From the NCBI GenBank assembly GCA_947628525.1, contig CANRAE010000002.1:1-46103 (forward strand): a stretch of 46,103 nucleotides of DNA, given 5' to 3'. Origin of the DNA: an uncultured Bacilli bacterium (lineage in GTDB: Bacteria; Bacillota_I; Bacilli_A; RF39; UBA660). Shown here in pieces: positions 1-46,103 of the stretch. How positions within the stretch are numbered: the stretch's first letter is position 1; each line of letters starts with the position of its first letter. The notes below the pieces were generated by a model. It did no database searches, had not been told where the DNA came from, and worked only from the letters and a program-made list of their open reading frames with translations. The translations under genes and the position numbers were made by a program.

Positions 1-300
1 GAAAAAATCACCAATCGCTTAAAAAGTCTACCATTTACGAAGAAGGACGCAAGAAGTTTTATGAGGTTCTTCTTATCAGGCGCTACTGCGACAGTATTTG
101 ACAAGCAAGGTCGAATCAATATTACCTCTCCATTGGCCTCCTATGCCGGCTTAAAAAAAGAATGTGTTATAGTCGGTGTAGGAGATCGCCTTGAAATTTG
201 GGACAAGGACAAATGGGATCATTTTTATGAAACTAACAAAGAGGAAATGTCAAATATTGCCGAAGATTTATTTGATTCAAATTGGGAAAATGGTGATTAA
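1..300 (+). CDS. mraZ: Transcriptional regulator MraZ, C-terminal part (5' end lies outside the window)
   Basis: Frame 1 is open from base 1 and continues into track ORF 61-300. The sequence GRINITSPLASYAGL...VGVGDRLEIWDKDKW matches the second SpoVT/AbrB-like half of MraZ. It sits 2 nt upstream of rsmH, as in dcw clusters. Confidence 0.85.
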   Translation, partial: EKITNRLKSLPFTKKDARSFMRFFLSGATATVFDKQGRINITSPLASYAGLKKECVIVGVGDRLEIWDKDKWDHFYETNKEEMSNIAEDLFDSNWENGD

Positions 301-302
301 TT

Positions 303-1229
303 ATGCATATTAGTGTTTTACTTGAAGAAGCAATCCAAGGACTTAATTTGAAAGAAGACGGTATCTACGTTGATTGTACATTAGGTTATGCTGGGCATTC
401 CAGTGAGATTTTAAAGCGAGTAAGAAGGGGTTGTCTTTTCGCCTTTGATCAAGATCTTGATGCGATTGAATTTAGTCAAAAACGTTTAGCAGAAATTGGT
501 CATAATTTTACTATTATTCATAGTAATTTTGAAAACATTAAAGAAGAATTAGCTAAACGAAATATTAATAAAGTCGATGGAATCCTATTTGATTTAGGAG
601 TCTCGTCCGTTCAATTAGATGAAAAAGAACGTGGTTTTAGTTATCATCAAGATGCTCCATTAGATATGCGAATGGATCAGCACGATTCATCTAAAATAAC
701 GGCATCTGATATAGTAAATAATTATTCATTAAGTGAATTAAGTGATATATTTTATCGTTATGGTGAAGAAAAATATTCACGAAGTATTGCGCGAGCTATT
801 GTCGATTATCGTAAAAATAAAAAAATAGAATCCACTTTGGAATTAGTGGATATTATTAAAAGTGCTATGCCGATGAAAGCTATGCGTGATAAACATCCTG
901 CCAGACGAATTTTTCAAGCTCTAAGAATCGAAGTTAATCATGAGTTAGACGTATTAGAAAAGGCGCTTAATGATTCATTAGATTTATTAAATAAAAATGG
1001 AAGATTAGTTGTAATCACTTTTCATTCCTTAGAAGATAGAATAGTGAAAAATATTTTTAAAGAAAGAACTACTATTGATGAGAAAGTAAAAGGCTTACCA
1101 GAAATTCCTAAGGAATATCAAAGCTCTTATCGCTTGATTAATAATAAAGCTATTTTACCAACAGATGAAGAAATGGAACGTAACAAGCGATCTAGAAGTG
1201 CTAAATTAAGAATAATAGAAAGAATATAA
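303..1229 (+). CDS. rsmH: 16S rRNA (cytosine1402-N4)-methyltransferase RsmH (MraW)
   Basis: 308 aa. Start HISVLLEE, then DCTLGYAGHS, DQD, FDLGVSS.QLD, RGFSY..DAPLDMRM and ITFHSLEDRIVK are typical RsmH motifs. Position after mraZ fits. Confidence 0.95.
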   Translation: MHISVLLEEAIQGLNLKEDGIYVDCTLGYAGHSSEILKRVRRGCLFAFDQDLDAIEFSQKRLAEIGHNFTIIHSNFENIKEELAKRNINKVDGILFDLGVSSVQLDEKERGFSYHQDAPLDMRMDQHDSSKITASDIVNNYSLSELSDIFYRYGEEKYSRSIARAIVDYRKNKKIESTLELVDIIKSAMPMKAMRDKHPARRIFQALRIEVNHELDVLEKALNDSLDLLNKNGRLVVITFHSLEDRIVKNIFKERTTIDEKVKGLPEIPKEYQSSYRLINNKAILPTDEEMERNKRSRSAKLRIIERI

Positions 1230-1240
1230 AGGAGACAATT

Positions 1241-1546
1241 ATGAAAAAGAACATGAAAAAGGTTATAAAAATTGGTAAATTTGAAAAATTACTATATATA
1301 TTTACAGTGGTCTTACTAGTTATTTCTCCTTTTGCTATTGTCTTTTCCCAAGCAACGTTATCTAAGGTTAATTTTGATGTTGAGAAAGTAAAAAAACAAA
1401 TTTCTACCCAAGAGAAGAAAAACGAAAGTTTAGCGATGAAAGTAAATGAATTAGCTTCACTAGATAACATTAAAGAAGTTGCTATTGAACAGGGTTTAAG
1501 TTATAATAATAGTAATATTAAATCAATCATAGATAGTGATGAATAA
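1241..1546 (+). CDS. ftsL: Cell division protein FtsL-like (small bitopic membrane protein)
   Basis: 101 aa with one N-terminal TM (LLYIFTVVLLVISPFAIVF) followed by a coiled-coil-like segment. RBS AAGGAG is upstream. The canonical mraZ-rsmH-ftsL-pbp order supports the call; sequence similarity itself is weak. Confidence 0.7.
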   Translation: MKKNMKKVIKIGKFEKLLYIFTVVLLVISPFAIVFSQATLSKVNFDVEKVKKQISTQEKKNESLAMKVNELASLDNIKEVAIEQGLSYNNSNIKSIIDSDE

Positions 1547-1559
1547 GTGGTGATAAAAA

Positions 1560-3701
1560 ATGAATAAAAAAGTAAAACGAAGTAACAGAAAATTAAATTT
1601 AATTTTAGTTATAGGCGTTTTACTTTTTTTTGTTTTGATTGGCATTAGAACAGCCCAATTATCTTTATCCGAAGAAATAGATGGTGTTAATTTACAAACT
1701 TTTGCGAATAGTAGAACTACTAAAAATGAAATTCTTAAAGGTAGAAGAGGAACTATATATGATTGTAATGGTGATGTTTTGGCACAAAATGTTTCATCGT
1801 ATACTTTAATTGCTTATTTAGATGAGAAAAGGACGACTGATATGTCTCGACCACAACATGTTGTCGATAAAGAATATACAGCTAAAATGTTAGCGACAGT
1901 ACTTGATATTAGCGAAGAACAACTTTTAAAATATTTATCCAAAGAAAATGTTTATCAAACTGAATTTGGCAGTAAAGGTCGTGGCCTTACGGAATTAACT
2001 AAGGATGCTATTTTGGAGTTAGGACTTCCTGGTATTGATTTTATTGAAACGCAAAAAAGGTATTATCCTTATGGTGATTTTGCTTCTTATACATTAGGGT
2101 ATGCTACTACCAAAGTTTTAGAAAAAGAAGATGGAACAAGTGAAGAAACTATTATAGGTGAAATGGGAATAGAACAACAATATAATGAAGAACTAAGTGG
2201 TAAAGATGGTTATACTTTTTATCAAAAAGATCGTCAAGGATATAAAATTGCTGGTACCAAAGAACAAACTGTACCTGCTGTTGATGGTAATGATATATAT
2301 TTGACGATTGATACTAATATTCAATTATTTTTAGAACGTGCCTTAGAAAAAGCTAGTGATTATCCTTTTGAATGGTCAACAATCATTGTCGCTGATGCTA
2401 AGAGTGGAGCTATTTTAGCGTCAAGTAGTAATCCATCTTTTGATCCTAATATTAGAGATATTAAAAATTATGTTGATTATAATGTTGCTTATGCTTATGA
2501 ACCTGGATCAACTATGAAAATATTTAGTTATATGGCTACTATGGAAAATGGTACTTATCATGGTACTGATACATATAAATCGGGTGTTTATGTAGCCAAA
2601 GATGGTACGGAAATAGGTGATTGGAATAGAAAAGGTTGGGGTGAGATTACATTTGATTATGGTTTTGTACTATCTAGTAATGTAGGGGTTATCAATTTAA
2701 TTAATCGATATATCAATGGGGATATTTTAAAGGCTTATTATAAAAAATTAGGTTTTGGTAGTCCTACGGGCATTGAATTACCAAAAGAAGCAAGTGGTAA
2801 AATAGCTTTTAGATACGAAACAGAAATCCTTAATGCCGGATTTGGCCAAGGAATAACTACTACGCCAATTCAAAATATAAAGGCATTGACTTCCCTTACG
2901 AATAACGGTGTCTTATTACAACCATATATTATTGCTAAAATAGTCAATCCTGATACTAAGGAGGTAATTTATCAATCAGAGAAGACGGAATTAGATAAAG
3001 TAGCTAGTGCCGCAACCATTAACAGTATTAAAAGCTTGATGCGCTTGGTTATTGAAGATCCAACTGGTACAGGACATTCATATTATATACCTGGCTATGA
3101 TTTAATTGCTAAAACAGGTACTGCCCAAGTAGCTGATAAAAATGGTTATGGATCGACGGTTATTCGTAGTTTTGCTGGACTTTATCCTGGTAATGATCCC
3201 GAAATAATCATTTATTATTCGGCTAAGGATTTGGGTAGTAATGGTGTAACTTATATGAATAAAGTAATTAAAGATTTTGTTATTAATGTAAGTAAATATT
3301 TAAATTTAGATGAAGAAGATCCAACTAATACTAGCCAATTAATTAAATATAATGTACCATCTTTCATTAATAAAAATACTACTGATATTATAAACGAGTT
3401 AAAAAAACAAGGACTAACTTATGTTAAAATAGGTGAGGGTGATAAAGTTATTAATCAGTATCCAGCAAGTGATACTAAGATATCTTCCCTTGATAAAGTG
3501 ATAATAGTTACTAATGATCCTAATATGACCATGCCTAACTTGATGGGATTTAGTGCTAGTGAAGTAAAAACCATTATGAATTTATTAAATATTAATTATG
3601 AATTAGAAGGTAATGGTTATGTTACTAGTCAATCAATAAGTCCTGGTACTATTTTAAAAAAAGAAGATATTATTCATATTGTTTTAGGTAAAAAATATTA
3701 A
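1560..3701 (+). CDS. Class B penicillin-binding protein (PBP2B/FtsI type) with two C-terminal PASTA domains
   Basis: 713 aa with an N-terminal TM, a dimerisation domain, and transpeptidase motifs (STMK at EPGSTMKIF, SSN at VLSSNVG, KTG at AKTGTAQ). Two PASTA-like repeats lie at the C-terminus (VPSFINKNTTDIINELKKQGL... and MPNLMGFSASEVKTIMNLLNI...). Confidence 0.92.
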   Translation: MNKKVKRSNRKLNLILVIGVLLFFVLIGIRTAQLSLSEEIDGVNLQTFANSRTTKNEILKGRRGTIYDCNGDVLAQNVSSYTLIAYLDEKRTTDMSRPQHVVDKEYTAKMLATVLDISEEQLLKYLSKENVYQTEFGSKGRGLTELTKDAILELGLPGIDFIETQKRYYPYGDFASYTLGYATTKVLEKEDGTSEETIIGEMGIEQQYNEELSGKDGYTFYQKDRQGYKIAGTKEQTVPAVDGNDIYLTIDTNIQLFLERALEKASDYPFEWSTIIVADAKSGAILASSSNPSFDPNIRDIKNYVDYNVAYAYEPGSTMKIFSYMATMENGTYHGTDTYKSGVYVAKDGTEIGDWNRKGWGEITFDYGFVLSSNVGVINLINRYINGDILKAYYKKLGFGSPTGIELPKEASGKIAFRYETEILNAGFGQGITTTPIQNIKALTSLTNNGVLLQPYIIAKIVNPDTKEVIYQSEKTELDKVASAATINSIKSLMRLVIEDPTGTGHSYYIPGYDLIAKTGTAQVADKNGYGSTVIRSFAGLYPGNDPEIIIYYSAKDLGSNGVTYMNKVIKDFVINVSKYLNLDEEDPTNTSQLIKYNVPSFINKNTTDIINELKKQGLTYVKIGEGDKVINQYPASDTKISSLDKVIIVTNDPNMTMPNLMGFSASEVKTIMNLLNINYELEGNGYVTSQSISPGTILKKEDIIHIVLGKKY

Positions 3702-3740
3702 AAACCACTTATGATTGCTCATAGAGTGGTTTTATTTTAA
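3701..3740. terminator. Bidirectional rho-independent terminator between the PBP gene and def
   Basis: Stem AAAACCACT (3701-3709) pairs with AGTGGTTTT (3724-3732). It is A/T-rich on both sides and sits between convergent genes. Confidence 0.6.
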
Positions 3741-3749
3741 TTATTATTT

Positions 3750-4298
3750 TTATATAGCGCGATATTTTTCTTGATCTTTATAAGGATTGTTTTTATCGAT
3801 ATAATCAATAAATAGTATGCCATTTAAATGATCTATTTCATGTTGAAAGGCGATAGCTAATTCTTCTCTTGCCCTAATGGATATTTTATGACCCGAAGTA
3901 TCATATCCTTCAACAGTAATTCTAGCAAAACGAGGAACAATACCACATACATCACGATTAACACTTAAACATCCTTCACCATCTTCAACATAAATTTTTT
4001 CTTGTGAAGTACTGACAATTTTAGGATTTACAATAACATAATTATCAAATTTTCCTTCCTCAACTTCATGGACAATTGTTAAATATCGTTTAGGAATGCC
4101 CAATTGTATGGCAGCCATACCCATTCCTGGACGTAAATCATATTTTTCTGCTAGTGCTTCAATTTGACTATTAGTTAAATATTCAAGCATTAAATCGATT
4201 GTATCCAAGTCTTCTTGGGTCATTGGAAAAGTAACATCTTCACTGACCTTGCGTAATAATTTATTTTTTTCATCTAATATATCGCTTGTTTTTAACAT
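3750..4298 (-). CDS. def: Peptide deformylase
   Basis: 182 aa with the three PDF motifs: GMAAIQLG (motif 1), EGCLSV (motif 2) and HEIDHLNG (motif 3). Confidence 0.95.
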   Translation of the reverse strand: MLKTSDILDEKNKLLRKVSEDVTFPMTQEDLDTIDLMLEYLTNSQIEALAEKYDLRPGMGMAAIQLGIPKRYLTIVHEVEEGKFDNYVIVNPKIVSTSQEKIYVEDGEGCLSVNRDVCGIVPRFARITVEGYDTSGHKISIRAREELAIAFQHEIDHLNGILFIDYIDKNNPYKDQEKYRAI

Positions 4299-4357
4299 AA
4301 GATCACTTCCATACTATGTATTTTACCATTTTTTTAGAATATTAACAACATTAATGC

Positions 4358-4383
4358 ATAAAAGAAAAAGAGATTTCTCTCTT
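4358..4383 (-). terminator. Rho-independent terminator of the small Gly/Tyr-rich gene
   Basis: The minus strand reads AAGAGA-GAAA-TCTCTT followed by TTTCTTTTAT. The stem overlaps the stop codon. Confidence 0.5.
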
Positions 4384-4540
4384 ATCTTGTAAGGTGTGAT
4401 CCAATTACAATAACTAGTAAAATAAATAAAACTAAAATAATTGCATATGATGAAGAATTACCATAATTACCATAGTATGGATAATAAGGATAACCATATC
4501 CGCCACCTTGACAGCAAGATCCTCCACCGTAGTAATACAT
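4382..4540 (-). CDS. Small Gly/Tyr-rich membrane protein, YjcZ-like sporulation protein family (not in the ORF track)
   Basis: Hand translation gives MYYYGGGSCCQGGGYGYPYYPYYGNYGNSSSYAIILVLFILLVIVIGSHLTR (52 aa, TAA stop). A perfect RBS AGGAGG lies 7 nt upstream. The Gly/Tyr-rich head plus the FALIVVLFILLIIVG-like hydrophobic tail resembles the YjcZ family as I recall it. Confidence 0.6.
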   Translation of the reverse strand: MYYYGGGSCCQGGGYGYPYYPYYGNYGNSSSYAIILVLFILLVIVIGSHLTR

Positions 4541-4646
4541 ATTTATTCCTCCTTTTTTCTTTTCTAATATAGTTTATTATGAATAACTAATTTTGCTACT
4601 ATCATCTGTCCTATAATCAAAAAAAAGAAGGTAAAATTACATTCTT

Positions 4647-5732
4647 TTAGACAATATATTTTTTTATAATGGGGATTTTATTTAAGATGAAAGAAATTAT
4701 TAAGGAAATTATAAATATTAACAAAGCTAGAAGAGGAATGGTTATAAAAAGATTAGCAAAATAAACATTAATTTTCAAATTACTTAAAAGATCTATAACA
4801 AGAGCATGTGATAAATAAATACCAAAACTATATTTTGATAAATTAAAGATTAGTTGTTTAGTTTTATTAGTAAAACAATTTTTACTATATTTAACTAAGA
4901 CAAAAAGACCGATACTTTCTAATACTACTGGTAGATATGAAGTAGCAAATAATAGCTCATCGGCTTTATTATTATAATTTGATAACATAATTGTCCCTAA
5001 TATGACGGTGATAAAACCTAATAAACTACATCCATAAATTATTTTTCTTTGCTTCTTAGATAAATCTTTTTTGCTTAAATAATAACCTAATACATAATAA
5101 CTGGAATAACCTAAGGTTAAATGGTAAACAATATTGTTGAAAGGAGTATTAAAATAAGACAAAATAGGTATTTTTAAAAGTAATGGAATAATAGAATTAA
5201 AAAATAGGGCTAAAATCAAAAAATATTTAGTTATTTTTTCATCTTCGGTTATCTTTCTTAAAATTGGTGTTATTAAATATAAGCCACAGATCATATATAA
5301 AAACCACAAATGATAATATCCAGTTACAAATAATATAATGATACTTTTAATATCGGTTGATACTGTAAAAAAATAGTAAGAACAATATATAATTTGCCAG
5401 AAAAGAAAAGCTATAACTAAGCGTGAAATATATTTACTAAATATTTGCTTAATAGTAATATTTTTATTAGGATCTAGAAAAAGAGCCCCAGATATCATGA
5501 CAAAAAGAGGAACGGAACATCTTACGATACTATCATAGATATTAGCTGCCTGCCAATTAATAGAATGAATTGGTAAACTTTGCCAAGGACCACCAGCAAT
5601 ATGTAAAATAATGACCATAAAAGTAGCTATAATTCTTAAAAGATCTAAATAAATAATACGTTTACTATCGTTTTGCATACAATCACATCCAATCATAGTT
5701 TTCATTATAGCTATTAATTTTAAGAATGGCAA
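4647..5732 (-). CDS. Acyltransferase family 3 membrane protein (O-acyltransferase; no SGNH domain)
   Basis: Polytopic (about 10 TM). The N-terminal RIIYLDLLRIIATFMVIILH is the typical Acyl_transf_3 start. The true start is probably ATG at 5678 (MQNDSKR...) rather than 5732. Confidence 0.8.
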   Translation of the reverse strand: MPFLKLIAIMKTMIGCDCMQNDSKRIIYLDLLRIIATFMVIILHIAGGPWQSLPIHSINWQAANIYDSIVRCSVPLFVMISGALFLDPNKNITIKQIFSKYISRLVIAFLFWQIIYCSYYFFTVSTDIKSIIILFVTGYYHLWFLYMICGLYLITPILRKITEDEKITKYFLILALFFNSIIPLLLKIPILSYFNTPFNNIVYHLTLGYSSYYVLGYYLSKKDLSKKQRKIIYGCSLLGFITVILGTIMLSNYNNKADELLFATSYLPVVLESIGLFVLVKYSKNCFTNKTKQLIFNLSKYSFGIYLSHALVIDLLSNLKINVYFANLFITIPLLALLIFIISLIISFILNKIPIIKKYIV

Positions 5733-5858
5733 TAATTAAGTAATAAAAATAAATAATATTGTTTTACAAAAAAATGTCAATAATATAAAAAAAGGTCTAT
5801 ATTTATTGTTGTAAAAATAAAAAAATGTTAAAATAAATTGTAAGAATAGGTGAAGAGT

Positions 5859-7463
5859 ATGAGAAATAAAAAATCTATAATAATTATTGCTATATGCATA
5901 GGAGTATTATTTATGGGAATTGGATACTCTGTATTTAGCTCGTCGTTAGTAATTAATGGAACAGCTAATATTACAACCAAATGGGAGATATATATTTCCG
6001 GTGTTACAAAAACAGCATCTACTGGGGGAGCTTATAATATTGAAGAACCATCTTTTGATCACAATGTTGTTAAGTTTAATATTGGTTTAATTAATCCTGG
6101 TGATTCTATGACTTATACTGTTACTATTAAAAATGCGGGAACTATTAATGCTAAATTATCTAATTATAATGTTTCACAAAGTGGATCTGATTCAATAGTA
6201 TATACTGTTTCTGGCTTAGCCAAAGGAATGATACTTAATGCTAGCAAAACGGTTAGTTTTACTGTTAAAGCATCATATAATTCAACGGTTGAATATGATC
6301 CTACGGCAAGATTTAGAAAAATAAATATTGATTTAGATTGGGAGCAATATAGTGCTAGTAGTGATCCTGGTAATATTGAATTACCTGGTATTGAAGAAGT
6401 TCAAACTTATCAAATTAATTATGATCTTAATGGTGGTCAAGGCAATATAACGCATACCAATTGTATTGTTGGTGATAATTGTCAATTGGCTAATGAAATT
6501 CCAACTAAAAATGGTTATATTTTTGTAGGATGGAAAATACCAAATAGTAACTTTCAATATAGTGCTGGTGAAGAAGTTTATAATTTAACTGGTGCTAATC
6601 AAAAAATAACATTGCAAGCTATTTGGGGTATAAAACAAGATTTTAATGTTTTTGGTAATTTTACATATAAGGTTCCAGATTCTGGTTATTATCAATTGGA
6701 ACTTTGGGGAGCTGAAGGTGGTTATCGTACCAATGTCAATGGAAGTAGTAATTATTCAGGACGTGGTGGTTATGTTAAAGGAACAGTTTACTTAGAAAAA
6801 GATACTTATTTGTATGTTAATGTAGGTGGAAGTGGTAATACTGGTGGTTTCAATGGTGGAGGTATATCAGGATGTAGTAATGCCTCAGCATGTGGTCAAT
6901 CCGTTTTGTTCGGTGGTGGAGCTAGTGATATTCGTGTTGGTGGTTCTAGCTTAAATCATCGTTTGATTGTTGCTGGTGGTGGTGGATCAGTTGGTGCTCC
7001 TACAATAAGAGGTGGTGCTGGTGGTGGAACCGATGGTGAAGCTAGTGGCAGTGGTAATGTTGGTGAAGGATGTTCAACTATAGCTTGTGGTATGGGCGGA
7101 ACCCAAACTTCTGGTGGCAAAGGTAGTACCAGTGCTAATTATTTGGCTTCCCAAGGTACATTTGGCCAAGGTGGCGAAGGATATTATTTAAATAATGGCT
7201 ACGGCGGAGGCGGTGGCGGAGGCTGGTACGGTGGATCTGGATCAGTTCCTGATGCTTCCGGTGATAATGATCGTGGCGGTGGTGGTGGTTCTAGTTATAT
7301 ATTAACAGAATCATCTATTAAACCAAGTGGTTATTTACTAGATAGTAAATATTATATGACTAATACAGTTATGTTATCTGGTAATACATCAATGCCTAAT
7401 CCCAACGGTGGTATGATGATTGGTAAAACTGGTAATGGATTTATTCGTATTATAAAATTATAA
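5859..7463 (+). CDS. Secreted chimeric protein: TasA/camelysin-like N-domain + Listeria-Bacteroides (Flg_new) repeat + ALK/LTK-type glycine-rich domain
   Basis: Start moved to ATG 5859 (RBS AGGTGA at 5848-5853). The signal GIGYSVFSSSLVINGTANI and INPGDSMTYTVTIKNAGTINAKL match the paralog family at 18054, 28540 and 29101. YQINYDLNGG...GYIFVGWK...ITLQAIW (about 6405-6626) is a Flg_new-type repeat. YKVPDSGYYQLELWGAEGG...VNVGGSGNTGGFNGGG...GGGASDIRVGG...RLIVAGGGGS (about 6642-7460) matches the Gly_rich/GRD signature. Confidence 0.75.
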   Translation: MRNKKSIIIIAICIGVLFMGIGYSVFSSSLVINGTANITTKWEIYISGVTKTASTGGAYNIEEPSFDHNVVKFNIGLINPGDSMTYTVTIKNAGTINAKLSNYNVSQSGSDSIVYTVSGLAKGMILNASKTVSFTVKASYNSTVEYDPTARFRKINIDLDWEQYSASSDPGNIELPGIEEVQTYQINYDLNGGQGNITHTNCIVGDNCQLANEIPTKNGYIFVGWKIPNSNFQYSAGEEVYNLTGANQKITLQAIWGIKQDFNVFGNFTYKVPDSGYYQLELWGAEGGYRTNVNGSSNYSGRGGYVKGTVYLEKDTYLYVNVGGSGNTGGFNGGGISGCSNASACGQSVLFGGGASDIRVGGSSLNHRLIVAGGGGSVGAPTIRGGAGGGTDGEASGSGNVGEGCSTIACGMGGTQTSGGKGSTSANYLASQGTFGQGGEGYYLNNGYGGGGGGGWYGGSGSVPDASGDNDRGGGGGSSYILTESSIKPSGYLLDSKYYMTNTVMLSGNTSMPNPNGGMMIGKTGNGFIRIIKL

Positions 7464-7485
7464 AGACTTTTTAGTCTTTTTTTTT
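7462..7485 (+). terminator. Rho-independent terminator
   Basis: AAAGACT-TTTT-AGTCTTT followed by a T6 run, immediately after the stop at 7461-7463. Confidence 0.7.
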
Positions 7486-7543
7486 GGACTTATTTATAAA
7501 AGGGAAGTATAATATAAGAGTAACTTTAACAAGGAGTGGTAAT

Positions 7544-9730
7544 GTGAACTATATAAAAGGTAATTTAAAAAAAATATTATTTCAAGGTGAGAATGGTTAT
7601 ATAGTTGGATTATTCAAAATCAAAGAAGCTAGTATAGAAAATGAAGAACTTATCAATCAAATTATAACTTTTACAGGTTATTTTCATGATTTAAATGAAA
7701 TAGATACTTATCTTTTATATGGTCAAAGCGTTTTTCATAAAAAATATGGGGAACAATATCAAGTTAATAGTTATGAACGTTGTAAAAGAGAAGATAAAGA
7801 TTCTATCTTTGAATTTTTAACCAGTGGTATTTTTAAAGGAATTGGTGAGAAGAAAGCTAAAAAAATAGTTGATGTTTTAGGCAAAGATACTTTAAAAATT
7901 ATCTTAGATAATCCTGATAATTTATTGTTAATTCCTGGTATTACTAAAAAGCAAGCGGATATGTTACATAATACTTTATTAGATTATGAAAATAGTTACG
8001 AAACCATTATTTTATTAACTGAATTAGGTTTTTCTACCAAAGAAAGTATGATTATATATAATAAATATAAAATTAAAACCAAGGAAATAGTTAATGATAA
8101 TTTATATCAATTAACTTATGATCTTAAAGATCTTAGTTTTAAAAAAATTGATATGTTAGCACTTAACAAAGGTTACAATAAGGATGATGAACGCAGAATC
8201 CAAGCTAGTATTATTTATGTTATGAATGAAATATGTAATTTATTAGGACATAGTTATTTATTAATCGATGAAATATATAAAAGTGCCATGAAAGTAATCA
8301 ACACTTCGATTGCTGATGAAGATTTTATTAATGCTATTAATAGTTTAATTATAGATAACAAAATAGTAAAAGAAGAGGAAAAATATTTTTTATCTTCTAT
8401 GCATGAAGCCGAAGAATATATAAGTAAAAGAATTAAATATTTATTAAATCAAGAACCATGTATTAATAAAAAAATAGAGCTTTTTATTTTAGATTTAGAA
8501 ACAAATTCTCATCTTCTTTATAATGACAAGCAAAAAGAAGCTATTAGACTTTCTGCATTACAAAATTTTTTAGTTATTACTGGCGGTCCAGGAACAGGTA
8601 AAACAACTATTATTCAAGCTATTGTTAATTTATATAAAAATATCAACAAAATATCTACCAAAGAATTAATGGATGAAGTTGTTATGTTAGCACCAACCGG
8701 AAGAGCAAGTAAACGCATTAGTGAATCTACTTCTTTAAAAGCATATACTATTCATCGCTTTTTAAAATGGAATAAAGAAACTAATAAATTTGCTGTTAAT
8801 GAGTATAATAAAAGTGATGTTAAATTAGTTATTATTGATGAAGCTAGTATGGTTGATATTTATTTATTTTACAGTTTATTAAAGGGAATCAAAACCGATA
8901 CTAAAATTATTTTAGTAGGTGATTATTATCAATTACCATCAGTAGGACCAGGAGAGCTTTTAAAAGATATTATTGAAAGTGAAGTAGTACCTGTAATTAA
9001 ATTGGACTATTTGTATCGTCAAAAGGAAGGTTCAAATATCATAACACTTGCTTATGATCTTAATAATGGTGTTGTTAATGAAGATATTTTTAATAAAGAT
9101 AAGGATTTAATTTTTGATTATTGTAAGCGTGATCAAGTTTGTGAGGCTATAAAAAATATTTGTCAAAAACATCAAAAAGATTCTTATAAAGATTTTCAAG
9201 TTTTAGTACCTAGATATAAAACTATTAATGGTATTGATAATCTTAATAAAGTTATTCAAGATATATTTAATCCTCGAAGTAAAAATAAAAAAGAATATGT
9301 TTATGGTGATGTTGTTTATCGTGAAAATGATAAAATATTACAATTGACGAATATGCCTGATGAAAATATTTTTAATGGTGATATTGGTATTATTGATAGT
9401 ATTAATAAAAATGAAATTGTGATTGATTTTGATGGTAATTTAGTACGTTATACACCAAGTAATTTTAATACTTTTAAACATGGTTATGCCATCAGCATTC
9501 ATAAATCCCAAGGAAGTGAATTTAAAACAGTAGTTATACCCGTAGTAAAAGATTATGGCAATATGTTATATCGCAAATTATACTATACAGCTGTTACTAG
9601 AAGTAAAAAGAAACTTTATCTAGTTGGGGAATTAAACGCTTTAACATACGCTAGTAGTAATAATAATGCTGATATAAGACGCACTACTTTAAAAGAACGC
9701 TTACAAAAAAAGATCAAAGTAAAAGTATAA
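7544..9730 (+). CDS. recD2: ATP-dependent RecD-like DNA helicase (RecD2, SF1B)
   Basis: N-terminus YIKGNLKKILFQGENGYIVGLFKI, HhH region, Walker A GGPGTGKTT, LAPTGRASKR, Walker B IIDEASMV, GDYYQLPSVGPG and SIHKSQGSEF. I prefer GTG 7544 (RBS AAGGAG at 7531-7536) because the track start 7484 lies inside the upstream terminator. Confidence 0.9.
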   Translation: MNYIKGNLKKILFQGENGYIVGLFKIKEASIENEELINQIITFTGYFHDLNEIDTYLLYGQSVFHKKYGEQYQVNSYERCKREDKDSIFEFLTSGIFKGIGEKKAKKIVDVLGKDTLKIILDNPDNLLLIPGITKKQADMLHNTLLDYENSYETIILLTELGFSTKESMIIYNKYKIKTKEIVNDNLYQLTYDLKDLSFKKIDMLALNKGYNKDDERRIQASIIYVMNEICNLLGHSYLLIDEIYKSAMKVINTSIADEDFINAINSLIIDNKIVKEEEKYFLSSMHEAEEYISKRIKYLLNQEPCINKKIELFILDLETNSHLLYNDKQKEAIRLSALQNFLVITGGPGTGKTTIIQAIVNLYKNINKISTKELMDEVVMLAPTGRASKRISESTSLKAYTIHRFLKWNKETNKFAVNEYNKSDVKLVIIDEASMVDIYLFYSLLKGIKTDTKIILVGDYYQLPSVGPGELLKDIIESEVVPVIKLDYLYRQKEGSNIITLAYDLNNGVVNEDIFNKDKDLIFDYCKRDQVCEAIKNICQKHQKDSYKDFQVLVPRYKTINGIDNLNKVIQDIFNPRSKNKKEYVYGDVVYRENDKILQLTNMPDENIFNGDIGIIDSINKNEIVIDFDGNLVRYTPSNFNTFKHGYAISIHKSQGSEFKTVVIPVVKDYGNMLYRKLYYTAVTRSKKKLYLVGELNALTYASSNNNADIRRTTLKERLQKKIKVKV

Positions 9731-9804
9731 ATTCATTATTATAAGACATACTAAAAATGGTATTTTAAAAATACTATCATATTTTTGATCAAGAGGTGAT
9801 TGAA

Positions 9805-9960
9805 ATGAAAAAAGCATGGAAATATATATTAGCAGGTTCCTTAGGTGTTGGAGCAGTGGCTCTTGTAAAGAAATGTAATCCTAATATGATCGAAGATATT
9901 AAAAGATCTGTCAATAAAATGAGTAAAAATGCTGCTAATTCAATCGAAAATATGATGTAG
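9805..9960 (+). CDS. Small hypothetical membrane-anchored protein (51 aa, not in the ORF track)
   Basis: Hand translation gives MKKAWKYILAGSLGVGAVALVKKCNPNMIEDIKRSVNKMSKNAANSIENMM. RBS AGAGGTGA lies upstream and a clean terminator downstream. No family recognised. Confidence 0.45.
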   Translation: MKKAWKYILAGSLGVGAVALVKKCNPNMIEDIKRSVNKMSKNAANSIENMM

Positions 9961-9979
9961 TTAGTTTTATCTAACTAAT

Positions 9980-10006
9980 GCAAGGAAAATTCCTTGCTTT
10001 TTTTTT
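9980..10006 (+). terminator. Rho-independent terminator
   Basis: GCAAGGA-AAAT-TCCTTGC followed by a T9 run. Confidence 0.65.
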
Positions 10007-10044
10007 AAGCCATCATTATAATAAACAAATGAGTTGAGGTTTTT

Positions 10045-11295
10045 ATGGATAAGAATTTATTGATTAAATTATTAACAAGCATGAGGGAAAATGATCAATT
10101 TACAGAATATATGGTTCCTTTGTTAAATAATATAAATAATAGTTTTGAAAAAATTTTAACATTAAGAATTGAAGAAGCAAATCAAATATTAAAATTAGAA
10201 AATAATCGTGTGTTACAAGTTACCCAAATATATTTATTGATAAATGATAAATTAGATCCAAAGATCAAAAATATTATTCAATTACAAATTGATAATAATA
10301 ATCGTTCTGCATACTATTTAGCATTACTTTCAAATAATAAATTTTTTTTAAACCATAATCATCATTTGGAAATATTAAAAGATATAGCTAATATTGAAGC
10401 TTTTGATAAAACTAAAATGATATGTGAAGTTGTTGGTGTTAATGATATATTAAAAAAGAATAATAGTGCTGATATTATCAAGATGTTATCGACAGTTGCC
10501 CAATGTAAAACAATAGATGATTTATTTTATATTTGTCAAATAGCCAAAAATCCTAAGCTTATTAATAATCAGCAATATGCTCATATTATTAAGATTCTTT
10601 GTGAATCATTACATCCTATGTATGCTAGCCTAACAGCTAATAAAATAGATCTTTTAAATAGTATAAAACCTTGTGAACTGCTTTTTAAAGTAGGAAATGC
10701 TGTTTCTTGTGAAAGATCTCAAGAAGCTTATGAATTCATTAGCCAAATAGGTCTTGTTAAAGATGAAAAAATTTTGAAGATATTAGATATTATTACTAGT
10801 AATGACAATAAATTTTTAAATCATTATTCGCAAATAATCTTATCCCCAGCTATTTTAGAACATCCCCAAGCAGTGGCCATTGTCAATAGTTTATATAGTT
10901 CACGTGGCGGTTATCAGGCTAAATATGTTGTTAAATTATTAAAAACTACTAATATTTTATTGAAAGATGATGCTTCTGTTATCATTTCTTATATTGCTAA
11001 TGCTTATGAAAAATACAATGCTAAATGTGCATATGAAATAGTATGTTCTGGTCTAAATTATTTAGATCAAGATGAATTATACTCGTTAGTTGAGCAAGTA
11101 GCTCTTGCCCAAGATACTAATGAAGTAACTAAGAAAACATTATTAGCCAAAAAAATAATTTACGAAAAAAGTTTCAATATTCAAAAAATAAATGATATTA
11201 CCGATACAGCTCAATTAGATGGGTTAATTAATTATTTGACTTCTAGTGACGATAAAATAGATACTAACAAAATATTAAAAAAAGATAATTGCTAA
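10045..11295 (+). CDS. Hypothetical alpha-helical repeat protein
   Basis: 416-aa clean ORF, cytoplasmic-looking, with a recurring roughly 35-45-aa helical repeat pattern (A..I....N..IL..NN...II..L). No catalytic motif or family recognised. Confidence 0.55.
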   Translation: MDKNLLIKLLTSMRENDQFTEYMVPLLNNINNSFEKILTLRIEEANQILKLENNRVLQVTQIYLLINDKLDPKIKNIIQLQIDNNNRSAYYLALLSNNKFFLNHNHHLEILKDIANIEAFDKTKMICEVVGVNDILKKNNSADIIKMLSTVAQCKTIDDLFYICQIAKNPKLINNQQYAHIIKILCESLHPMYASLTANKIDLLNSIKPCELLFKVGNAVSCERSQEAYEFISQIGLVKDEKILKILDIITSNDNKFLNHYSQIILSPAILEHPQAVAIVNSLYSSRGGYQAKYVVKLLKTTNILLKDDASVIISYIANAYEKYNAKCAYEIVCSGLNYLDQDELYSLVEQVALAQDTNEVTKKTLLAKKIIYEKSFNIQKINDITDTAQLDGLINYLTSSDDKIDTNKILKKDNC

Positions 11296-11408
11296 TTTAT
11301 TTGACAAAAAATTCCTTTTTTCCGTCAAATAATCTTTAAAAATAAAGATTGTGATAAAATGTGTATAAAAATATGATATATTTATTATATATAATTATGG
11401 AGGAATTT

Positions 11409-12593
11409 ATGTTTAATAAAAAGAATGATAAACAAAAAATAGATTTTTTAAGATTAAATGAAGTAATAAAATTATCGAGAGATATATTAAAAATTATTTT
11501 AATTTTAGAAATAGTTACTTTAATAGTATTAAGTTCTTATATTATAAGAGAATGGAAAATATTTGGTATTATAAGAACAGTTTTAAATATTATTTCTCCA
11601 TTATTTATTGGTATAGTCATTGCTTGGTTATTTGATCCATTAGTTTCTTATTTACAAAAAAGAGGACTTAATCGTCTTTTATCTACTTGTGTTGTTTTTG
11701 TTTTATTTATTGCTATATTAATTTTAGGTGGTAGTCTTATTTTTCCTTCACTTTGGGATCAAATTAATGAAATAATTAATACAGCACCATCGGTTATTGA
11801 TAATCTTACTAATTTTGTCAATAATTTTGTTTCTAATTTAGCAGAGATATATAAGTTTAATCCTGTTGATGTACAAGCTAATTTGGAAAGCGCTTTTAAT
11901 GATTTATTCTTATCAGTTACAGTTGATTTACCTAAGACAATTATTAGTATTGCTAAATCTATAATTAGTGGTAGTATTAATTTTATCTTTGGTTTGTTTA
12001 TTGCTTTTTATATGTTAGTAGATTTTAAAAATGTTAGAAAACATCTTTTAGTTTTTGTTCCAAAGAAGATACATAATGAGTTTATTAAGTTAACTGATAA
12101 ATTAAATAAGTTATTAAAAAGTTATGTATTAGGAACACTTCTGATAATGTTTTTACTATTTATTTGTCAATCAATTGGTTTTGCAATCGCTGGACTGAAA
12201 GCACCACTAGTATTTGGATTATTTTGCGCTATTACTAATGTAATACCTTATTTTGGACCATATATTGGTGGTATACCAGCCGTAATAGTAGGTTTTACGA
12301 TTAGTCCTTTAACTGGTATTTTCTGTTTAATATCTGTTATTATATGTCAAGGTTTAGAAAGTTATTTTTTAAATCCTATTGTTATGAGTAAAACGATGAA
12401 ATTACATCCCGTAACAATTATGATTGGCCTATTGATATTTGGACATTTCTTTGGTATACTAGGTATGATTTTATCAACACCAATTATTTCGTGTGCCAAA
12501 GTTATATTGGTATACTTCAATGATAAATATCAGATTTTAGATATGATTAATGATAATGAAGAAGACGTAGAAAAAGAAAAGTATAGTAAATAA
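11409..12593 (+). CDS. AI-2E family transporter (PerM/UPF0118)
   Basis: Polytopic membrane protein with the typical AI-2E layout and the VIPYFGPYIGGIPAVIV motif. Start placed at ATG 11409 (RBS GGAGG 6 nt upstream). Confidence 0.85.
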   Translation: MFNKKNDKQKIDFLRLNEVIKLSRDILKIILILEIVTLIVLSSYIIREWKIFGIIRTVLNIISPLFIGIVIAWLFDPLVSYLQKRGLNRLLSTCVVFVLFIAILILGGSLIFPSLWDQINEIINTAPSVIDNLTNFVNNFVSNLAEIYKFNPVDVQANLESAFNDLFLSVTVDLPKTIISIAKSIISGSINFIFGLFIAFYMLVDFKNVRKHLLVFVPKKIHNEFIKLTDKLNKLLKSYVLGTLLIMFLLFICQSIGFAIAGLKAPLVFGLFCAITNVIPYFGPYIGGIPAVIVGFTISPLTGIFCLISVIICQGLESYFLNPIVMSKTMKLHPVTIMIGLLIFGHFFGILGMILSTPIISCAKVILVYFNDKYQILDMINDNEEDVEKEKYSK

Positions 12594-12745
12594 TATTTAA
12601 TAGAGAGTTAATGATGGTGGAAATTTAACAAATATTTTACTAGAAAAGCTACTTTGGAGTTTTCAAGGCTAAAACCGTTATAGTAATTAAGACCAAAATA
12701 GGATGGTACCGCGTTTGTTCGCTCCTATATTTTGGTCTTTTATTT
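12565..12745 (+). promoter_or_regulatory. T-box riboswitch leader, alanine-specific (specifier GCU)
   Basis: AG bulge and distal-loop-like AGAGAG...TGGTGGAAA (12602-12623). Specifier-loop-like GAAAAGCTA with GCT at 12648-12650 followed by a purine. T-box sequence AATAGGATGGTACCGCG (12697-12713), whose UGGU bulge matches an A73 discriminator as in tRNA-Ala. Terminator arms GACCAAAATAGGA / TCCTATATTTTGGTC are followed by TTTTATTT. The 5' boundary is approximate and overlaps the end of the upstream CDS. Confidence 0.75.
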
Positions 12746-12761
12746 ATATTAAGGAGGATTT

Positions 12762-13304
12762 ATGAAAAAAATAGTTGCAATCGTTGGTATGTGCGGAAGT
12801 GGCAAAAGTGTGGCATCAGACATTTTAGTTAAAAGAGGATGGAAAAAAGTTTACTTTGGGGGAGTAACTATGGAAAAGTTACAAGAAGAAGGGCTAGAAG
12901 TAAATCCTGAAAATGAAAAAATGATGCGCGAAAGATTAAGAAAAGATTTAGGAATGGGAGCGTATGCCAAAATACTTTTACCTAGAATTAAAGAATATGC
13001 TAAAGATTATGATACCGTGTTAGATGGACTTTATTCTTGGGAAGAATTAAAAATATTAAAAGAAGAATTAAAGGATAATTTAGTGGTCATTGCTATTGTT
13101 GTTGATAAAGAAACAAGATATAATCGTCTATCTATTAGAGAGGTAAGACCACTTAATAGCTTTGAAGCTTCATCGAGAGATGTAGCGGAGATTGAAAATA
13201 TCTCTAAGGCAGGGCCTATCGCATATGCTGACTTTTATATATTAAATAATGGAACTTATGAAGAATATGGCAAAAGATTAGATGAAATATTAAGTATTTT
13301 ATAG
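12762..13304 (+). CDS. P-loop nucleotide kinase-like protein (UPF0200 / dephospho-CoA-kinase-like family)
   Basis: 180 aa with Walker A GMCGSGKS at residues 9-16. The overall pattern (IAIVGM.GSGKS...GLE..PEN...RE.LR...G..A.A......I......V.DG..S.EE...) resembles archaeal UPF0200 kinases as I recall them. Strong RBS AAGGAGG. Confidence 0.65.
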   Translation: MKKIVAIVGMCGSGKSVASDILVKRGWKKVYFGGVTMEKLQEEGLEVNPENEKMMRERLRKDLGMGAYAKILLPRIKEYAKDYDTVLDGLYSWEELKILKEELKDNLVVIAIVVDKETRYNRLSIREVRPLNSFEASSRDVAEIENISKAGPIAYADFYILNNGTYEEYGKRLDEILSIL

Positions 13305-13312
13305 GAGGGTTT

Positions 13313-16000
13313 ATGAAGCGATTAAGTAGTACAGAAATTAGAAATTTATGGTTTAAATTTTTTGAAAGTAAAGGACATAAAATATTAGAAAGCGCGCCTT
13401 TAATACCATTGGATGATAAAAGTTTATTGTTTATTAATGCTGGGGTTGTACCTTTAAAAAAATATTTTGATGGTAGTGTTGTACCTGATAATAAAAGATT
13501 ATCTAGTATCCAAAAATGCATTCGTACTAATGATATTGAAAATGTAGGTTTTACGAAAAGACATTTAACTTTTTTTGAAATGATGGGTAATTTTTCCATT
13601 GGTGATTATTTTAAACTTGAAGCATTGGAATTTGCTTATGAATTATTAACTAGTGAAGAATATTTTGGCATTCCGAAAGATAAAATTTATGTAACGATTT
13701 ATACTAATGATGATGAATCTTTTAATAAATGGGTTAGTTTAGGTCTTGATCCTAGCCATATTGCAAGACTTGATGAAAATTTTTGGGAAATTGGTGAAGG
13801 ACCATGTGGACCAGATAGTGAAATTTTTTATGATCGCGGTATCGAATATGATTTTGATGGGAAAGCCTTAGAACATTTTAAAAAAGATGAGTCCCAAGAA
13901 CGCTATGTCGAAATATGGAATAATGTTTTTAGTCAATATAATTCTAAAAAAGGATTAAAACGTGAGGAGTATCCTGAATTACCTAATAAAAATATCGATA
14001 CAGGAGCTGGACTTGAAAGATGGTGCTGTATTTTTCAAGGTGTAGATTCTCCGTTTGAGACAGATTTATTTGTTCCTATCATTGAGCATATTTCCCATTT
14101 AGCTAACAAAGAATATCATGGCGAAATGCCATATAAAGTTATTGCCGATCACATTAGAACGATCACTATGGCTCTTGCTGATGGCGCTACATTTGAAAAT
14201 GTTGGTCGCGGATACGTATTAAGAAGGTTATTACGTCGCAGTGTTAGAATGGGTAAGAAAATAGGCTTAAATGAACCATTTATTTATCAATTAGTTGATA
14301 CCGTTGCTTCTATTATGCAGGATAGTTATCCAGATGTTTTAAAAGAAAAAGAGACAGTCAAAAAATTAGTATTACAAGAAGAAAAATTATTTCATAAAAC
14401 ACTTGAACAAGGTGAAGCTAGACTTAATCAATTAATTAGTGAAGCCCAAGATAAAAAAATTAGTGGTTATGAAGTATTTAAATTATATGACACTTATGGT
14501 TTTCCTTATGAACTAACCGTTGAATATTTAGAAGAACTTGGTTTTACTACTTCCAAAGAAGAGTATGACCAATATATGAAAGAAGCTAGAAATCTAGCTA
14601 AAAATAGTCGTCAAAATAATGCTAATATGAATATTCAAAATGAAGAATTATTATCTTTTCATGATCAAAGTACTTTTTTATATAATACTACTTCTTTAAA
14701 AAGTCAAATAATCGGTATTTTTGATCAAGATCATTTCGTTGATGAAATCGATGATACAGGATATTTAGTTTTAGAACAAACTTGTTTTTATGCTACTAGT
14801 GGGGGACAAGTTAATGATATAGGTACTATTAAAGGAGAACATTTTCAAGCCGAAGTAATAGATGTTATTAAAGCTCCTTTGGGACAACATTTACATAAAG
14901 TAAAAGTATTAGAAGGTACTATTAAAAAGGGCGATCTTTGCAAACTTAATATTGATGAAGTAAGAAGATGTAAAATAGCAAGAAACCATAGTAGTGTGCA
15001 TCTTTTACAAAAAGCATTACAAGAAGTATTATCTTCGCAATTACATCAAGCTGGAAGTTATGTTGATGATGAAAGATTAAGATTTGACTTTACTTTTACT
15101 GGTCAAATAACAGATGATGATATTTTAAAAGTAGAAAAATTATGTAATGATAAAATAAAATTAAATGATAAAGTAATTGTTCAAGAAATGCCACTTGATG
15201 AAGCTAAAAAGAAAGGAGCAATGGCTCTATTTAGTGATAAATATCAAGATATAGTAAGAGTTGTTACTATTGGTAATTCCATCGAATTATGTGGTGGAAC
15301 ACATGTTACTTATAGTGGAGATATTAAAAAGATAGCTATTACTAAGATAGAATCAAAAGGAAGCAACGTTTATCGTATTGAAGCTGCTACTAATGATAAT
15401 ATTTTTAAGATGGTAAGTGAGGTAGTAGATAATTATGAAAATGAAATAAAAAAATTATTTATGAAAGCCCAAAATATTATGGAAATGGCTCAAAAAGAGA
15501 ATATTAATTTAAGTTTTGACACCAAATTAGCTAAAAATCCTTGTCAATCTTATCAAGATATTATTAATGCTAGAAATAATTTAACCATGGTTATAACTGA
15601 ATTAAAAAAATTAGAAAAGAAATATAATGAAGAAAAAATAAAAAAATCGGTTGGGGAACTAGATCAATTTATGAATCAAGTTGAAACAATTGATAATAAG
15701 AAATTTATTGTTGCTAAAACCAATGATTATGATATGACGGTTTTAAAAAATATAGTTGATAATTTAATGAATAAAATAGGAACGGGTTTGATTTTTATTG
15801 CTAATGTTTCTTACGGCAAGGTTAATTTTATTTGCCGTAGTAATATCGATATTAATGCTGGTAATTTAGTTAAAGAAGCATCATTAAAAGCAGAAGGTAA
15901 TGGTGGTGGTAGTGCGACTTTTGCTAGTGGTTTAGGAAAAACAAGTGCCTATTTAGAGGAAATATTTGCTAACATTAAGGAAAAGCTAGGTTATAAATAG
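13313..16000 (+). CDS. alaS: Alanine--tRNA ligase
   Basis: 895 aa. Contains FFESKGH, FINAGV, QKCIRTNDIENVG, RHLTFFEMMGNFSIGDYFK and the editing-domain HSSVHLL...CGGTHV. The C-terminal DHHA1-like GGG.ATFA region is present. Confidence 0.97.
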   Translation: MKRLSSTEIRNLWFKFFESKGHKILESAPLIPLDDKSLLFINAGVVPLKKYFDGSVVPDNKRLSSIQKCIRTNDIENVGFTKRHLTFFEMMGNFSIGDYFKLEALEFAYELLTSEEYFGIPKDKIYVTIYTNDDESFNKWVSLGLDPSHIARLDENFWEIGEGPCGPDSEIFYDRGIEYDFDGKALEHFKKDESQERYVEIWNNVFSQYNSKKGLKREEYPELPNKNIDTGAGLERWCCIFQGVDSPFETDLFVPIIEHISHLANKEYHGEMPYKVIADHIRTITMALADGATFENVGRGYVLRRLLRRSVRMGKKIGLNEPFIYQLVDTVASIMQDSYPDVLKEKETVKKLVLQEEKLFHKTLEQGEARLNQLISEAQDKKISGYEVFKLYDTYGFPYELTVEYLEELGFTTSKEEYDQYMKEARNLAKNSRQNNANMNIQNEELLSFHDQSTFLYNTTSLKSQIIGIFDQDHFVDEIDDTGYLVLEQTCFYATSGGQVNDIGTIKGEHFQAEVIDVIKAPLGQHLHKVKVLEGTIKKGDLCKLNIDEVRRCKIARNHSSVHLLQKALQEVLSSQLHQAGSYVDDERLRFDFTFTGQITDDDILKVEKLCNDKIKLNDKVIVQEMPLDEAKKKGAMALFSDKYQDIVRVVTIGNSIELCGGTHVTYSGDIKKIAITKIESKGSNVYRIEAATNDNIFKMVSEVVDNYENEIKKLFMKAQNIMEMAQKENINLSFDTKLAKNPCQSYQDIINARNNLTMVITELKKLEKKYNEEKIKKSVGELDQFMNQVETIDNKKFIVAKTNDYDMTVLKNIVDNLMNKIGTGLIFIANVSYGKVNFICRSNIDINAGNLVKEASLKAEGNGGGSATFASGLGKTSAYLEEIFANIKEKLGYK

Positions 16001-16057
16001 TTGTATATGTACTATTAATTGTTTTTTTTAAAAAATATATGGTAAAATATATCTGAG

Positions 16058-16537
16058 GTGGTAATGGTGAGGGAAGTTGTTGCTCTTTTAATCGAAGTCA
16101 AAAAAACAATAGCTGTAATGGAATCTTGTACTGGTGGCGGTATTTGTAACGCTATTACTAATGTTGAAGGTTCCAGTGAAATTTTCTCATTTGGAGCAGT
16201 TACATATTCTAATGAAGCTAAAATAAAAATGGGTCTAGATCCTAAAATCATTGAACAAAATAGTGTTTATAGTATCCAAGTAGCTAATGCGATGAGTAAG
16301 TTAATTTGTCAAATTAATAATGCTAATTATGGTATTGGTGTTACTGGTAAATTAAATAGAATTGATAAAAATAATTTATATGGCGAAGATAATATTGTCT
16401 ATGTAAGTATTTATGATCGCGATCATGATAAATATCTTGAAAAAGAAGTAAAGGTTTTAGAAGAAGATCGTAGTCAAAATAAAGATTTAATTATTGATGT
16501 AATAAGTAAAGAATTATTAAAGTTATTAAGAAATTAA
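16058..16537 (+). CDS. CinA C-terminal domain protein / nicotinamide-nucleotide amidohydrolase PncC-like
   Basis: ESCTGGGICNAITNVEGSSEIFSFGAVTYSNEAK is the CinA_C signature. The exact start is ambiguous (GTG 16058, ATG 16064 or GTG 16067). Confidence 0.85.
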   Translation: MVMVREVVALLIEVKKTIAVMESCTGGGICNAITNVEGSSEIFSFGAVTYSNEAKIKMGLDPKIIEQNSVYSIQVANAMSKLICQINNANYGIGVTGKLNRIDKNNLYGEDNIVYVSIYDRDHDKYLEKEVKVLEEDRSQNKDLIIDVISKELLKLLRN

Positions 16538-16593
16538 AGAGAAAGGTTCAATCTTTGAATTATTGATAAGATTGATGGTAGGTGATAATTAGA

Positions 16594-17952
16594 ATGATAA
16601 CAAAACCTAAGGGATGTCATGATATATATGGACAAGAAGCAAAGAAGTGGCAATATGTTAATAAAGTAATTGATGCCACGATGGAAAAATATAATTATAG
16701 TTATATTCGAACACCTATTTTTGAATCTAGTGAAGTGTTTCACCGAGGAATGGGTGCTACTAGCGATGTAGTTACTAAGGAAACTTATGATTTTAAAGAT
16801 CGTGGCGACCGTGATATGACTTTACGACCAGAAGGAACGGCAGGGGTAGTTAGAAGTTATATTGAAAATAAAATGTATGGCAATATGCCGCAACCAGTCA
16901 AATTATATTATAATGGCACCATGTATCGTTATGAACGTCCTCAATCAGGTCGCGATCGTGAATTAACACAATTTGGAGTTGAACTATTAGGAAGTGATGA
17001 TCCTATAACTGATGCGGAGGTCATTAGTATCCCTGTTAATATATATAAATTGTTGGGTTTAAAAGAAATCAAAGTTAATATTAATTCCCTTGGTGATGAT
17101 GAATCACGTAATAATTATCGTGAAGCTTTAATTGCCTATTTTAAACCACATATTCACGAGTTATGTGAAGATTGTCAAGAACGCTTTGTCAAAAATCCTT
17201 TACGTATTTTAGATTGTAAAGTGGATAAAGATAATCCTCTTTTGCAAAATGCTCCTAGTACTTTGGATTATTTAAATGAAGAAAGTAAATTGCGCTTTGA
17301 AAAGGTTAAAGAGTACTTATTAGCTTTGGAAGTTGATTATGTTGTTAATCCTAAGTTAGTTAGAGGACTTGACTATTATAATCATACTGTCTTTGAAATA
17401 GAGGCTCATGTTGAAGGTTTTGGATCTAATAATGTATTAGGTGCTGGGGGTCGATATAACGGCTTAGTAGAATTATTAGGAGGACCAAGTATCTCTGGTG
17501 TAGGTTTTGCATCAGGATTAGGGCGCCTTATTATGGCATTGGACTTAGAAAATATTAATCTTCCTATTAAAGATGAAGTAGAAATCTTTTGTATGGCAGT
17601 CTCTGATACCGAAAAAAATTATGCTGCTACATTAGTTCAAAGTCTTAGAATGAGCGGTTTCAAAGTCGACATGGAGTATAATAATAGAGGTTTAAAAGCC
17701 CAATTTAGACAAGCTGATAGATTAAATGCTAAATATTTAATAATTTTGAATGATCAAGATTTAGCTAATAATGAATTAAAAGTGAAAAACAACAAAACCA
17801 AAGAAGAAGTAACGCTTGGTTTAGACTATTTATTATATTATTTAGATGAAGCACTAATAGATGAAGATGATGATAGTGCCTTTACTGATAATTGCTACGC
17901 TGATGATTGTCAAGATGATCATGAATGTAGTTGCCATCATGATCAAGAATAA
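16594..17952 (+). CDS. hisS: Histidine--tRNA ligase with an unusual acidic Cys/His-rich C-terminal tail
   Basis: KGCHDIYG, LRPEGTAGVVR, YRYERPQSGRDRE..QFGVE and GGGRYNGL are class IIa HisRS motifs. Start placed at ATG 16594 (MITKPKG). Confidence 0.95.
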   Translation: MITKPKGCHDIYGQEAKKWQYVNKVIDATMEKYNYSYIRTPIFESSEVFHRGMGATSDVVTKETYDFKDRGDRDMTLRPEGTAGVVRSYIENKMYGNMPQPVKLYYNGTMYRYERPQSGRDRELTQFGVELLGSDDPITDAEVISIPVNIYKLLGLKEIKVNINSLGDDESRNNYREALIAYFKPHIHELCEDCQERFVKNPLRILDCKVDKDNPLLQNAPSTLDYLNEESKLRFEKVKEYLLALEVDYVVNPKLVRGLDYYNHTVFEIEAHVEGFGSNNVLGAGGRYNGLVELLGGPSISGVGFASGLGRLIMALDLENINLPIKDEVEIFCMAVSDTEKNYAATLVQSLRMSGFKVDMEYNNRGLKAQFRQADRLNAKYLIILNDQDLANNELKVKNNKTKEEVTLGLDYLLYYLDEALIDEDDDSAFTDNCYADDCQDDHECSCHHDQE

Positions 17953-17975
17953 TGTAAAATATTTTAAAAAAAATA

Positions 17976-18006
17976 AAAAAGGAGTTGTTTATCATCCTTT
18001 TTTTTG
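17976..18006 (+). terminator. Rho-independent terminator after hisS
   Basis: AAAAAGGA...TCCTTTTT stem followed by a T run. Confidence 0.6.
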
Positions 18007-18053
18007 ATAAAATATTTTTGTATATAATAGAGGATAGAGAGAGTGTGGGGAAA

Positions 18054-18554
18054 ATGAATAACAATAAAATAAAAAAAATTGCCATTGTCATGTTAATTCT
18101 TGCTATCGGTATTATGAGTTCAGCATACGCTGTTTTATATCAAAGGCTTTCAATAAATGGTAAAGCTAGTGTAGTTGCATCATGGAAAGTTGAAATAGTT
18201 GGCATTAAAGAAGGAACGATTGTAGGAAATGCTTCTTCTTTATCGATACCTACTTATACCACAACTAGTGCTAGTTTTGATGCATCTTTAACTGATGAAA
18301 AAGACAGCATTCAGTATATTGTAACAATAAAAAATGCAGGTACAATTGATGCTAAATTAAATGATATAGCTAATAATTTTACACCTGATGATGCTATTAT
18401 ATATGAAGTAGATGGAGTAAATGAAAACGATGTTTTACTATCTGGCGATACAGTAGATGTTACGATAACCGTTAAAATAAAACCTGGTAGTGATATTACT
18501 GAAGGAGTAAATAGCGATGTAACATTAGTTTTTGATTATGTACAAAATGTATAA
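18054..18554 (+). CDS. Secreted TasA/camelysin-like protein with a SipW-type signal peptide (paralog P2)
   Basis: MNNNKIKKIAIVMLILAIGIMSSAYAVLYQRLSINGKASV compares with the B. subtilis TasA signal ...GGGTWA|AFND...FASGTLDL. KDSIQYIVTIKNAGTIDAKL compares with TasA LKPGDKLTKDFQFENNGSLAIK. It lies directly upstream of a SipW-type peptidase. The track start 17985 overlaps the hisS terminator, so ATG 18054 is preferred. Confidence 0.75.
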   Translation: MNNNKIKKIAIVMLILAIGIMSSAYAVLYQRLSINGKASVVASWKVEIVGIKEGTIVGNASSLSIPTYTTTSASFDASLTDEKDSIQYIVTIKNAGTIDAKLNDIANNFTPDDAIIYEVDGVNENDVLLSGDTVDVTITVKIKPGSDITEGVNSDVTLVFDYVQNV

Positions 18555-18586
18555 TTAGATAAAAAGAGTAATAGGGGATAGTCAAT

Positions 18587-19735
18587 ATGAGAGCAATTAA
18601 TAAAAAAATCGTTTTGATATATTTATTTCTCATTGTTTATGTAACTACAAGAGTTTTATCTGTTAAAATAAGCTCTTTAACTATTAGTAATGAGTTGAAC
18701 CTAGGAATTTGGGGTGCAGCCTTTCTCATTGCTTTTCTACTTACTAGACGAGACTATAATAGATATTTAGATCAATACGATAAAATTCAAACAACTTTCA
18801 TAGTAGTTGTTGGGTACTTGATGTTTTATTTCATTTTAGGTCTTTTTACAGGATATCAACACAACGCTTATTCATTAAGCTTAAGAGGTATTATTACCAA
18901 TACAATTCTGTTTATGCCTATAATTATATTTCAAGAATATATTAGACAAGTTTTAGTTAGTTATAGTAGTGGTAAAAACAAATGGATGGTACTAATCAGT
19001 GTATTGTACGTTATGATTAGTTTAAACTTTAATAGTTTATTTAATGATTTTCGAAATGCTGAGTCGGGATTTAAATATGCTTGTTCTGATTTAATCCCAT
19101 TAATAGCAAGAAATTTTGTCTTTACCTATTTAGCTTATATAAGCAGTTGTAAGCCAGTAATTCTTTATCGTATGTTAACGACAGCTGTTTCTATATATTT
19201 ACCTATAATTCCTAATATTAATTGGTTCTATACTGGATTATTTGGTATATTAGTTCCAATAATATTATATGTGCTTATCAATTATTCTCAATTGAAATTA
19301 GAGCGAAAGCTAACAAGGCAAGAAGAAAAAAAGAGCCGACCCATTTCTTATGTGCCAACCCTTATATTTATCTTTTTGATTGTTGGCTTTGTAGTAGGTT
19401 TTTTCCAATATCAACCAGTTGCAGTTGTCAGCGATAGTATGTTGCCTTTATTTGCAAGAGGTGATATGATTATCGTAGAGAAGCTAGATGAAGAAGGCAT
19501 CAATAACTTAAAAGTAGGCGACGTTATAAAGTTCCTAGCTGATGGTTATTATGTAATACATAGGATTTATGCTATTGAACAAACTGATGAAGGATTAATG
19601 TTTACCACAAAAGGAGACAACAACAATGCCCCTGATAGTAAAAAAGTTGCTGTTGATCAAATACAAGGTAAATATACATTCCATGTTAAATATGTTGGTT
19701 TTCCATCAGTTTGGTTAAGTGAAGCATTAAGATAA
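18587..19735 (+). CDS. Archaeal/ER-type signal peptidase I (SipW-like) fused to an N-terminal 8-TM domain of unknown family
   Basis: The C-terminal roughly 130 aa read VVSDSMLPLFARGDMIIVEK...VGDVIKF...YVIHRIYAI...FTTKGDNNNAPD...IQGKY. This matches the SipW/Sec11-type signature (Ser, His and Asp boxes). Residues 1-250 contain about 8 predicted TM helices, which canonical SipW (about 190 aa) lacks. Confidence 0.8.
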   Translation: MRAINKKIVLIYLFLIVYVTTRVLSVKISSLTISNELNLGIWGAAFLIAFLLTRRDYNRYLDQYDKIQTTFIVVVGYLMFYFILGLFTGYQHNAYSLSLRGIITNTILFMPIIIFQEYIRQVLVSYSSGKNKWMVLISVLYVMISLNFNSLFNDFRNAESGFKYACSDLIPLIARNFVFTYLAYISSCKPVILYRMLTTAVSIYLPIIPNINWFYTGLFGILVPIILYVLINYSQLKLERKLTRQEEKKSRPISYVPTLIFIFLIVGFVVGFFQYQPVAVVSDSMLPLFARGDMIIVEKLDEEGINNLKVGDVIKFLADGYYVIHRIYAIEQTDEGLMFTTKGDNNNAPDSKKVAVDQIQGKYTFHVKYVGFPSVWLSEALR

Positions 19736-19745
19736 GAGAGAAAAG

Positions 19746-21017
19746 GTGGTGTTGTTAGTGGATAATAAAGAAGATTGGTCATCATTAGATAAGGATGTTG
19801 GTGATGTACTTGAAAATATTCCGGTTGACAATATGGAATTTGATTCACTAGGGGAGTTGGATGAATCTAAGGATACTTTTTCAAACAAAGCTAGATCATT
19901 AAAAAAGGATGATGATAAAATGAATAACAAGAAAAAAGAAAATAATAACAATGGTTATAAGATTTCAAAGGACTTTTTCAAGATAATCGGATTAATAGTA
20001 TCAGGATTATTATTAGTTATATCTTTATGGATAATGACTAAATGTTTTACGCCAGCTCAGGAAATGACCAATTCTGTTTTAGCTTATAATACGACAAATC
20101 AAGCGGATTATAAAGTTCATTTATTAAAAAATGATTTTTATGAAACTGATACATTAGGTGTTGGCGAAATTGTCCCTGTAACATTTATTGATAAAATTGA
20201 AATTGATTTTTCAAGTTTCTTATCAGCTAATAAACAATTAAATATGGATTACAGTTATCATATTTCGGGCGTTATAACTGCTTCTAGTGATAATGGTGAT
20301 AACGAAGATGCTGGTGGTAAAATATGGACTAAAAATTATGAGTTCGTTGAACCAAAGAGCTTTTCTGAATCCAATGTTACGGGTTATGCAGTTCAAGAAA
20401 AAGTAATTATTGATTATCAACAATACAATGATTTAGTCAATCGTTATAAATTGCGTGCTGCTATTCCAATGGAAGCTGCTTTAACAGTAACTCTTACTGT
20501 TGATGCTAATAGTGTTGTTGAAAATGAGCCATTAACTGAAAGTACAGCGGTTAGTGTAACGATTCCATTATCGAAGTCAACTGTGCAAATCAAAACAAGT
20601 GGTGATGGTACTAATAGTAATTCGTTAGATGTAGTTGAAAAGATTGCTGCTAATAAAAATTTCGTTTTATTAGCCATTAGCGTTCTAGTATTTATAGCTT
20701 CATTAATAACTACGATTATGTTATTAAAGAGTTTAAGAAAAATGACTGTTGAACATTCTCTATTACTTAAATTTAATAAGATCATGCGTGATTATAATCA
20801 AATCATAATTGAGATAGAGGAATTACCAGAAGTTAGAAATGCAGCTGTCATTGAAGTTAAAACTTTCAAGGATATGCTAGATGTTCAAAAAGAATTACAT
20901 TTACCTATAATGTGTAAGAGAACTAAGACTGATGATGTTAAAGATAATTATTTCTATATAGTAAATCAAAATCAAATATTTAAATATCAAATGAATGATG
21001 AAAACGAAAAATTTTAA
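19746..21017 (+). CDS. Two-TM membrane protein, partner of the SipW cassette (possibly DUF5305-like)
   Basis: 423 aa. Layout: acidic N-terminal tail, TM1 (IIGLIVSGLLLVISLWIMT), a roughly 215-aa extracytoplasmic beta-rich segment, TM2 (FVLLAISVLVFIASLITTIMLL), and a roughly 95-aa cytoplasmic C-domain. It lies 10 nt after the peptidase gene. The start is ambiguous (GTG/TTG cluster at 19746-19758). The DUF5305 assignment is from memory and unverified. Confidence 0.6.
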   Translation: MVLLVDNKEDWSSLDKDVGDVLENIPVDNMEFDSLGELDESKDTFSNKARSLKKDDDKMNNKKKENNNNGYKISKDFFKIIGLIVSGLLLVISLWIMTKCFTPAQEMTNSVLAYNTTNQADYKVHLLKNDFYETDTLGVGEIVPVTFIDKIEIDFSSFLSANKQLNMDYSYHISGVITASSDNGDNEDAGGKIWTKNYEFVEPKSFSESNVTGYAVQEKVIIDYQQYNDLVNRYKLRAAIPMEAALTVTLTVDANSVVENEPLTESTAVSVTIPLSKSTVQIKTSGDGTNSNSLDVVEKIAANKNFVLLAISVLVFIASLITTIMLLKSLRKMTVEHSLLLKFNKIMRDYNQIIIEIEELPEVRNAAVIEVKTFKDMLDVQKELHLPIMCKRTKTDDVKDNYFYIVNQNQIFKYQMNDENEKF

Positions 21018-21046
21018 ATAAAAACTATTAAGATATTTGATTAATA

Positions 21047-21080
21047 AAGCACTTCTAAAAAAAAGAAGTGCTTTTAATAT
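21047..21080 (+). terminator. Rho-independent terminator of the SipW cassette
   Basis: AAGCACTTCT-A8-AGAAGTGCTT followed by TTTAATATTATTTTT. Confidence 0.75.
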
Positions 21081-21108
21081 TATTTTTCTTATCTTTTTAA
21101 GTATTTAA

Positions 21109-21138
21109 TTGCTTAAATTAGTTTTATTATGATATAAT
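21109..21138 (+). promoter_or_regulatory. Candidate sigma-A promoter (extended -10)
   Basis: TTGCTT (21109-21114), an 18-nt spacer ending in TGA, and TATAAT (21133-21138). Confidence 0.45.
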
Positions 21139-21145
21139 ATAATTG

Positions 21146-21335
21146 TCTAGAAGATATGAGATTTATTCTATAAAACCGACTAAATAACGATAAGGGAGTT
21201 CGGAGCTCTATCCGGTGTTGAAGACCTTTATCAGGGATCCTAATGGATAGGTATGGACACCCACCTGCAAAAAGCGGGATTTTATCGTCTAAGGTCTCGA
21301 TCTTTTGGACATTTTTATGTTATAAAGAGGTTAAT
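21146..21335 (+). other. Long (about 190 nt) leader upstream of tcdA, possibly structured; class not recognised
   Basis: No credible ORF: the track extension from 21243 has no RBS. Long-range complementarities are AGACCTT (21221-21227) with AAGGTCT (21291-21297), CGATAA (21188-21193) with TTATCG (21281-21286), and GGTGT (21214-21218) with ACACC (21257-21261). There is a local hairpin CCTGC-AAAAA-GCGGG. GC content is locally higher than in the flanks. Confidence 0.3.
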
Positions 21336-22010
21336 ATGTTAGAAAGACTAGAATGGTTAATTGGTGATGAAAATATTGCCAAATTGAAAACGAAAACAGT
21401 TTTAATAGTAGGTTTAGGTGGAGTAGGTGGATATGTTGTAACCGCTCTTGCTCGCTCTGGTATTGAGCACTTTATAATTGTTGATCACGATATTGTAGAT
21501 ATTACTAATTTAAATAGACAAATTATTGCTACTAATTCTACTATTGGTAAATTAAAAGTAGATGTGACTAATGATCTATTACACGATATAAATAATAAAA
21601 TAATTATTGATAAAAAGCCTTTGTTTCTAACACTAGAAAATATCGATGAAGTTTTTTCGCAAAAAATAGATTTTGTTATAGATGCTTGTGATACTATCAA
21701 AACCAAAGAAGCTATTATTAACATGTGTCTTAATAAAAAAATTAAATTTATTTCGGCAATGGGAACAGGTAATAGGATGGATCCTTCCCAATTGGAGATA
21801 ACTGATATTACTAAAACTAATAATGATCCGCTTGCTAGAATTATTCGCAAATGGTACAAAGATAATAAAATAAAAGAAAAAGTGATAGTTGCTTGTTCTC
21901 GTGAAGTACCTAAAAAAAATGGTAATAAAATAGGTTCTAATAGTTTTGTGCCAGCTAGTTGTGGTCTATTAATTGCTAGCTATGTTATAAAAACATTCAT
22001 TAATGAATAA
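21336..22010 (+). CDS. tcdA: tRNA threonylcarbamoyladenosine dehydratase (ThiF/E1-like, TcdA family)
   Basis: LIVGLGGVGGYVVTALARSGI..FIIVDHDIVDITNLNRQI is the Rossmann/E1-like motif. The size (224 aa) and the absence of the MoeB/ThiF CxxC pairs fit TcdA. Start at ATG 21336 with RBS AAAGAGG. Confidence 0.8.
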   Translation: MLERLEWLIGDENIAKLKTKTVLIVGLGGVGGYVVTALARSGIEHFIIVDHDIVDITNLNRQIIATNSTIGKLKVDVTNDLLHDINNKIIIDKKPLFLTLENIDEVFSQKIDFVIDACDTIKTKEAIINMCLNKKIKFISAMGTGNRMDPSQLEITDITKTNNDPLARIIRKWYKDNKIKEKVIVACSREVPKKNGNKIGSNSFVPASCGLLIASYVIKTFINE

Positions 22011-22032
22011 AAAAAGATGGATTAAAATCCAT

Positions 22033-22650
22033 CTAAAATTTACGAAATAGACCAATGGCTTTACCAAGAATGGTTACATTTTTTAAAATAATTGGTTGCA
22101 TTGTATCGTTTTCTGGTTGTAATCTAATATGCCCATCTTCCTTATAAAAAGTTTTAAGTGTTACTTCATTTTCATCAGTCATTGCCGCAACAATATCTCC
22201 ATTATTAACGGTATTTTTTCTTTCAACAATAACAATATCATCACTTAAAATACCTTTATTAATCATGGAACTACCATGAACATGTAAAGCAAAGACTTCT
22301 TTTTTAGAAGGAATTAAACTAGCAGGAAGAGCAACGTATTGATCTGGTGTTTCAATAGCTTCAATAGGATTACCAGCCGTTATTTCTCCTAATAAGGCAA
22401 CATTAACAGTATTATTAGAAGCATCAGCATATTCATTAGGTACTAAAAGCTCTAAGGCACGATTTTTGGATTCGTTCTTTTTTATGTAACCTTTTTCTTC
22501 TAATTTGTTTAAATGAAAATGTGTAGTTGCTGGTGAATTTAAATTTAATTCTTTACAAATCTCTCTGACTGTTGGTGGATAACCATGAGTTGCCATAAAT
22601 TTTTTTAAAACTTTTAAAATATCATTTTGTCTTTTAGTTAGTTTTTCCAT
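22033..22650 (-). CDS. lexA: LexA repressor
   Basis: MEKLTKRQNDILKVLKKFMATHGYPPTVREICKEL is a winged HTH. The AG cleavage site lies in EITAGNPIEA, the catalytic Ser in HGSSMI and the Lys in VTLKTF. Start at 22650 has RBS GGAGG. The track extension to 22818 runs through the promoter. Confidence 0.93.
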   Translation of the reverse strand: MEKLTKRQNDILKVLKKFMATHGYPPTVREICKELNLNSPATTHFHLNKLEEKGYIKKNESKNRALELLVPNEYADASNNTVNVALLGEITAGNPIEAIETPDQYVALPASLIPSKKEVFALHVHGSSMINKGILSDDIVIVERKNTVNNGDIVAAMTDENEVTLKTFYKEDGHIRLQPENDTMQPIILKNVTILGKAIGLFRKF

Positions 22651-22669
22651 TTTGAACCTCCATAATTTA

Positions 22670-22741
22670 ATTATATCACAAACGTTTGTTTTTGTCAAAC
22701 AATTGTTTACTATTGACGTTTTTACTAATTTATGGTATATT
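22670..22741. promoter_or_regulatory. Divergent promoter region with two AAAC-N4-GTTT (variant Cheo/SOS box) operators
   Basis: The minus strand carries a consensus promoter: TTGACA (22693-22698), a 17-nt spacer, then TGATATAAT (-10 at 22670-22675). The plus strand carries TTGACG (22713-22718), a 17-nt spacer, then TGGTATATT (-10 at 22736-22741). The palindrome AAACAATTGTTT (22697-22708) overlaps the lexA -35. AAACGTTTGTTT (22680-22691, within the palindrome ACAAACGTTTGT) fills the lexA spacer. Confidence 0.6.
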
Positions 22742-22774
22742 TTTCTCTTACAAAATATTAGATGAGGTGATTTT

Positions 22775-23581
22775 ATGACGATTGCTATTTTAGAATATAT
22801 TTGCAACAATGATCCCAAAAAATCTTTAATTTTAGAAAATAGTTCATTACAAAATTGTGATTTAGTTACTAAAAAATTTTCATCAGAAAAAGAATTAATT
22901 TTAGCTAGTAAATATACAAGTTTAATAAGGCAATTTCGTCAAGATGAAGATCTTCTAGATGGGAAAATAGTGCTATCTTATATTAAAAATAATAACGATA
23001 AAATAGATATACCTATTATATATAACGATCATGAAGAAATAATAATTAAAGCTGAATCATTAGAAAATAAAATAGCCGAAGTAGAAAAAGCTCGTAAATT
23101 GTTATTTAGTAGCAAAAATAAAATGTTTTTAAAATCTTTTTTAAATTCTAGCAATATGGAACCTACTGTTTTATATTCGGTTAAAATGACTTATGATGAA
23201 TATAAAACTGCTAAAAGGGAAGGCTTAAATGTTTTCAATAGAGATGGGGATTTTTATATTTTATTACGTGATGTTTTTAAATATCGCCTTAATCATAATA
23301 AGCTTGGTCATATGCGTCTTTTGGTGGAAGATAGCCTAGAAGTTTGGCGCAACAATATATTAAATATGTCAACAGAAAACTTATACTTTTATTCACGCGA
23401 ATTAAGATGTTTAATTAATAATTATAATGAACGTAAGATGCCTCATCAATTAATTTATAATTTAAAAGTAAATATCAGTAATTTAACGCATTTAAATACT
23501 AAGGTTCATATTAATACTAATAATACTCAAAAAGTAAAAAGAACAAAGGGATTAATGAAAATATTAAAAGAGGGAATATAA
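22775..23581 (+). CDS. Hypothetical protein, divergent from lexA (candidate SOS-regulated)
   Basis: 268-aa clean ORF with RBS GAGGTGA. No TM, signal peptide or recognisable domain. Confidence 0.55.
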   Translation: MTIAILEYICNNDPKKSLILENSSLQNCDLVTKKFSSEKELILASKYTSLIRQFRQDEDLLDGKIVLSYIKNNNDKIDIPIIYNDHEEIIIKAESLENKIAEVEKARKLLFSSKNKMFLKSFLNSSNMEPTVLYSVKMTYDEYKTAKREGLNVFNRDGDFYILLRDVFKYRLNHNKLGHMRLLVEDSLEVWRNNILNMSTENLYFYSRELRCLINNYNERKMPHQLIYNLKVNISNLTHLNTKVHINTNNTQKVKRTKGLMKILKEGI

Positions 23582-23615
23582 TAATTTTCTCTTTTTAATC
23601 ATGGAAAGGATAGAT

Positions 23616-24512
23616 ATGATTAATATAATTCCAGATCAAATCATTAGTAAATTTGCTGATTTTTTAAAATATGAAAAAAATTATTCTAGTGATACTATTA
23701 AAAGTTACTATACCGATATTCAAATTTATTTTAACTACTTAGAGACATATCATAAAAATTATTTAAAGATAAAATATGAAGATATTAAAAATTTTTTAAT
23801 ATATTTAAATAACGAAAAAAATAGTAATGCTACTGTAGCTAGAAAAATAAGTGCTCTTAGAACTTTTTATCGTTATTTAATGAATGAAAAAATGATTGAT
23901 CATAATCCTTTTTTAAGTGTAAAGTTACCCAAAAAAGATAAAAAATTACCACGTTTTTTTCAATATAATGAACTAGAAGAGATGTTTAATGTGCCTGATT
24001 TAACTAAATCACTAGGACAAAGAGATCGTTTAATCTTAGAAATGTTGTATGCTACTGGGATCCGTGTTTCTGAATTAGTTAATATTAAATGTAGTGATAT
24101 TTCTAATCATGAAATTTTAATATTAGGTAAAGGTAATAAAGAACGCATTGTTCGTTTTGGAGATTATGCTAACGAAACATTAAACCTTTATCTAAAAGAT
24201 GGTTATCTTAAACTAAATAAGCATAATTTACCATATTTATTTTTAAATAAAAATTATACTCAACTTACCGATCGTGGCGTTAGAAAAATTTTAAATAATA
24301 TTATTGATAAAACAGCTATAAATAAAAAAATATCTCCTCATATGATAAGACATTCCTTTGCTACTCATCTGTTAAATGAAGGTTGTGATTTACTAAGTGT
24401 CCAACAATTATTAGGGCATGATAGTTTATCGGCAACCTCTATATACACCCATGTTACTACTGATCATATGAAAGAAATATATTTTAAAACTCATCCTCGT
24501 GCTAAAAAATAA
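23616..24512 (+). CDS. Tyrosine recombinase, XerC/XerD type
   Basis: N-terminal SAM-like core-binding domain (F..YL..E.N.S..TI.SY..DI). Catalytic residues are R in ATGIRVSEL, HxxR in HMIRHSFATHLL, and H/Y in LLGHDSLSATSIYTHV. Start at ATG 23616 (RBS GGAAAGGA) or 23601. Confidence 0.85.
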   Translation: MINIIPDQIISKFADFLKYEKNYSSDTIKSYYTDIQIYFNYLETYHKNYLKIKYEDIKNFLIYLNNEKNSNATVARKISALRTFYRYLMNEKMIDHNPFLSVKLPKKDKKLPRFFQYNELEEMFNVPDLTKSLGQRDRLILEMLYATGIRVSELVNIKCSDISNHEILILGKGNKERIVRFGDYANETLNLYLKDGYLKLNKHNLPYLFLNKNYTQLTDRGVRKILNNIIDKTAINKKISPHMIRHSFATHLLNEGCDLLSVQQLLGHDSLSATSIYTHVTTDHMKEIYFKTHPRAKK

Positions 24513-24517
24513 TGATG

Positions 24518-25051
24518 TTATCTTTTATAAATAAATTCTAAAATTTTAGCTATTCCGATAAAAAGCATAATTATTAAGGCCAAAGTATAAAAAGTATTAA
24601 TAATCTGCTTAGAAAATAAAATACAAATAATACCTATTAAAAAAGGAAAAAAAGAGAAGGCATTAGCACTTGTTAAGATGATATTATTGATGCTATTTAA
24701 GATATAAACAATTCCCAATATTATAATAATATAGTTTAAAGACTCTAAGGGAAAAAAGATTATATATAAAGCACCAACTATTAAAATGATAACTTGAATT
24801 ATGAATATAATGAAATTTTTTAAATCGGTTTTCCTAATTAATTTAGCTATTTTAAATATTTTGATCGCATTTATTAAAAGGATAATAGGGATCGTATAGG
24901 TAAATAGTTTAAGAAGCCAAGTTGATCCAAAAAATAAACCAGATATAGCTATAATTATTAAAATAATCCCAATCATTAAATCAAAAAGTTTTTGGGTTTT
25001 ATTTTTTTTAAAATTCATATTAGTGTAGATAATTGTTTTAATTTTAATCAC
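24518..25051 (-). CDS. Small polytopic membrane protein (HdeD/DUF308-like)
   Basis: About 6 TM helices with short loops; the repeat-like pairs of helices are typical of DUF308. The start may be ATG 25018. Confidence 0.55.
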   Translation of the reverse strand: MIKIKTIIYTNMNFKKNKTQKLFDLMIGIILIIIAISGLFFGSTWLLKLFTYTIPIILLINAIKIFKIAKLIRKTDLKNFIIFIIQVIILIVGALYIIFFPLESLNYIIIILGIVYILNSINNIILTSANAFSFFPFLIGIICILFSKQIINTFYTLALIIMLFIGIAKILEFIYKR

Positions 25052-25186
25052 CTCATTTTATCGATATAATAACATTATATCACTTTTATGTAAAATAGCG
25101 ATCTTATTTTTATGTGATAATTGTATATTATGATAATATATGCTATAATTAGGTAGATAAATAATATATTATAAGGTGGTGTAAAT

Positions 25187-28100
25187 ATGGCTTCTTTGTT
25201 TAGTAAAGAGAGTTCGACGGAATTAAAAAAATATGAACGAATTATTACTGAAATGGAAAAATATGGATATTCTGGACGACGTCATCCTGTTAGTTCGGTA
25301 ATTAATAGTAGTGTTATTAATGAAAATACTGATTTACATGCCGAAACAATGAAGTTAAAAAAATATGTTGCAGGTAATCCTAGTAAACTTGAAAATATTT
25401 TACCACGTGCATGTGCCGTTATTTGCGAAGCGGCAAGAAGGCATGGGAAGCGACCTTATCCTGTACAAATATTAGGGGCGCTAGCTCTACATTATGGTAA
25501 TATTGCAGAAATGAAAACCGGTGAAGGTAAAACCATTACCGCAGTTGTTGCTGCTTATATAAATGCTTTAACCGGTAAAGGAGTACATATTACGACATCA
25601 AATGATTATCTGGCCAAAGAAGCTGGTTATAAAAAAATGGGACCTATATTTGAAGAAGCAGGACTTACAGTAGGTGTTGTTACTAATAGTAATGATCGCT
25701 CTAAAAATAGTTTAGAACAAAGAAGACGTGCTTATAATTGTGATGTAACTTATGGTTCAAGTGATGCGTTTGCTTTCGATTATTTATTTGATAATATTGC
25801 CAAATCACCTTCAAGAACAGTATTAAGAAAAGATAAGGTTGGTTTTGTCATTATTGATGAAGCTGATCAAATATTAGTTAATAATGCTACTACCCCTTTC
25901 CGCTTATCAGGTGATATTAACGCTCATCTTGCTAATAATAGAACAGAAGTATTAAAAGCTAGTGAACTGATGGCTCAATGGAAAAAACAACAAATGGAAA
26001 ATTTACAAAAAGCTGATGCTTTTGTATATCATTTATTTAGTAATAAAAGTGAATGCTTAGAAATTCCTACTAAAGAAGAATTTGATGAAATTTCGATCCC
26101 CGATAAAAAGTTAAATATAAATCATTCGCTTTATTCAGTTATTTATTCCAAAGCTAATGGTGTTACTTTAACAGAAAAAGGTCTTTTATTAGAATTTTAT
26201 TATTTCAATCGTGATAAAATTAATAATGTAATCAATCAAGAAAAATTAAAACAAGCTATTATAAAAAGCAAATCTTTTCAAGAGGGTAATAATCAAGATT
26301 ATATTATTGATAATCGTGGCAACATAACATTGAATCCACGTGGATTAGAACGAGCAATAAGAATTATTCCTTCAATAAATAAATTAAATCAAGAATTTAT
26401 TGAAGAGGCACAAAAAACAGGCTTTGATCATTATATAAATAATGCTTTAACGGCTTATTTTGTAAGGACAAATCAAAATGATTACACTATTCAAGATCAT
26501 GTTGATGAAAAAGGTAATATTAAGAAAAAAGTATCTTTAATTCAAGATGGTAGAACCCAAGAAGGGCGAGTATACTCCTTAGGATTACAGCAAGCTATTG
26601 AATTAAAGGAGCGAAGATTAAATCCGGGGTTAGCAATCGAATTATCAAAAGATAGTGATGAATTAGCTTCGATTACCCAACGAGCTTTTTATAATACATA
26701 TAGTAAAGTAAGTGGCATGACAGGAACGTCTGCTAGGAAAATATTTGATTCTATTTATGGCATGGAAACACTTGAAATACCAAGAAACAGTACTTATGAG
26801 TTAACACCAAAAGAGCAAGCGATTTTAGCAAGGACTAGAATCGATAAACCAGATGTCGTTTTTGCTACAGAAGAAGAGAAATTCATGGCTGTTATTAAAT
26901 CGATCGAAGATTCATATCATAAAGGACAACCTGTTTTAATTGGTACATTTTCTGACGAAGAATCGTTAAAATTGTATCGTGAAATTCGTAAAAGAGGACT
27001 TCCTTGTGAATTTTTAAATACAGAAAATAGTTATCGTGAAGCTGAAATTATATCCAAAGCTGGTATTAAAGGAGCTATTACTATTTCAACCCAAATGGCC
27101 GGGCGTGGGACAGATATTCAACTAGGTGGAGATCCAGAATTAATTATTAAAGAACAAATGCGAATAAAGGCCGAAAAAATGGCTGCTTTATATCTTAAAG
27201 ATAAAACTTATTCAAAAGAAATAAAAGATAAATATGTTCAAAGCGCTTTATCATATCTAGAAAAAAACAGGGATGATTTTATCAAAAGAGAGGGATTAAC
27301 AAAAGAATATTTTGCTTCTCGAAAAAATGAATTAGTTAAGGTTGGAGGTCTAAAAGTAATTGGTTATGGTCATTATCCAACCAAACGTAATGATGATCAA
27401 TTAAGAGGAAGAGCAGCTCGCCAAAATGATCCAGGAGTAACGGAATTTTATTCAAGCATCAAAGAAGATTTAGAACAAAAATTAAATATTCCTAGCTATA
27501 TAACTTCTAAATTACTAAAAAAAGGACTAAAAAAGGGACATCCTATTTCTGGCGCAGAAATAAGTAAAATAATTGCATCTGGGCAAGAGTTAATCGAAAG
27601 TTCATTTGAAGATATCCTTTATAATACCCAAGAACAAGATTATTTGATTTCTAATTTACGTACTAAAATATATGACCAACGTAAAAGAATTCTTTATGGC
27701 GATGAAAATATAGAAGATCATATGGAATATATAATCGAAAGTTCAGTCGAAAACTTAATTAATCGCCATGTTGCCAAAGATAATTACAATTTATCACCAA
27801 GAAAAAAGATTAAAGAATCTAATTTTAATAAAGGTGATTTCATTAAAGATGTAGGCGATATTTTAGGACTTGATATAAAATATTATTTTGATAATGACCA
27901 ATTTCAAACTTTTGGCGATCTAGAAAACTATTTGAAAAAGGCATCGCTTAACAAATACCATCGACTTAGACGCGAGAATGGAGATATAATTCAAGATACT
28001 AATGATAAATTAGAGGTACTTAGTACATTAGATCGAGCTTGGTCAATGTTTCAAGATCGCATAGAAGATGTAAATATTCAAAAAAATTTATATGCTATGG

Positions 28101-28429
28101 CTCAAAACGAGAAATTTGATGAAAAATATGAAATCAAAAAAACATATAATGCCTCACTTTGTAATTCTAAATTAGAAACAGTTAAAAGAATGTTTGGAAA
28201 ACAACTAACTATTGAACAACGATTAGATCAAGAAAAAGCTAAGAAAACTATGGATAATACTAACAGTTATTATGTTTTTGATAACCAAAAGAAGAAAAAT
28301 AATAAATTGCAAGTGCGTCTAAGCAAAATTGCTGCTGTTTTTTCTAATAGATATAGGTTGGCAAAAGTAAATAAGGAATTAAAAACATGTCTAGAAGAGG
28401 AAACGCTTAAAACTTCACATAAAAAGTAA
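25187..28429 (+). CDS. secA: Divergent SecA-family translocase ATPase (accessory SecA2-like paralogue, 1080 aa)
   Basis: The SecA motifs are present in order but altered: PYPVQILGALALHYGNIAEMKTGEGKT, GKGVHITTSNDYLA, DVTYGSSDAFAFDYLFDNI, IIDEADQILVNNATTPFRLSG, SGMTGTS, GQPVLIGT, ISTQMAGRGTDIQLGG and DDQLRGRAARQNDPG. The near-invariant [13 protein letters not shown] is replaced by HYPTKRNDDQLRGR. The PPXD region is expanded. There is no C-terminal zinc-binding tail. Confidence 0.85.
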   Translation: MASLFSKESSTELKKYERIITEMEKYGYSGRRHPVSSVINSSVINENTDLHAETMKLKKYVAGNPSKLENILPRACAVICEAARRHGKRPYPVQILGALALHYGNIAEMKTGEGKTITAVVAAYINALTGKGVHITTSNDYLAKEAGYKKMGPIFEEAGLTVGVVTNSNDRSKNSLEQRRRAYNCDVTYGSSDAFAFDYLFDNIAKSPSRTVLRKDKVGFVIIDEADQILVNNATTPFRLSGDINAHLANNRTEVLKASELMAQWKKQQMENLQKADAFVYHLFSNKSECLEIPTKEEFDEISIPDKKLNINHSLYSVIYSKANGVTLTEKGLLLEFYYFNRDKINNVINQEKLKQAIIKSKSFQEGNNQDYIIDNRGNITLNPRGLERAIRIIPSINKLNQEFIEEAQKTGFDHYINNALTAYFVRTNQNDYTIQDHVDEKGNIKKKVSLIQDGRTQEGRVYSLGLQQAIELKERRLNPGLAIELSKDSDELASITQRAFYNTYSKVSGMTGTSARKIFDSIYGMETLEIPRNSTYELTPKEQAILARTRIDKPDVVFATEEEKFMAVIKSIEDSYHKGQPVLIGTFSDEESLKLYREIRKRGLPCEFLNTENSYREAEIISKAGIKGAITISTQMAGRGTDIQLGGDPELIIKEQMRIKAEKMAALYLKDKTYSKEIKDKYVQSALSYLEKNRDDFIKREGLTKEYFASRKNELVKVGGLKVIGYGHYPTKRNDDQLRGRAARQNDPGVTEFYSSIKEDLEQKLNIPSYITSKLLKKGLKKGHPISGAEISKIIASGQELIESSFEDILYNTQEQDYLISNLRTKIYDQRKRILYGDENIEDHMEYIIESSVENLINRHVAKDNYNLSPRKKIKESNFNKGDFIKDVGDILGLDIKYYFDNDQFQTFGDLENYLKKASLNKYHRLRRENGDIIQDTNDKLEVLSTLDRAWSMFQDRIEDVNIQKNLYAMAQNEKFDEKYEIKKTYNASLCNSKLETVKRMFGKQLTIEQRLDQEKAKKTMDNTNSYYVFDNQKKKNNKLQVRLSKIAAVFSNRYRLAKVNKELKTCLEEETLKTSHKK

Positions 28430-28539
28430 ATTTTTGTCAAATAATAAAATAATCAACGAATAATTCTTGTAATTTTGACGGTATAGTTTTATGGTTATAA
28501 TGTAATAATTGTTGAGTTACATAAATAAGGAGGATAATA

Positions 28540-29079
28540 ATGAAAAATAAACAAGTAATAATGGTATCTTTGCTGGCTTTTATCGGAATTTTAGCAGTTG
28601 CTTATGCGGCATTTAATACGCAATTGAAAGTTTCTGGTACTATCAATGCATCAGGTACATTTAAAGTAACTTTTACTAATAATACTACTGATGGACAACC
28701 ATCTTGTGTAGGGACAAAAGTAGGGGCAGATACACCTAGTGGTACTGTTGATGTTAAAGATGCCTCATCAACAGCAACTCTTACTGTTAAATTATATACA
28801 CCTGGTGATCAAGTTGTTTGTACTTTACCGGTAAAGAATAGTGGTACTTTAAAAGCTAAATTTGATTCTGTTAGTGTATCTAATAGCTTAACAGCTTCAT
28901 CAAAACCAATTTCAGTAGCAGCAGAATCTCAAACAGCAGCAGCTGGTGTAATTGCAGCCGGAGCTAAATCAAATATTACTGTTACTGTAAAATATAATTA
29001 CGATGGTACAAGCCAACCAACAGAAGTAGATCTTAGTAAGACCTTTACAGTAATAGCTAATTATTCACAAGCAATATAA
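28540..29079 (+). CDS. Secreted TasA/camelysin-like protein with a SipW-type signal peptide (paralog P3)
   Basis: MKNKQVIMVSLLAFIGILAVAYAAFNTQLKVSGTINA; TPGDQVVCTLPVKNSGTLKAKF; C-terminal TFTVIANYSQAI. RBS AAGGAGG. Thr/Ser/Ala-rich with two conserved Cys. Confidence 0.75.
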   Translation: MKNKQVIMVSLLAFIGILAVAYAAFNTQLKVSGTINASGTFKVTFTNNTTDGQPSCVGTKVGADTPSGTVDVKDASSTATLTVKLYTPGDQVVCTLPVKNSGTLKAKFDSVSVSNSLTASSKPISVAAESQTAAAGVIAAGAKSNITVTVKYNYDGTSQPTEVDLSKTFTVIANYSQAI

Positions 29080-29100
29080 TGAAAAGAAAGGGATTTTAAA

Positions 29101-29622
29101 ATGAAAAGAAATAATAATAATATAATAATGATAGCATTAGTTGTAATTGCTCTTGTGATGGGAATTGCTTATGCAGCTTTTGCTACGACTTTAAATATTA
29201 ATGGTACAGCCGAAATTAAATCAACATGGGATATTAGATTTGAGGCAGGTACTTGTACTCCTACTGTAACAAAAGATTCTGGGAAAGCATCTAGTGGTAC
29301 TATTAGTGTACAAGGAACAACGGCCACTGTTACGGCTAGTATGGCTTCTCCTGGTGATAAGCTTAGTTGTACTGTTACCGCTAAAAATTATGGAACATTA
29401 GCAGCTAAAAGAACATCTTGGACTGTTACATCGCCAACGCAATTCTTTAACGTTACAGCAACACCGGCAACTACAGGTACTGTAACACCATTAGCAGCTA
29501 AAGCCGGTGATACCATAGCATCTGAAACTTTAACTATTACGATCGAATATTTATCAACCGTAACTACTCAACCAACACAACAAACTTTTACAGGCGTAGC
29601 TACATATGCCCAAGCATTGTAA
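29101..29622 (+). CDS. Secreted TasA/camelysin-like protein with a SipW-type signal peptide (paralog P4)
   Basis: MKRNNNNIIMIALVVIALVMGIAYAAFATTLNINGTAEI; SPGDKLSCTVTAKNYGTLAAK; C-terminal TFTGVATYAQAL. It lies 21 nt after P3 and has the same Cys pair as P3. Confidence 0.75.
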   Translation: MKRNNNNIIMIALVVIALVMGIAYAAFATTLNINGTAEIKSTWDIRFEAGTCTPTVTKDSGKASSGTISVQGTTATVTASMASPGDKLSCTVTAKNYGTLAAKRTSWTVTSPTQFFNVTATPATTGTVTPLAAKAGDTIASETLTITIEYLSTVTTQPTQQTFTGVATYAQAL

Positions 29623-29645
29623 AATAAAAATACAGTGCTTTTTTT
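29614..29645 (+). terminator. Candidate rho-independent terminator after P4
   Basis: GCATTG (29614-29619) pairs with CAGTGC (29633-29638, one G-U pair) around a 13-nt loop, followed by a T7 run. Confidence 0.5.
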
Positions 29646-29786
29646 ACAAAAAAATAGTCCAAATCAAAAAGATTTTAAAATAAATTAAAATATAGTGCTT
29701 ATAAAATATGACTACTAACTTATTTTGCTTTACTAAACATTTAATAGATGATAGAATTTAATGTGTGTAAAAAGGTTGGTGCGAAT

Positions 29787-30929
29787 ATGAAACAATGTTG
29801 TGCTTGTAATAAGAACTCTTTTTTCCCAGAAATGTTAGGAGATATAGTTCTTTGTAAAAAATGCTTAATAAAAATAGATGGATTGATGTGGAAATATCGT
29901 GATTTTGAAAAAGGCGAGGACTTTGATAAATATAGATATAAAGCTATAACCTTAGCCAATAAAAATCAATTTCCAGCATCGGTTATAGATGGAATAAATG
30001 CTTATTTTGATCAAAAACAATCTAAATTAAAAGAATGTGCAGCATGTGGAAAAAGACGACAAAAAACTACTAATGCTAATAATTTTATCTTTTGTGAAGA
30101 ATGTTTTTCTGATATAGCAGAATGCTGGAAAAGAAAAAAATATTTTAATAGGGAAGAGTTATACAACGAAAGAGATAAAGTCTTAAAAATAGCCAAAGAA
30201 AAAAATTTCCCCAAAGAATTTATTGAACAAATAAGTCCTTATTTTGAAGATAAAGTAGAAAAGAATTGGATTAGTACACTAGATGGTAATAAAGGCCAAA
30301 CTATTGAATTTTATAATGACTATTTGACTATTAAAACAAATAAAAATTTTAATGAAGAAGAAATGCAATCGCAATTTAATAAATTAAATTCTAAAATTAA
30401 TATAAACAGTGAGGACTTAAAATCGTTTAAAACAATTGGAAAAGAAATAGGAAAAGAACTAATTAGTGATGTTATTCCTATACCGCGAGCATTTAAATCT
30501 ATGAAAATTTTAGATATGGCTGGCGATAAAATGATAAAACATTTAGATAATTCTAAAACAGTTTCAATTAAAAACTATGTAAAAGACGGTTTAAGAAAAG
30601 TTTATTATAAAGATTGTTTCAATACTAATCTGCTTTTTCGTAATGAAGAAGGTATAACGGTTGGTGCATTATTAATCATAACTAATAATGCTAATGTGCC
30701 AGATTTATTGTTTTTCTTTGATAAAAGTAAGATTAATAAAATCAAAAAAATCCGAAAAATATTGGAAGAAGAAATGGAGAAAGCTGAAAAAAAAGTTGAT
30801 AATGACAAAAAAGCAACTGGTAATCAACATTTTGCAAAACAAATAAGAGAACTAAAAGGATTACTAGATGATGGAATTATTACCCAAGAAGAATTTGATG
30901 CTAAAAAGAAGCAATTACTAGATTTATAA
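29787..30929 (+). CDS. SHOCT-domain protein with a duplicated N-terminal CxxC zinc-ribbon module
   Basis: The C-terminus IRELKGLLDDGIITQEEFDAKKKQLLDL is a SHOCT signature. Two roughly 80-aa N-terminal repeats each carry CxxC...CxxC (CCACNK...CKKC and CAACGK...CEEC). Start at ATG 29787 (the track start 29748 has no RBS). Confidence 0.7.
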   Translation: MKQCCACNKNSFFPEMLGDIVLCKKCLIKIDGLMWKYRDFEKGEDFDKYRYKAITLANKNQFPASVIDGINAYFDQKQSKLKECAACGKRRQKTTNANNFIFCEECFSDIAECWKRKKYFNREELYNERDKVLKIAKEKNFPKEFIEQISPYFEDKVEKNWISTLDGNKGQTIEFYNDYLTIKTNKNFNEEEMQSQFNKLNSKININSEDLKSFKTIGKEIGKELISDVIPIPRAFKSMKILDMAGDKMIKHLDNSKTVSIKNYVKDGLRKVYYKDCFNTNLLFRNEEGITVGALLIITNNANVPDLLFFFDKSKINKIKKIRKILEEEMEKAEKKVDNDKKATGNQHFAKQIRELKGLLDDGIITQEEFDAKKKQLLDL

Positions 30930-31053
30930 GTAATTGCTTTTTGTATTATAGTTTAAATTTTAGAATAGATTTTATAAAAAAATAGACAAAAATATTTTCC
31001 TTTTTCTACCATTGTGTTATAATTTAGTTACGACTATTTGAAAGGGTGATTAA

Positions 31054-33690
31054 ATGAAATATGTTTATTCCTTTAAAGAAGGAAATGCCGACATGCGTAA
31101 TCTTCTTGGTGGAAAAGGTGCTAATTTAGCGGAAATGACTAATTTAGGATTGCCTATACCACAAGGTTTTACTGTTACTACTGAAGCATGTACAGATTAT
31201 TATAATAACGGTAAAGAGATAAAAGAAGAAATTCAAACTGAGATTTTTGAAAATTTAAAAGAATTAGAAAAAATTCAAGGTAAAAAATTTGGGGATAATA
31301 GTGATCCTTTATTAGTGTCAGTGCGTAGTGGAGCTCGTGCTTCAATGCCTGGTATGATGGATACTATCTTAAATCTAGGATTAAATGATGAAGCAGTGGA
31401 AGGATTTGCTAAAAAAACAGGCAATCCACGTTTTGCTTATGATTCTTATCGTCGATTCATACAAATGTACTCCGATGTAGTTATGGAAGTACCTAAATCT
31501 TACTTTGAAAAAATTATTGATGAAGTAAAGGCTGAGAAAAAAGTACATTATGATACTGAACTTACGGTTGACGATTTAAAAGAATTAGTAAAAAGATTTA
31601 AACAAGTATATAAAGAAAATATGAACGGAGAAGAATTCCCACAAGATCCAAAAGAGCAATTAATGGGAGCTGTTAAAGCCGTATTCCGTTCATGGGACAA
31701 TCCAAGAGCTATTGTATATCGTCGTATGAATGATATTCCTAGTGATTGGGGAACTGCTGTCAATGTTCAAGCCATGGTATTTGGTAATATGGGTGATACA
31801 AGTGGTACAGGAGTAGCATTTACAAGAAACCCATCTACTGGGGAAAAAGGTATTTATGGTGAGTACTTAATTAATGCACAAGGAGAAGATGTTGTAGCAG
31901 GTGTTCGTACACCACAACCTATTTCTAAGTTAGAAGAAGATTTACCTGAATGCTATAAAGAATTTATGGAAATAGCTAATAAACTTGAACAACATTATCG
32001 TGATATGCAAGATATGGAATTTACTATTCAAGAAGGTAAACTTTATTTCTTACAAACACGTAATGGAAAAAGAACGGCACATGCTGCTATTCAAATTGCT
32101 TGTGATTTAGTTGATGAAGGAATGATTACAAAAGAAGAAGCTGTACTTCGTATTGAAGCTAAATCACTTGATCAATTATTACATCCAACTTTTAATGCAG
32201 AGGCTTTAAAAAATGGTGAAGTAATTGGTACAGCTCTTCCAGCATCTCCTGGGGCTGCTGCTGGTAAAGTAGTATTTTCAGCTGAGGATGCTAAACGTGA
32301 AGGTAAAGGTGGCAAAGGTGAAAGAGTTGTTCTTGTTAGACTTGAAACGACACCAGAAGATATCGAAGGTATGGTTGCCAGTCAAGGAATTTTAACTGTT
32401 CGTGGAGGAATGACATCACATGCTGCTGTTGTTGCTCGTGGTATGGGTACTTGCTGTGTATCAGGATGTGGTGAAATTAAAATTAATGAAGAAGAAAAAC
32501 ACTTTGAATTAGGTGGATATACATTCCATGAAGGAGATTATATCTCATTAGATGGAACAACTGGTAAAATTTATAAAGGAGATATTAAAACCGAAGAAGC
32601 TAGTGTAACAGGTAACTTTGGAAGAATTATGGGTTGGGCCGATGAATTTAGAAAATTAAAAGTTCGTACTAACGCTGATAATCCAAGAGATACAAGAAAA
32701 GCAGTTGAATTAGGAGCCGAAGGTATTGGTTTATGCCGTACTGAGCATATGTTCTTTGAAGAAGATAGAATTCCAAAAATAAGAAAAATGATTTTATCAG
32801 AAACTGTTGAAGCAAGAGAAGCTGCTTTAAATGAATTAATACCTTTCCAAAAAGGTGATTTCAAAAATATGTACAAAGAATTAAAAGGATTACCAATGAC
32901 AGTTCGTTATTTGGATCCACCTTTACATGAATTCTTACCAACCGCTGAAGCTGATATTGTTGCTCTTGCTAAAGATATGGGTGTAACAGTTGAACATTTA
33001 AAAGAAAAATGTGCTGAATTACATGAATTTAACCCTATGATGGGACATCGTGGATGTCGTTTAGCAGTAACATATCCAGAAATAGCTCGTATGCAAACTC
33101 GTGCTTTGATGGAAGCTGCTATTGAAGTTAGTGAAGAAGAGGGATATGATATAACTCCTGAAATAATGATCCCGTTAGTAGGAGAAAAGAAAGAATTAAA
33201 ATTTGTCAAAGATATCGTAGTAGAGACAGCTGAACAAGTTAAGAAAGAAAAGAATTCTAATATGGAATATCATATTGGTACTATGATTGAAATTCCAAGA
33301 GCTGCTTTAACGGCTGATGCGATTGCTGAGGAAGCTGAATTCTTCTCATTTGGTACTAATGATTTAACGCAAATGACATTTGGATTCTCAAGAGATGATG
33401 CTGGTAAATTCTTAGATGCTTATTATCAAAACAAAATTTATGAATCAGATCCATTTGCTAAGTTAGATCAAACAGGTGTTGGTCAATTAATTAAAATGGC
33501 TGCTGAAAAAGGTAGAAGTACAAGACCTAATATTAAATTAGGAATATGTGGTGAACATGGTGGAGAACCATCAAGTGTTGAATTCTGCCATCAAGTAGGA
33601 TTAAACTATGTTTCTTGTAGTCCATTTAGAGTACCAATAGCTCGCCTTGCTGCTGCGCAAGCTGCAATCAAAGAAAAACAAGATAAATAA
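31054..33690 (+). CDS. ppdK: Pyruvate, phosphate dikinase
   Basis: 878 aa. Contains LLGGKGANLAEM, the phospho-His motif GGMTSHAAVVARGMG, GLCRTEHMF, the PEP-utilising TIM-barrel FFSFGTNDLTQ, and CGEHGG.P.S. Confidence 0.97.
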   Translation: MKYVYSFKEGNADMRNLLGGKGANLAEMTNLGLPIPQGFTVTTEACTDYYNNGKEIKEEIQTEIFENLKELEKIQGKKFGDNSDPLLVSVRSGARASMPGMMDTILNLGLNDEAVEGFAKKTGNPRFAYDSYRRFIQMYSDVVMEVPKSYFEKIIDEVKAEKKVHYDTELTVDDLKELVKRFKQVYKENMNGEEFPQDPKEQLMGAVKAVFRSWDNPRAIVYRRMNDIPSDWGTAVNVQAMVFGNMGDTSGTGVAFTRNPSTGEKGIYGEYLINAQGEDVVAGVRTPQPISKLEEDLPECYKEFMEIANKLEQHYRDMQDMEFTIQEGKLYFLQTRNGKRTAHAAIQIACDLVDEGMITKEEAVLRIEAKSLDQLLHPTFNAEALKNGEVIGTALPASPGAAAGKVVFSAEDAKREGKGGKGERVVLVRLETTPEDIEGMVASQGILTVRGGMTSHAAVVARGMGTCCVSGCGEIKINEEEKHFELGGYTFHEGDYISLDGTTGKIYKGDIKTEEASVTGNFGRIMGWADEFRKLKVRTNADNPRDTRKAVELGAEGIGLCRTEHMFFEEDRIPKIRKMILSETVEAREAALNELIPFQKGDFKNMYKELKGLPMTVRYLDPPLHEFLPTAEADIVALAKDMGVTVEHLKEKCAELHEFNPMMGHRGCRLAVTYPEIARMQTRALMEAAIEVSEEEGYDITPEIMIPLVGEKKELKFVKDIVVETAEQVKKEKNSNMEYHIGTMIEIPRAALTADAIAEEAEFFSFGTNDLTQMTFGFSRDDAGKFLDAYYQNKIYESDPFAKLDQTGVGQLIKMAAEKGRSTRPNIKLGICGEHGGEPSSVEFCHQVGLNYVSCSPFRVPIARLAAAQAAIKEKQDK

Positions 33691-33699
33691 TAAATAATT

Positions 33700-33723
33700 A
33701 AAGACTAAGTTTAGTCTTTTTTA
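33700..33723 (+). terminator. Rho-independent terminator after ppdK
   Basis: AAAGACTAA-GT-TTAGTCTTT followed by a T run. Confidence 0.75.
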
Positions 33724-33898
33724 TTATAGATTTTAAGAAAAGAATAAAGATTTATTTATATAACTGTAAAATAGTATCAACCACATAATAAATTTTAACT
33801 AAATATATTTTTTTAAGAATTTTTGTTTGATAAAATAATAGTGTAAAAATATATATGATAAATAGTTAAAAATAGATATTATAATGAGGTGATCACTA

Positions 33899-36800
33899 AT
33901 GAAAAATACTTTAAAAAGAATTGTATGTACGGTTATTATTACTGGCTTTGCTTTGATTTTGTTAAAGCCTTTTGTTAATTATTCCATAGTAGCATATGCT
34001 ATTTCGCGTGAAGACAGTTATATTTATTTAACGGATCTATGGGATAGTAATAAATTATTAACCAAAGAAAGTAGTTGGAAAGATGCCAGGGCTCTTCGAA
34101 TCAATCAAAATGAACCAGGTGATCTCATTTCTCTTAATATCGAAGGACAACAAAAATATTTTTTGAATGGATTATTTGCTCATGCTCGAAGTACTTTGAT
34201 TTTTGATATAAGTGAATATACGCAAAAAGGTTTCGATACTTTCTCTTCTTATATAGGAGTAGATACTTATGCCAAAGCTAATGGGAATGGGGTACAGTTT
34301 ACTATTTCAGCATCAGTTGATAATAAACAATGGGTTGTATTAGAACAGCCAACGACTATTTTTAAAGGTAATACTGATGCCAAAGAAATTATCGTTCCTA
34401 TTGAAGGATATAATTATTTAAAACTATATGTTAGTGAAATTAACAATAATAATAGTAGTGATCATGCGGTATATGCTAATGCAATGCTATTTGATAAAGA
34501 TAAATATACACCAAGAACTGATACAAAAGTTAGTTGGATTAGTGATTTAAATACCTATGATGAAGAATTAAAAAAATATAGCGATCTTACCATTTTAAGC
34601 CATGATGATTTAGAAATGAAATTATTACAAAGAACACTTGTGAAACGAATGGGGTACCAAATTATTCAAGCTTATGCCACAAGTGATGATGCAAATAAAG
34701 TTGAGACATTACATTGGCTATTTACTGATAAAGAACGTTTAAAAACTTATATTACTGGTGGTGAGCCATTAGGTAACTATGTTAATTCTTTGAATGTTTT
34801 AACGAAATTGTATCAATCACACAAAGATGATTTAGTTAATGATAAATATACTCCTAAACAACGTGAAGTTTTTTTCAAAATGATGGTTGCTATTTCTCTA
34901 ACACATTCAGGAACGGTTGCATTATGGACTACTGGTGCTAACAATACTTTGGTAGTATCTGATCCAGTCAAACGTTATGAAGCTTTTAAAAATTTATATG
35001 TTGAAGAGAATTTACCGATAAAATATGAACAAACTTTTGCTGCGGATACTTTTGAGTCATTAACGGTTGAAGAAATGCGTTGGGTTGTTGATGCTCGTTT
35101 GAGTGATGAAGAAATTCCTTGGTTAAATTGGTATAGCAGTCATTTAGAAAATACTAAATATAGTGGTCGTAATGGTATGGATCCTTATACTTATATTTGG
35201 TATGATGATAGTTTTGATTGGCGTTACACTGATCCTAAATATTATGAAGCTAATTCGACGTATTGTTCGCCGGATATAAAAAATAAATTTGTAGCTGGAT
35301 ACGAACGTGGTGCAAGTTGTAATGATATATATAAACTTGATGTATGGGGTATAGTAAGCAATACTCCAACTAAGCCAAGATTATGGGCTATTTGGGAAGA
35401 AGATGGGGTATGTGGAGCTATCTCTAAGACTGGTGAAAATCTTAATAATGCTTATGGGAAAGTAGCAGCCGTAACAAGGCAACCAGCTCATGCAGCATAC
35501 TTGATTCAGACTAAAACTAAAAACGAAGATGGGACTTATATATCTACTTGGAGCATTGGTAATGATGTCCGTGGTTGGGCTTTATCTAGTGGTACCGAAA
35601 AAGGGGAAAGGCTTCCTTTGAATTGGGGAACGACAACTAATGATTATGCCTCAAATTATAATGGCAGTTATGTCATTTTAGCACAACGTGCACTAGATGA
35701 CTTCGCTTCTTATCAAAAAGCTTTAGAATATACTTTTATTGCTGATATGTATGAAGAAGATTTAATGAAGCAACGTGAAATATATCGCCAAATTGTTGGT
35801 ATAGCTCTTACCCAAGAAAGTACTACTGTTAAAAATGAAGGTGGTATACAATATTTTAATTTAGATGGATGGTATGGCTTAATTCAAACTTATTTAAAAG
35901 ATGATCATATGACATCATTAGATTATTACAAATTAAGTTATGAAATTATGGCTAACTTAGATGAGTTTCCATTAGCTATGAATGATATGTTAAATCTTAT
36001 TAATGCTAAACTTAATGATCATCATAAATTTGTAATTGATAGTGCTTATTACAAAATATTAACTGAATTATCCAAAGTACCAAATAATAGTGATAAATAT
36101 TTACAAGGACAAGCAGTTAGACAAGTTGCTCAATATTTACTTGGTAATAAAGAAGAAAATGTTAAATTCTCATTTAGTGGGGAGAATGCTAATAAAATAG
36201 TATTAGCTACCGCTCAGCCTTTTGAATATTCGCTAAATTATTCATATAATCCTGAAACAAAAGAAGTATTTGGTGATTGGATTCAAGTAACTGAGGGCAA
36301 TATGGCAGATTTAACCAATCAATTAAATCAAATTAATGCCACTAATGATATAGTTGTTCATATTCTTGGTGATGGCAATAGAGAACCTACTAGTAATAGC
36401 GTTATAACCATTAATATTGAAAAAGGAATAACGCCAAAGAATTTATATGCTAATGATTTAGAAAATCAAGTAATAGGTACTACTTCCAATATGGAATGGC
36501 AAATAATTAGTGAAGATAATAAGAGTGTTAGTAATAATAAATGGATAAAGTTTCAAGAAAAATTACCTGATTTATCAAAAATGGCAACCGTTTTAGTTCG
36601 TGATGGGGCTCACGATACTTATTTACCAAGTGATTATGTGGCATTATCATTTGAAGAGGCTGATGAAGTTGATTTAACTAAGGTTTATGTTCCTATTTCT
36701 CGTCTTAAAGTTACTGCTTCTTCAAGGCAAAATAATAATGAACATGAACTAAAAGCTATTGATGGTAACGCTAATACTTATTGGCATAATTTATGGAGTG

Positions 36801-38641
36801 GTGCTGATCAGGATAAATGGATTCAATTAGAAATTACTGATGAAGATCCTATATCACTTTCCAAAATTGAATATATGCCAAGGCAAGATTCAGGAACCAA
36901 TGGTATTTTTACCAAAGTTAAATTAGAAGTTAGTTTAACTGGTGAAAAAGATAGTTGGACGACCGTAGATGACAATATTATTTGGGCTAAGGATAAATCA
37001 ACTAAGACTTATATTTTAGATACACCAACGTTAGCTAAATATGTAAGATTAACAGCGATTGAATCGGCTGGTAATTTTGCATCAGCAGCAATGATTAATT
37101 TATTTGAAAATACAACTACTAGAATCTCTGTTAATGATTTAGCAGTAAGTTATGTAAAAAGTGGCTTTATTTATGATGGAATGGCTAAGGAACCAGAGGT
37201 TACTGTTAGATACAATAATCAATTATTAATTTTAAATGAGGATTATAAAATAGAATATTTGCATAATATTAATGCTGGTATGGCCCAAATATCGCTTAAA
37301 GGTATGGGCAAATATACTGGTAAAAAAGAGTTTGAATTTAAAATAGATAAAGCTTTACAACCATTAGAAGTACCAGCCAAAGAAATGTTTGTAGATTCTA
37401 GTGTTACGCATTTGATATATGTTCCTTTACCAGAAGACTGGTGGTGGGAAGATTATGAATTTCCATTGCAACCTGGAAAAACAGTTAATGTTAAAGCGAT
37501 ATATTATGGTGATGATCGCAATAATTATGAAATAACAGAAACCATGGTTGCTATAACTCAAAGTAAGGGTAATAGTCCCCAAGTACAAATTGCTGATAAG
37601 GCTAAACTTTCCTTTGATATTGCAACCGAAGATGCTATTAATTATGATTATTTTAAAAATTTACTTATAATTTCTGATCTTGAAGATGACCAAAAGCAAA
37701 AAGAATTAACCGTTACTTTAAATCAAGAATTAACTAATTGGGATGGTTTCACTTGGAATCATATAGGAACATTTTGTGTAGGATACACAATTACTGATAG
37801 TGATGAAAATAAGGTTGATTATACAATTGTATTTACTTTGTTTAATTCAAAAATACCTTCTGTTGAAATTAATGAAGAAAATTTTGCGGTTGATATAAAA
37901 GAAGCAATTTATAATGGTAGTGCACTTACACCTAAAATTACAATTCGTGATGCATATCATCATATTTTGACTGAGGATATTGATTATGAAATTGTAAGCT
38001 ATAAAAACAATATAAATGCTGGATTTGCTAGTGTAACGATTAAAGGTATAGGTCTTTATTCTAAGGAGATGACCATTAATTTTAAAATAGCAAAAGCTAG
38101 TGTTCCTAGTGAAAAAATTAATGATACAATGACTGTATCTTATGAGACCTCAACATTAAATGATATATCTTTACCTGTTGGTTGGGTTTGGGATAATACT
38201 TCTACTAAACTTCAAGAAGGAGAAAATAAAGTTAAAATTATTTTTGTGGGTGATCAAAATCACGAAAGATATGAAATGGAAATAGTAGTAGTAAGAGAAC
38301 AAATGAAGAACACTAAACAAAGTAAATATCAGCCAGATCTTACTAATCCTAGTAATGAGCTAGATCCAAAAGAAAGTTCTAATTCTAATGATATGCCAAA
38401 TAATAACGATGAATTAGATGAACAAGAAATAGATTTAACCAAGGATGATGAGGTTTTAGATGATAATCAAGAACAATCTAGATTAGATGATTCTAGCCAA
38501 CTAGATAGCAATACAGTAGTAAAAAAAGATAGTAGTTCGCATCAAGTTTATTATTTATATATTATTTTCTTTGTAGCTGTTATTTTATTGATTATATTGA
38601 TATTAAAATTAAAAAGTATAAAAAGTAAAAATAATATTTAA
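33899..38641 (+). CDS. Large cell-surface protein: signal peptide, NPCBM-like module, unknown core, F5/8 type C (discoidin) domain, Ig-like repeats, C-terminal TM anchor
   Basis: NPCBM-like: IYLTDLW...NGLFAHARSTLIFDI...FSSYIGVD...GVQFTI...DHAVYANAML. Discoidin: VTASSRQ...AIDGNANTYWHN...WIQLEI...IEYMPRQD. Two repeats of YDGMAKEPEVTV...NINAGMAQISLKGMGKYTG..EFEFKI type. The C-terminus has an acidic low-complexity linker, then VYYLYIIFFVAVILLIILIL plus KLKSIKSK. No LPXTG. Confidence 0.85.
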   Translation: MKNTLKRIVCTVIITGFALILLKPFVNYSIVAYAISREDSYIYLTDLWDSNKLLTKESSWKDARALRINQNEPGDLISLNIEGQQKYFLNGLFAHARSTLIFDISEYTQKGFDTFSSYIGVDTYAKANGNGVQFTISASVDNKQWVVLEQPTTIFKGNTDAKEIIVPIEGYNYLKLYVSEINNNNSSDHAVYANAMLFDKDKYTPRTDTKVSWISDLNTYDEELKKYSDLTILSHDDLEMKLLQRTLVKRMGYQIIQAYATSDDANKVETLHWLFTDKERLKTYITGGEPLGNYVNSLNVLTKLYQSHKDDLVNDKYTPKQREVFFKMMVAISLTHSGTVALWTTGANNTLVVSDPVKRYEAFKNLYVEENLPIKYEQTFAADTFESLTVEEMRWVVDARLSDEEIPWLNWYSSHLENTKYSGRNGMDPYTYIWYDDSFDWRYTDPKYYEANSTYCSPDIKNKFVAGYERGASCNDIYKLDVWGIVSNTPTKPRLWAIWEEDGVCGAISKTGENLNNAYGKVAAVTRQPAHAAYLIQTKTKNEDGTYISTWSIGNDVRGWALSSGTEKGERLPLNWGTTTNDYASNYNGSYVILAQRALDDFASYQKALEYTFIADMYEEDLMKQREIYRQIVGIALTQESTTVKNEGGIQYFNLDGWYGLIQTYLKDDHMTSLDYYKLSYEIMANLDEFPLAMNDMLNLINAKLNDHHKFVIDSAYYKILTELSKVPNNSDKYLQGQAVRQVAQYLLGNKEENVKFSFSGENANKIVLATAQPFEYSLNYSYNPETKEVFGDWIQVTEGNMADLTNQLNQINATNDIVVHILGDGNREPTSNSVITINIEKGITPKNLYANDLENQVIGTTSNMEWQIISEDNKSVSNNKWIKFQEKLPDLSKMATVLVRDGAHDTYLPSDYVALSFEEADEVDLTKVYVPISRLKVTASSRQNNNEHELKAIDGNANTYWHNLWSGADQDKWIQLEITDEDPISLSKIEYMPRQDSGTNGIFTKVKLEVSLTGEKDSWTTVDDNIIWAKDKSTKTYILDTPTLAKYVRLTAIESAGNFASAAMINLFENTTTRISVNDLAVSYVKSGFIYDGMAKEPEVTVRYNNQLLILNEDYKIEYLHNINAGMAQISLKGMGKYTGKKEFEFKIDKALQPLEVPAKEMFVDSSVTHLIYVPLPEDWWWEDYEFPLQPGKTVNVKAIYYGDDRNNYEITETMVAITQSKGNSPQVQIADKAKLSFDIATEDAINYDYFKNLLIISDLEDDQKQKELTVTLNQELTNWDGFTWNHIGTFCVGYTITDSDENKVDYTIVFTLFNSKIPSVEINEENFAVDIKEAIYNGSALTPKITIRDAYHHILTEDIDYEIVSYKNNINAGFASVTIKGIGLYSKEMTINFKIAKASVPSEKINDTMTVSYETSTLNDISLPVGWVWDNTSTKLQEGENKVKIIFVGDQNHERYEMEIVVVREQMKNTKQSKYQPDLTNPSNELDPKESSNSNDMPNNNDELDEQEIDLTKDDEVLDDNQEQSRLDDSSQLDSNTVVKKDSSSHQVYYLYIIFFVAVILLIILILKLKSIKSKNNI

Positions 38642-38768
38642 TAATTAAAAGACGGTAATGAAAACAAATAATTTCATTCAGTTCTTTTTTTTATTTATAA
38701 ATCATTTTGTTTTTCTTGCTCTTATTCCATTTAAATGATAAAATTTAAATAAAGTAGAGTGGTGAGAT

Positions 38769-39713
38769 ATGAAATTAAAAAAGAATAAAAAAGAAATAGA
38801 AGTATTAGAATTAGATGATGACTCTAATATTTCCAAAAAAGACAATAAGAAAAAAGAGTCAAAGAAAAATAAAAAACAATTAAAAAAAGAAAAGAAAGTT
38901 GCTAAAAAGCAAAAACGCCAAGATAAAAAGGCTTTAAAAAAAGCTCAAAAAGGTAAAAAAAATACGGGCTCAATTATTGTTATTATTATTTCCATTATTT
39001 TTATTATCTTAGGAATTTTATTATCATTAATTGGTGGCGGAGTAATTACGATTGATTTTGAGCGTAAGCCTAAGTTATATCCACTTAATGAAAAGGTACA
39101 TATAGGTGATTATGTGGAATATAATGCAGGGGTATGGGATAAGAGTGTTAATGTTCCTAATCGGCAAGTAGCTTATACTTTTGGTGGTTATACTGAAAAC
39201 GCATCAAGAAATAATAGTGTTAATTGTGGTTATAATGATGTTACTATGTCTGGTTGGCGTGTTTTTAAAATAGAAGATAATAGTGTTATTTTAATTCAAG
39301 ATGGCTTATCAATGTGTTACTATCATGGTTATGGAGCTGGAAATACTGATCGTAGTTTAAAAATATTAAGTGGTCAAGATGAGAATTTTAATTTTGATTA
39401 TTATTTGGATAATCAATTTGCCGAGAGTGTTAAAATTTTATCCAAGGAGGATATTGATTCATATTATGGCAGTGATACTAGTTATAAAAAAATTACCGAT
39501 GATTTAATTAAAGTAGGTAATCCATATTGGTTAGCTAGTAAAAATAATACTTATAATATGTGGTATGTTACAGAAGGTGGAACAGTTGCCTCTAATCAAG
39601 TTGGTGTATACGGTGTTCGTATGTTAATTAAACTAAAAAACACAGTCAAAACCATAGGACAAAATGATGATCAAGTATGGATCTTAACAAATGATATGAC
39701 AAGTAAAGATTAA
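38769..39713 (+). CDS. Membrane-anchored protein with a Lys-rich cytoplasmic tail and an extracellular domain (DUF6273-like C-terminus)
   Basis: Residues 1-65 are extremely K-rich, followed by one TM (SIIVIIISIIFIILGILLSLIGGG). The C-terminal PYWLASKN...VGVYGVRMLIKL resembles the YWL.S...GVRP motif of a common Firmicute surface domain; this is from memory. Confidence 0.6.
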   Translation: MKLKKNKKEIEVLELDDDSNISKKDNKKKESKKNKKQLKKEKKVAKKQKRQDKKALKKAQKGKKNTGSIIVIIISIIFIILGILLSLIGGGVITIDFERKPKLYPLNEKVHIGDYVEYNAGVWDKSVNVPNRQVAYTFGGYTENASRNNSVNCGYNDVTMSGWRVFKIEDNSVILIQDGLSMCYYHGYGAGNTDRSLKILSGQDENFNFDYYLDNQFAESVKILSKEDIDSYYGSDTSYKKITDDLIKVGNPYWLASKNNTYNMWYVTEGGTVASNQVGVYGVRMLIKLKNTVKTIGQNDDQVWILTNDMTSKD

Positions 39714-39776
39714 TTTATAAAAAAAGACTTTAAAACTTATAGTTCATTTGCTATAATTATATAAAGGTGATAAGGT

Positions 39777-40688
39777 ATGAAAGCAATATGTATTGGTCAA
39801 GCTGCTTATGATATTACGTTGCCGTTAGATCACTTTCCAATTGAGAATAAAAAGACAAGGTCAAGTGATAAAATAGAGTGTATAGGAGGTAGTGCTTGTA
39901 ATTGCGCTTATTTGCTAGCAAAATGGGGAGTAGAAACATATTTTGCTGGGGTTGTTGGAGATGATTATTATGGTGATATGATTCAACAAGAATTAGACAA
40001 AATTGGTATTAATACCAAATATTTGGAAAAAAAACCATGTCGTACGACATCAAGTTACATTTTGGTAAATACAACTATTGGTAGTAGGACAATTGTTACT
40101 AATCGTGATCATGAATTAAAACTTGATAATATGGAAGTAACGGAGAAGTTTGATGTTATTTTACTTGATGGTTATGAACGTGAGTTTGCTGAACAAGTTA
40201 TAAAAAATAATCCCGAAGCCATAAAAATCATTGATGCGGGATCTTTAAAAGAAGCAACGATTGAACTTGCTAAACAAGTAGATTATGTAGCATGTTCCAA
40301 AGATTTTGCCGAAGAGTTTACGCAAAGAAAAGTGGATTTTAACAACTTGCCATCGTTAATTGTAATCTATAATATTTTGCAAAAAAACTTTAATAATAAA
40401 ATTATAATTACGCTCGAAGACAAAGGATGCTTTGTTTATGATAATGGTTATAAAATTGTGCCAACGCTTAAAATGAAAGCTATTGATACTACGGGTGCGG
40501 GGGATATCTTTCATGGAGCGTTTACGTATGCTATTGCCAATAATTATGACATGATCAAAACCTTGCAAATAGCTAATATTTCAGGAGCTTTGTCAGTTAC
40601 CAGAATAGGTGGGCAATATTCTATTCCTACGTTAGAAGAAGTTATGAGAAGATATGATAAGTGTGTGGGGTCAAGAAAATCTTCCTAA
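39777..40688 (+). CDS. PfkB-family carbohydrate kinase (ribokinase-like)
   Basis: GGSACNCAYLLAKWG (GG motif) and DTTGAGDIFHGAFTYA (the PfkB signature 2 / anion hole). Confidence 0.85.
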   Translation: MKAICIGQAAYDITLPLDHFPIENKKTRSSDKIECIGGSACNCAYLLAKWGVETYFAGVVGDDYYGDMIQQELDKIGINTKYLEKKPCRTTSSYILVNTTIGSRTIVTNRDHELKLDNMEVTEKFDVILLDGYEREFAEQVIKNNPEAIKIIDAGSLKEATIELAKQVDYVACSKDFAEEFTQRKVDFNNLPSLIVIYNILQKNFNNKIIITLEDKGCFVYDNGYKIVPTLKMKAIDTTGAGDIFHGAFTYAIANNYDMIKTLQIANISGALSVTRIGGQYSIPTLEEVMRRYDKCVGSRKSS

Positions 40689-40971
40689 ATTAGATTTGCA
40701 TGGTGAAAATCGAGAAATAACGCGCATTCTTGTTAAAAATTTTTTGGAAGATAATTATAAATTAGGTAACATGACAATATTGATTGTTCATGGAATAGGT
40801 GAAGGAATATTAAAAAAGGAAGTGCATAAAGTGCTAAGAAATGACAAAAAAGTAAAGGAGTATGGATTGGATATGTTTAATCCGGGATGTACAGTTGTCA
40901 AGTTAACGAGTAAGCTTGACATAACGAGCAAAAAATGCTATAATATGCAACATAACGTTAAGGGGGAATAA
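40654..40971 (+). CDS. Smr (small MutS-related) domain protein
   Basis: KLDLHGENREITRILVKNFLE...ILIVHGIGEGILKKEVHKVL is the Smr domain pattern (LDLHG ... HG.G.G.L). It overlaps pfkB by 35 nt; a start at GTG 40663 is also possible. Confidence 0.8.
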   Translation: MISVWGQENLPKLDLHGENREITRILVKNFLEDNYKLGNMTILIVHGIGEGILKKEVHKVLRNDKKVKEYGLDMFNPGCTVVKLTSKLDITSKKCYNMQHNVKGE

Positions 40972-40973
40972 TA

Positions 40974-43289
40974 ATGTATACTGAATATGAAGAAAAAAAA
41001 GGATTTCCAATAAGAGATTTCCTAATTAAACTAGTATTAATTGTAATATTTGTTTTACTTTTAATGTGGTTATTACCAATACCAAATATGAAAGGTATAA
41101 ACAATACTATATTTAATGCTAATGTTCAAACTATGAAAGATGCGGCTATTAATTATTTTACGACTGAAAGATTACCGCAAAAAGTAGGGGAAAAGAAGAC
41201 TTTAACTTTGGAAGAAATGTTAGAGCTTAAACTTTTATTACCTTTTACTGATAAGAATGGTGAGACATGTGATGTAGATGAGTCTTATGTTACGATTGAA
41301 AAATTGGAGACAGAGTATTTACTTACTGTTCATTTGAAATGTAAAGATGAAGAAGATGAAATTGTCGTTTATTTAGGATGCTATTCATATTGTACAACCG
41401 ATGTTTGTGAAAAGAAAGAAGAGAAAAAAGACGATGATAAAAATCCAGGTAACAATGGTGGCGGTGATGTTGCTGTTGTTGGTGGACCTTCTTGTAGTTT
41501 AACTATTGCCTCAGGTAAAGCTGGTGAAAACGGCTGGTATGTAGGTGATGTCGTAGTTAAGTTTAAGAGTAAGACGGCTACTAATAATGCTAAAATTACT
41601 AATTATGGTATAGGATTATCTAATAACTATGATGGCAAAGATTCTTATACTGTTAATAAAGACGGGGTTACAACTGTTTATGGATTTGTTAAAGATTCTA
41701 ATGGTAAAACAGCAGTTTGTAGTATTGATGTAAAAAGAGATACAGTAGCTCCATCATGTGGCTTAACCGTTTTAAGCGGAAGTGTTGGATCTGATGGATC
41801 ATATATAAATGATGTTGTTGTTGGTTTCTCATCTAGAACTGATGCTACTAGTGGTGTTAAACAATTTGGAATGGGTACAACAGCTAAGCCAAATTACAAC
41901 AGTAACGATCGTTATACTGTTAATACTAATGGTTCGACAACTGTTTATGGTTACGTTAAAGATGCTGCTGGACATACTAAAACTTGTGATTTAACTGTTA
42001 AACGAAATGCTTCTAAAAATGATTCTGTACCATCTTGTAACCTTGAAATTAAAAGTGGTAATTTAGGAACTAATAATTGGTATGTTTCTAATGTAACTGT
42101 TGGATTTAAATCTAAAACAACAACTAATGGTGCTACTATTACTTCATTTGGAATTGGAACAGCACCAGTATATAACAATTCATCAACCTATGAATTGAAA
42201 AATGATGGAATATATGTTGTTAAAGGATATGTAAAAGATTCTAATGGTCATACAGCTACTTGTAGTATTACCGTAAAAAGAGATGCTACTAAACCTAATT
42301 GTAATTTAGTTGTATTAAGTGGTACTAAGAATAATTCTGGTAACTATACAAGTAATGTTGTAGTAGGATTTAGAAATAGAACTGATGCTACTAGTGGTGT
42401 TGGAGCTTATGGTATATCTGCTGGTAATAATCCAACATATAATAGTAGTGATAGAATAACTATAACTAATAATGGAACACATACAATTCGTGGATATGTA
42501 AAAGATAATGCTGGTAATACTAATACTTGTGATATAACTATTACTAAAGTTGCCTTAACATATGAGTACGAATATATGAAACATATAGATGCTACTTATA
42601 GTAATTGGGGAAATTGGACAACGAAAGAGTATGATCCAAGTAATGCTCCTAAATGGGGAATATCAAGTGATGGTTTATCTGAGACAAAAGATCTAGGTAA
42701 ATCAACAACCTATAAATATAGAAATGGATCTCCAATATATGTTAATAGATTAATGGAATCTGATAGTGTAGCTGTTAAAACATGTGCTGGATATAATTAT
42801 TATCGTAGTCAAACAACAACGACTAAAACTTATGCTATAAAAGTTGCTGATGGTTGGGTATTTCAACAATATGTTCAAATTCCTAGCTCAACAGTTCCAA
42901 CTGATACTTTAATGTATAAATATGAATTAGTTAATATTGAGTCTGACGAATGTAATGGTGGATGTACTACAACCCCAGGATATACTTTATGGAAAAAATA
43001 TTCACGTAACGTTTCAACGGTAACAGCCGAAGATACAATTGTTTCATCAAATGGTGTAACAGTTAAATGTAGTAATTATGAACAAAAACCTATAAAAGTA
43101 TTTAATACTTTGGAAATAATTGCTGGATATGAAAAAATTCGTGTTGAAGATACTGTTTATAAATATCAAATTAGATATCGTACTTTATTAAATGCTGCTT
43201 ATAATGATATTAAATGGAGTACTTATAATGATTTAACATTAATTTCACAAGGATATAAAATGACGGGTAATTATAGATTGGTTGGTTAG
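40974..43289 (+). CDS. N-terminally anchored surface protein with a pilin-like head and four Cys-bracketed Ig-like repeats
   Basis: 771 aa. ATG lies 2 nt after the smr stop, with RBS GGGGG. N-terminus MYTEYEEKKGFPIRDFLIKLVLIVIFVLLLMWLLPIPN. Four roughly 87-93-aa repeats span aa 172-525. The C-terminal roughly 245 aa are unassigned. Confidence 0.75.
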   Translation: MYTEYEEKKGFPIRDFLIKLVLIVIFVLLLMWLLPIPNMKGINNTIFNANVQTMKDAAINYFTTERLPQKVGEKKTLTLEEMLELKLLLPFTDKNGETCDVDESYVTIEKLETEYLLTVHLKCKDEEDEIVVYLGCYSYCTTDVCEKKEEKKDDDKNPGNNGGGDVAVVGGPSCSLTIASGKAGENGWYVGDVVVKFKSKTATNNAKITNYGIGLSNNYDGKDSYTVNKDGVTTVYGFVKDSNGKTAVCSIDVKRDTVAPSCGLTVLSGSVGSDGSYINDVVVGFSSRTDATSGVKQFGMGTTAKPNYNSNDRYTVNTNGSTTVYGYVKDAAGHTKTCDLTVKRNASKNDSVPSCNLEIKSGNLGTNNWYVSNVTVGFKSKTTTNGATITSFGIGTAPVYNNSSTYELKNDGIYVVKGYVKDSNGHTATCSITVKRDATKPNCNLVVLSGTKNNSGNYTSNVVVGFRNRTDATSGVGAYGISAGNNPTYNSSDRITITNNGTHTIRGYVKDNAGNTNTCDITITKVALTYEYEYMKHIDATYSNWGNWTTKEYDPSNAPKWGISSDGLSETKDLGKSTTYKYRNGSPIYVNRLMESDSVAVKTCAGYNYYRSQTTTTKTYAIKVADGWVFQQYVQIPSSTVPTDTLMYKYELVNIESDECNGGCTTTPGYTLWKKYSRNVSTVTAEDTIVSSNGVTVKCSNYEQKPIKVFNTLEIIAGYEKIRVEDTVYKYQIRYRTLLNAAYNDIKWSTYNDLTLISQGYKMTGNYRLVG
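41487..42548 (+). repeat. Four diverged tandem coding repeats (about 260-280 bp each) in an A-B-A-B pattern
   Basis: A units: SCSLTIASGKAGENGWYVGDVVVKFKSKTATNNAKITNYGIG and SCNLEIKSGNLGTNNWYVSNVTVGFKSKTTTNGATITSFGIG. B units: SCGLTVLSGSVGSDGSYINDVVVGFSSRTDATSGVKQFGMG and NCNLVVLSGTKNNSGNYTSNVVVGFRNRTDATSGVGAYGIS. Each unit ends in G.VKD..G.T..C.I.VKR. Confidence 0.8.
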
Positions 43290-43301
43290 AAGGAGATATG
43301 T

Positions 43302-46004
43302 ATGAAAGAAAATATTAAAATATTAGTAACTTACAATTATGATGAACTTAAAGGTGAACCTTATTTTGATACCTTTTATTTAGTGGATATCGATAGAAAT
43401 AGTATATTGGTTTCTGAACCATATGATGCTAATAAACATGAAAAGTTTATAACTGATATATTAAAGAAATATGGATATTCATCACTAGAAGAGGCTATTA
43501 AAGATGGTGCTTATTCAATAGTAGCACCAGATTCAGAAGAGTTAAAAAAATATTCATATCCAATTGAACCTGAGCCACCAAAAATTAAAGAAAAATTAAT
43601 TATTACTACTACTAAAAATGCTGATGGTAAAATAATTTTTGATAAAATTTATAAAGTGGATACCATAAATAATAAAGTTATAAGTGAAGAAAAGTTTGAT
43701 GTTAAAAAGCATCGTTCCTTAGTAAATGATTATTTAGTTGAACATGGTGTTGCTAATATCGATGAGGCTAGAAAAGAAGGGATATTATTAATATGTACTA
43801 ATAAGAATCCTGAACTTGAAAAATATGGTATAGATGTTACTCCTGATCCGGTTGAAGTTACTGAACCATTATATTTAACTGGTGACGTAAAAGATTATCG
43901 TAAACAAAAAAGAATAGCTGCTTTGGGTGGAGCTGGCGTTGGTGTACTTGGTATATTAGCGGGTGTTGCTGCTCAAAAGGAAGTAACACCAACCGATACG
44001 AATAATGAAATAGATGATATTTGGGATGCTGATATTCAAAAGTTGATTGACAGTTTAAATGAAGAGGGTAAAGCTTTCTTTAATGATGTATATGGCACTT
44101 TAAAAGATATGAATGATAAAGCATCAAAAGATAATAATTTTAAATTAAATGCTGATGGTGATACACAATTACAATTTACTGCCGAAGAATTAATAGCAGC
44201 TAAAATTACCTTAAATAATTATTCTGGTGAACAGTTATTAAAAATCTTTGGTACTACTAGTAAAATAGGTAATTTATCATTAGATACTGCTAGTATAGAA
44301 AAAGAAATGAATAACTTGTATTTAAAACTTTCAACTTATTATATGAATGCAGTTGAACCTATTGGTATAACTACTTTAATTGATAGTGATAGTGATCATG
44401 CTTTTTTTGAAAAACATGAGCAAGTTATTCTTGATTTTAATGCTAATCCATCAATCGAAGCTTCTGATAAGGTTATAAAAGCTTTATACGATAGTTATAC
44501 ATATGGTGGAAAAAATGGTGAATATAACTCACATAATGGTTATGTATCTTGGTTAGCTACATCAATGCATTATGCTAATGTTCTAAGAACACGTAATGTT
44601 CCAGAATATAATGAAGTTCATAATGTAAGTGATAGTGAAAGACAAGAACATAAAGAAGGATATATTGAAGTTGGTACAAAAAGAGCAACTTTAATTGAAA
44701 ATAATGAAACATTAGATGACGCAATGATGGACACAACACTATTAAAGGAACTTAACGATAAGAGTTTGTGTGCATCAGCTAGAAATAGTTTTGAATCTAC
44801 ATTTAGAGATTATGAATTAAAAAGAAGTGCAACATCAGCTATATATAATACAGATACAGAACGATATGAAAAAGAATTAGCAAATTTAGAAAACTTAAAT
44901 GTATTAGAAAATAATTTGGCTGAACTTTTAAATCGTGAAGTAGGTGTACTAGAACATAGCGATATTATTCAATTGATTAATCATAGATTTTTACCTAATC
45001 AACAATTAGATAAAAATGATGAGGTTATCGTTGGTAAAGATGAAGAGGGTAATACAGTTGTTGATAAAGAACAATTTGATAAATTACCAAGCGAAGAACA
45101 AGATAAAGTAATTAAAGAACATGGCACTGTTACTGGTACCAATACTTCAACAACAGAACAACAAGTAAATAAAGAAGATTTAACAGCCAGTGAAAAAGAA
45201 GAAGCCAATAGACAAGAAGCTATTTTAGAAGAGACAGATGATATGTTTGCTGCATTGCAATTACAAGCTATTCTTGATGCTAACGATTATGTTGAAGAAA
45301 AAGGAGCTTACCATTACAATAAAACCATTATCAATTCTTATGATGGTCAAGTTATTGATACAAGTAATAAATCTTTATTCAATATAGTTGCATATGCTGG
45401 GGCTTTTGGTGATGGTGCACCTGAGATTAATGGCAATGATAATCAAGTTCAAGAGCGTTTAAATAAAGAGGCTAATGAAGCAAAACAAGCATTAGAATCT
45501 TTATCAAATGAAGGTAAAGCTTATTTGAAAGATAAGTATGGAAGTAATTGGCAAAATGTTGTATTACAAAATAATTACAAAGATACTTTTGTTGCTGAAT
45601 TAAACCAAGAGTTGGACAACGCTAGAACCGAAGGGGCTAGAATTGTAAAAGAAGCAGCAAAGCAAGCTTATGATGCTATTCAAAGTGAATGGACAGAAGA
45701 AGATAATAAAGAAGAAAATAAGCAAGACGAAAATCAGCCAGGTACAGGTGAAGGTAATAAAGGTGAAGACAACCAAGATGATGACTATGATCCAAATTTA
45801 GATCCTGATTATCAGGTTCCTGGTGAGTTACCATTTGACCCACTTGATCCATTTGTAGATGGTTACTCAAACGTTGAGCCAGGTATTGGTAAAAATGGTG
45901 AGCCAGATATTGGTGAAAATGTTTCTTGGGAAGATATGTTACAACAAGTTAACAATGATGCTCTTGGAAATGATGCTCCTGTACCTGTATATAGTAAAAG
46001 ATAG
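43302..46004 (+). CDS. Large hypothetical membrane protein with a duplicated N-terminal cytoplasmic module, one TM and a roughly 680-aa extracytoplasmic region
   Basis: RBS AAGGAG. Two roughly 95-aa repeats (ILVTYNYDELKGEPYFDTFYLVDIDRNSILVSEPYDANKHEKFITDILKKYGYSSLEEAIKDGAYSIV and LIITTTKNADGKIIFDKIYKVDTINNKVISEEKFDVKKHRSLVNDYLVEHGVANIDEARKEGILLI). TM IAALGGAGVGVLGILAGVAA. Acidic C-terminal tail. Confidence 0.65.
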   Translation: MKENIKILVTYNYDELKGEPYFDTFYLVDIDRNSILVSEPYDANKHEKFITDILKKYGYSSLEEAIKDGAYSIVAPDSEELKKYSYPIEPEPPKIKEKLIITTTKNADGKIIFDKIYKVDTINNKVISEEKFDVKKHRSLVNDYLVEHGVANIDEARKEGILLICTNKNPELEKYGIDVTPDPVEVTEPLYLTGDVKDYRKQKRIAALGGAGVGVLGILAGVAAQKEVTPTDTNNEIDDIWDADIQKLIDSLNEEGKAFFNDVYGTLKDMNDKASKDNNFKLNADGDTQLQFTAEELIAAKITLNNYSGEQLLKIFGTTSKIGNLSLDTASIEKEMNNLYLKLSTYYMNAVEPIGITTLIDSDSDHAFFEKHEQVILDFNANPSIEASDKVIKALYDSYTYGGKNGEYNSHNGYVSWLATSMHYANVLRTRNVPEYNEVHNVSDSERQEHKEGYIEVGTKRATLIENNETLDDAMMDTTLLKELNDKSLCASARNSFESTFRDYELKRSATSAIYNTDTERYEKELANLENLNVLENNLAELLNREVGVLEHSDIIQLINHRFLPNQQLDKNDEVIVGKDEEGNTVVDKEQFDKLPSEEQDKVIKEHGTVTGTNTSTTEQQVNKEDLTASEKEEANRQEAILEETDDMFAALQLQAILDANDYVEEKGAYHYNKTIINSYDGQVIDTSNKSLFNIVAYAGAFGDGAPEINGNDNQVQERLNKEANEAKQALESLSNEGKAYLKDKYGSNWQNVVLQNNYKDTFVAELNQELDNARTEGARIVKEAAKQAYDAIQSEWTEEDNKEENKQDENQPGTGEGNKGEDNQDDDYDPNLDPDYQVPGELPFDPLDPFVDGYSNVEPGIGKNGEPDIGENVSWEDMLQQVNNDALGNDAPVPVYSKR

Positions 46005-46047
46005 TAATTAAAAACTTTGTTAAAAAAAAAGGTTCTTAAACATTAAG

Positions 46048-46080
46048 GAGTGGTGAAAGAAATTTTACCACTCTTTAAAA
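46048..46080 (+). terminator. Candidate terminator
   Basis: GAGTGGT (46048-46054) pairs with ACCACTC (46067-46073) around a 12-nt loop, followed by TTTAAAA (a weak T tract). Confidence 0.45.
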
Positions 46081-46103
46081 TACAAAAAAAAGACATTACA
46101 ACA

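Follow-up and report, generated by a model that had tools for sequence, protein, structure and literature searches.

Three genes, here called g1, g2 and g3, follow one another on the forward strand of the 46,103-nucleotide stretch of DNA that was analysed (the window), with intergenic gaps of 32 nt (g1/g2) and 10 nt (g2/g3), and the open reading frame coordinates agree with the co-oriented arrangement originally predicted (Table 1). All three are real genes, with homologues at 55–61% identity for g1 and up to 79% for g2, and the triad is syntenic in relatives. The GC content of the cassette (29–31%) equals that of its flanks, and it contains no anchor (LPXTG/SLH), regulator (kinase, c-di-GMP) or chaperone gene. 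The strong terminator expected downstream of g3 is indeed present, with an 11-bp stem (−13.6 kcal/mol, z = −4.5) that none of 200 shuffled sequences folds as well as. The upstream boundary is weaker than originally described: the hairpin at about 17975–18003, proposed as the hisS terminator, is a weak, A/U-rich structure (−6.9 kcal/mol, z = −1.0, 29 of 200 shuffles as good) and was not called by the terminator scan.

Table 1. Coordinates of the cassette, its parts and related genes in the window
Feature	Position	Strand	Description and basis
g1, precursor of putative AbpX-like (TasA-superfamily) subunit	18054..18554	+	166 aa from ATG, RBS GGGGAAA; homologues, family hhalign, acidity, AF2 model
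g1 signal peptide (predicted)	18054..18131	+	residues 1–26; K-rich n-region, 13-residue h-region, c-region SSAYA; from sequence
N-terminal donor strand of mature g1 (predicted)	18132..18173	+	VLYQRLSINGKASV; period-2 conservation, AbpX register
g2	18587..19735	+	382 aa
g2 polytopic domain	18587..19306	+	residues 1–240; eight TM helices (AF2)
g2 signal-peptidase module	19331..19735	+	residues 249–382; anchor helix 252–270, Sec11/SipW-type catalytic domain
g3, DUF5305 protein	19746..21017	+	423 aa; alternative start GTG 19758; PF17231 64.9 bits (cutoff 29), TM segments, g2 adjacency
Intrinsic terminator, 3′ end of cassette	21046..21074	+	terminator scan, folding
Distant g1 paralogue	5850..7463	+	537 aa; g1-family HMM E 2e-50, residues 3–167
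g1-like paralogue	28540..29079	+	179 aa; …AVAYA/AFNTQLKVSGT…; HMM E 6e-31, BLASTP to g1 1e-7
g1-like paralogue	29101..29622	+	173 aa; …MGIAYA/AFATTLNINGT…; HMM E 1e-29, BLASTP to g1 1e-12

Co-conservation of the triad, which the original prediction had named as a check, is extensive. Among 80 genomes of related species carrying a g2 homologue, a g3 homologue lies directly downstream of it in 78 and a g1 homologue directly upstream in 68, the order g1(×1–7)–g2–g3 being kept in most; six of the ten loci without a strong g1 match have less than 1 kb of upstream sequence. Relatives of g2 occur in at least 534 species-level genomes. Most relatives of g2 and g1 come from gut Bacilli and Clostridia that are uncultured and have small genomes, and some of these carry up to seven subunit genes in tandem.

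The putative fibre subunit g1

The proposed TasA-like character of g1 survives as a remote membership: g1 appears to belong to the TasA superfamily only remotely, through a family profile linking it to AbpX and through relatives that match Peptidase_M73. Pairwise BLASTP between g1 and AbpX is not significant (E = 0.79), and hhalign of the g1 family gives 64% against the single AbpX sequence and 17% against a single TasA sequence, the latter alignment being confined to the NxG motif. When the g1 family (50 sequences) is compared with the AbpX family (5 sequences), the value is 93.2% (E = 2.9e-7, 162 columns), and the alignment runs from the signal peptide to a common C-terminal ..QNV. No Pfam or NCBIfam model matches g1 itself at E ≤ 1, those for Peptidase_M73, TIGR04088, TasA, camelysin, SipW-cognate and BsaA proteins included, and the direct profile match that had been anticipated is thus absent. 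Six of the 50 relatives match Peptidase_M73 (PF12389), one of them above threshold (P0215, 30.8 bits for a cutoff of 22.5), two match the BsaA model TIGR04090 (best E = 1.2e-3) and one the NCBIfam TasA model; profile searches against PDB sequences found nothing. The family comprises 3,557 sequence clusters. The predicted mature protein (140 aa) is close to AbpX in its acidity (pI 4.10 and 14.3% D+E, versus 4.05 and 14.7%). The strand motif PGD...KN.G....K attributed to g1 is present in its second part (KNAGTIDAK), but the preceding residues are EKD, PGD being the family consensus.

The predicted cleavage site of g1, A26/V27 (AxA), aligns with those of AbpX (TYA/QW) and TasA (TWA/AF), and the c-region is among the best-conserved parts of the family. 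In the putative donor strand that follows, L28, L32, I34, G36, A38 and V40 are conserved and the intervening residues vary, a period-2 pattern equal in strength to the conservation of the domain core, and the strand aligns in register with W2–I12 of AbpX. The AbpX hallmark is an aromatic residue at mature position 2 and an acidic one at position 4 (calcium site; bioRxiv 10.64898/2026.01.04.697558). This pair is absent from mature g1, which carries L2 and Q4, and across its family L or F occupies position 2, while Q, T or S predominates at position 4. Because L2/Q4 replaces W2/E4, the calcium bridge may be absent at the g1 strand.

The AF2 model of g1 (pLDDT 79.6) shows a 7-strand β-sandwich preceded by a long N-terminal helix (residues 3–41), in which the signal peptide and the presumed donor strand run on as one continuous helix. 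A Foldseek search of this monomer against the PDB returns generic, CARDB/DUF11-like Ig sandwiches (best E = 3e-3), and TasA, the structural relative looked for, is not among the top 50 matches; nor is any AbpX chain, in a PDB set that may lack entries 9SJ2 and 9RHP named in the AbpX preprint (bioRxiv 10.64898/2026.01.04.697558). The sixth-ranked match is the Sulfolobus AAP pilin (8q30, probability 0.99, E = 7.6e-3), which, like the helix ahead of the Ig-like sandwich, would suit a type IV pilin-like filament whose N-terminal hydrophobic helix is retained in a helical core, with a peptidase unrelated or loosely coupled to assembly. Such a filament is highly improbable, since g1 has no class III signal: the hydrophobic stretch comes right after KK, with no preceding G/A site and no conserved Glu at +5, and ends in an AxA site beyond which conservation follows a β-strand period. 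Moreover, the locus lacks genes for a prepilin peptidase, an assembly ATPase and a platform protein, the first two are also missing from the 80 related loci, and the tightly linked peptidase is a type I signal peptidase.

The signal peptidase g2 and its DUF5305 partner

The assignment of the C-terminal part of g2 to archaeal/ER-type signal peptidases is well borne out. The motifs SDSM, IHRI and GDNNN.PD are present, g2 scores 101 bits with TIGR02228 (cutoff 51.85) and also matches Pfam Peptidase_S26, and the catalytic set Ser284, His325, Asp344 and Asp350 is invariant among family members. The best Foldseek matches of the g2 model are human SEC11A/C (7p2p/7p2q; E = 6–8e-5, TM about 0.6). With 72.4 bits, g2 falls below the cutoff (190) of the Bacillus SipW equivalog NF046067 and, by its profile scores, is SipW-like, not a SipW orthologue. 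BLASTP aligns residues 43–372 with the 380-aa signal peptidase (SPase) encoded beside P. abyssi abpX (2e-16), and the hhalign match to the same enzyme (98.4%, E = 5e-15, 320 columns) includes the TM domain.

The fusion of the peptidase to an eight-TM domain was also correctly anticipated: the AF2 model has eight TM helices before the anchor helix (8 + 1 = 9) and no C-terminal TM, and the domain is conserved, its homology extending to the corresponding part of the SPase linked to AbpX in P. abyssi. The fourth TM helix bears a Glu/Arg pair within a QEYIR motif, of which E117 is invariant and Q116, Y118 and R120 nearly so, and which is aligned with REMVR in the P. abyssi enzyme. With the AF2 model as query (pLDDT about 82), Foldseek matches Rce1 (4cad) at probability 0.99 (TM 0.53–0.54, target-normalised; E = 0.12–0.47; about 256 columns), the only membrane protein matched at high probability. 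The modelled domain appears to resemble the Rce1/CPBP fold, with the catalytic histidines lacking, and provides a new lead. The extra SPase helices have been noted, but given neither fold nor function, in bioRxiv 10.64898/2026.01.04.697558. Tentatively, the domain might be a CPBP/Rce1-type intramembrane protease or substrate gate serving a second step (signal-peptide clearing or positioning, or subunit trimming) and, together with the DUF5305 protein, could make g2 the prokaryotic equivalent, complete in itself, of the eukaryotic signal peptidase complex; this would be an addition to the main explanation and not a competitor. The Glu/Arg pair recalls CPBP motif 1 (EExxxR), but a check for the three CPBP motifs (EExxxR, FxxxH, HxxxN/D) found no conserved histidine in the domain, so that motifs 2 and 3 are missing. 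Likewise, the structural match to Rce1 depends on a predicted model and reaches an E value of only 0.12, and at the sequence level Pfam CPBP (PF02517) matches none of 14 members even at E = 10, nor does the domain match any PDB sequence. A fuller version of the idea is doubtful: the eight helices would be a CPBP/Rce1-type module, its Glu/Arg pair kept from Pyrodictium to gut Bacilli, that makes a second intramembrane cut or holds the signal peptide in a position where the Sec11 domain cleaves precisely where the donor strand begins. With DUF5305 it would constitute a prokaryotic, fibre-dedicated ‘signal peptidase complex' which, in the gut lineage, might feed calcium-independent donor-strand fibres (L2/Q4) displaying diverse passenger domains.

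The guess that g3 is a DUF5305 protein is confirmed by its PF17231 match, and its expected two-TM layout is recovered as a cytoplasmic tail of about 79 aa, TM 80–98, an ectodomain of about 207 aa, TM 306–324 and a cytoplasmic domain of about 99 aa. DUF5305 proteins are viewed as peptidase accessory subunits and not as fibre anchors (bioRxiv 10.64898/2026.01.04.697558; PMC11821415; PMC12337348). By analogy with this literature, g3 is presumed to be an accessory subunit of the peptidase.

Known fibre systems and a proposed assembly route

In the biofilms of Gram-positive bacteria and archaea, fibres of the TasA superfamily are a main protein scaffold. All three proteins of the cassette are homologous to components of the abpX loci, known from Pyrodictium abyssi and from archaeal and Bacillota homologues, which combine AbpX-like subunits with an SPase I of ten TMs and a DUF5305 accessory protein, and in which cryoEM shows that AbpX polymerises by donor-strand complementation (bioRxiv 10.64898/2026.01.04.697558, January 2026). 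Since loci of the same make-up are already described in that preprint, the cassette is a new, divergent member of a known system, genuine but no longer unprecedented. In both, the small acidic subunit has a Sec signal, a ..YA/ cleavage motif and, at its N-terminus, an amphipathic donor strand (predicted in g1), as well as an NxG(T/S) motif and the C-terminal ..QNV. Both also have a neighbouring SPase that is about 380 aa long and polytopic in its N-terminal domain, a two-TM DUF5305 partner and extra subunit paralogues. However, the subunits have diverged too far for BLAST and differ at the L2/Q4 positions (W2/E4 in AbpX), the abpX SPase is reported with ten TMs where the g2 model has 9 and no C-terminal one, and g1–g3 have no LPXTG/SLH anchor, kinase or c-di-GMP gene as a neighbour. 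The host here is an AT-rich, uncultured gut Bacilli lineage.

The B. subtilis tapA–sipW–tasA and B. cereus calY/camelysin systems likewise place a dedicated Sec11-type peptidase beside a fibre subunit of the same superfamily, and share with g1 an aromatic-Ala/ cleavage motif, a hydrophobic P2′ residue and donor-strand assembly (predicted for g1). They differ in that TasA exceeds g1 by about 100 residues and contains helical insertions, the TMs of SipW number only two whereas g2 has eight extra, the cassette has no TapA and B. subtilis no DUF5305 partner. TasA is reported to be a poor substrate of LepB on account of its aromatic P2′ residue, hence the need for a dedicated SPase (PMC10269814). 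In the haloarchaeal Tafi system (tafA–G) and the DUF1102 clusters of Thermococcales and Archaeoglobales, an SPase (TafD), a DUF5305 protein (TafG) and donor-strand pilins also occur together (PMC11821415, PMC12337348), and deletion of TafD blocks pilin processing (PMC11821415); Tafi pilins, however, are Tat-exported and belong to other families, and TafD, a protein of 4 TMs, carries another kind of extra domain. C. perfringens sipW–bsaA is comparable in that a Bacillota anaerobe makes polymers of a SipW-dependent matrix protein, but the match of g1 relatives to the BsaA model is weak. No eight-TM fusion is known for the SipW-type peptidase of C. perfringens. Intermolecular isopeptide bonds are reported for a matrix protein of this species (PMC11580942). 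The eukaryotic signal peptidase complex (SEC11A/C with SPC12/22/25; PDB 7P2P/7P2Q), whose catalytic domain is the best structural match of g2, resembles the arrangement envisaged for g2 and g3 in grouping accessory membrane subunits around a Sec11-type protease, but the eight-TM domain and DUF5305 have no demonstrated homology to SPC subunits.

These comparisons support the original interpretation of a fibre or matrix module. The cassette is probably an AbpX-like member of the TasA-superfamily extracellular fibre systems, and for it we propose the following mechanism, in which export by Sec, the precise site of cleavage, polymerisation and what g3 and the eight-TM domain contribute are inferred. 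g1 would be synthesised with a signal peptide of the Sec type and then exported, a route probably shared by the three g1-like proteins whose genes lie elsewhere in the window. g2, as the dedicated Sec11/SipW-type peptidase, would cut after the conserved (S/G)(A/G)-Y-A motif with the assistance of g3, freeing the amphipathic N-terminal strand of g1 (VLYQRLSINGKASV). The freed strand would then enter the open β-sandwich groove of the next subunit by donor-strand complementation, giving rise to thin acidic fibres on or around the cell, which paralogues with C-terminal passenger domains may join as minor or decorating subunits.

The window shows that the recently defined AbpX-type version of such systems (subunit, multi-TM signal peptidase, DUF5305) reaches beyond thermophiles and a small number of cultured Clostridia. 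Its wide spread in gut Bacilli and Clostridia makes it a candidate for a major component of the surface or matrix in gut commensals that are poorly understood, and it offers a compact three-gene module for asking what the DUF5305 partner and the extra membrane domain of the peptidase do.

Paralogues with passenger domains

Of the three further g1-like genes in the window, two encode proteins of 179 and 173 aa. The third product (5850..7463) starts as g1 does, with signal and donor strand, and continues with a g1-like domain, a Listeria–Bacteroides repeat and a glycine-rich domain of the ALK/LTK type. It matches Pfam CARDB, Flg_new and, at E = 7e-45, ALK_LTK_GRD, and is a candidate minor or decorating subunit and further substrate of g2. 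Many of the best 150 representatives of the g1 family are similarly long (300–2,500 aa), with the g1-like module at the N-terminus only and diverse C-terminal domains (for example DUF6273 and ALK/LTK GRD).

This architecture, the generic CARDB/DUF11-like Ig sandwich of g1 and the lack of anchor and chaperone genes in the cassette could also be explained by SipW-dependent secretion or surface display in place of a fibre. The N-terminal module would then be an export and cell-association tag, g2 and g3 would merely process or release cargo, and g1 would be a small monomeric surface or matrix protein. We regard this as unlikely. The strand that cleavage would expose is conserved with period 2 as strongly as the domain core, genes for short subunits stand in tandem, up to 7 in a row, as is typical of major and minor pilins, and g1 and g2 are homologous to a subunit whose polymerisation is structurally solved and to its adjacent SPase. 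Counting against the fibre, on the other hand, the g1-like module heading so many large proteins also fits a general surface-display role.

Layout and boundaries of the cassette

Three co-oriented ORFs, g1 (putative fibre subunit), g2 (signal peptidase with an extra 8-TM domain) and g3 (two-TM DUF5305 protein), lie on the forward strand where the original prediction had placed them, separated by 32 nt (g1–g2) and 10 nt (g2–g3). The strong terminator predicted downstream is recovered. The upstream boundary fares less well: the hairpin proposed as the hisS terminator is weak and absent from the terminator-scan calls, so that transcription may enter the cassette by read-through from hisS. The GC content of the cassette (29–31%) equals that of its flanks, and in a 73%-identical relative the triad is likewise flanked by alaS, hisS, a ThiF-like gene and lexA; horizontal acquisition is therefore unsupported.

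Features of the cassette and its surroundings
Feature	Position	Strand	Description
Long g1-like gene	5850–7463	+	537 aa; g1-type signal, donor strand and sandwich, Listeria-Bacteroides repeat, ALK/LTK-type glycine-rich domain
hisS	16582–17952		followed directly by g1
Hairpin 3′ of hisS	~17975–18003		−6.9 kcal/mol, z = −1.0
g1	18054–18554	+	166-aa ORF
g2	18587–19735	+	382-aa ORF
g3	19746–21017	+	423-aa ORF; GTG 19758 equally plausible start
Strong intrinsic terminator	21046–21074	+	3′ of cassette; 11-bp stem, −13.6 kcal/mol, z = −4.5
6S RNA (ssrS, RF00013)	21141–21315	+	64.2 bits (gathering score 46.4), full model length
ORF of ThiF-family gene	21243–22010		5′ part overlaps 6S RNA
g1-like paralogue	28540–29079	+	179 aa
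g1-like paralogue	29101–29622	+	173 aa
Surface protein	33899–38641	+	1,580 aa; NPCBM/NEW2 and F5/8 type C (discoidin) domains, C-terminal hydrophobic anchor
Large protein	40974–43289	+	771 aa; N-terminal TM segment
Large protein	43302–46004	+	900 aa; adjacent to the preceding

In the 73%-identical relative (locus L001, 2110–5378), hisS and the cassette are separated by aspS. The hisS product of the window has an unusual Asp/Cys/His-rich C-terminal tail (…DDCQDDHECSCHHDQE). A 6S RNA lies directly 3′ of the cassette terminator and is overlapped by the next ORF; the ThiF-family gene therefore probably starts at an internal Met (MLERLEWL…), in agreement with a 225-aa homologue in L001.

Signal peptidase, membrane domain and DUF5305 partner

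Residues 249–380 of g2 match the archaeal/ER-type signal peptidase model TIGR02228 with 101 bits (cutoff 51.85) and fall below the cutoff of the Bacillus SipW equivalog model (72 versus 190 bits). S284 (SDSM), H325 (HRI) and D344/D350 (GDNNNxPD) are invariant in 34 homologues of down to 34% identity. The AlphaFold model built on the alignment of these homologues (pLDDT 81.9) shows, in order, eight TM helices, a Lys/Arg-rich cytoplasmic loop, an anchor helix (252–270) and a beta-rich catalytic domain, with no C-terminal TM; together with the TIGR02228 score, it bears out the predicted joining of an archaeal/ER-type peptidase to an 8-TM domain. For this model Foldseek ranks first SEC11A/C (E 6e-5), catalytic subunits of the human signal peptidase complex, and next the pilus-associated SipA. 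The fusion is no artefact of annotation: of the entries listed among 376 matching database proteins, nearly all run full length (380–390 aa).

In archaea and Bacillota, loci of abpX, the gene for the fibre subunit AbpX of Pyrodictium abyssi, encode AbpX-like minor subunits, a ten-TM signal peptidase I and a DUF5305 ‘SPase accessory' protein (10.64898/2026.01.04.697558). The peptidase gene adjoining abpX in P. abyssi has a 380-aa product, which g2 matches by BLASTP (2e-16 over residues 43–372) and, polytopic domain included, by hhalign (98.4%, 320 columns). The architecture first noted as unusual has thus already been described for abpX loci, mostly bioinformatically, and the cassette is therefore a divergent member of that type.

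The third protein, g3, matches DUF5305 (PF17231; 64.9 bits, cutoff 29), and its hydrophobic segments (residues 80–98 and 306–324) fit the anticipated layout of cytoplasmic tail, TM, ectodomain, TM and cytoplasmic domain. The DUF5305 protein of abpX loci has a beta-sandwich outside the cell, two TMs and an alpha/beta domain in the cytoplasm (10.64898/2026.01.04.697558); in Tafi, pilin processing needs the SPase TafD, which the DUF5305 protein TafG accompanies (PMC11821415, PMC12337348). A reading of the g3 ectodomain as a g1-like built-in donor-strand acceptor or anchor finds no support in hhalign (4.7%). A jackhmmer match suggesting a second DUF5305 copy at 38769–39713 covers only a Lys-rich stretch and a TM, and was rejected.

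It is noteworthy that the extra membrane domain of the peptidase is possibly CPBP-like. Besides peptidases, the sole high-probability membrane protein matched by the AlphaFold model of g2 in Foldseek is the CAAX protease Rce1 (4cad; prob 0.99, TM 0.53–0.54 normalised to Rce1, ~256 columns, E only 0.12). A Glu/Arg pair in the fourth helix (QEYIR), kept in bacterial homologues and aligned with REMVR of the P. abyssi enzyme, recalls CPBP motif 1. The domain has no conserved histidine, no CPBP Pfam match is found on 14 N-domains even at E ≤ 10, and a PDB profile search with the domain gives no sequence match; CPBP genes, sought by motif in related loci for a comparison profile, yielded no convincing candidate. 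The abpX preprint (10.64898/2026.01.04.697558) does not mention a Rce1/CPBP fold for the extra SPase helices. That the domain is a catalytically reduced CPBP-like module, holding the signal peptide or scaffolding the complex, is a tentative lead to which we attach a rather low probability, and it would add to a fibre-forming role of the cassette rather than compete with it.

The subunit family and its predicted donor strand

The proposed TasA-like nature of g1 finds no direct family match, as Pfam and NCBIfam return no specific family. A word-based search finds only nine relatives; an exhaustive profile search gathers 3,557 representative clusters at E ≤ 1e-3 and 1,163 at E ≤ 1e-10. The family N-terminus is very regular: a basic segment and then a hydrophobic one come before (S/G)(A/G)-Y-A, which is followed by x-(L/F)-x-x-x-L-x-I-x-G-T. 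Compared with the AbpX family (AbpX from the preprint supplement and its close relatives), the g1-family profile aligns with an hhalign probability of 93.2% (E 2.9e-7, 162 columns), starting in the signal peptide, taking in ..YA| and the predicted donor strand, and ending at a common C-terminal ..QNV. Mature g1 is also nearly equal to AbpX in pI (4.1) and Asp+Glu content (14.3%). Pairwise BLAST between g1 and AbpX is not significant, and the family profiles have no meaningful match among PDB sequences. Six of 50 g1 relatives match Pfam Peptidase_M73, and one of the six exceeds the gathering score; two of the 50 match the BsaA model. Compared by hhalign with a single TasA sequence, the g1 family reaches 17%, with only the PGD…NxG motif aligned; a TasA phmmer control against the proteins gathered here gives weak matches, among those listed all g1-family and no g2 homologue. 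Foldseek with the g1 monomer model returns only generic adaptin-ear or Ig-like sandwiches and an archaeal type IV pilin. The TasA-like assignment thus stands as family-level homology to AbpX, but not as a direct family match or a Foldseek match to TasA. A type IV pilin reading of g1 is rejected in view of its signal peptide and gene context, and we give type IV-pilin-like assembly very little credence.

Just past the predicted cleavage site A26|V27, conservation in the family has a period of two (L28, L32, I34, G36, A38, V40, then W44, V46 and I48) and the intervening residues vary, which is the sequence pattern expected of a beta strand with one buried face. The predicted strand aligns in register with W2, L6, L8, A10 and I12 of AbpX, a member of the TasA superfamily whose subunits polymerise through donor-strand complementation, calcium being bound at the strand–groove interface (10.64898/2026.01.04.697558, January 2026). 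In the AlphaFold monomer of g1 the predicted donor-strand segment is modelled as a helix, which we take to be uninformative because the strand would fold only once bound in another subunit's groove; the AF3 monomer of AbpX likewise has an unstructured N-terminal extension (10.64898/2026.01.04.697558). In mature numbering, g1 carries L2 and Q4 versus the ‘Trp clamp' W2 and calcium ligand E4 of AbpX, and family members have L or F at position 2 and seldom an acidic residue at position 4. The lineage therefore departs from the preprint's donor-strand hallmark of AbpX homologues. This non-canonical donor strand is noteworthy, as is the dispersal of paralogues with passenger domains.

Conservation, proposed mechanism and further surface proteins

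With one genome per species scanned, at least 534 genomes carry a g2 relative, the great majority being MAGs of uncultured Bacilli, Clostridia and ‘Tenericutes' from animal and human guts. This very wide distribution among gut lineages with small genomes is noteworthy. The triad is conserved in most of the best 80 of these loci: the peptidase gene is immediately followed by a DUF5305 gene in 78 and immediately preceded by a g1-family gene in 68. Ten lack a strong g1 match; in six of these under 1 kb of sequence precedes g2. The number of g1-like genes per locus runs from one to seven, and eight loci encode long g1-like proteins. Loci L004–L006, L009, L011 and L086, from human or animal gut, have four to seven tandem g1-like genes 5′ of the peptidase and often one more 3′ of the DUF5305 gene; in L004 a GH25/choline-binding lysin-like gene follows the cluster.

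The overall interpretation as a fibre or matrix module is supported by homology, catalytic residues, topology, strand-type conservation and synteny, all observed directly; we infer the export route, cleavage site, polymerisation, cell attachment and what g3 and the 8-TM domain do. Subunits would be exported by Sec, cleaved after ..YA by a g2/g3 complex and assembled into acidic fibres through donor-strand complementation; paralogues would serve as minor or decorating subunits. Taken jointly, these steps form the most likely mechanism, which we hold with considerable confidence. Many family members are ~165–175 aa long and many others 300–2,500 aa with the module N-terminal; that the module is part of a general tagging system for surface display or secretion, with no fibres made, seems to us unlikely beside the family-level homology to AbpX. 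Many long members (for example P0140, P0164 and P0188) end in DUF6273, with a recurring C-terminal ‘…VRPVINL…G.GT…PY.I', and 14 stretches of P0135 (2,507 aa) match the g1-like sandwich.

Three more genes in the window encode g1-family proteins with the same signal and donor-strand N-terminus. Two, in tandem ~7.5 kb downstream of the cassette, are 24–38% identical to g1 and have AYA|AF…L.I.GT in their N-terminal part. The third has a glycine-rich domain (PF12810, E 6.6e-45), and its domain combination is unusual for a bacterial surface protein. In the proposed fibre system, these proteins are likely further g2 substrates and candidate minor or decorating subunits. Other large proteins are encoded downstream. 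The adjacent 771- and 900-aa products have no significant family match, only weak HYR, and the 1,580-aa surface protein is probably a glycan-binding adhesin or glycosidase.

Follow-up and report, generated by a model that had tools for sequence, protein, structure and literature searches.

The question raised by this locus is whether four dispersed, apparently secreted proteins of an uncultured Bacilli bacterium are subunits of an extracellular fibre and, if so, of which kind. The window, i.e., the whole stretch of 46,103 nucleotides that was analysed, encodes these proteins (P1–P4) together with a signal peptidase and a DUF5305 membrane protein (Table 1). A first-pass annotation had described P1–P4 as TasA-like paralogues, with P3 and P4 as the major and minor fibre subunits, P1 and P2 as specialised or tip subunits, and a single SipW-type peptidase processing all four.

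Table 1. Positions and main attributes of the window features discussed in the text.
Feature	Position	Strand	Attributes
P1	5859..7463	+	534 aa; signal peptide, AbpX-like N-terminal domain (~25–175), Listeria-Bacteroides repeat, C-terminal ALK/LTK-type glycine-rich domain
P2	18054..18554	+	166 aa; acidic AbpX-like subunit, first gene of the peptidase operon
Archaeal/ER-type (SipW-type) signal peptidase I	18587..19735	+	TIGR02228, E = 5.8e-29, 101 bits (cut-off 51.85)
DUF5305 membrane protein	19746..21017	+	PF17231, E = 9e-18, 64.9 bits (cut-off 29); start 10 nt past the peptidase
Candidate P3-P4 promoter	28475..28501	+	TTGACG 28475–28480, 15 nt, TATAAT 28496–28501; read from the sequence
P3	28540..29079	+	179 aa; AbpX-like subunit, two Cys, AAGGAGG ribosome-binding site
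P4	29101..29622	+	173 aa; AbpX-like subunit, two Cys, start 21 nt past P3

The four open reading frames, with the starts assigned at first pass, are paralogues, as pairwise BLASTP, a family HMM, and a junction motif all agree. BLASTP matched P3 to P4 (E = 1e-18, 36% identity), P2 to P1 (E = 3e-19), and P3 to P2 (E = 2e-8). The family HMM returned P1–P4 as the sole matches among all window ORFs of at least 70 aa, with an E-value of 8.9e-55 for P1. The junction pattern [AGS][YFW][AGS]x[FLWY]xxx[LIV]x[IVL]xG was likewise matched by P1–P4 only among the window ORFs, with 0.035 matches expected in shuffled ORFs. Two further motifs described at first pass, (P)GD/KD...KN.GT(I/L).AK and a terminal aromatic-x-Q (DYVQ, NYSQ, TYAQ, WEQY), were found in all four proteins. 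In the junction motif as originally written, the leading 'G' is true of P1 and P4 only. The family is large, with 9,125 representative clusters matched at E ≤ 1e-3. Among 60 relatives, the best-conserved region is the junction together with the N-terminal strand, with Y at position −2 in 56, L at +6 in 58, and G at +10 in 59. The median pI of the family is 4.4, and 49 of the 60 relatives have a pI below 5.

P1–P4 would be made with Sec-type signal peptides, each consisting of a basic n-region and a hydrophobic core of ~15–18 residues. Cleavage after (A/G)-Y-(A/S) would bare an N-terminus that is amphipathic and conserved, A-F-x-T-x-L-x-(I/V)-x-G-T. The hydrophobic core is fairly long and very well conserved, which would also suit an uncleaved N-terminus serving as a membrane anchor, with P1–P4 as tethered surface domains and the neighbouring peptidase acting on other substrates. 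We regard this as highly improbable. The core is followed by a classical small-x-small site ((A/G)-Y-(A/S)) in 56–60 of the 60 relatives, and the peptidase gene adjoins in many genomes. In addition, the junction aligns with the junction TYA↓QW of AbpX, the protein of the Pyrodictium abyssi biomatrix fibrils (PDB 9sj2, 9rhp), whose Sec signal likewise ends in T/A-Y-A. The AbpX depositors predicted cleavage at this site and expressed mature AbpX from there. The sequence also led us to reject a type IV pilin or a signal peptide of class III: an A-x-A-type site comes after the long hydrophobic core, and no G↓F-type prepilin site follows a short basic leader. We found no cell-wall anchor (LPXTG or SLH) in the window.

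The putative processing enzyme is encoded 32 nt beyond the P2 stop. The window encodes no S26 peptidase other than this enzyme, which is of the archaeal type by TIGR02228 and had been called SipW-type at first pass. Its N-terminal multi-helix membrane domain contains nine hydrophobic segments (8–10 in homologues), and its C-terminal catalytic domain carries the invariant residues S-x-S-M-x-P, H325-R326, and GDNN. The DUF5305 protein contains two hydrophobic segments (80–98 and 306–324), and the literature on AbpX-like and Tafi loci has proposed a role for DUF5305 as an accessory subunit of the signal peptidase. We compared 60 metagenomic loci that encode the multi-helix peptidase at full length; 36 contain a family member, usually immediately upstream, and 49 have DUF5305 immediately downstream. 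The loci with a short complete peptidase (166–273 aa, L090–L101) have neither, with 0 of 12 for the family and 0 of 12 for DUF5305. Four paralogues followed by the peptidase and then DUF5305 were observed in L014, L018, and L019, and the P2-peptidase arrangement has orthologous counterparts in L007, L008, and L022. One relative encodes a separate ordinary S26 peptidase beside rplS, implying that the multi-helix enzyme is an additional peptidase. Sec-type signals thus occur at this locus alongside a dedicated signal peptidase I of the archaeal/ER type, by which cleavage is putative, and the tie between P1–P4 and this peptidase is supported in outline by the conserved gene order. The combination of a ~ten-helix signal peptidase with a DUF5305 gene, which marks the AbpX-like clade, is present here.

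We next consider the family to which the subunits belong. No Pfam or NCBIfam model matched the shared domain at its own cut-off. P3 scored 13.2 bits against Pfam PF12389 Peptidase_M73 (cut-off 22.5), and P4 scored 13 bits against the NCBIfam TasA model NF046066 (cut-off 450). Peptidase_M73 was matched in 26 of the 60 relatives, only below threshold (best E = 6e-4), and no metal-binding motif of a camelysin-like protease was seen by eye. Matches to BsaA (TIGR04090) were sub-threshold in 8 of 60 family members (best E = 0.0012), and this model gave no match to P1–P4 at E ≤ 1. An hhalign comparison with TasA yielded a probability of 34% over 34 columns only. Assignment to the TasA family proper was rejected on these results, and the label 'TasA-like' holds at the level of the superfamily, through the homology to AbpX described below.

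The AF2 models were confident and all-beta (pLDDT 87 and 92.6). Mature P3 (pLDDT 92.6) was modelled as a beta-sandwich with its first 19 residues unstructured; the N-terminus of AbpX monomers has likewise been reported to be unstructured in the model. Two Foldseek searches of the PDB, one keeping and one omitting the signal peptide, both ranked the TasA fibre 8aur first (E = 0.012 and 0.066; TM-score 0.30–0.35). They returned nothing at E ≤ 1e-3, and unrelated Ig-like sandwiches scored similarly.

By sequence comparison, the nearest characterised relative of P1–P4 is AbpX, not TasA. A profile of the four sequences searched against the PDB sequences gave AbpX (9sj2) as the best match (E = 0.023), with the alignment beginning at mature residue 3. 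A 60-sequence profile (A4) matched full AbpX in hhalign with 90.7% probability over 141 columns. When the signal peptide of AbpX was omitted, the probability fell to 16–45% with a score of 26–31, compared with at most 22.4 when mature AbpX was shuffled 40 times and aligned to the A4 profile. Since much of the 90.7% comes from the signal peptide and the junction, we relied on the search from mature AbpX. The database for this search contained only 2,949 sequences and was enriched in the family, and the following E-values refer to that set. At E ≤ 1e-3, phmmer found 12 proteins, 11 of which are family members (family HMM E ≤ 1e-5). First-round bit scores were modest (17–37). With jackhmmer, round 2 recruited P3 (8.9e-8), P4 (1.9e-7), and P1, and round 3 added P2; family members made up 319 of the 329 final matches. 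The hydrophobic alternation of the amphipathic N-terminal strand also runs in the same register in the family (F2/L6/V8/I12) and in AbpX (W2/L6/L8/I12), and a compact sandwich of ~140–160 residues, as in AbpX, is predicted for the family. Based on these comparisons, P1–P4 would belong to the TasA superfamily through detectable homology to AbpX, and we consider them genuine paralogues, predicted to be secreted, that are distantly related to the AbpX/TasA biofilm-fibre proteins.

The detection of AbpX depends strongly on the composition of the profile. AbpX was not matched in the PDB sequence search with the P2-subfamily profile (A7) or with A4, and hhalign of the P2-subfamily profile against AbpX gave no match.

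Given the Foldseek ranking, in which Ig-like domains stand beside TasA without a significant match, P1–P4 could instead be common Ig-like proteins of the CARDB/DUF11 type that remain monomers, whether at the surface or secreted. They would have in common only a special signal peptide and its dedicated peptidase, would form no polymers, and would owe their likeness to AbpX/TasA just to a generic sandwich motif. Sub-threshold matches among the 60 relatives to DUF7507 (36), HYDIN-type Ig (34), DUF11 (32), CARDB (21), and choice_anch_D (43) are no rarer than those to Peptidase_M73 (26) and TasA/BsaA (6–8). P1 exceeds the CARDB cut-off (26 bits vs 22.7), and the domain core, its C-terminal two thirds, is also found as tandem repeats in giant proteins. 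However, mature AbpX recruits the family by sequence, and conservation peaks at the junction and the N-terminal strand, in the AbpX register. AF2 places this strand outside the fold, published fibre systems have the same operon of peptidase and DUF5305, and tandem arrays of small paralogues (3–6) are typical of pilin loci. The monomeric explanation is therefore unlikely in our judgement, and we favour fibre subunits of the AbpX type.

The window proteins also differ from AbpX. Assuming cleavage after (A/G)-Y-(A/S), mature position 2 is Phe in P1, P3, and P4 and Leu in P2; of 60 family members, 36 have Phe and 22 have Leu. We accordingly count the aromatic residue typical of the AbpX-like clade at this position as present, P2 being the exception. 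In AbpX, an acidic residue at mature position 4 binds calcium. P3 and P4 have Thr at this position, P1 has Ser, and P2 has Gln, so that none of the four window proteins carries the acidic residue of the AbpX clade; only 1 of 60 relatives does. An acidic residue at +4 is kept by some peptidase-locus proteins, for example an L037 member (YWTETL) and the L040 members. The low pI (~4) and ~15% Asp+Glu of the AbpX clade are shared by P2 only (mature pI 4.10, 14.3% Asp+Glu) and not by P1, P3, or P4. The pI of the P1 N-terminal domain is 5.35.

P3 and P4 are unusual within the family in being basic, rich in Thr/Ser/Ala, equipped with two Cys, and devoid of an acidic mature position 4. Mature P3 has a pI of 8.56 and contains 38.5% Thr+Ser+Ala, and mature P4 has a pI of 8.00 and contains 46.6%; Asp+Glu amount to 5–6%. 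AbpX, in contrast, is acidic. Cys56/Cys94 of P3 and Cys52/Cys90 of P4 occupy the same alignment columns and are kept in orthologues, which bears out the earlier proposal of a Thr/Ser/Ala-rich subfamily with two equivalent Cys. AbpX has a non-Cys residue opposite the conserved Cys94 of P3 in the profile alignment. The number of Cys in the mature domain is even (0, 2, or 4) in 46 of 47 relatives. The P3-like/P4-like pair is kept and duplicated in L001, and the four paralogues of L014 and L019, the two such genomes studied closely, include a two-Cys, Thr/Ser/Ala-rich, near-neutral-to-basic pair resembling P3/P4. In the window, ~9 kb containing housekeeping genes separate P3/P4 from the peptidase.

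The first-pass annotation had called this pair highly expressed-looking, with AAGGAGG-class ribosome-binding sites and a candidate promoter of its own. AAGGAGG sits 8 nt before the P3 ATG, but the site of P4 is weaker, with AAAGGGA only. The TTGACG and TATAAT boxes with their 15-nt spacer are present where they had been placed, and they are missing from our promoter scan because it takes 16–18 nt spacers only. Upstream of both P3-like genes in L001 lie a TTGAC(G/C) box and a AAGGAGGA ribosome-binding site. Codon usage showed nothing pointing to unusually high expression, so the description stands on the P3 ribosome-binding site and the candidate promoter.

SecA, encoded directly upstream of P3, was considered as a dedicated exporter. 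The adjacency occurs in the close relatives L001–L003 only, with SecA also ending L007, and is absent from other family-carrying lineages; this reading was dropped as unsupported.

The remaining two paralogues suggest other roles. Beyond the shared module, P1 matches PF12810 (E = 6.5e-45) and Flg_new (E = 3.6e-6), and P0041, P0057, and P0075 share its architecture. P1 is a candidate display or tip subunit, which would join the fibre via the shared N-terminal module and display the glycine-rich domain. P2, being acidic and a member of the peptidase operon, is a candidate minor or nucleating subunit.

Taken together, we propose with a probability of roughly 0.7 that these genes specify an AbpX-like fibre system within the TasA superfamily, in which peptidase-cut subunits polymerise by donor strand. 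The bacterium itself is an uncultured Bacilli member from the gut with a low GC content. The peptidase, together with the DUF5305 protein, would cut P1–P4 at the junction. The N-terminal strand, lying outside its own beta-sandwich, would enter the sandwich of a neighbour (donor-strand complementation), resulting in non-covalent extracellular fibrils. P3 and P4, as a conserved bicistronic pair, would form the fibre body, with P3 as the candidate major subunit and P4 as a candidate partner or minor subunit. The pair is probably stabilised by disulfides and, given mature position 4, probably independent of an AbpX-type calcium site. The fibres may function in adhesion or as a matrix.

Fibres of the proposed kind could also be part of the spore surface or of an extrasporal matrix rather than of a vegetative biofilm or adhesion structure. 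TasA was first found in association with spores, and sporulation genes lie near the family in relatives, namely CotE in L004 and SSPI in L008. Nevertheless, the loci show no evident sporulation promoter or regulator, the candidate P3-P4 promoter resembles the sigma-A type, and no search showed a relation to the Ena or F-ENA families. We consider a spore assignment quite improbable and retain the adhesion or matrix reading.

A bolder extension is that P3/P4 represent a separate, non-acidic AbpX-like branch, forming a disulfide-stapled, Thr/Ser-rich and possibly glycosylated heteropolymer without a calcium site, and that the N-terminal module acts as a general 'plug-in' mounting many varied C-terminal adhesin domains, including the ALK/LTK-type glycine-rich one, on a single fibre in uncultured gut Bacilli. 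We put this forward tentatively, as conceivable but rather doubtful.

AbpX-like loci have been described in archaea, Bacillota, and Chloroflexota, with a ten-helix signal peptidase, DUF5305, minor subunits, and tip proteins (bioRxiv 10.64898/2026.01.04.697558). The present locus is similar in its TIGR02228-type peptidase (~ten membrane helices) and DUF5305 accessory gene, and in its extra candidate minor subunits and large protein bearing the same N-terminal module. AbpX-like genes lie in one cluster, whereas the window genes are scattered over 24 kb among housekeeping genes. The TasA/TapA/SipW system of Bacillus subtilis likewise encodes a secreted matrix subunit alongside a dedicated archaeal-type signal peptidase, and TasA has in common with the window proteins the junction x-W/Y-A↓A-F, the PGD...N.G.L motif, and the C-terminal aromatic-x-Q. 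The window subunits, however, are ~100 residues shorter than TasA, the peptidase differs from SipW in its ~240-residue multi-helix N-terminal domain, and DUF5305 takes the place of TapA. The haloarchaeal Tafi system (TafA/TafE pilins, TafD peptidase, TafG DUF5305) follows the same locus logic, with pilin paralogues, a dedicated signal peptidase, and DUF5305 as the presumed helper of that enzyme; donor-strand assembly has been shown by cryo-EM for Natrinema Tafi. The likeness to Tafi is drawn from the locus layout. Its subunit signals are mostly Tat, and TafD has four membrane segments. BsaA of Clostridium perfringens (TIGR04090) is likewise a SipW-dependent matrix pilin of Firmicutes, but its locus architecture differs.

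The locus is a further example of a recently described system, not a new kind. The shared domain is not captured by Pfam or NCBIfam, and the annotation of gut genomes consequently labels these proteins 'hypothetical'; a curated family model would be a useful but incremental gain, as would an answer to whether proteins of the basic P3/P4 type can polymerise in the absence of calcium. Biofilms are held together by TasA-type fibres, and the description of AbpX-like systems is only recent and comes mainly from extremophilic archaea. Here, the same machinery appears in uncultured Bacilli and Erysipelotrichaceae-like bacteria of animal and human guts, where such fibres could mediate aggregation or attachment.

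The four ORFs that the first-pass annotation had grouped as a dispersed family of secreted proteins (P1 to P4) were all recovered. Their paralogy was supported by BLASTP (P3/P4, E 1e-18, 36% identity; P2/P1, 3e-19; P3/P2, 2e-8), and a family HMM found no further copy among the window ORFs. The proposed cleavage-junction pattern matched only these four proteins, with 0.035 matches expected by chance, and all of them also carry the PGD...KN.GT..AK motif and a terminal aromatic-x-Q. Likewise, the two Cys of P3 and P4 occupy the same alignment columns and are kept in orthologues. Even Cys counts in 46 of 47 relatives suggest that the family subunits contain disulfides. If cleavage falls after (A/G)-Y-(A/S), mature P3 would begin with A-F-N-T-Q-L-K-V-S-G-T-I and mature P4 with A-F-A-T-T-L-N-I-N-G-T-A. 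Counted from this site, Y at -2, L at +6, I/V at +8, and G at +10 are near-invariant across the family.

Coordinates of the features discussed, in the window and in related metagenomic loci
Feature	Sequence	Positions	Strand	Description
P1	window	5859-7463	+	ORF, 534 aa
P2	window	18054-18554	+	ORF, 166 aa
Signal peptidase	window	18587-19735		382 aa
Peptidase residues 1-240	window	18587-19300		multi-helix membrane domain
DUF5305 protein	window	19746-21017		
SecA	window	25187-28429		1080 aa
Promoter hexamer	window	28475-28480		TTGACG
Promoter hexamer	window	28496-28501		TATAAT
P3	window	28540-29079	+	ORF, 179 aa
P4	window	29101-29622	+	ORF, 173 aa
CxxC/SHOCT protein	window	29748-30929		393 aa
NPCBM/discoidin protein	window	33899-38641		1580 aa
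Two neighbouring large ORFs	window	40974-46004		771 and 900 aa
P3-like/P4-like pairs	L001	8620-11048		180/173 aa and 168/173 aa
Bridging subunits	L037	8977-9579	-	
Bridging subunits	L040	5714-7511		

The strongest evidence for the nature of the system is gene context. The peptidase gene lies 32 nt beyond P2. TIGR02228 identifies the last 130 residues of its product as an archaeal/ER-type signal peptidase I (E 5.8e-29; 101 bits, cut-off 51.85), whereas the equivalog model for Bacillus SipW gave 72 bits, under its cut-off of 190. The invariant residues include S-x-S-M-x-P, H325-R326, and GDNN. The N-terminal 240 residues have no match to a Pfam family, and the whole protein has nine hydrophobic segments (8-10 in homologues). 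In this N-terminal domain, the polar residues D65, K66, Q68, Q116, E117, R120, and N147 are invariant across homologues that are only 37% identical. A DUF5305 protein (E 9e-18, two hydrophobic segments) begins 10 nt after the peptidase. Since a separate, ordinary S26 peptidase adjoins rplS in a relative, the multi-helix enzyme is an extra, dedicated peptidase.

In the nearest relatives, the gene order is hisS, aspS, P2-like, peptidase, DUF5305, and P1-like (672-691 aa), with secA, two successive P3-like/P4-like pairs, and ppdK further along. In three other loci (L014, L018, L019), a run of four paralogues lies immediately ahead of the peptidase and DUF5305 genes; in the two examined in detail, L014 and L019, they include a two-Cys, Thr/Ser/Ala-rich, near-neutral-to-basic pair like P3/P4. 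Of 80 metagenomic loci retrieved through the peptidase, 60 encode the full-length multi-helix enzyme. In 36 of these 60, one or more family members were present, as a rule 20-140 nt upstream, and in 49 DUF5305 lay directly downstream, both being lower bounds because many contigs are short. None of 12 loci with short, complete peptidases (166-273 aa, L090-L101) had a family member or DUF5305.

The label 'TasA-like' given at first pass holds through a chain of similarity to AbpX, the Pyrodictium abyssi biomatrix fibril protein of the TasA superfamily (PDB 9sj2), and the direct match to TasA is weak. AbpX was the best PDB sequence match of the four-protein profile (E 0.023, aligned from mature residue 3). 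With a 60-sequence family profile, hhalign gave 90.7% probability over 141 columns for AbpX (sequence from the preprint's supplement) and 34% over 34 columns for TasA, which points to AbpX over TasA. The signal peptide and junction contribute much of the AbpX score; mature AbpX by itself gave 16-45% probability and scores of 26-31, compared with a maximum of 22.4 when 40 shuffles of it were aligned to the 60-sequence profile. We therefore searched from mature AbpX. In phmmer, 12 proteins were found at E <= 1e-3 (best, 36.6 bits, donor strand Y-W-T-E-T-L). Of these, 11 belong to the family by its HMM (E <= 1e-5), with E-values of 1e-30 to 1e-41 for six. In its second round, jackhmmer reached P3 (8.9e-8), P4 (1.9e-7), and P1 (1.3e-6), and in its third the complete set of four; family members made up 319 of the 329 final hits. 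As the database of 2,949 ORFs and proteins is small and family-enriched, these E-values represent a similarity chain, not absolute significance. Some subunits encoded near multi-helix peptidases, in L037 and L040, bridge AbpX and the window's family; they keep the canonical AbpX donor strand (YWTETL, LFSDNL, LFSESL, FFSDSL), which is aromatic at +2 and acidic at +4.

Library searches left the shared domain under Pfam and NCBIfam cut-offs, the one exception being P1, which narrowly passes for CARDB (26 bits, cut-off 22.7); the C-terminal domains of P1 exceed theirs. Among 60 relatives, the sub-threshold matches scatter over Ig-like families in Pfam (DUF7507 36, HYDIN-type Ig 34, DUF11 32, Peptidase_M73 26, CARDB 21) and NCBIfam (choice_anch_D 43, BsaA 8, TasA 6). 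AF2 models of P3 were confident and all-beta (full-length pLDDT 87; mature pLDDT 92.6, pTM 0.84), with the first 19 mature residues unstructured. Foldseek of these models against PDB returned nothing significant; the TasA fibre 8aur headed both lists (E 0.012 and 0.066, TM-score 0.30-0.35), closely followed by the Sulfolobus thread, FimG, and unrelated Ig-like domains. The main rival explanation, that the family comprises monomeric Ig-like surface proteins merely sharing a special signal peptide, finds its footing in this scatter, in the CARDB match of P1, and in the Foldseek outcome; given the matches to mature AbpX and the conserved loci, we regard it as unlikely.

Within the TasA superfamily, AbpX-like proteins form a clade represented in Thermoproteota, Bacillota, and Chloroflexota, and their loci also hold minor subunits, tip proteins, and a signal peptidase of their own with ten membrane helices, of which DUF5305 is a probable accessory subunit (10.64898/2026.01.04.697558). 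DUF5305 is likewise paired with a peptidase in haloarchaeal Tat-fimbriae (Tafi) loci. The P2-peptidase-DUF5305 operon, together with P1, P3, and P4, closely fits this arrangement. AbpX polymerises by donor-strand complementation through its N-terminus, involving three calcium ions; its N-terminal extension is unstructured in monomer predictions, and its donor strand, W2-I12, has a conserved aromatic +2 and acidic +4 (10.64898/2026.01.04.697558). Hydrophobic positions 2/6/8/12 of P3/P4 match W2/L6/L8/I12, whereas the window proteins have Thr, Ser, or Gln at +4, which is acidic in one of 60 family members. AbpX-like proteins have a pI of about 4 (10.64898/2026.01.04.697558). P2 is similarly acidic (4.1; family median 4.4), but P3 (8.6) and P4 (8.0) are basic outliers of the family, with 38-47% Thr+Ser+Ala.

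The AAGGAGG-class ribosome-binding site reported for both genes of the pair was present at P3 (AAGGAGG), and that of P4 is weaker (AAAGGGA). The promoter hexamers, with their 15-nt spacer, were located as described, and a TTGAC(G/C) box also precedes P3-like genes in a relative. By codon usage, P3/P4 do not stand out as highly expressed, contrary to the initial impression. In L001, a close relative, the P3-like/P4-like pair is tandemly duplicated, with a hairpin-plus-T-run terminator after the first pair and a promoter-like site (TTGACG-17-TATACT) ahead of the second.

The window is core chromosome of about 29% GC (mraW, a PBP, def, recD2, alaS, hisS, lexA, xerC/D, secA, ppdK). SecA, directly upstream of P3/P4, carries an insertion of about 220 residues inside its DEAD motor domain (residues 45-517 correspond to profile positions 33-284); L001 shares this arrangement (1093-aa SecA), which is absent in other lineages carrying the family. 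The protein encoded between P4 and ppdK combines a series of CxxC...CxxC modules with a SHOCT domain at its C-terminus, and L001 has no gene at this position. The 1580-aa protein contains NPCBM as well as F5/8 type C (discoidin) domains and is probably a glycan-binding surface protein or enzyme. The two large ORFs have no convincing Pfam match, a short HYR fragment being the sole hit; L001 has two unannotated ORFs (756 and about 880 aa) in the same place, likened by size and position.

Among 5.8 billion proteins, the close subfamilies are rare and unnamed (22, 15, and 10 clusters for P3, P4, and P2), and all are metagenomic save for a single entry, 'Bacilli bacterium'. When the profile was built from the four proteins and relatives, it retrieved 9,125 representative clusters at E <= 1e-3 (4,308 at E <= 1e-10). 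Stand-alone proteins of 160-200 aa account for about half of the best hits, and the others carry the domain N-terminally in proteins of 250-2,300 aa, with C-terminal parts including Listeria-Bacteroides repeats, ALK/LTK glycine-rich domains, and DUF6273 or carbohydrate-binding modules. P1 itself ends in an ALK/LTK-type glycine-rich domain (residues about 275-532, PF12810, E 6.5e-45) with a Listeria-Bacteroides repeat ahead of it, an architecture shared with the family proteins P0041, P0057, and P0075. Two giant proteins, P0034 (5970 aa) and P0046 (4372 aa), contain 21-30 tandem copies of the domain's C-terminal two thirds (roughly profile positions 77-166). The core sandwich thus doubles as a generic Ig-like repeat, which cautions against homology claims resting on that part alone. 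Species-level genomes carrying the family come from uncultured gut Bacilli, Erysipelotrichaceae, and 'Firmicutes' bins of goat, rabbit, rumen, and Hadza human samples.

We propose, with a probability of roughly 0.7, that P1 to P4 are exported by Sec, cleaved at the predicted site by the dedicated peptidase with DUF5305 assisting, and polymerised into fibrils through donor strands. With lower confidence, P3/P4 would form the fibre body, P2 may be a minor or nucleating subunit, and P1 could act as a display subunit. The fibrils may be independent of calcium and might serve in adhesion or as a matrix. The family is large, yet without a curated model. Within the TasA superfamily, the window's system belongs to the AbpX-like branch, as an example from a gut-associated bacterium, and its variant feature is the basic P3/P4 subunit pair.
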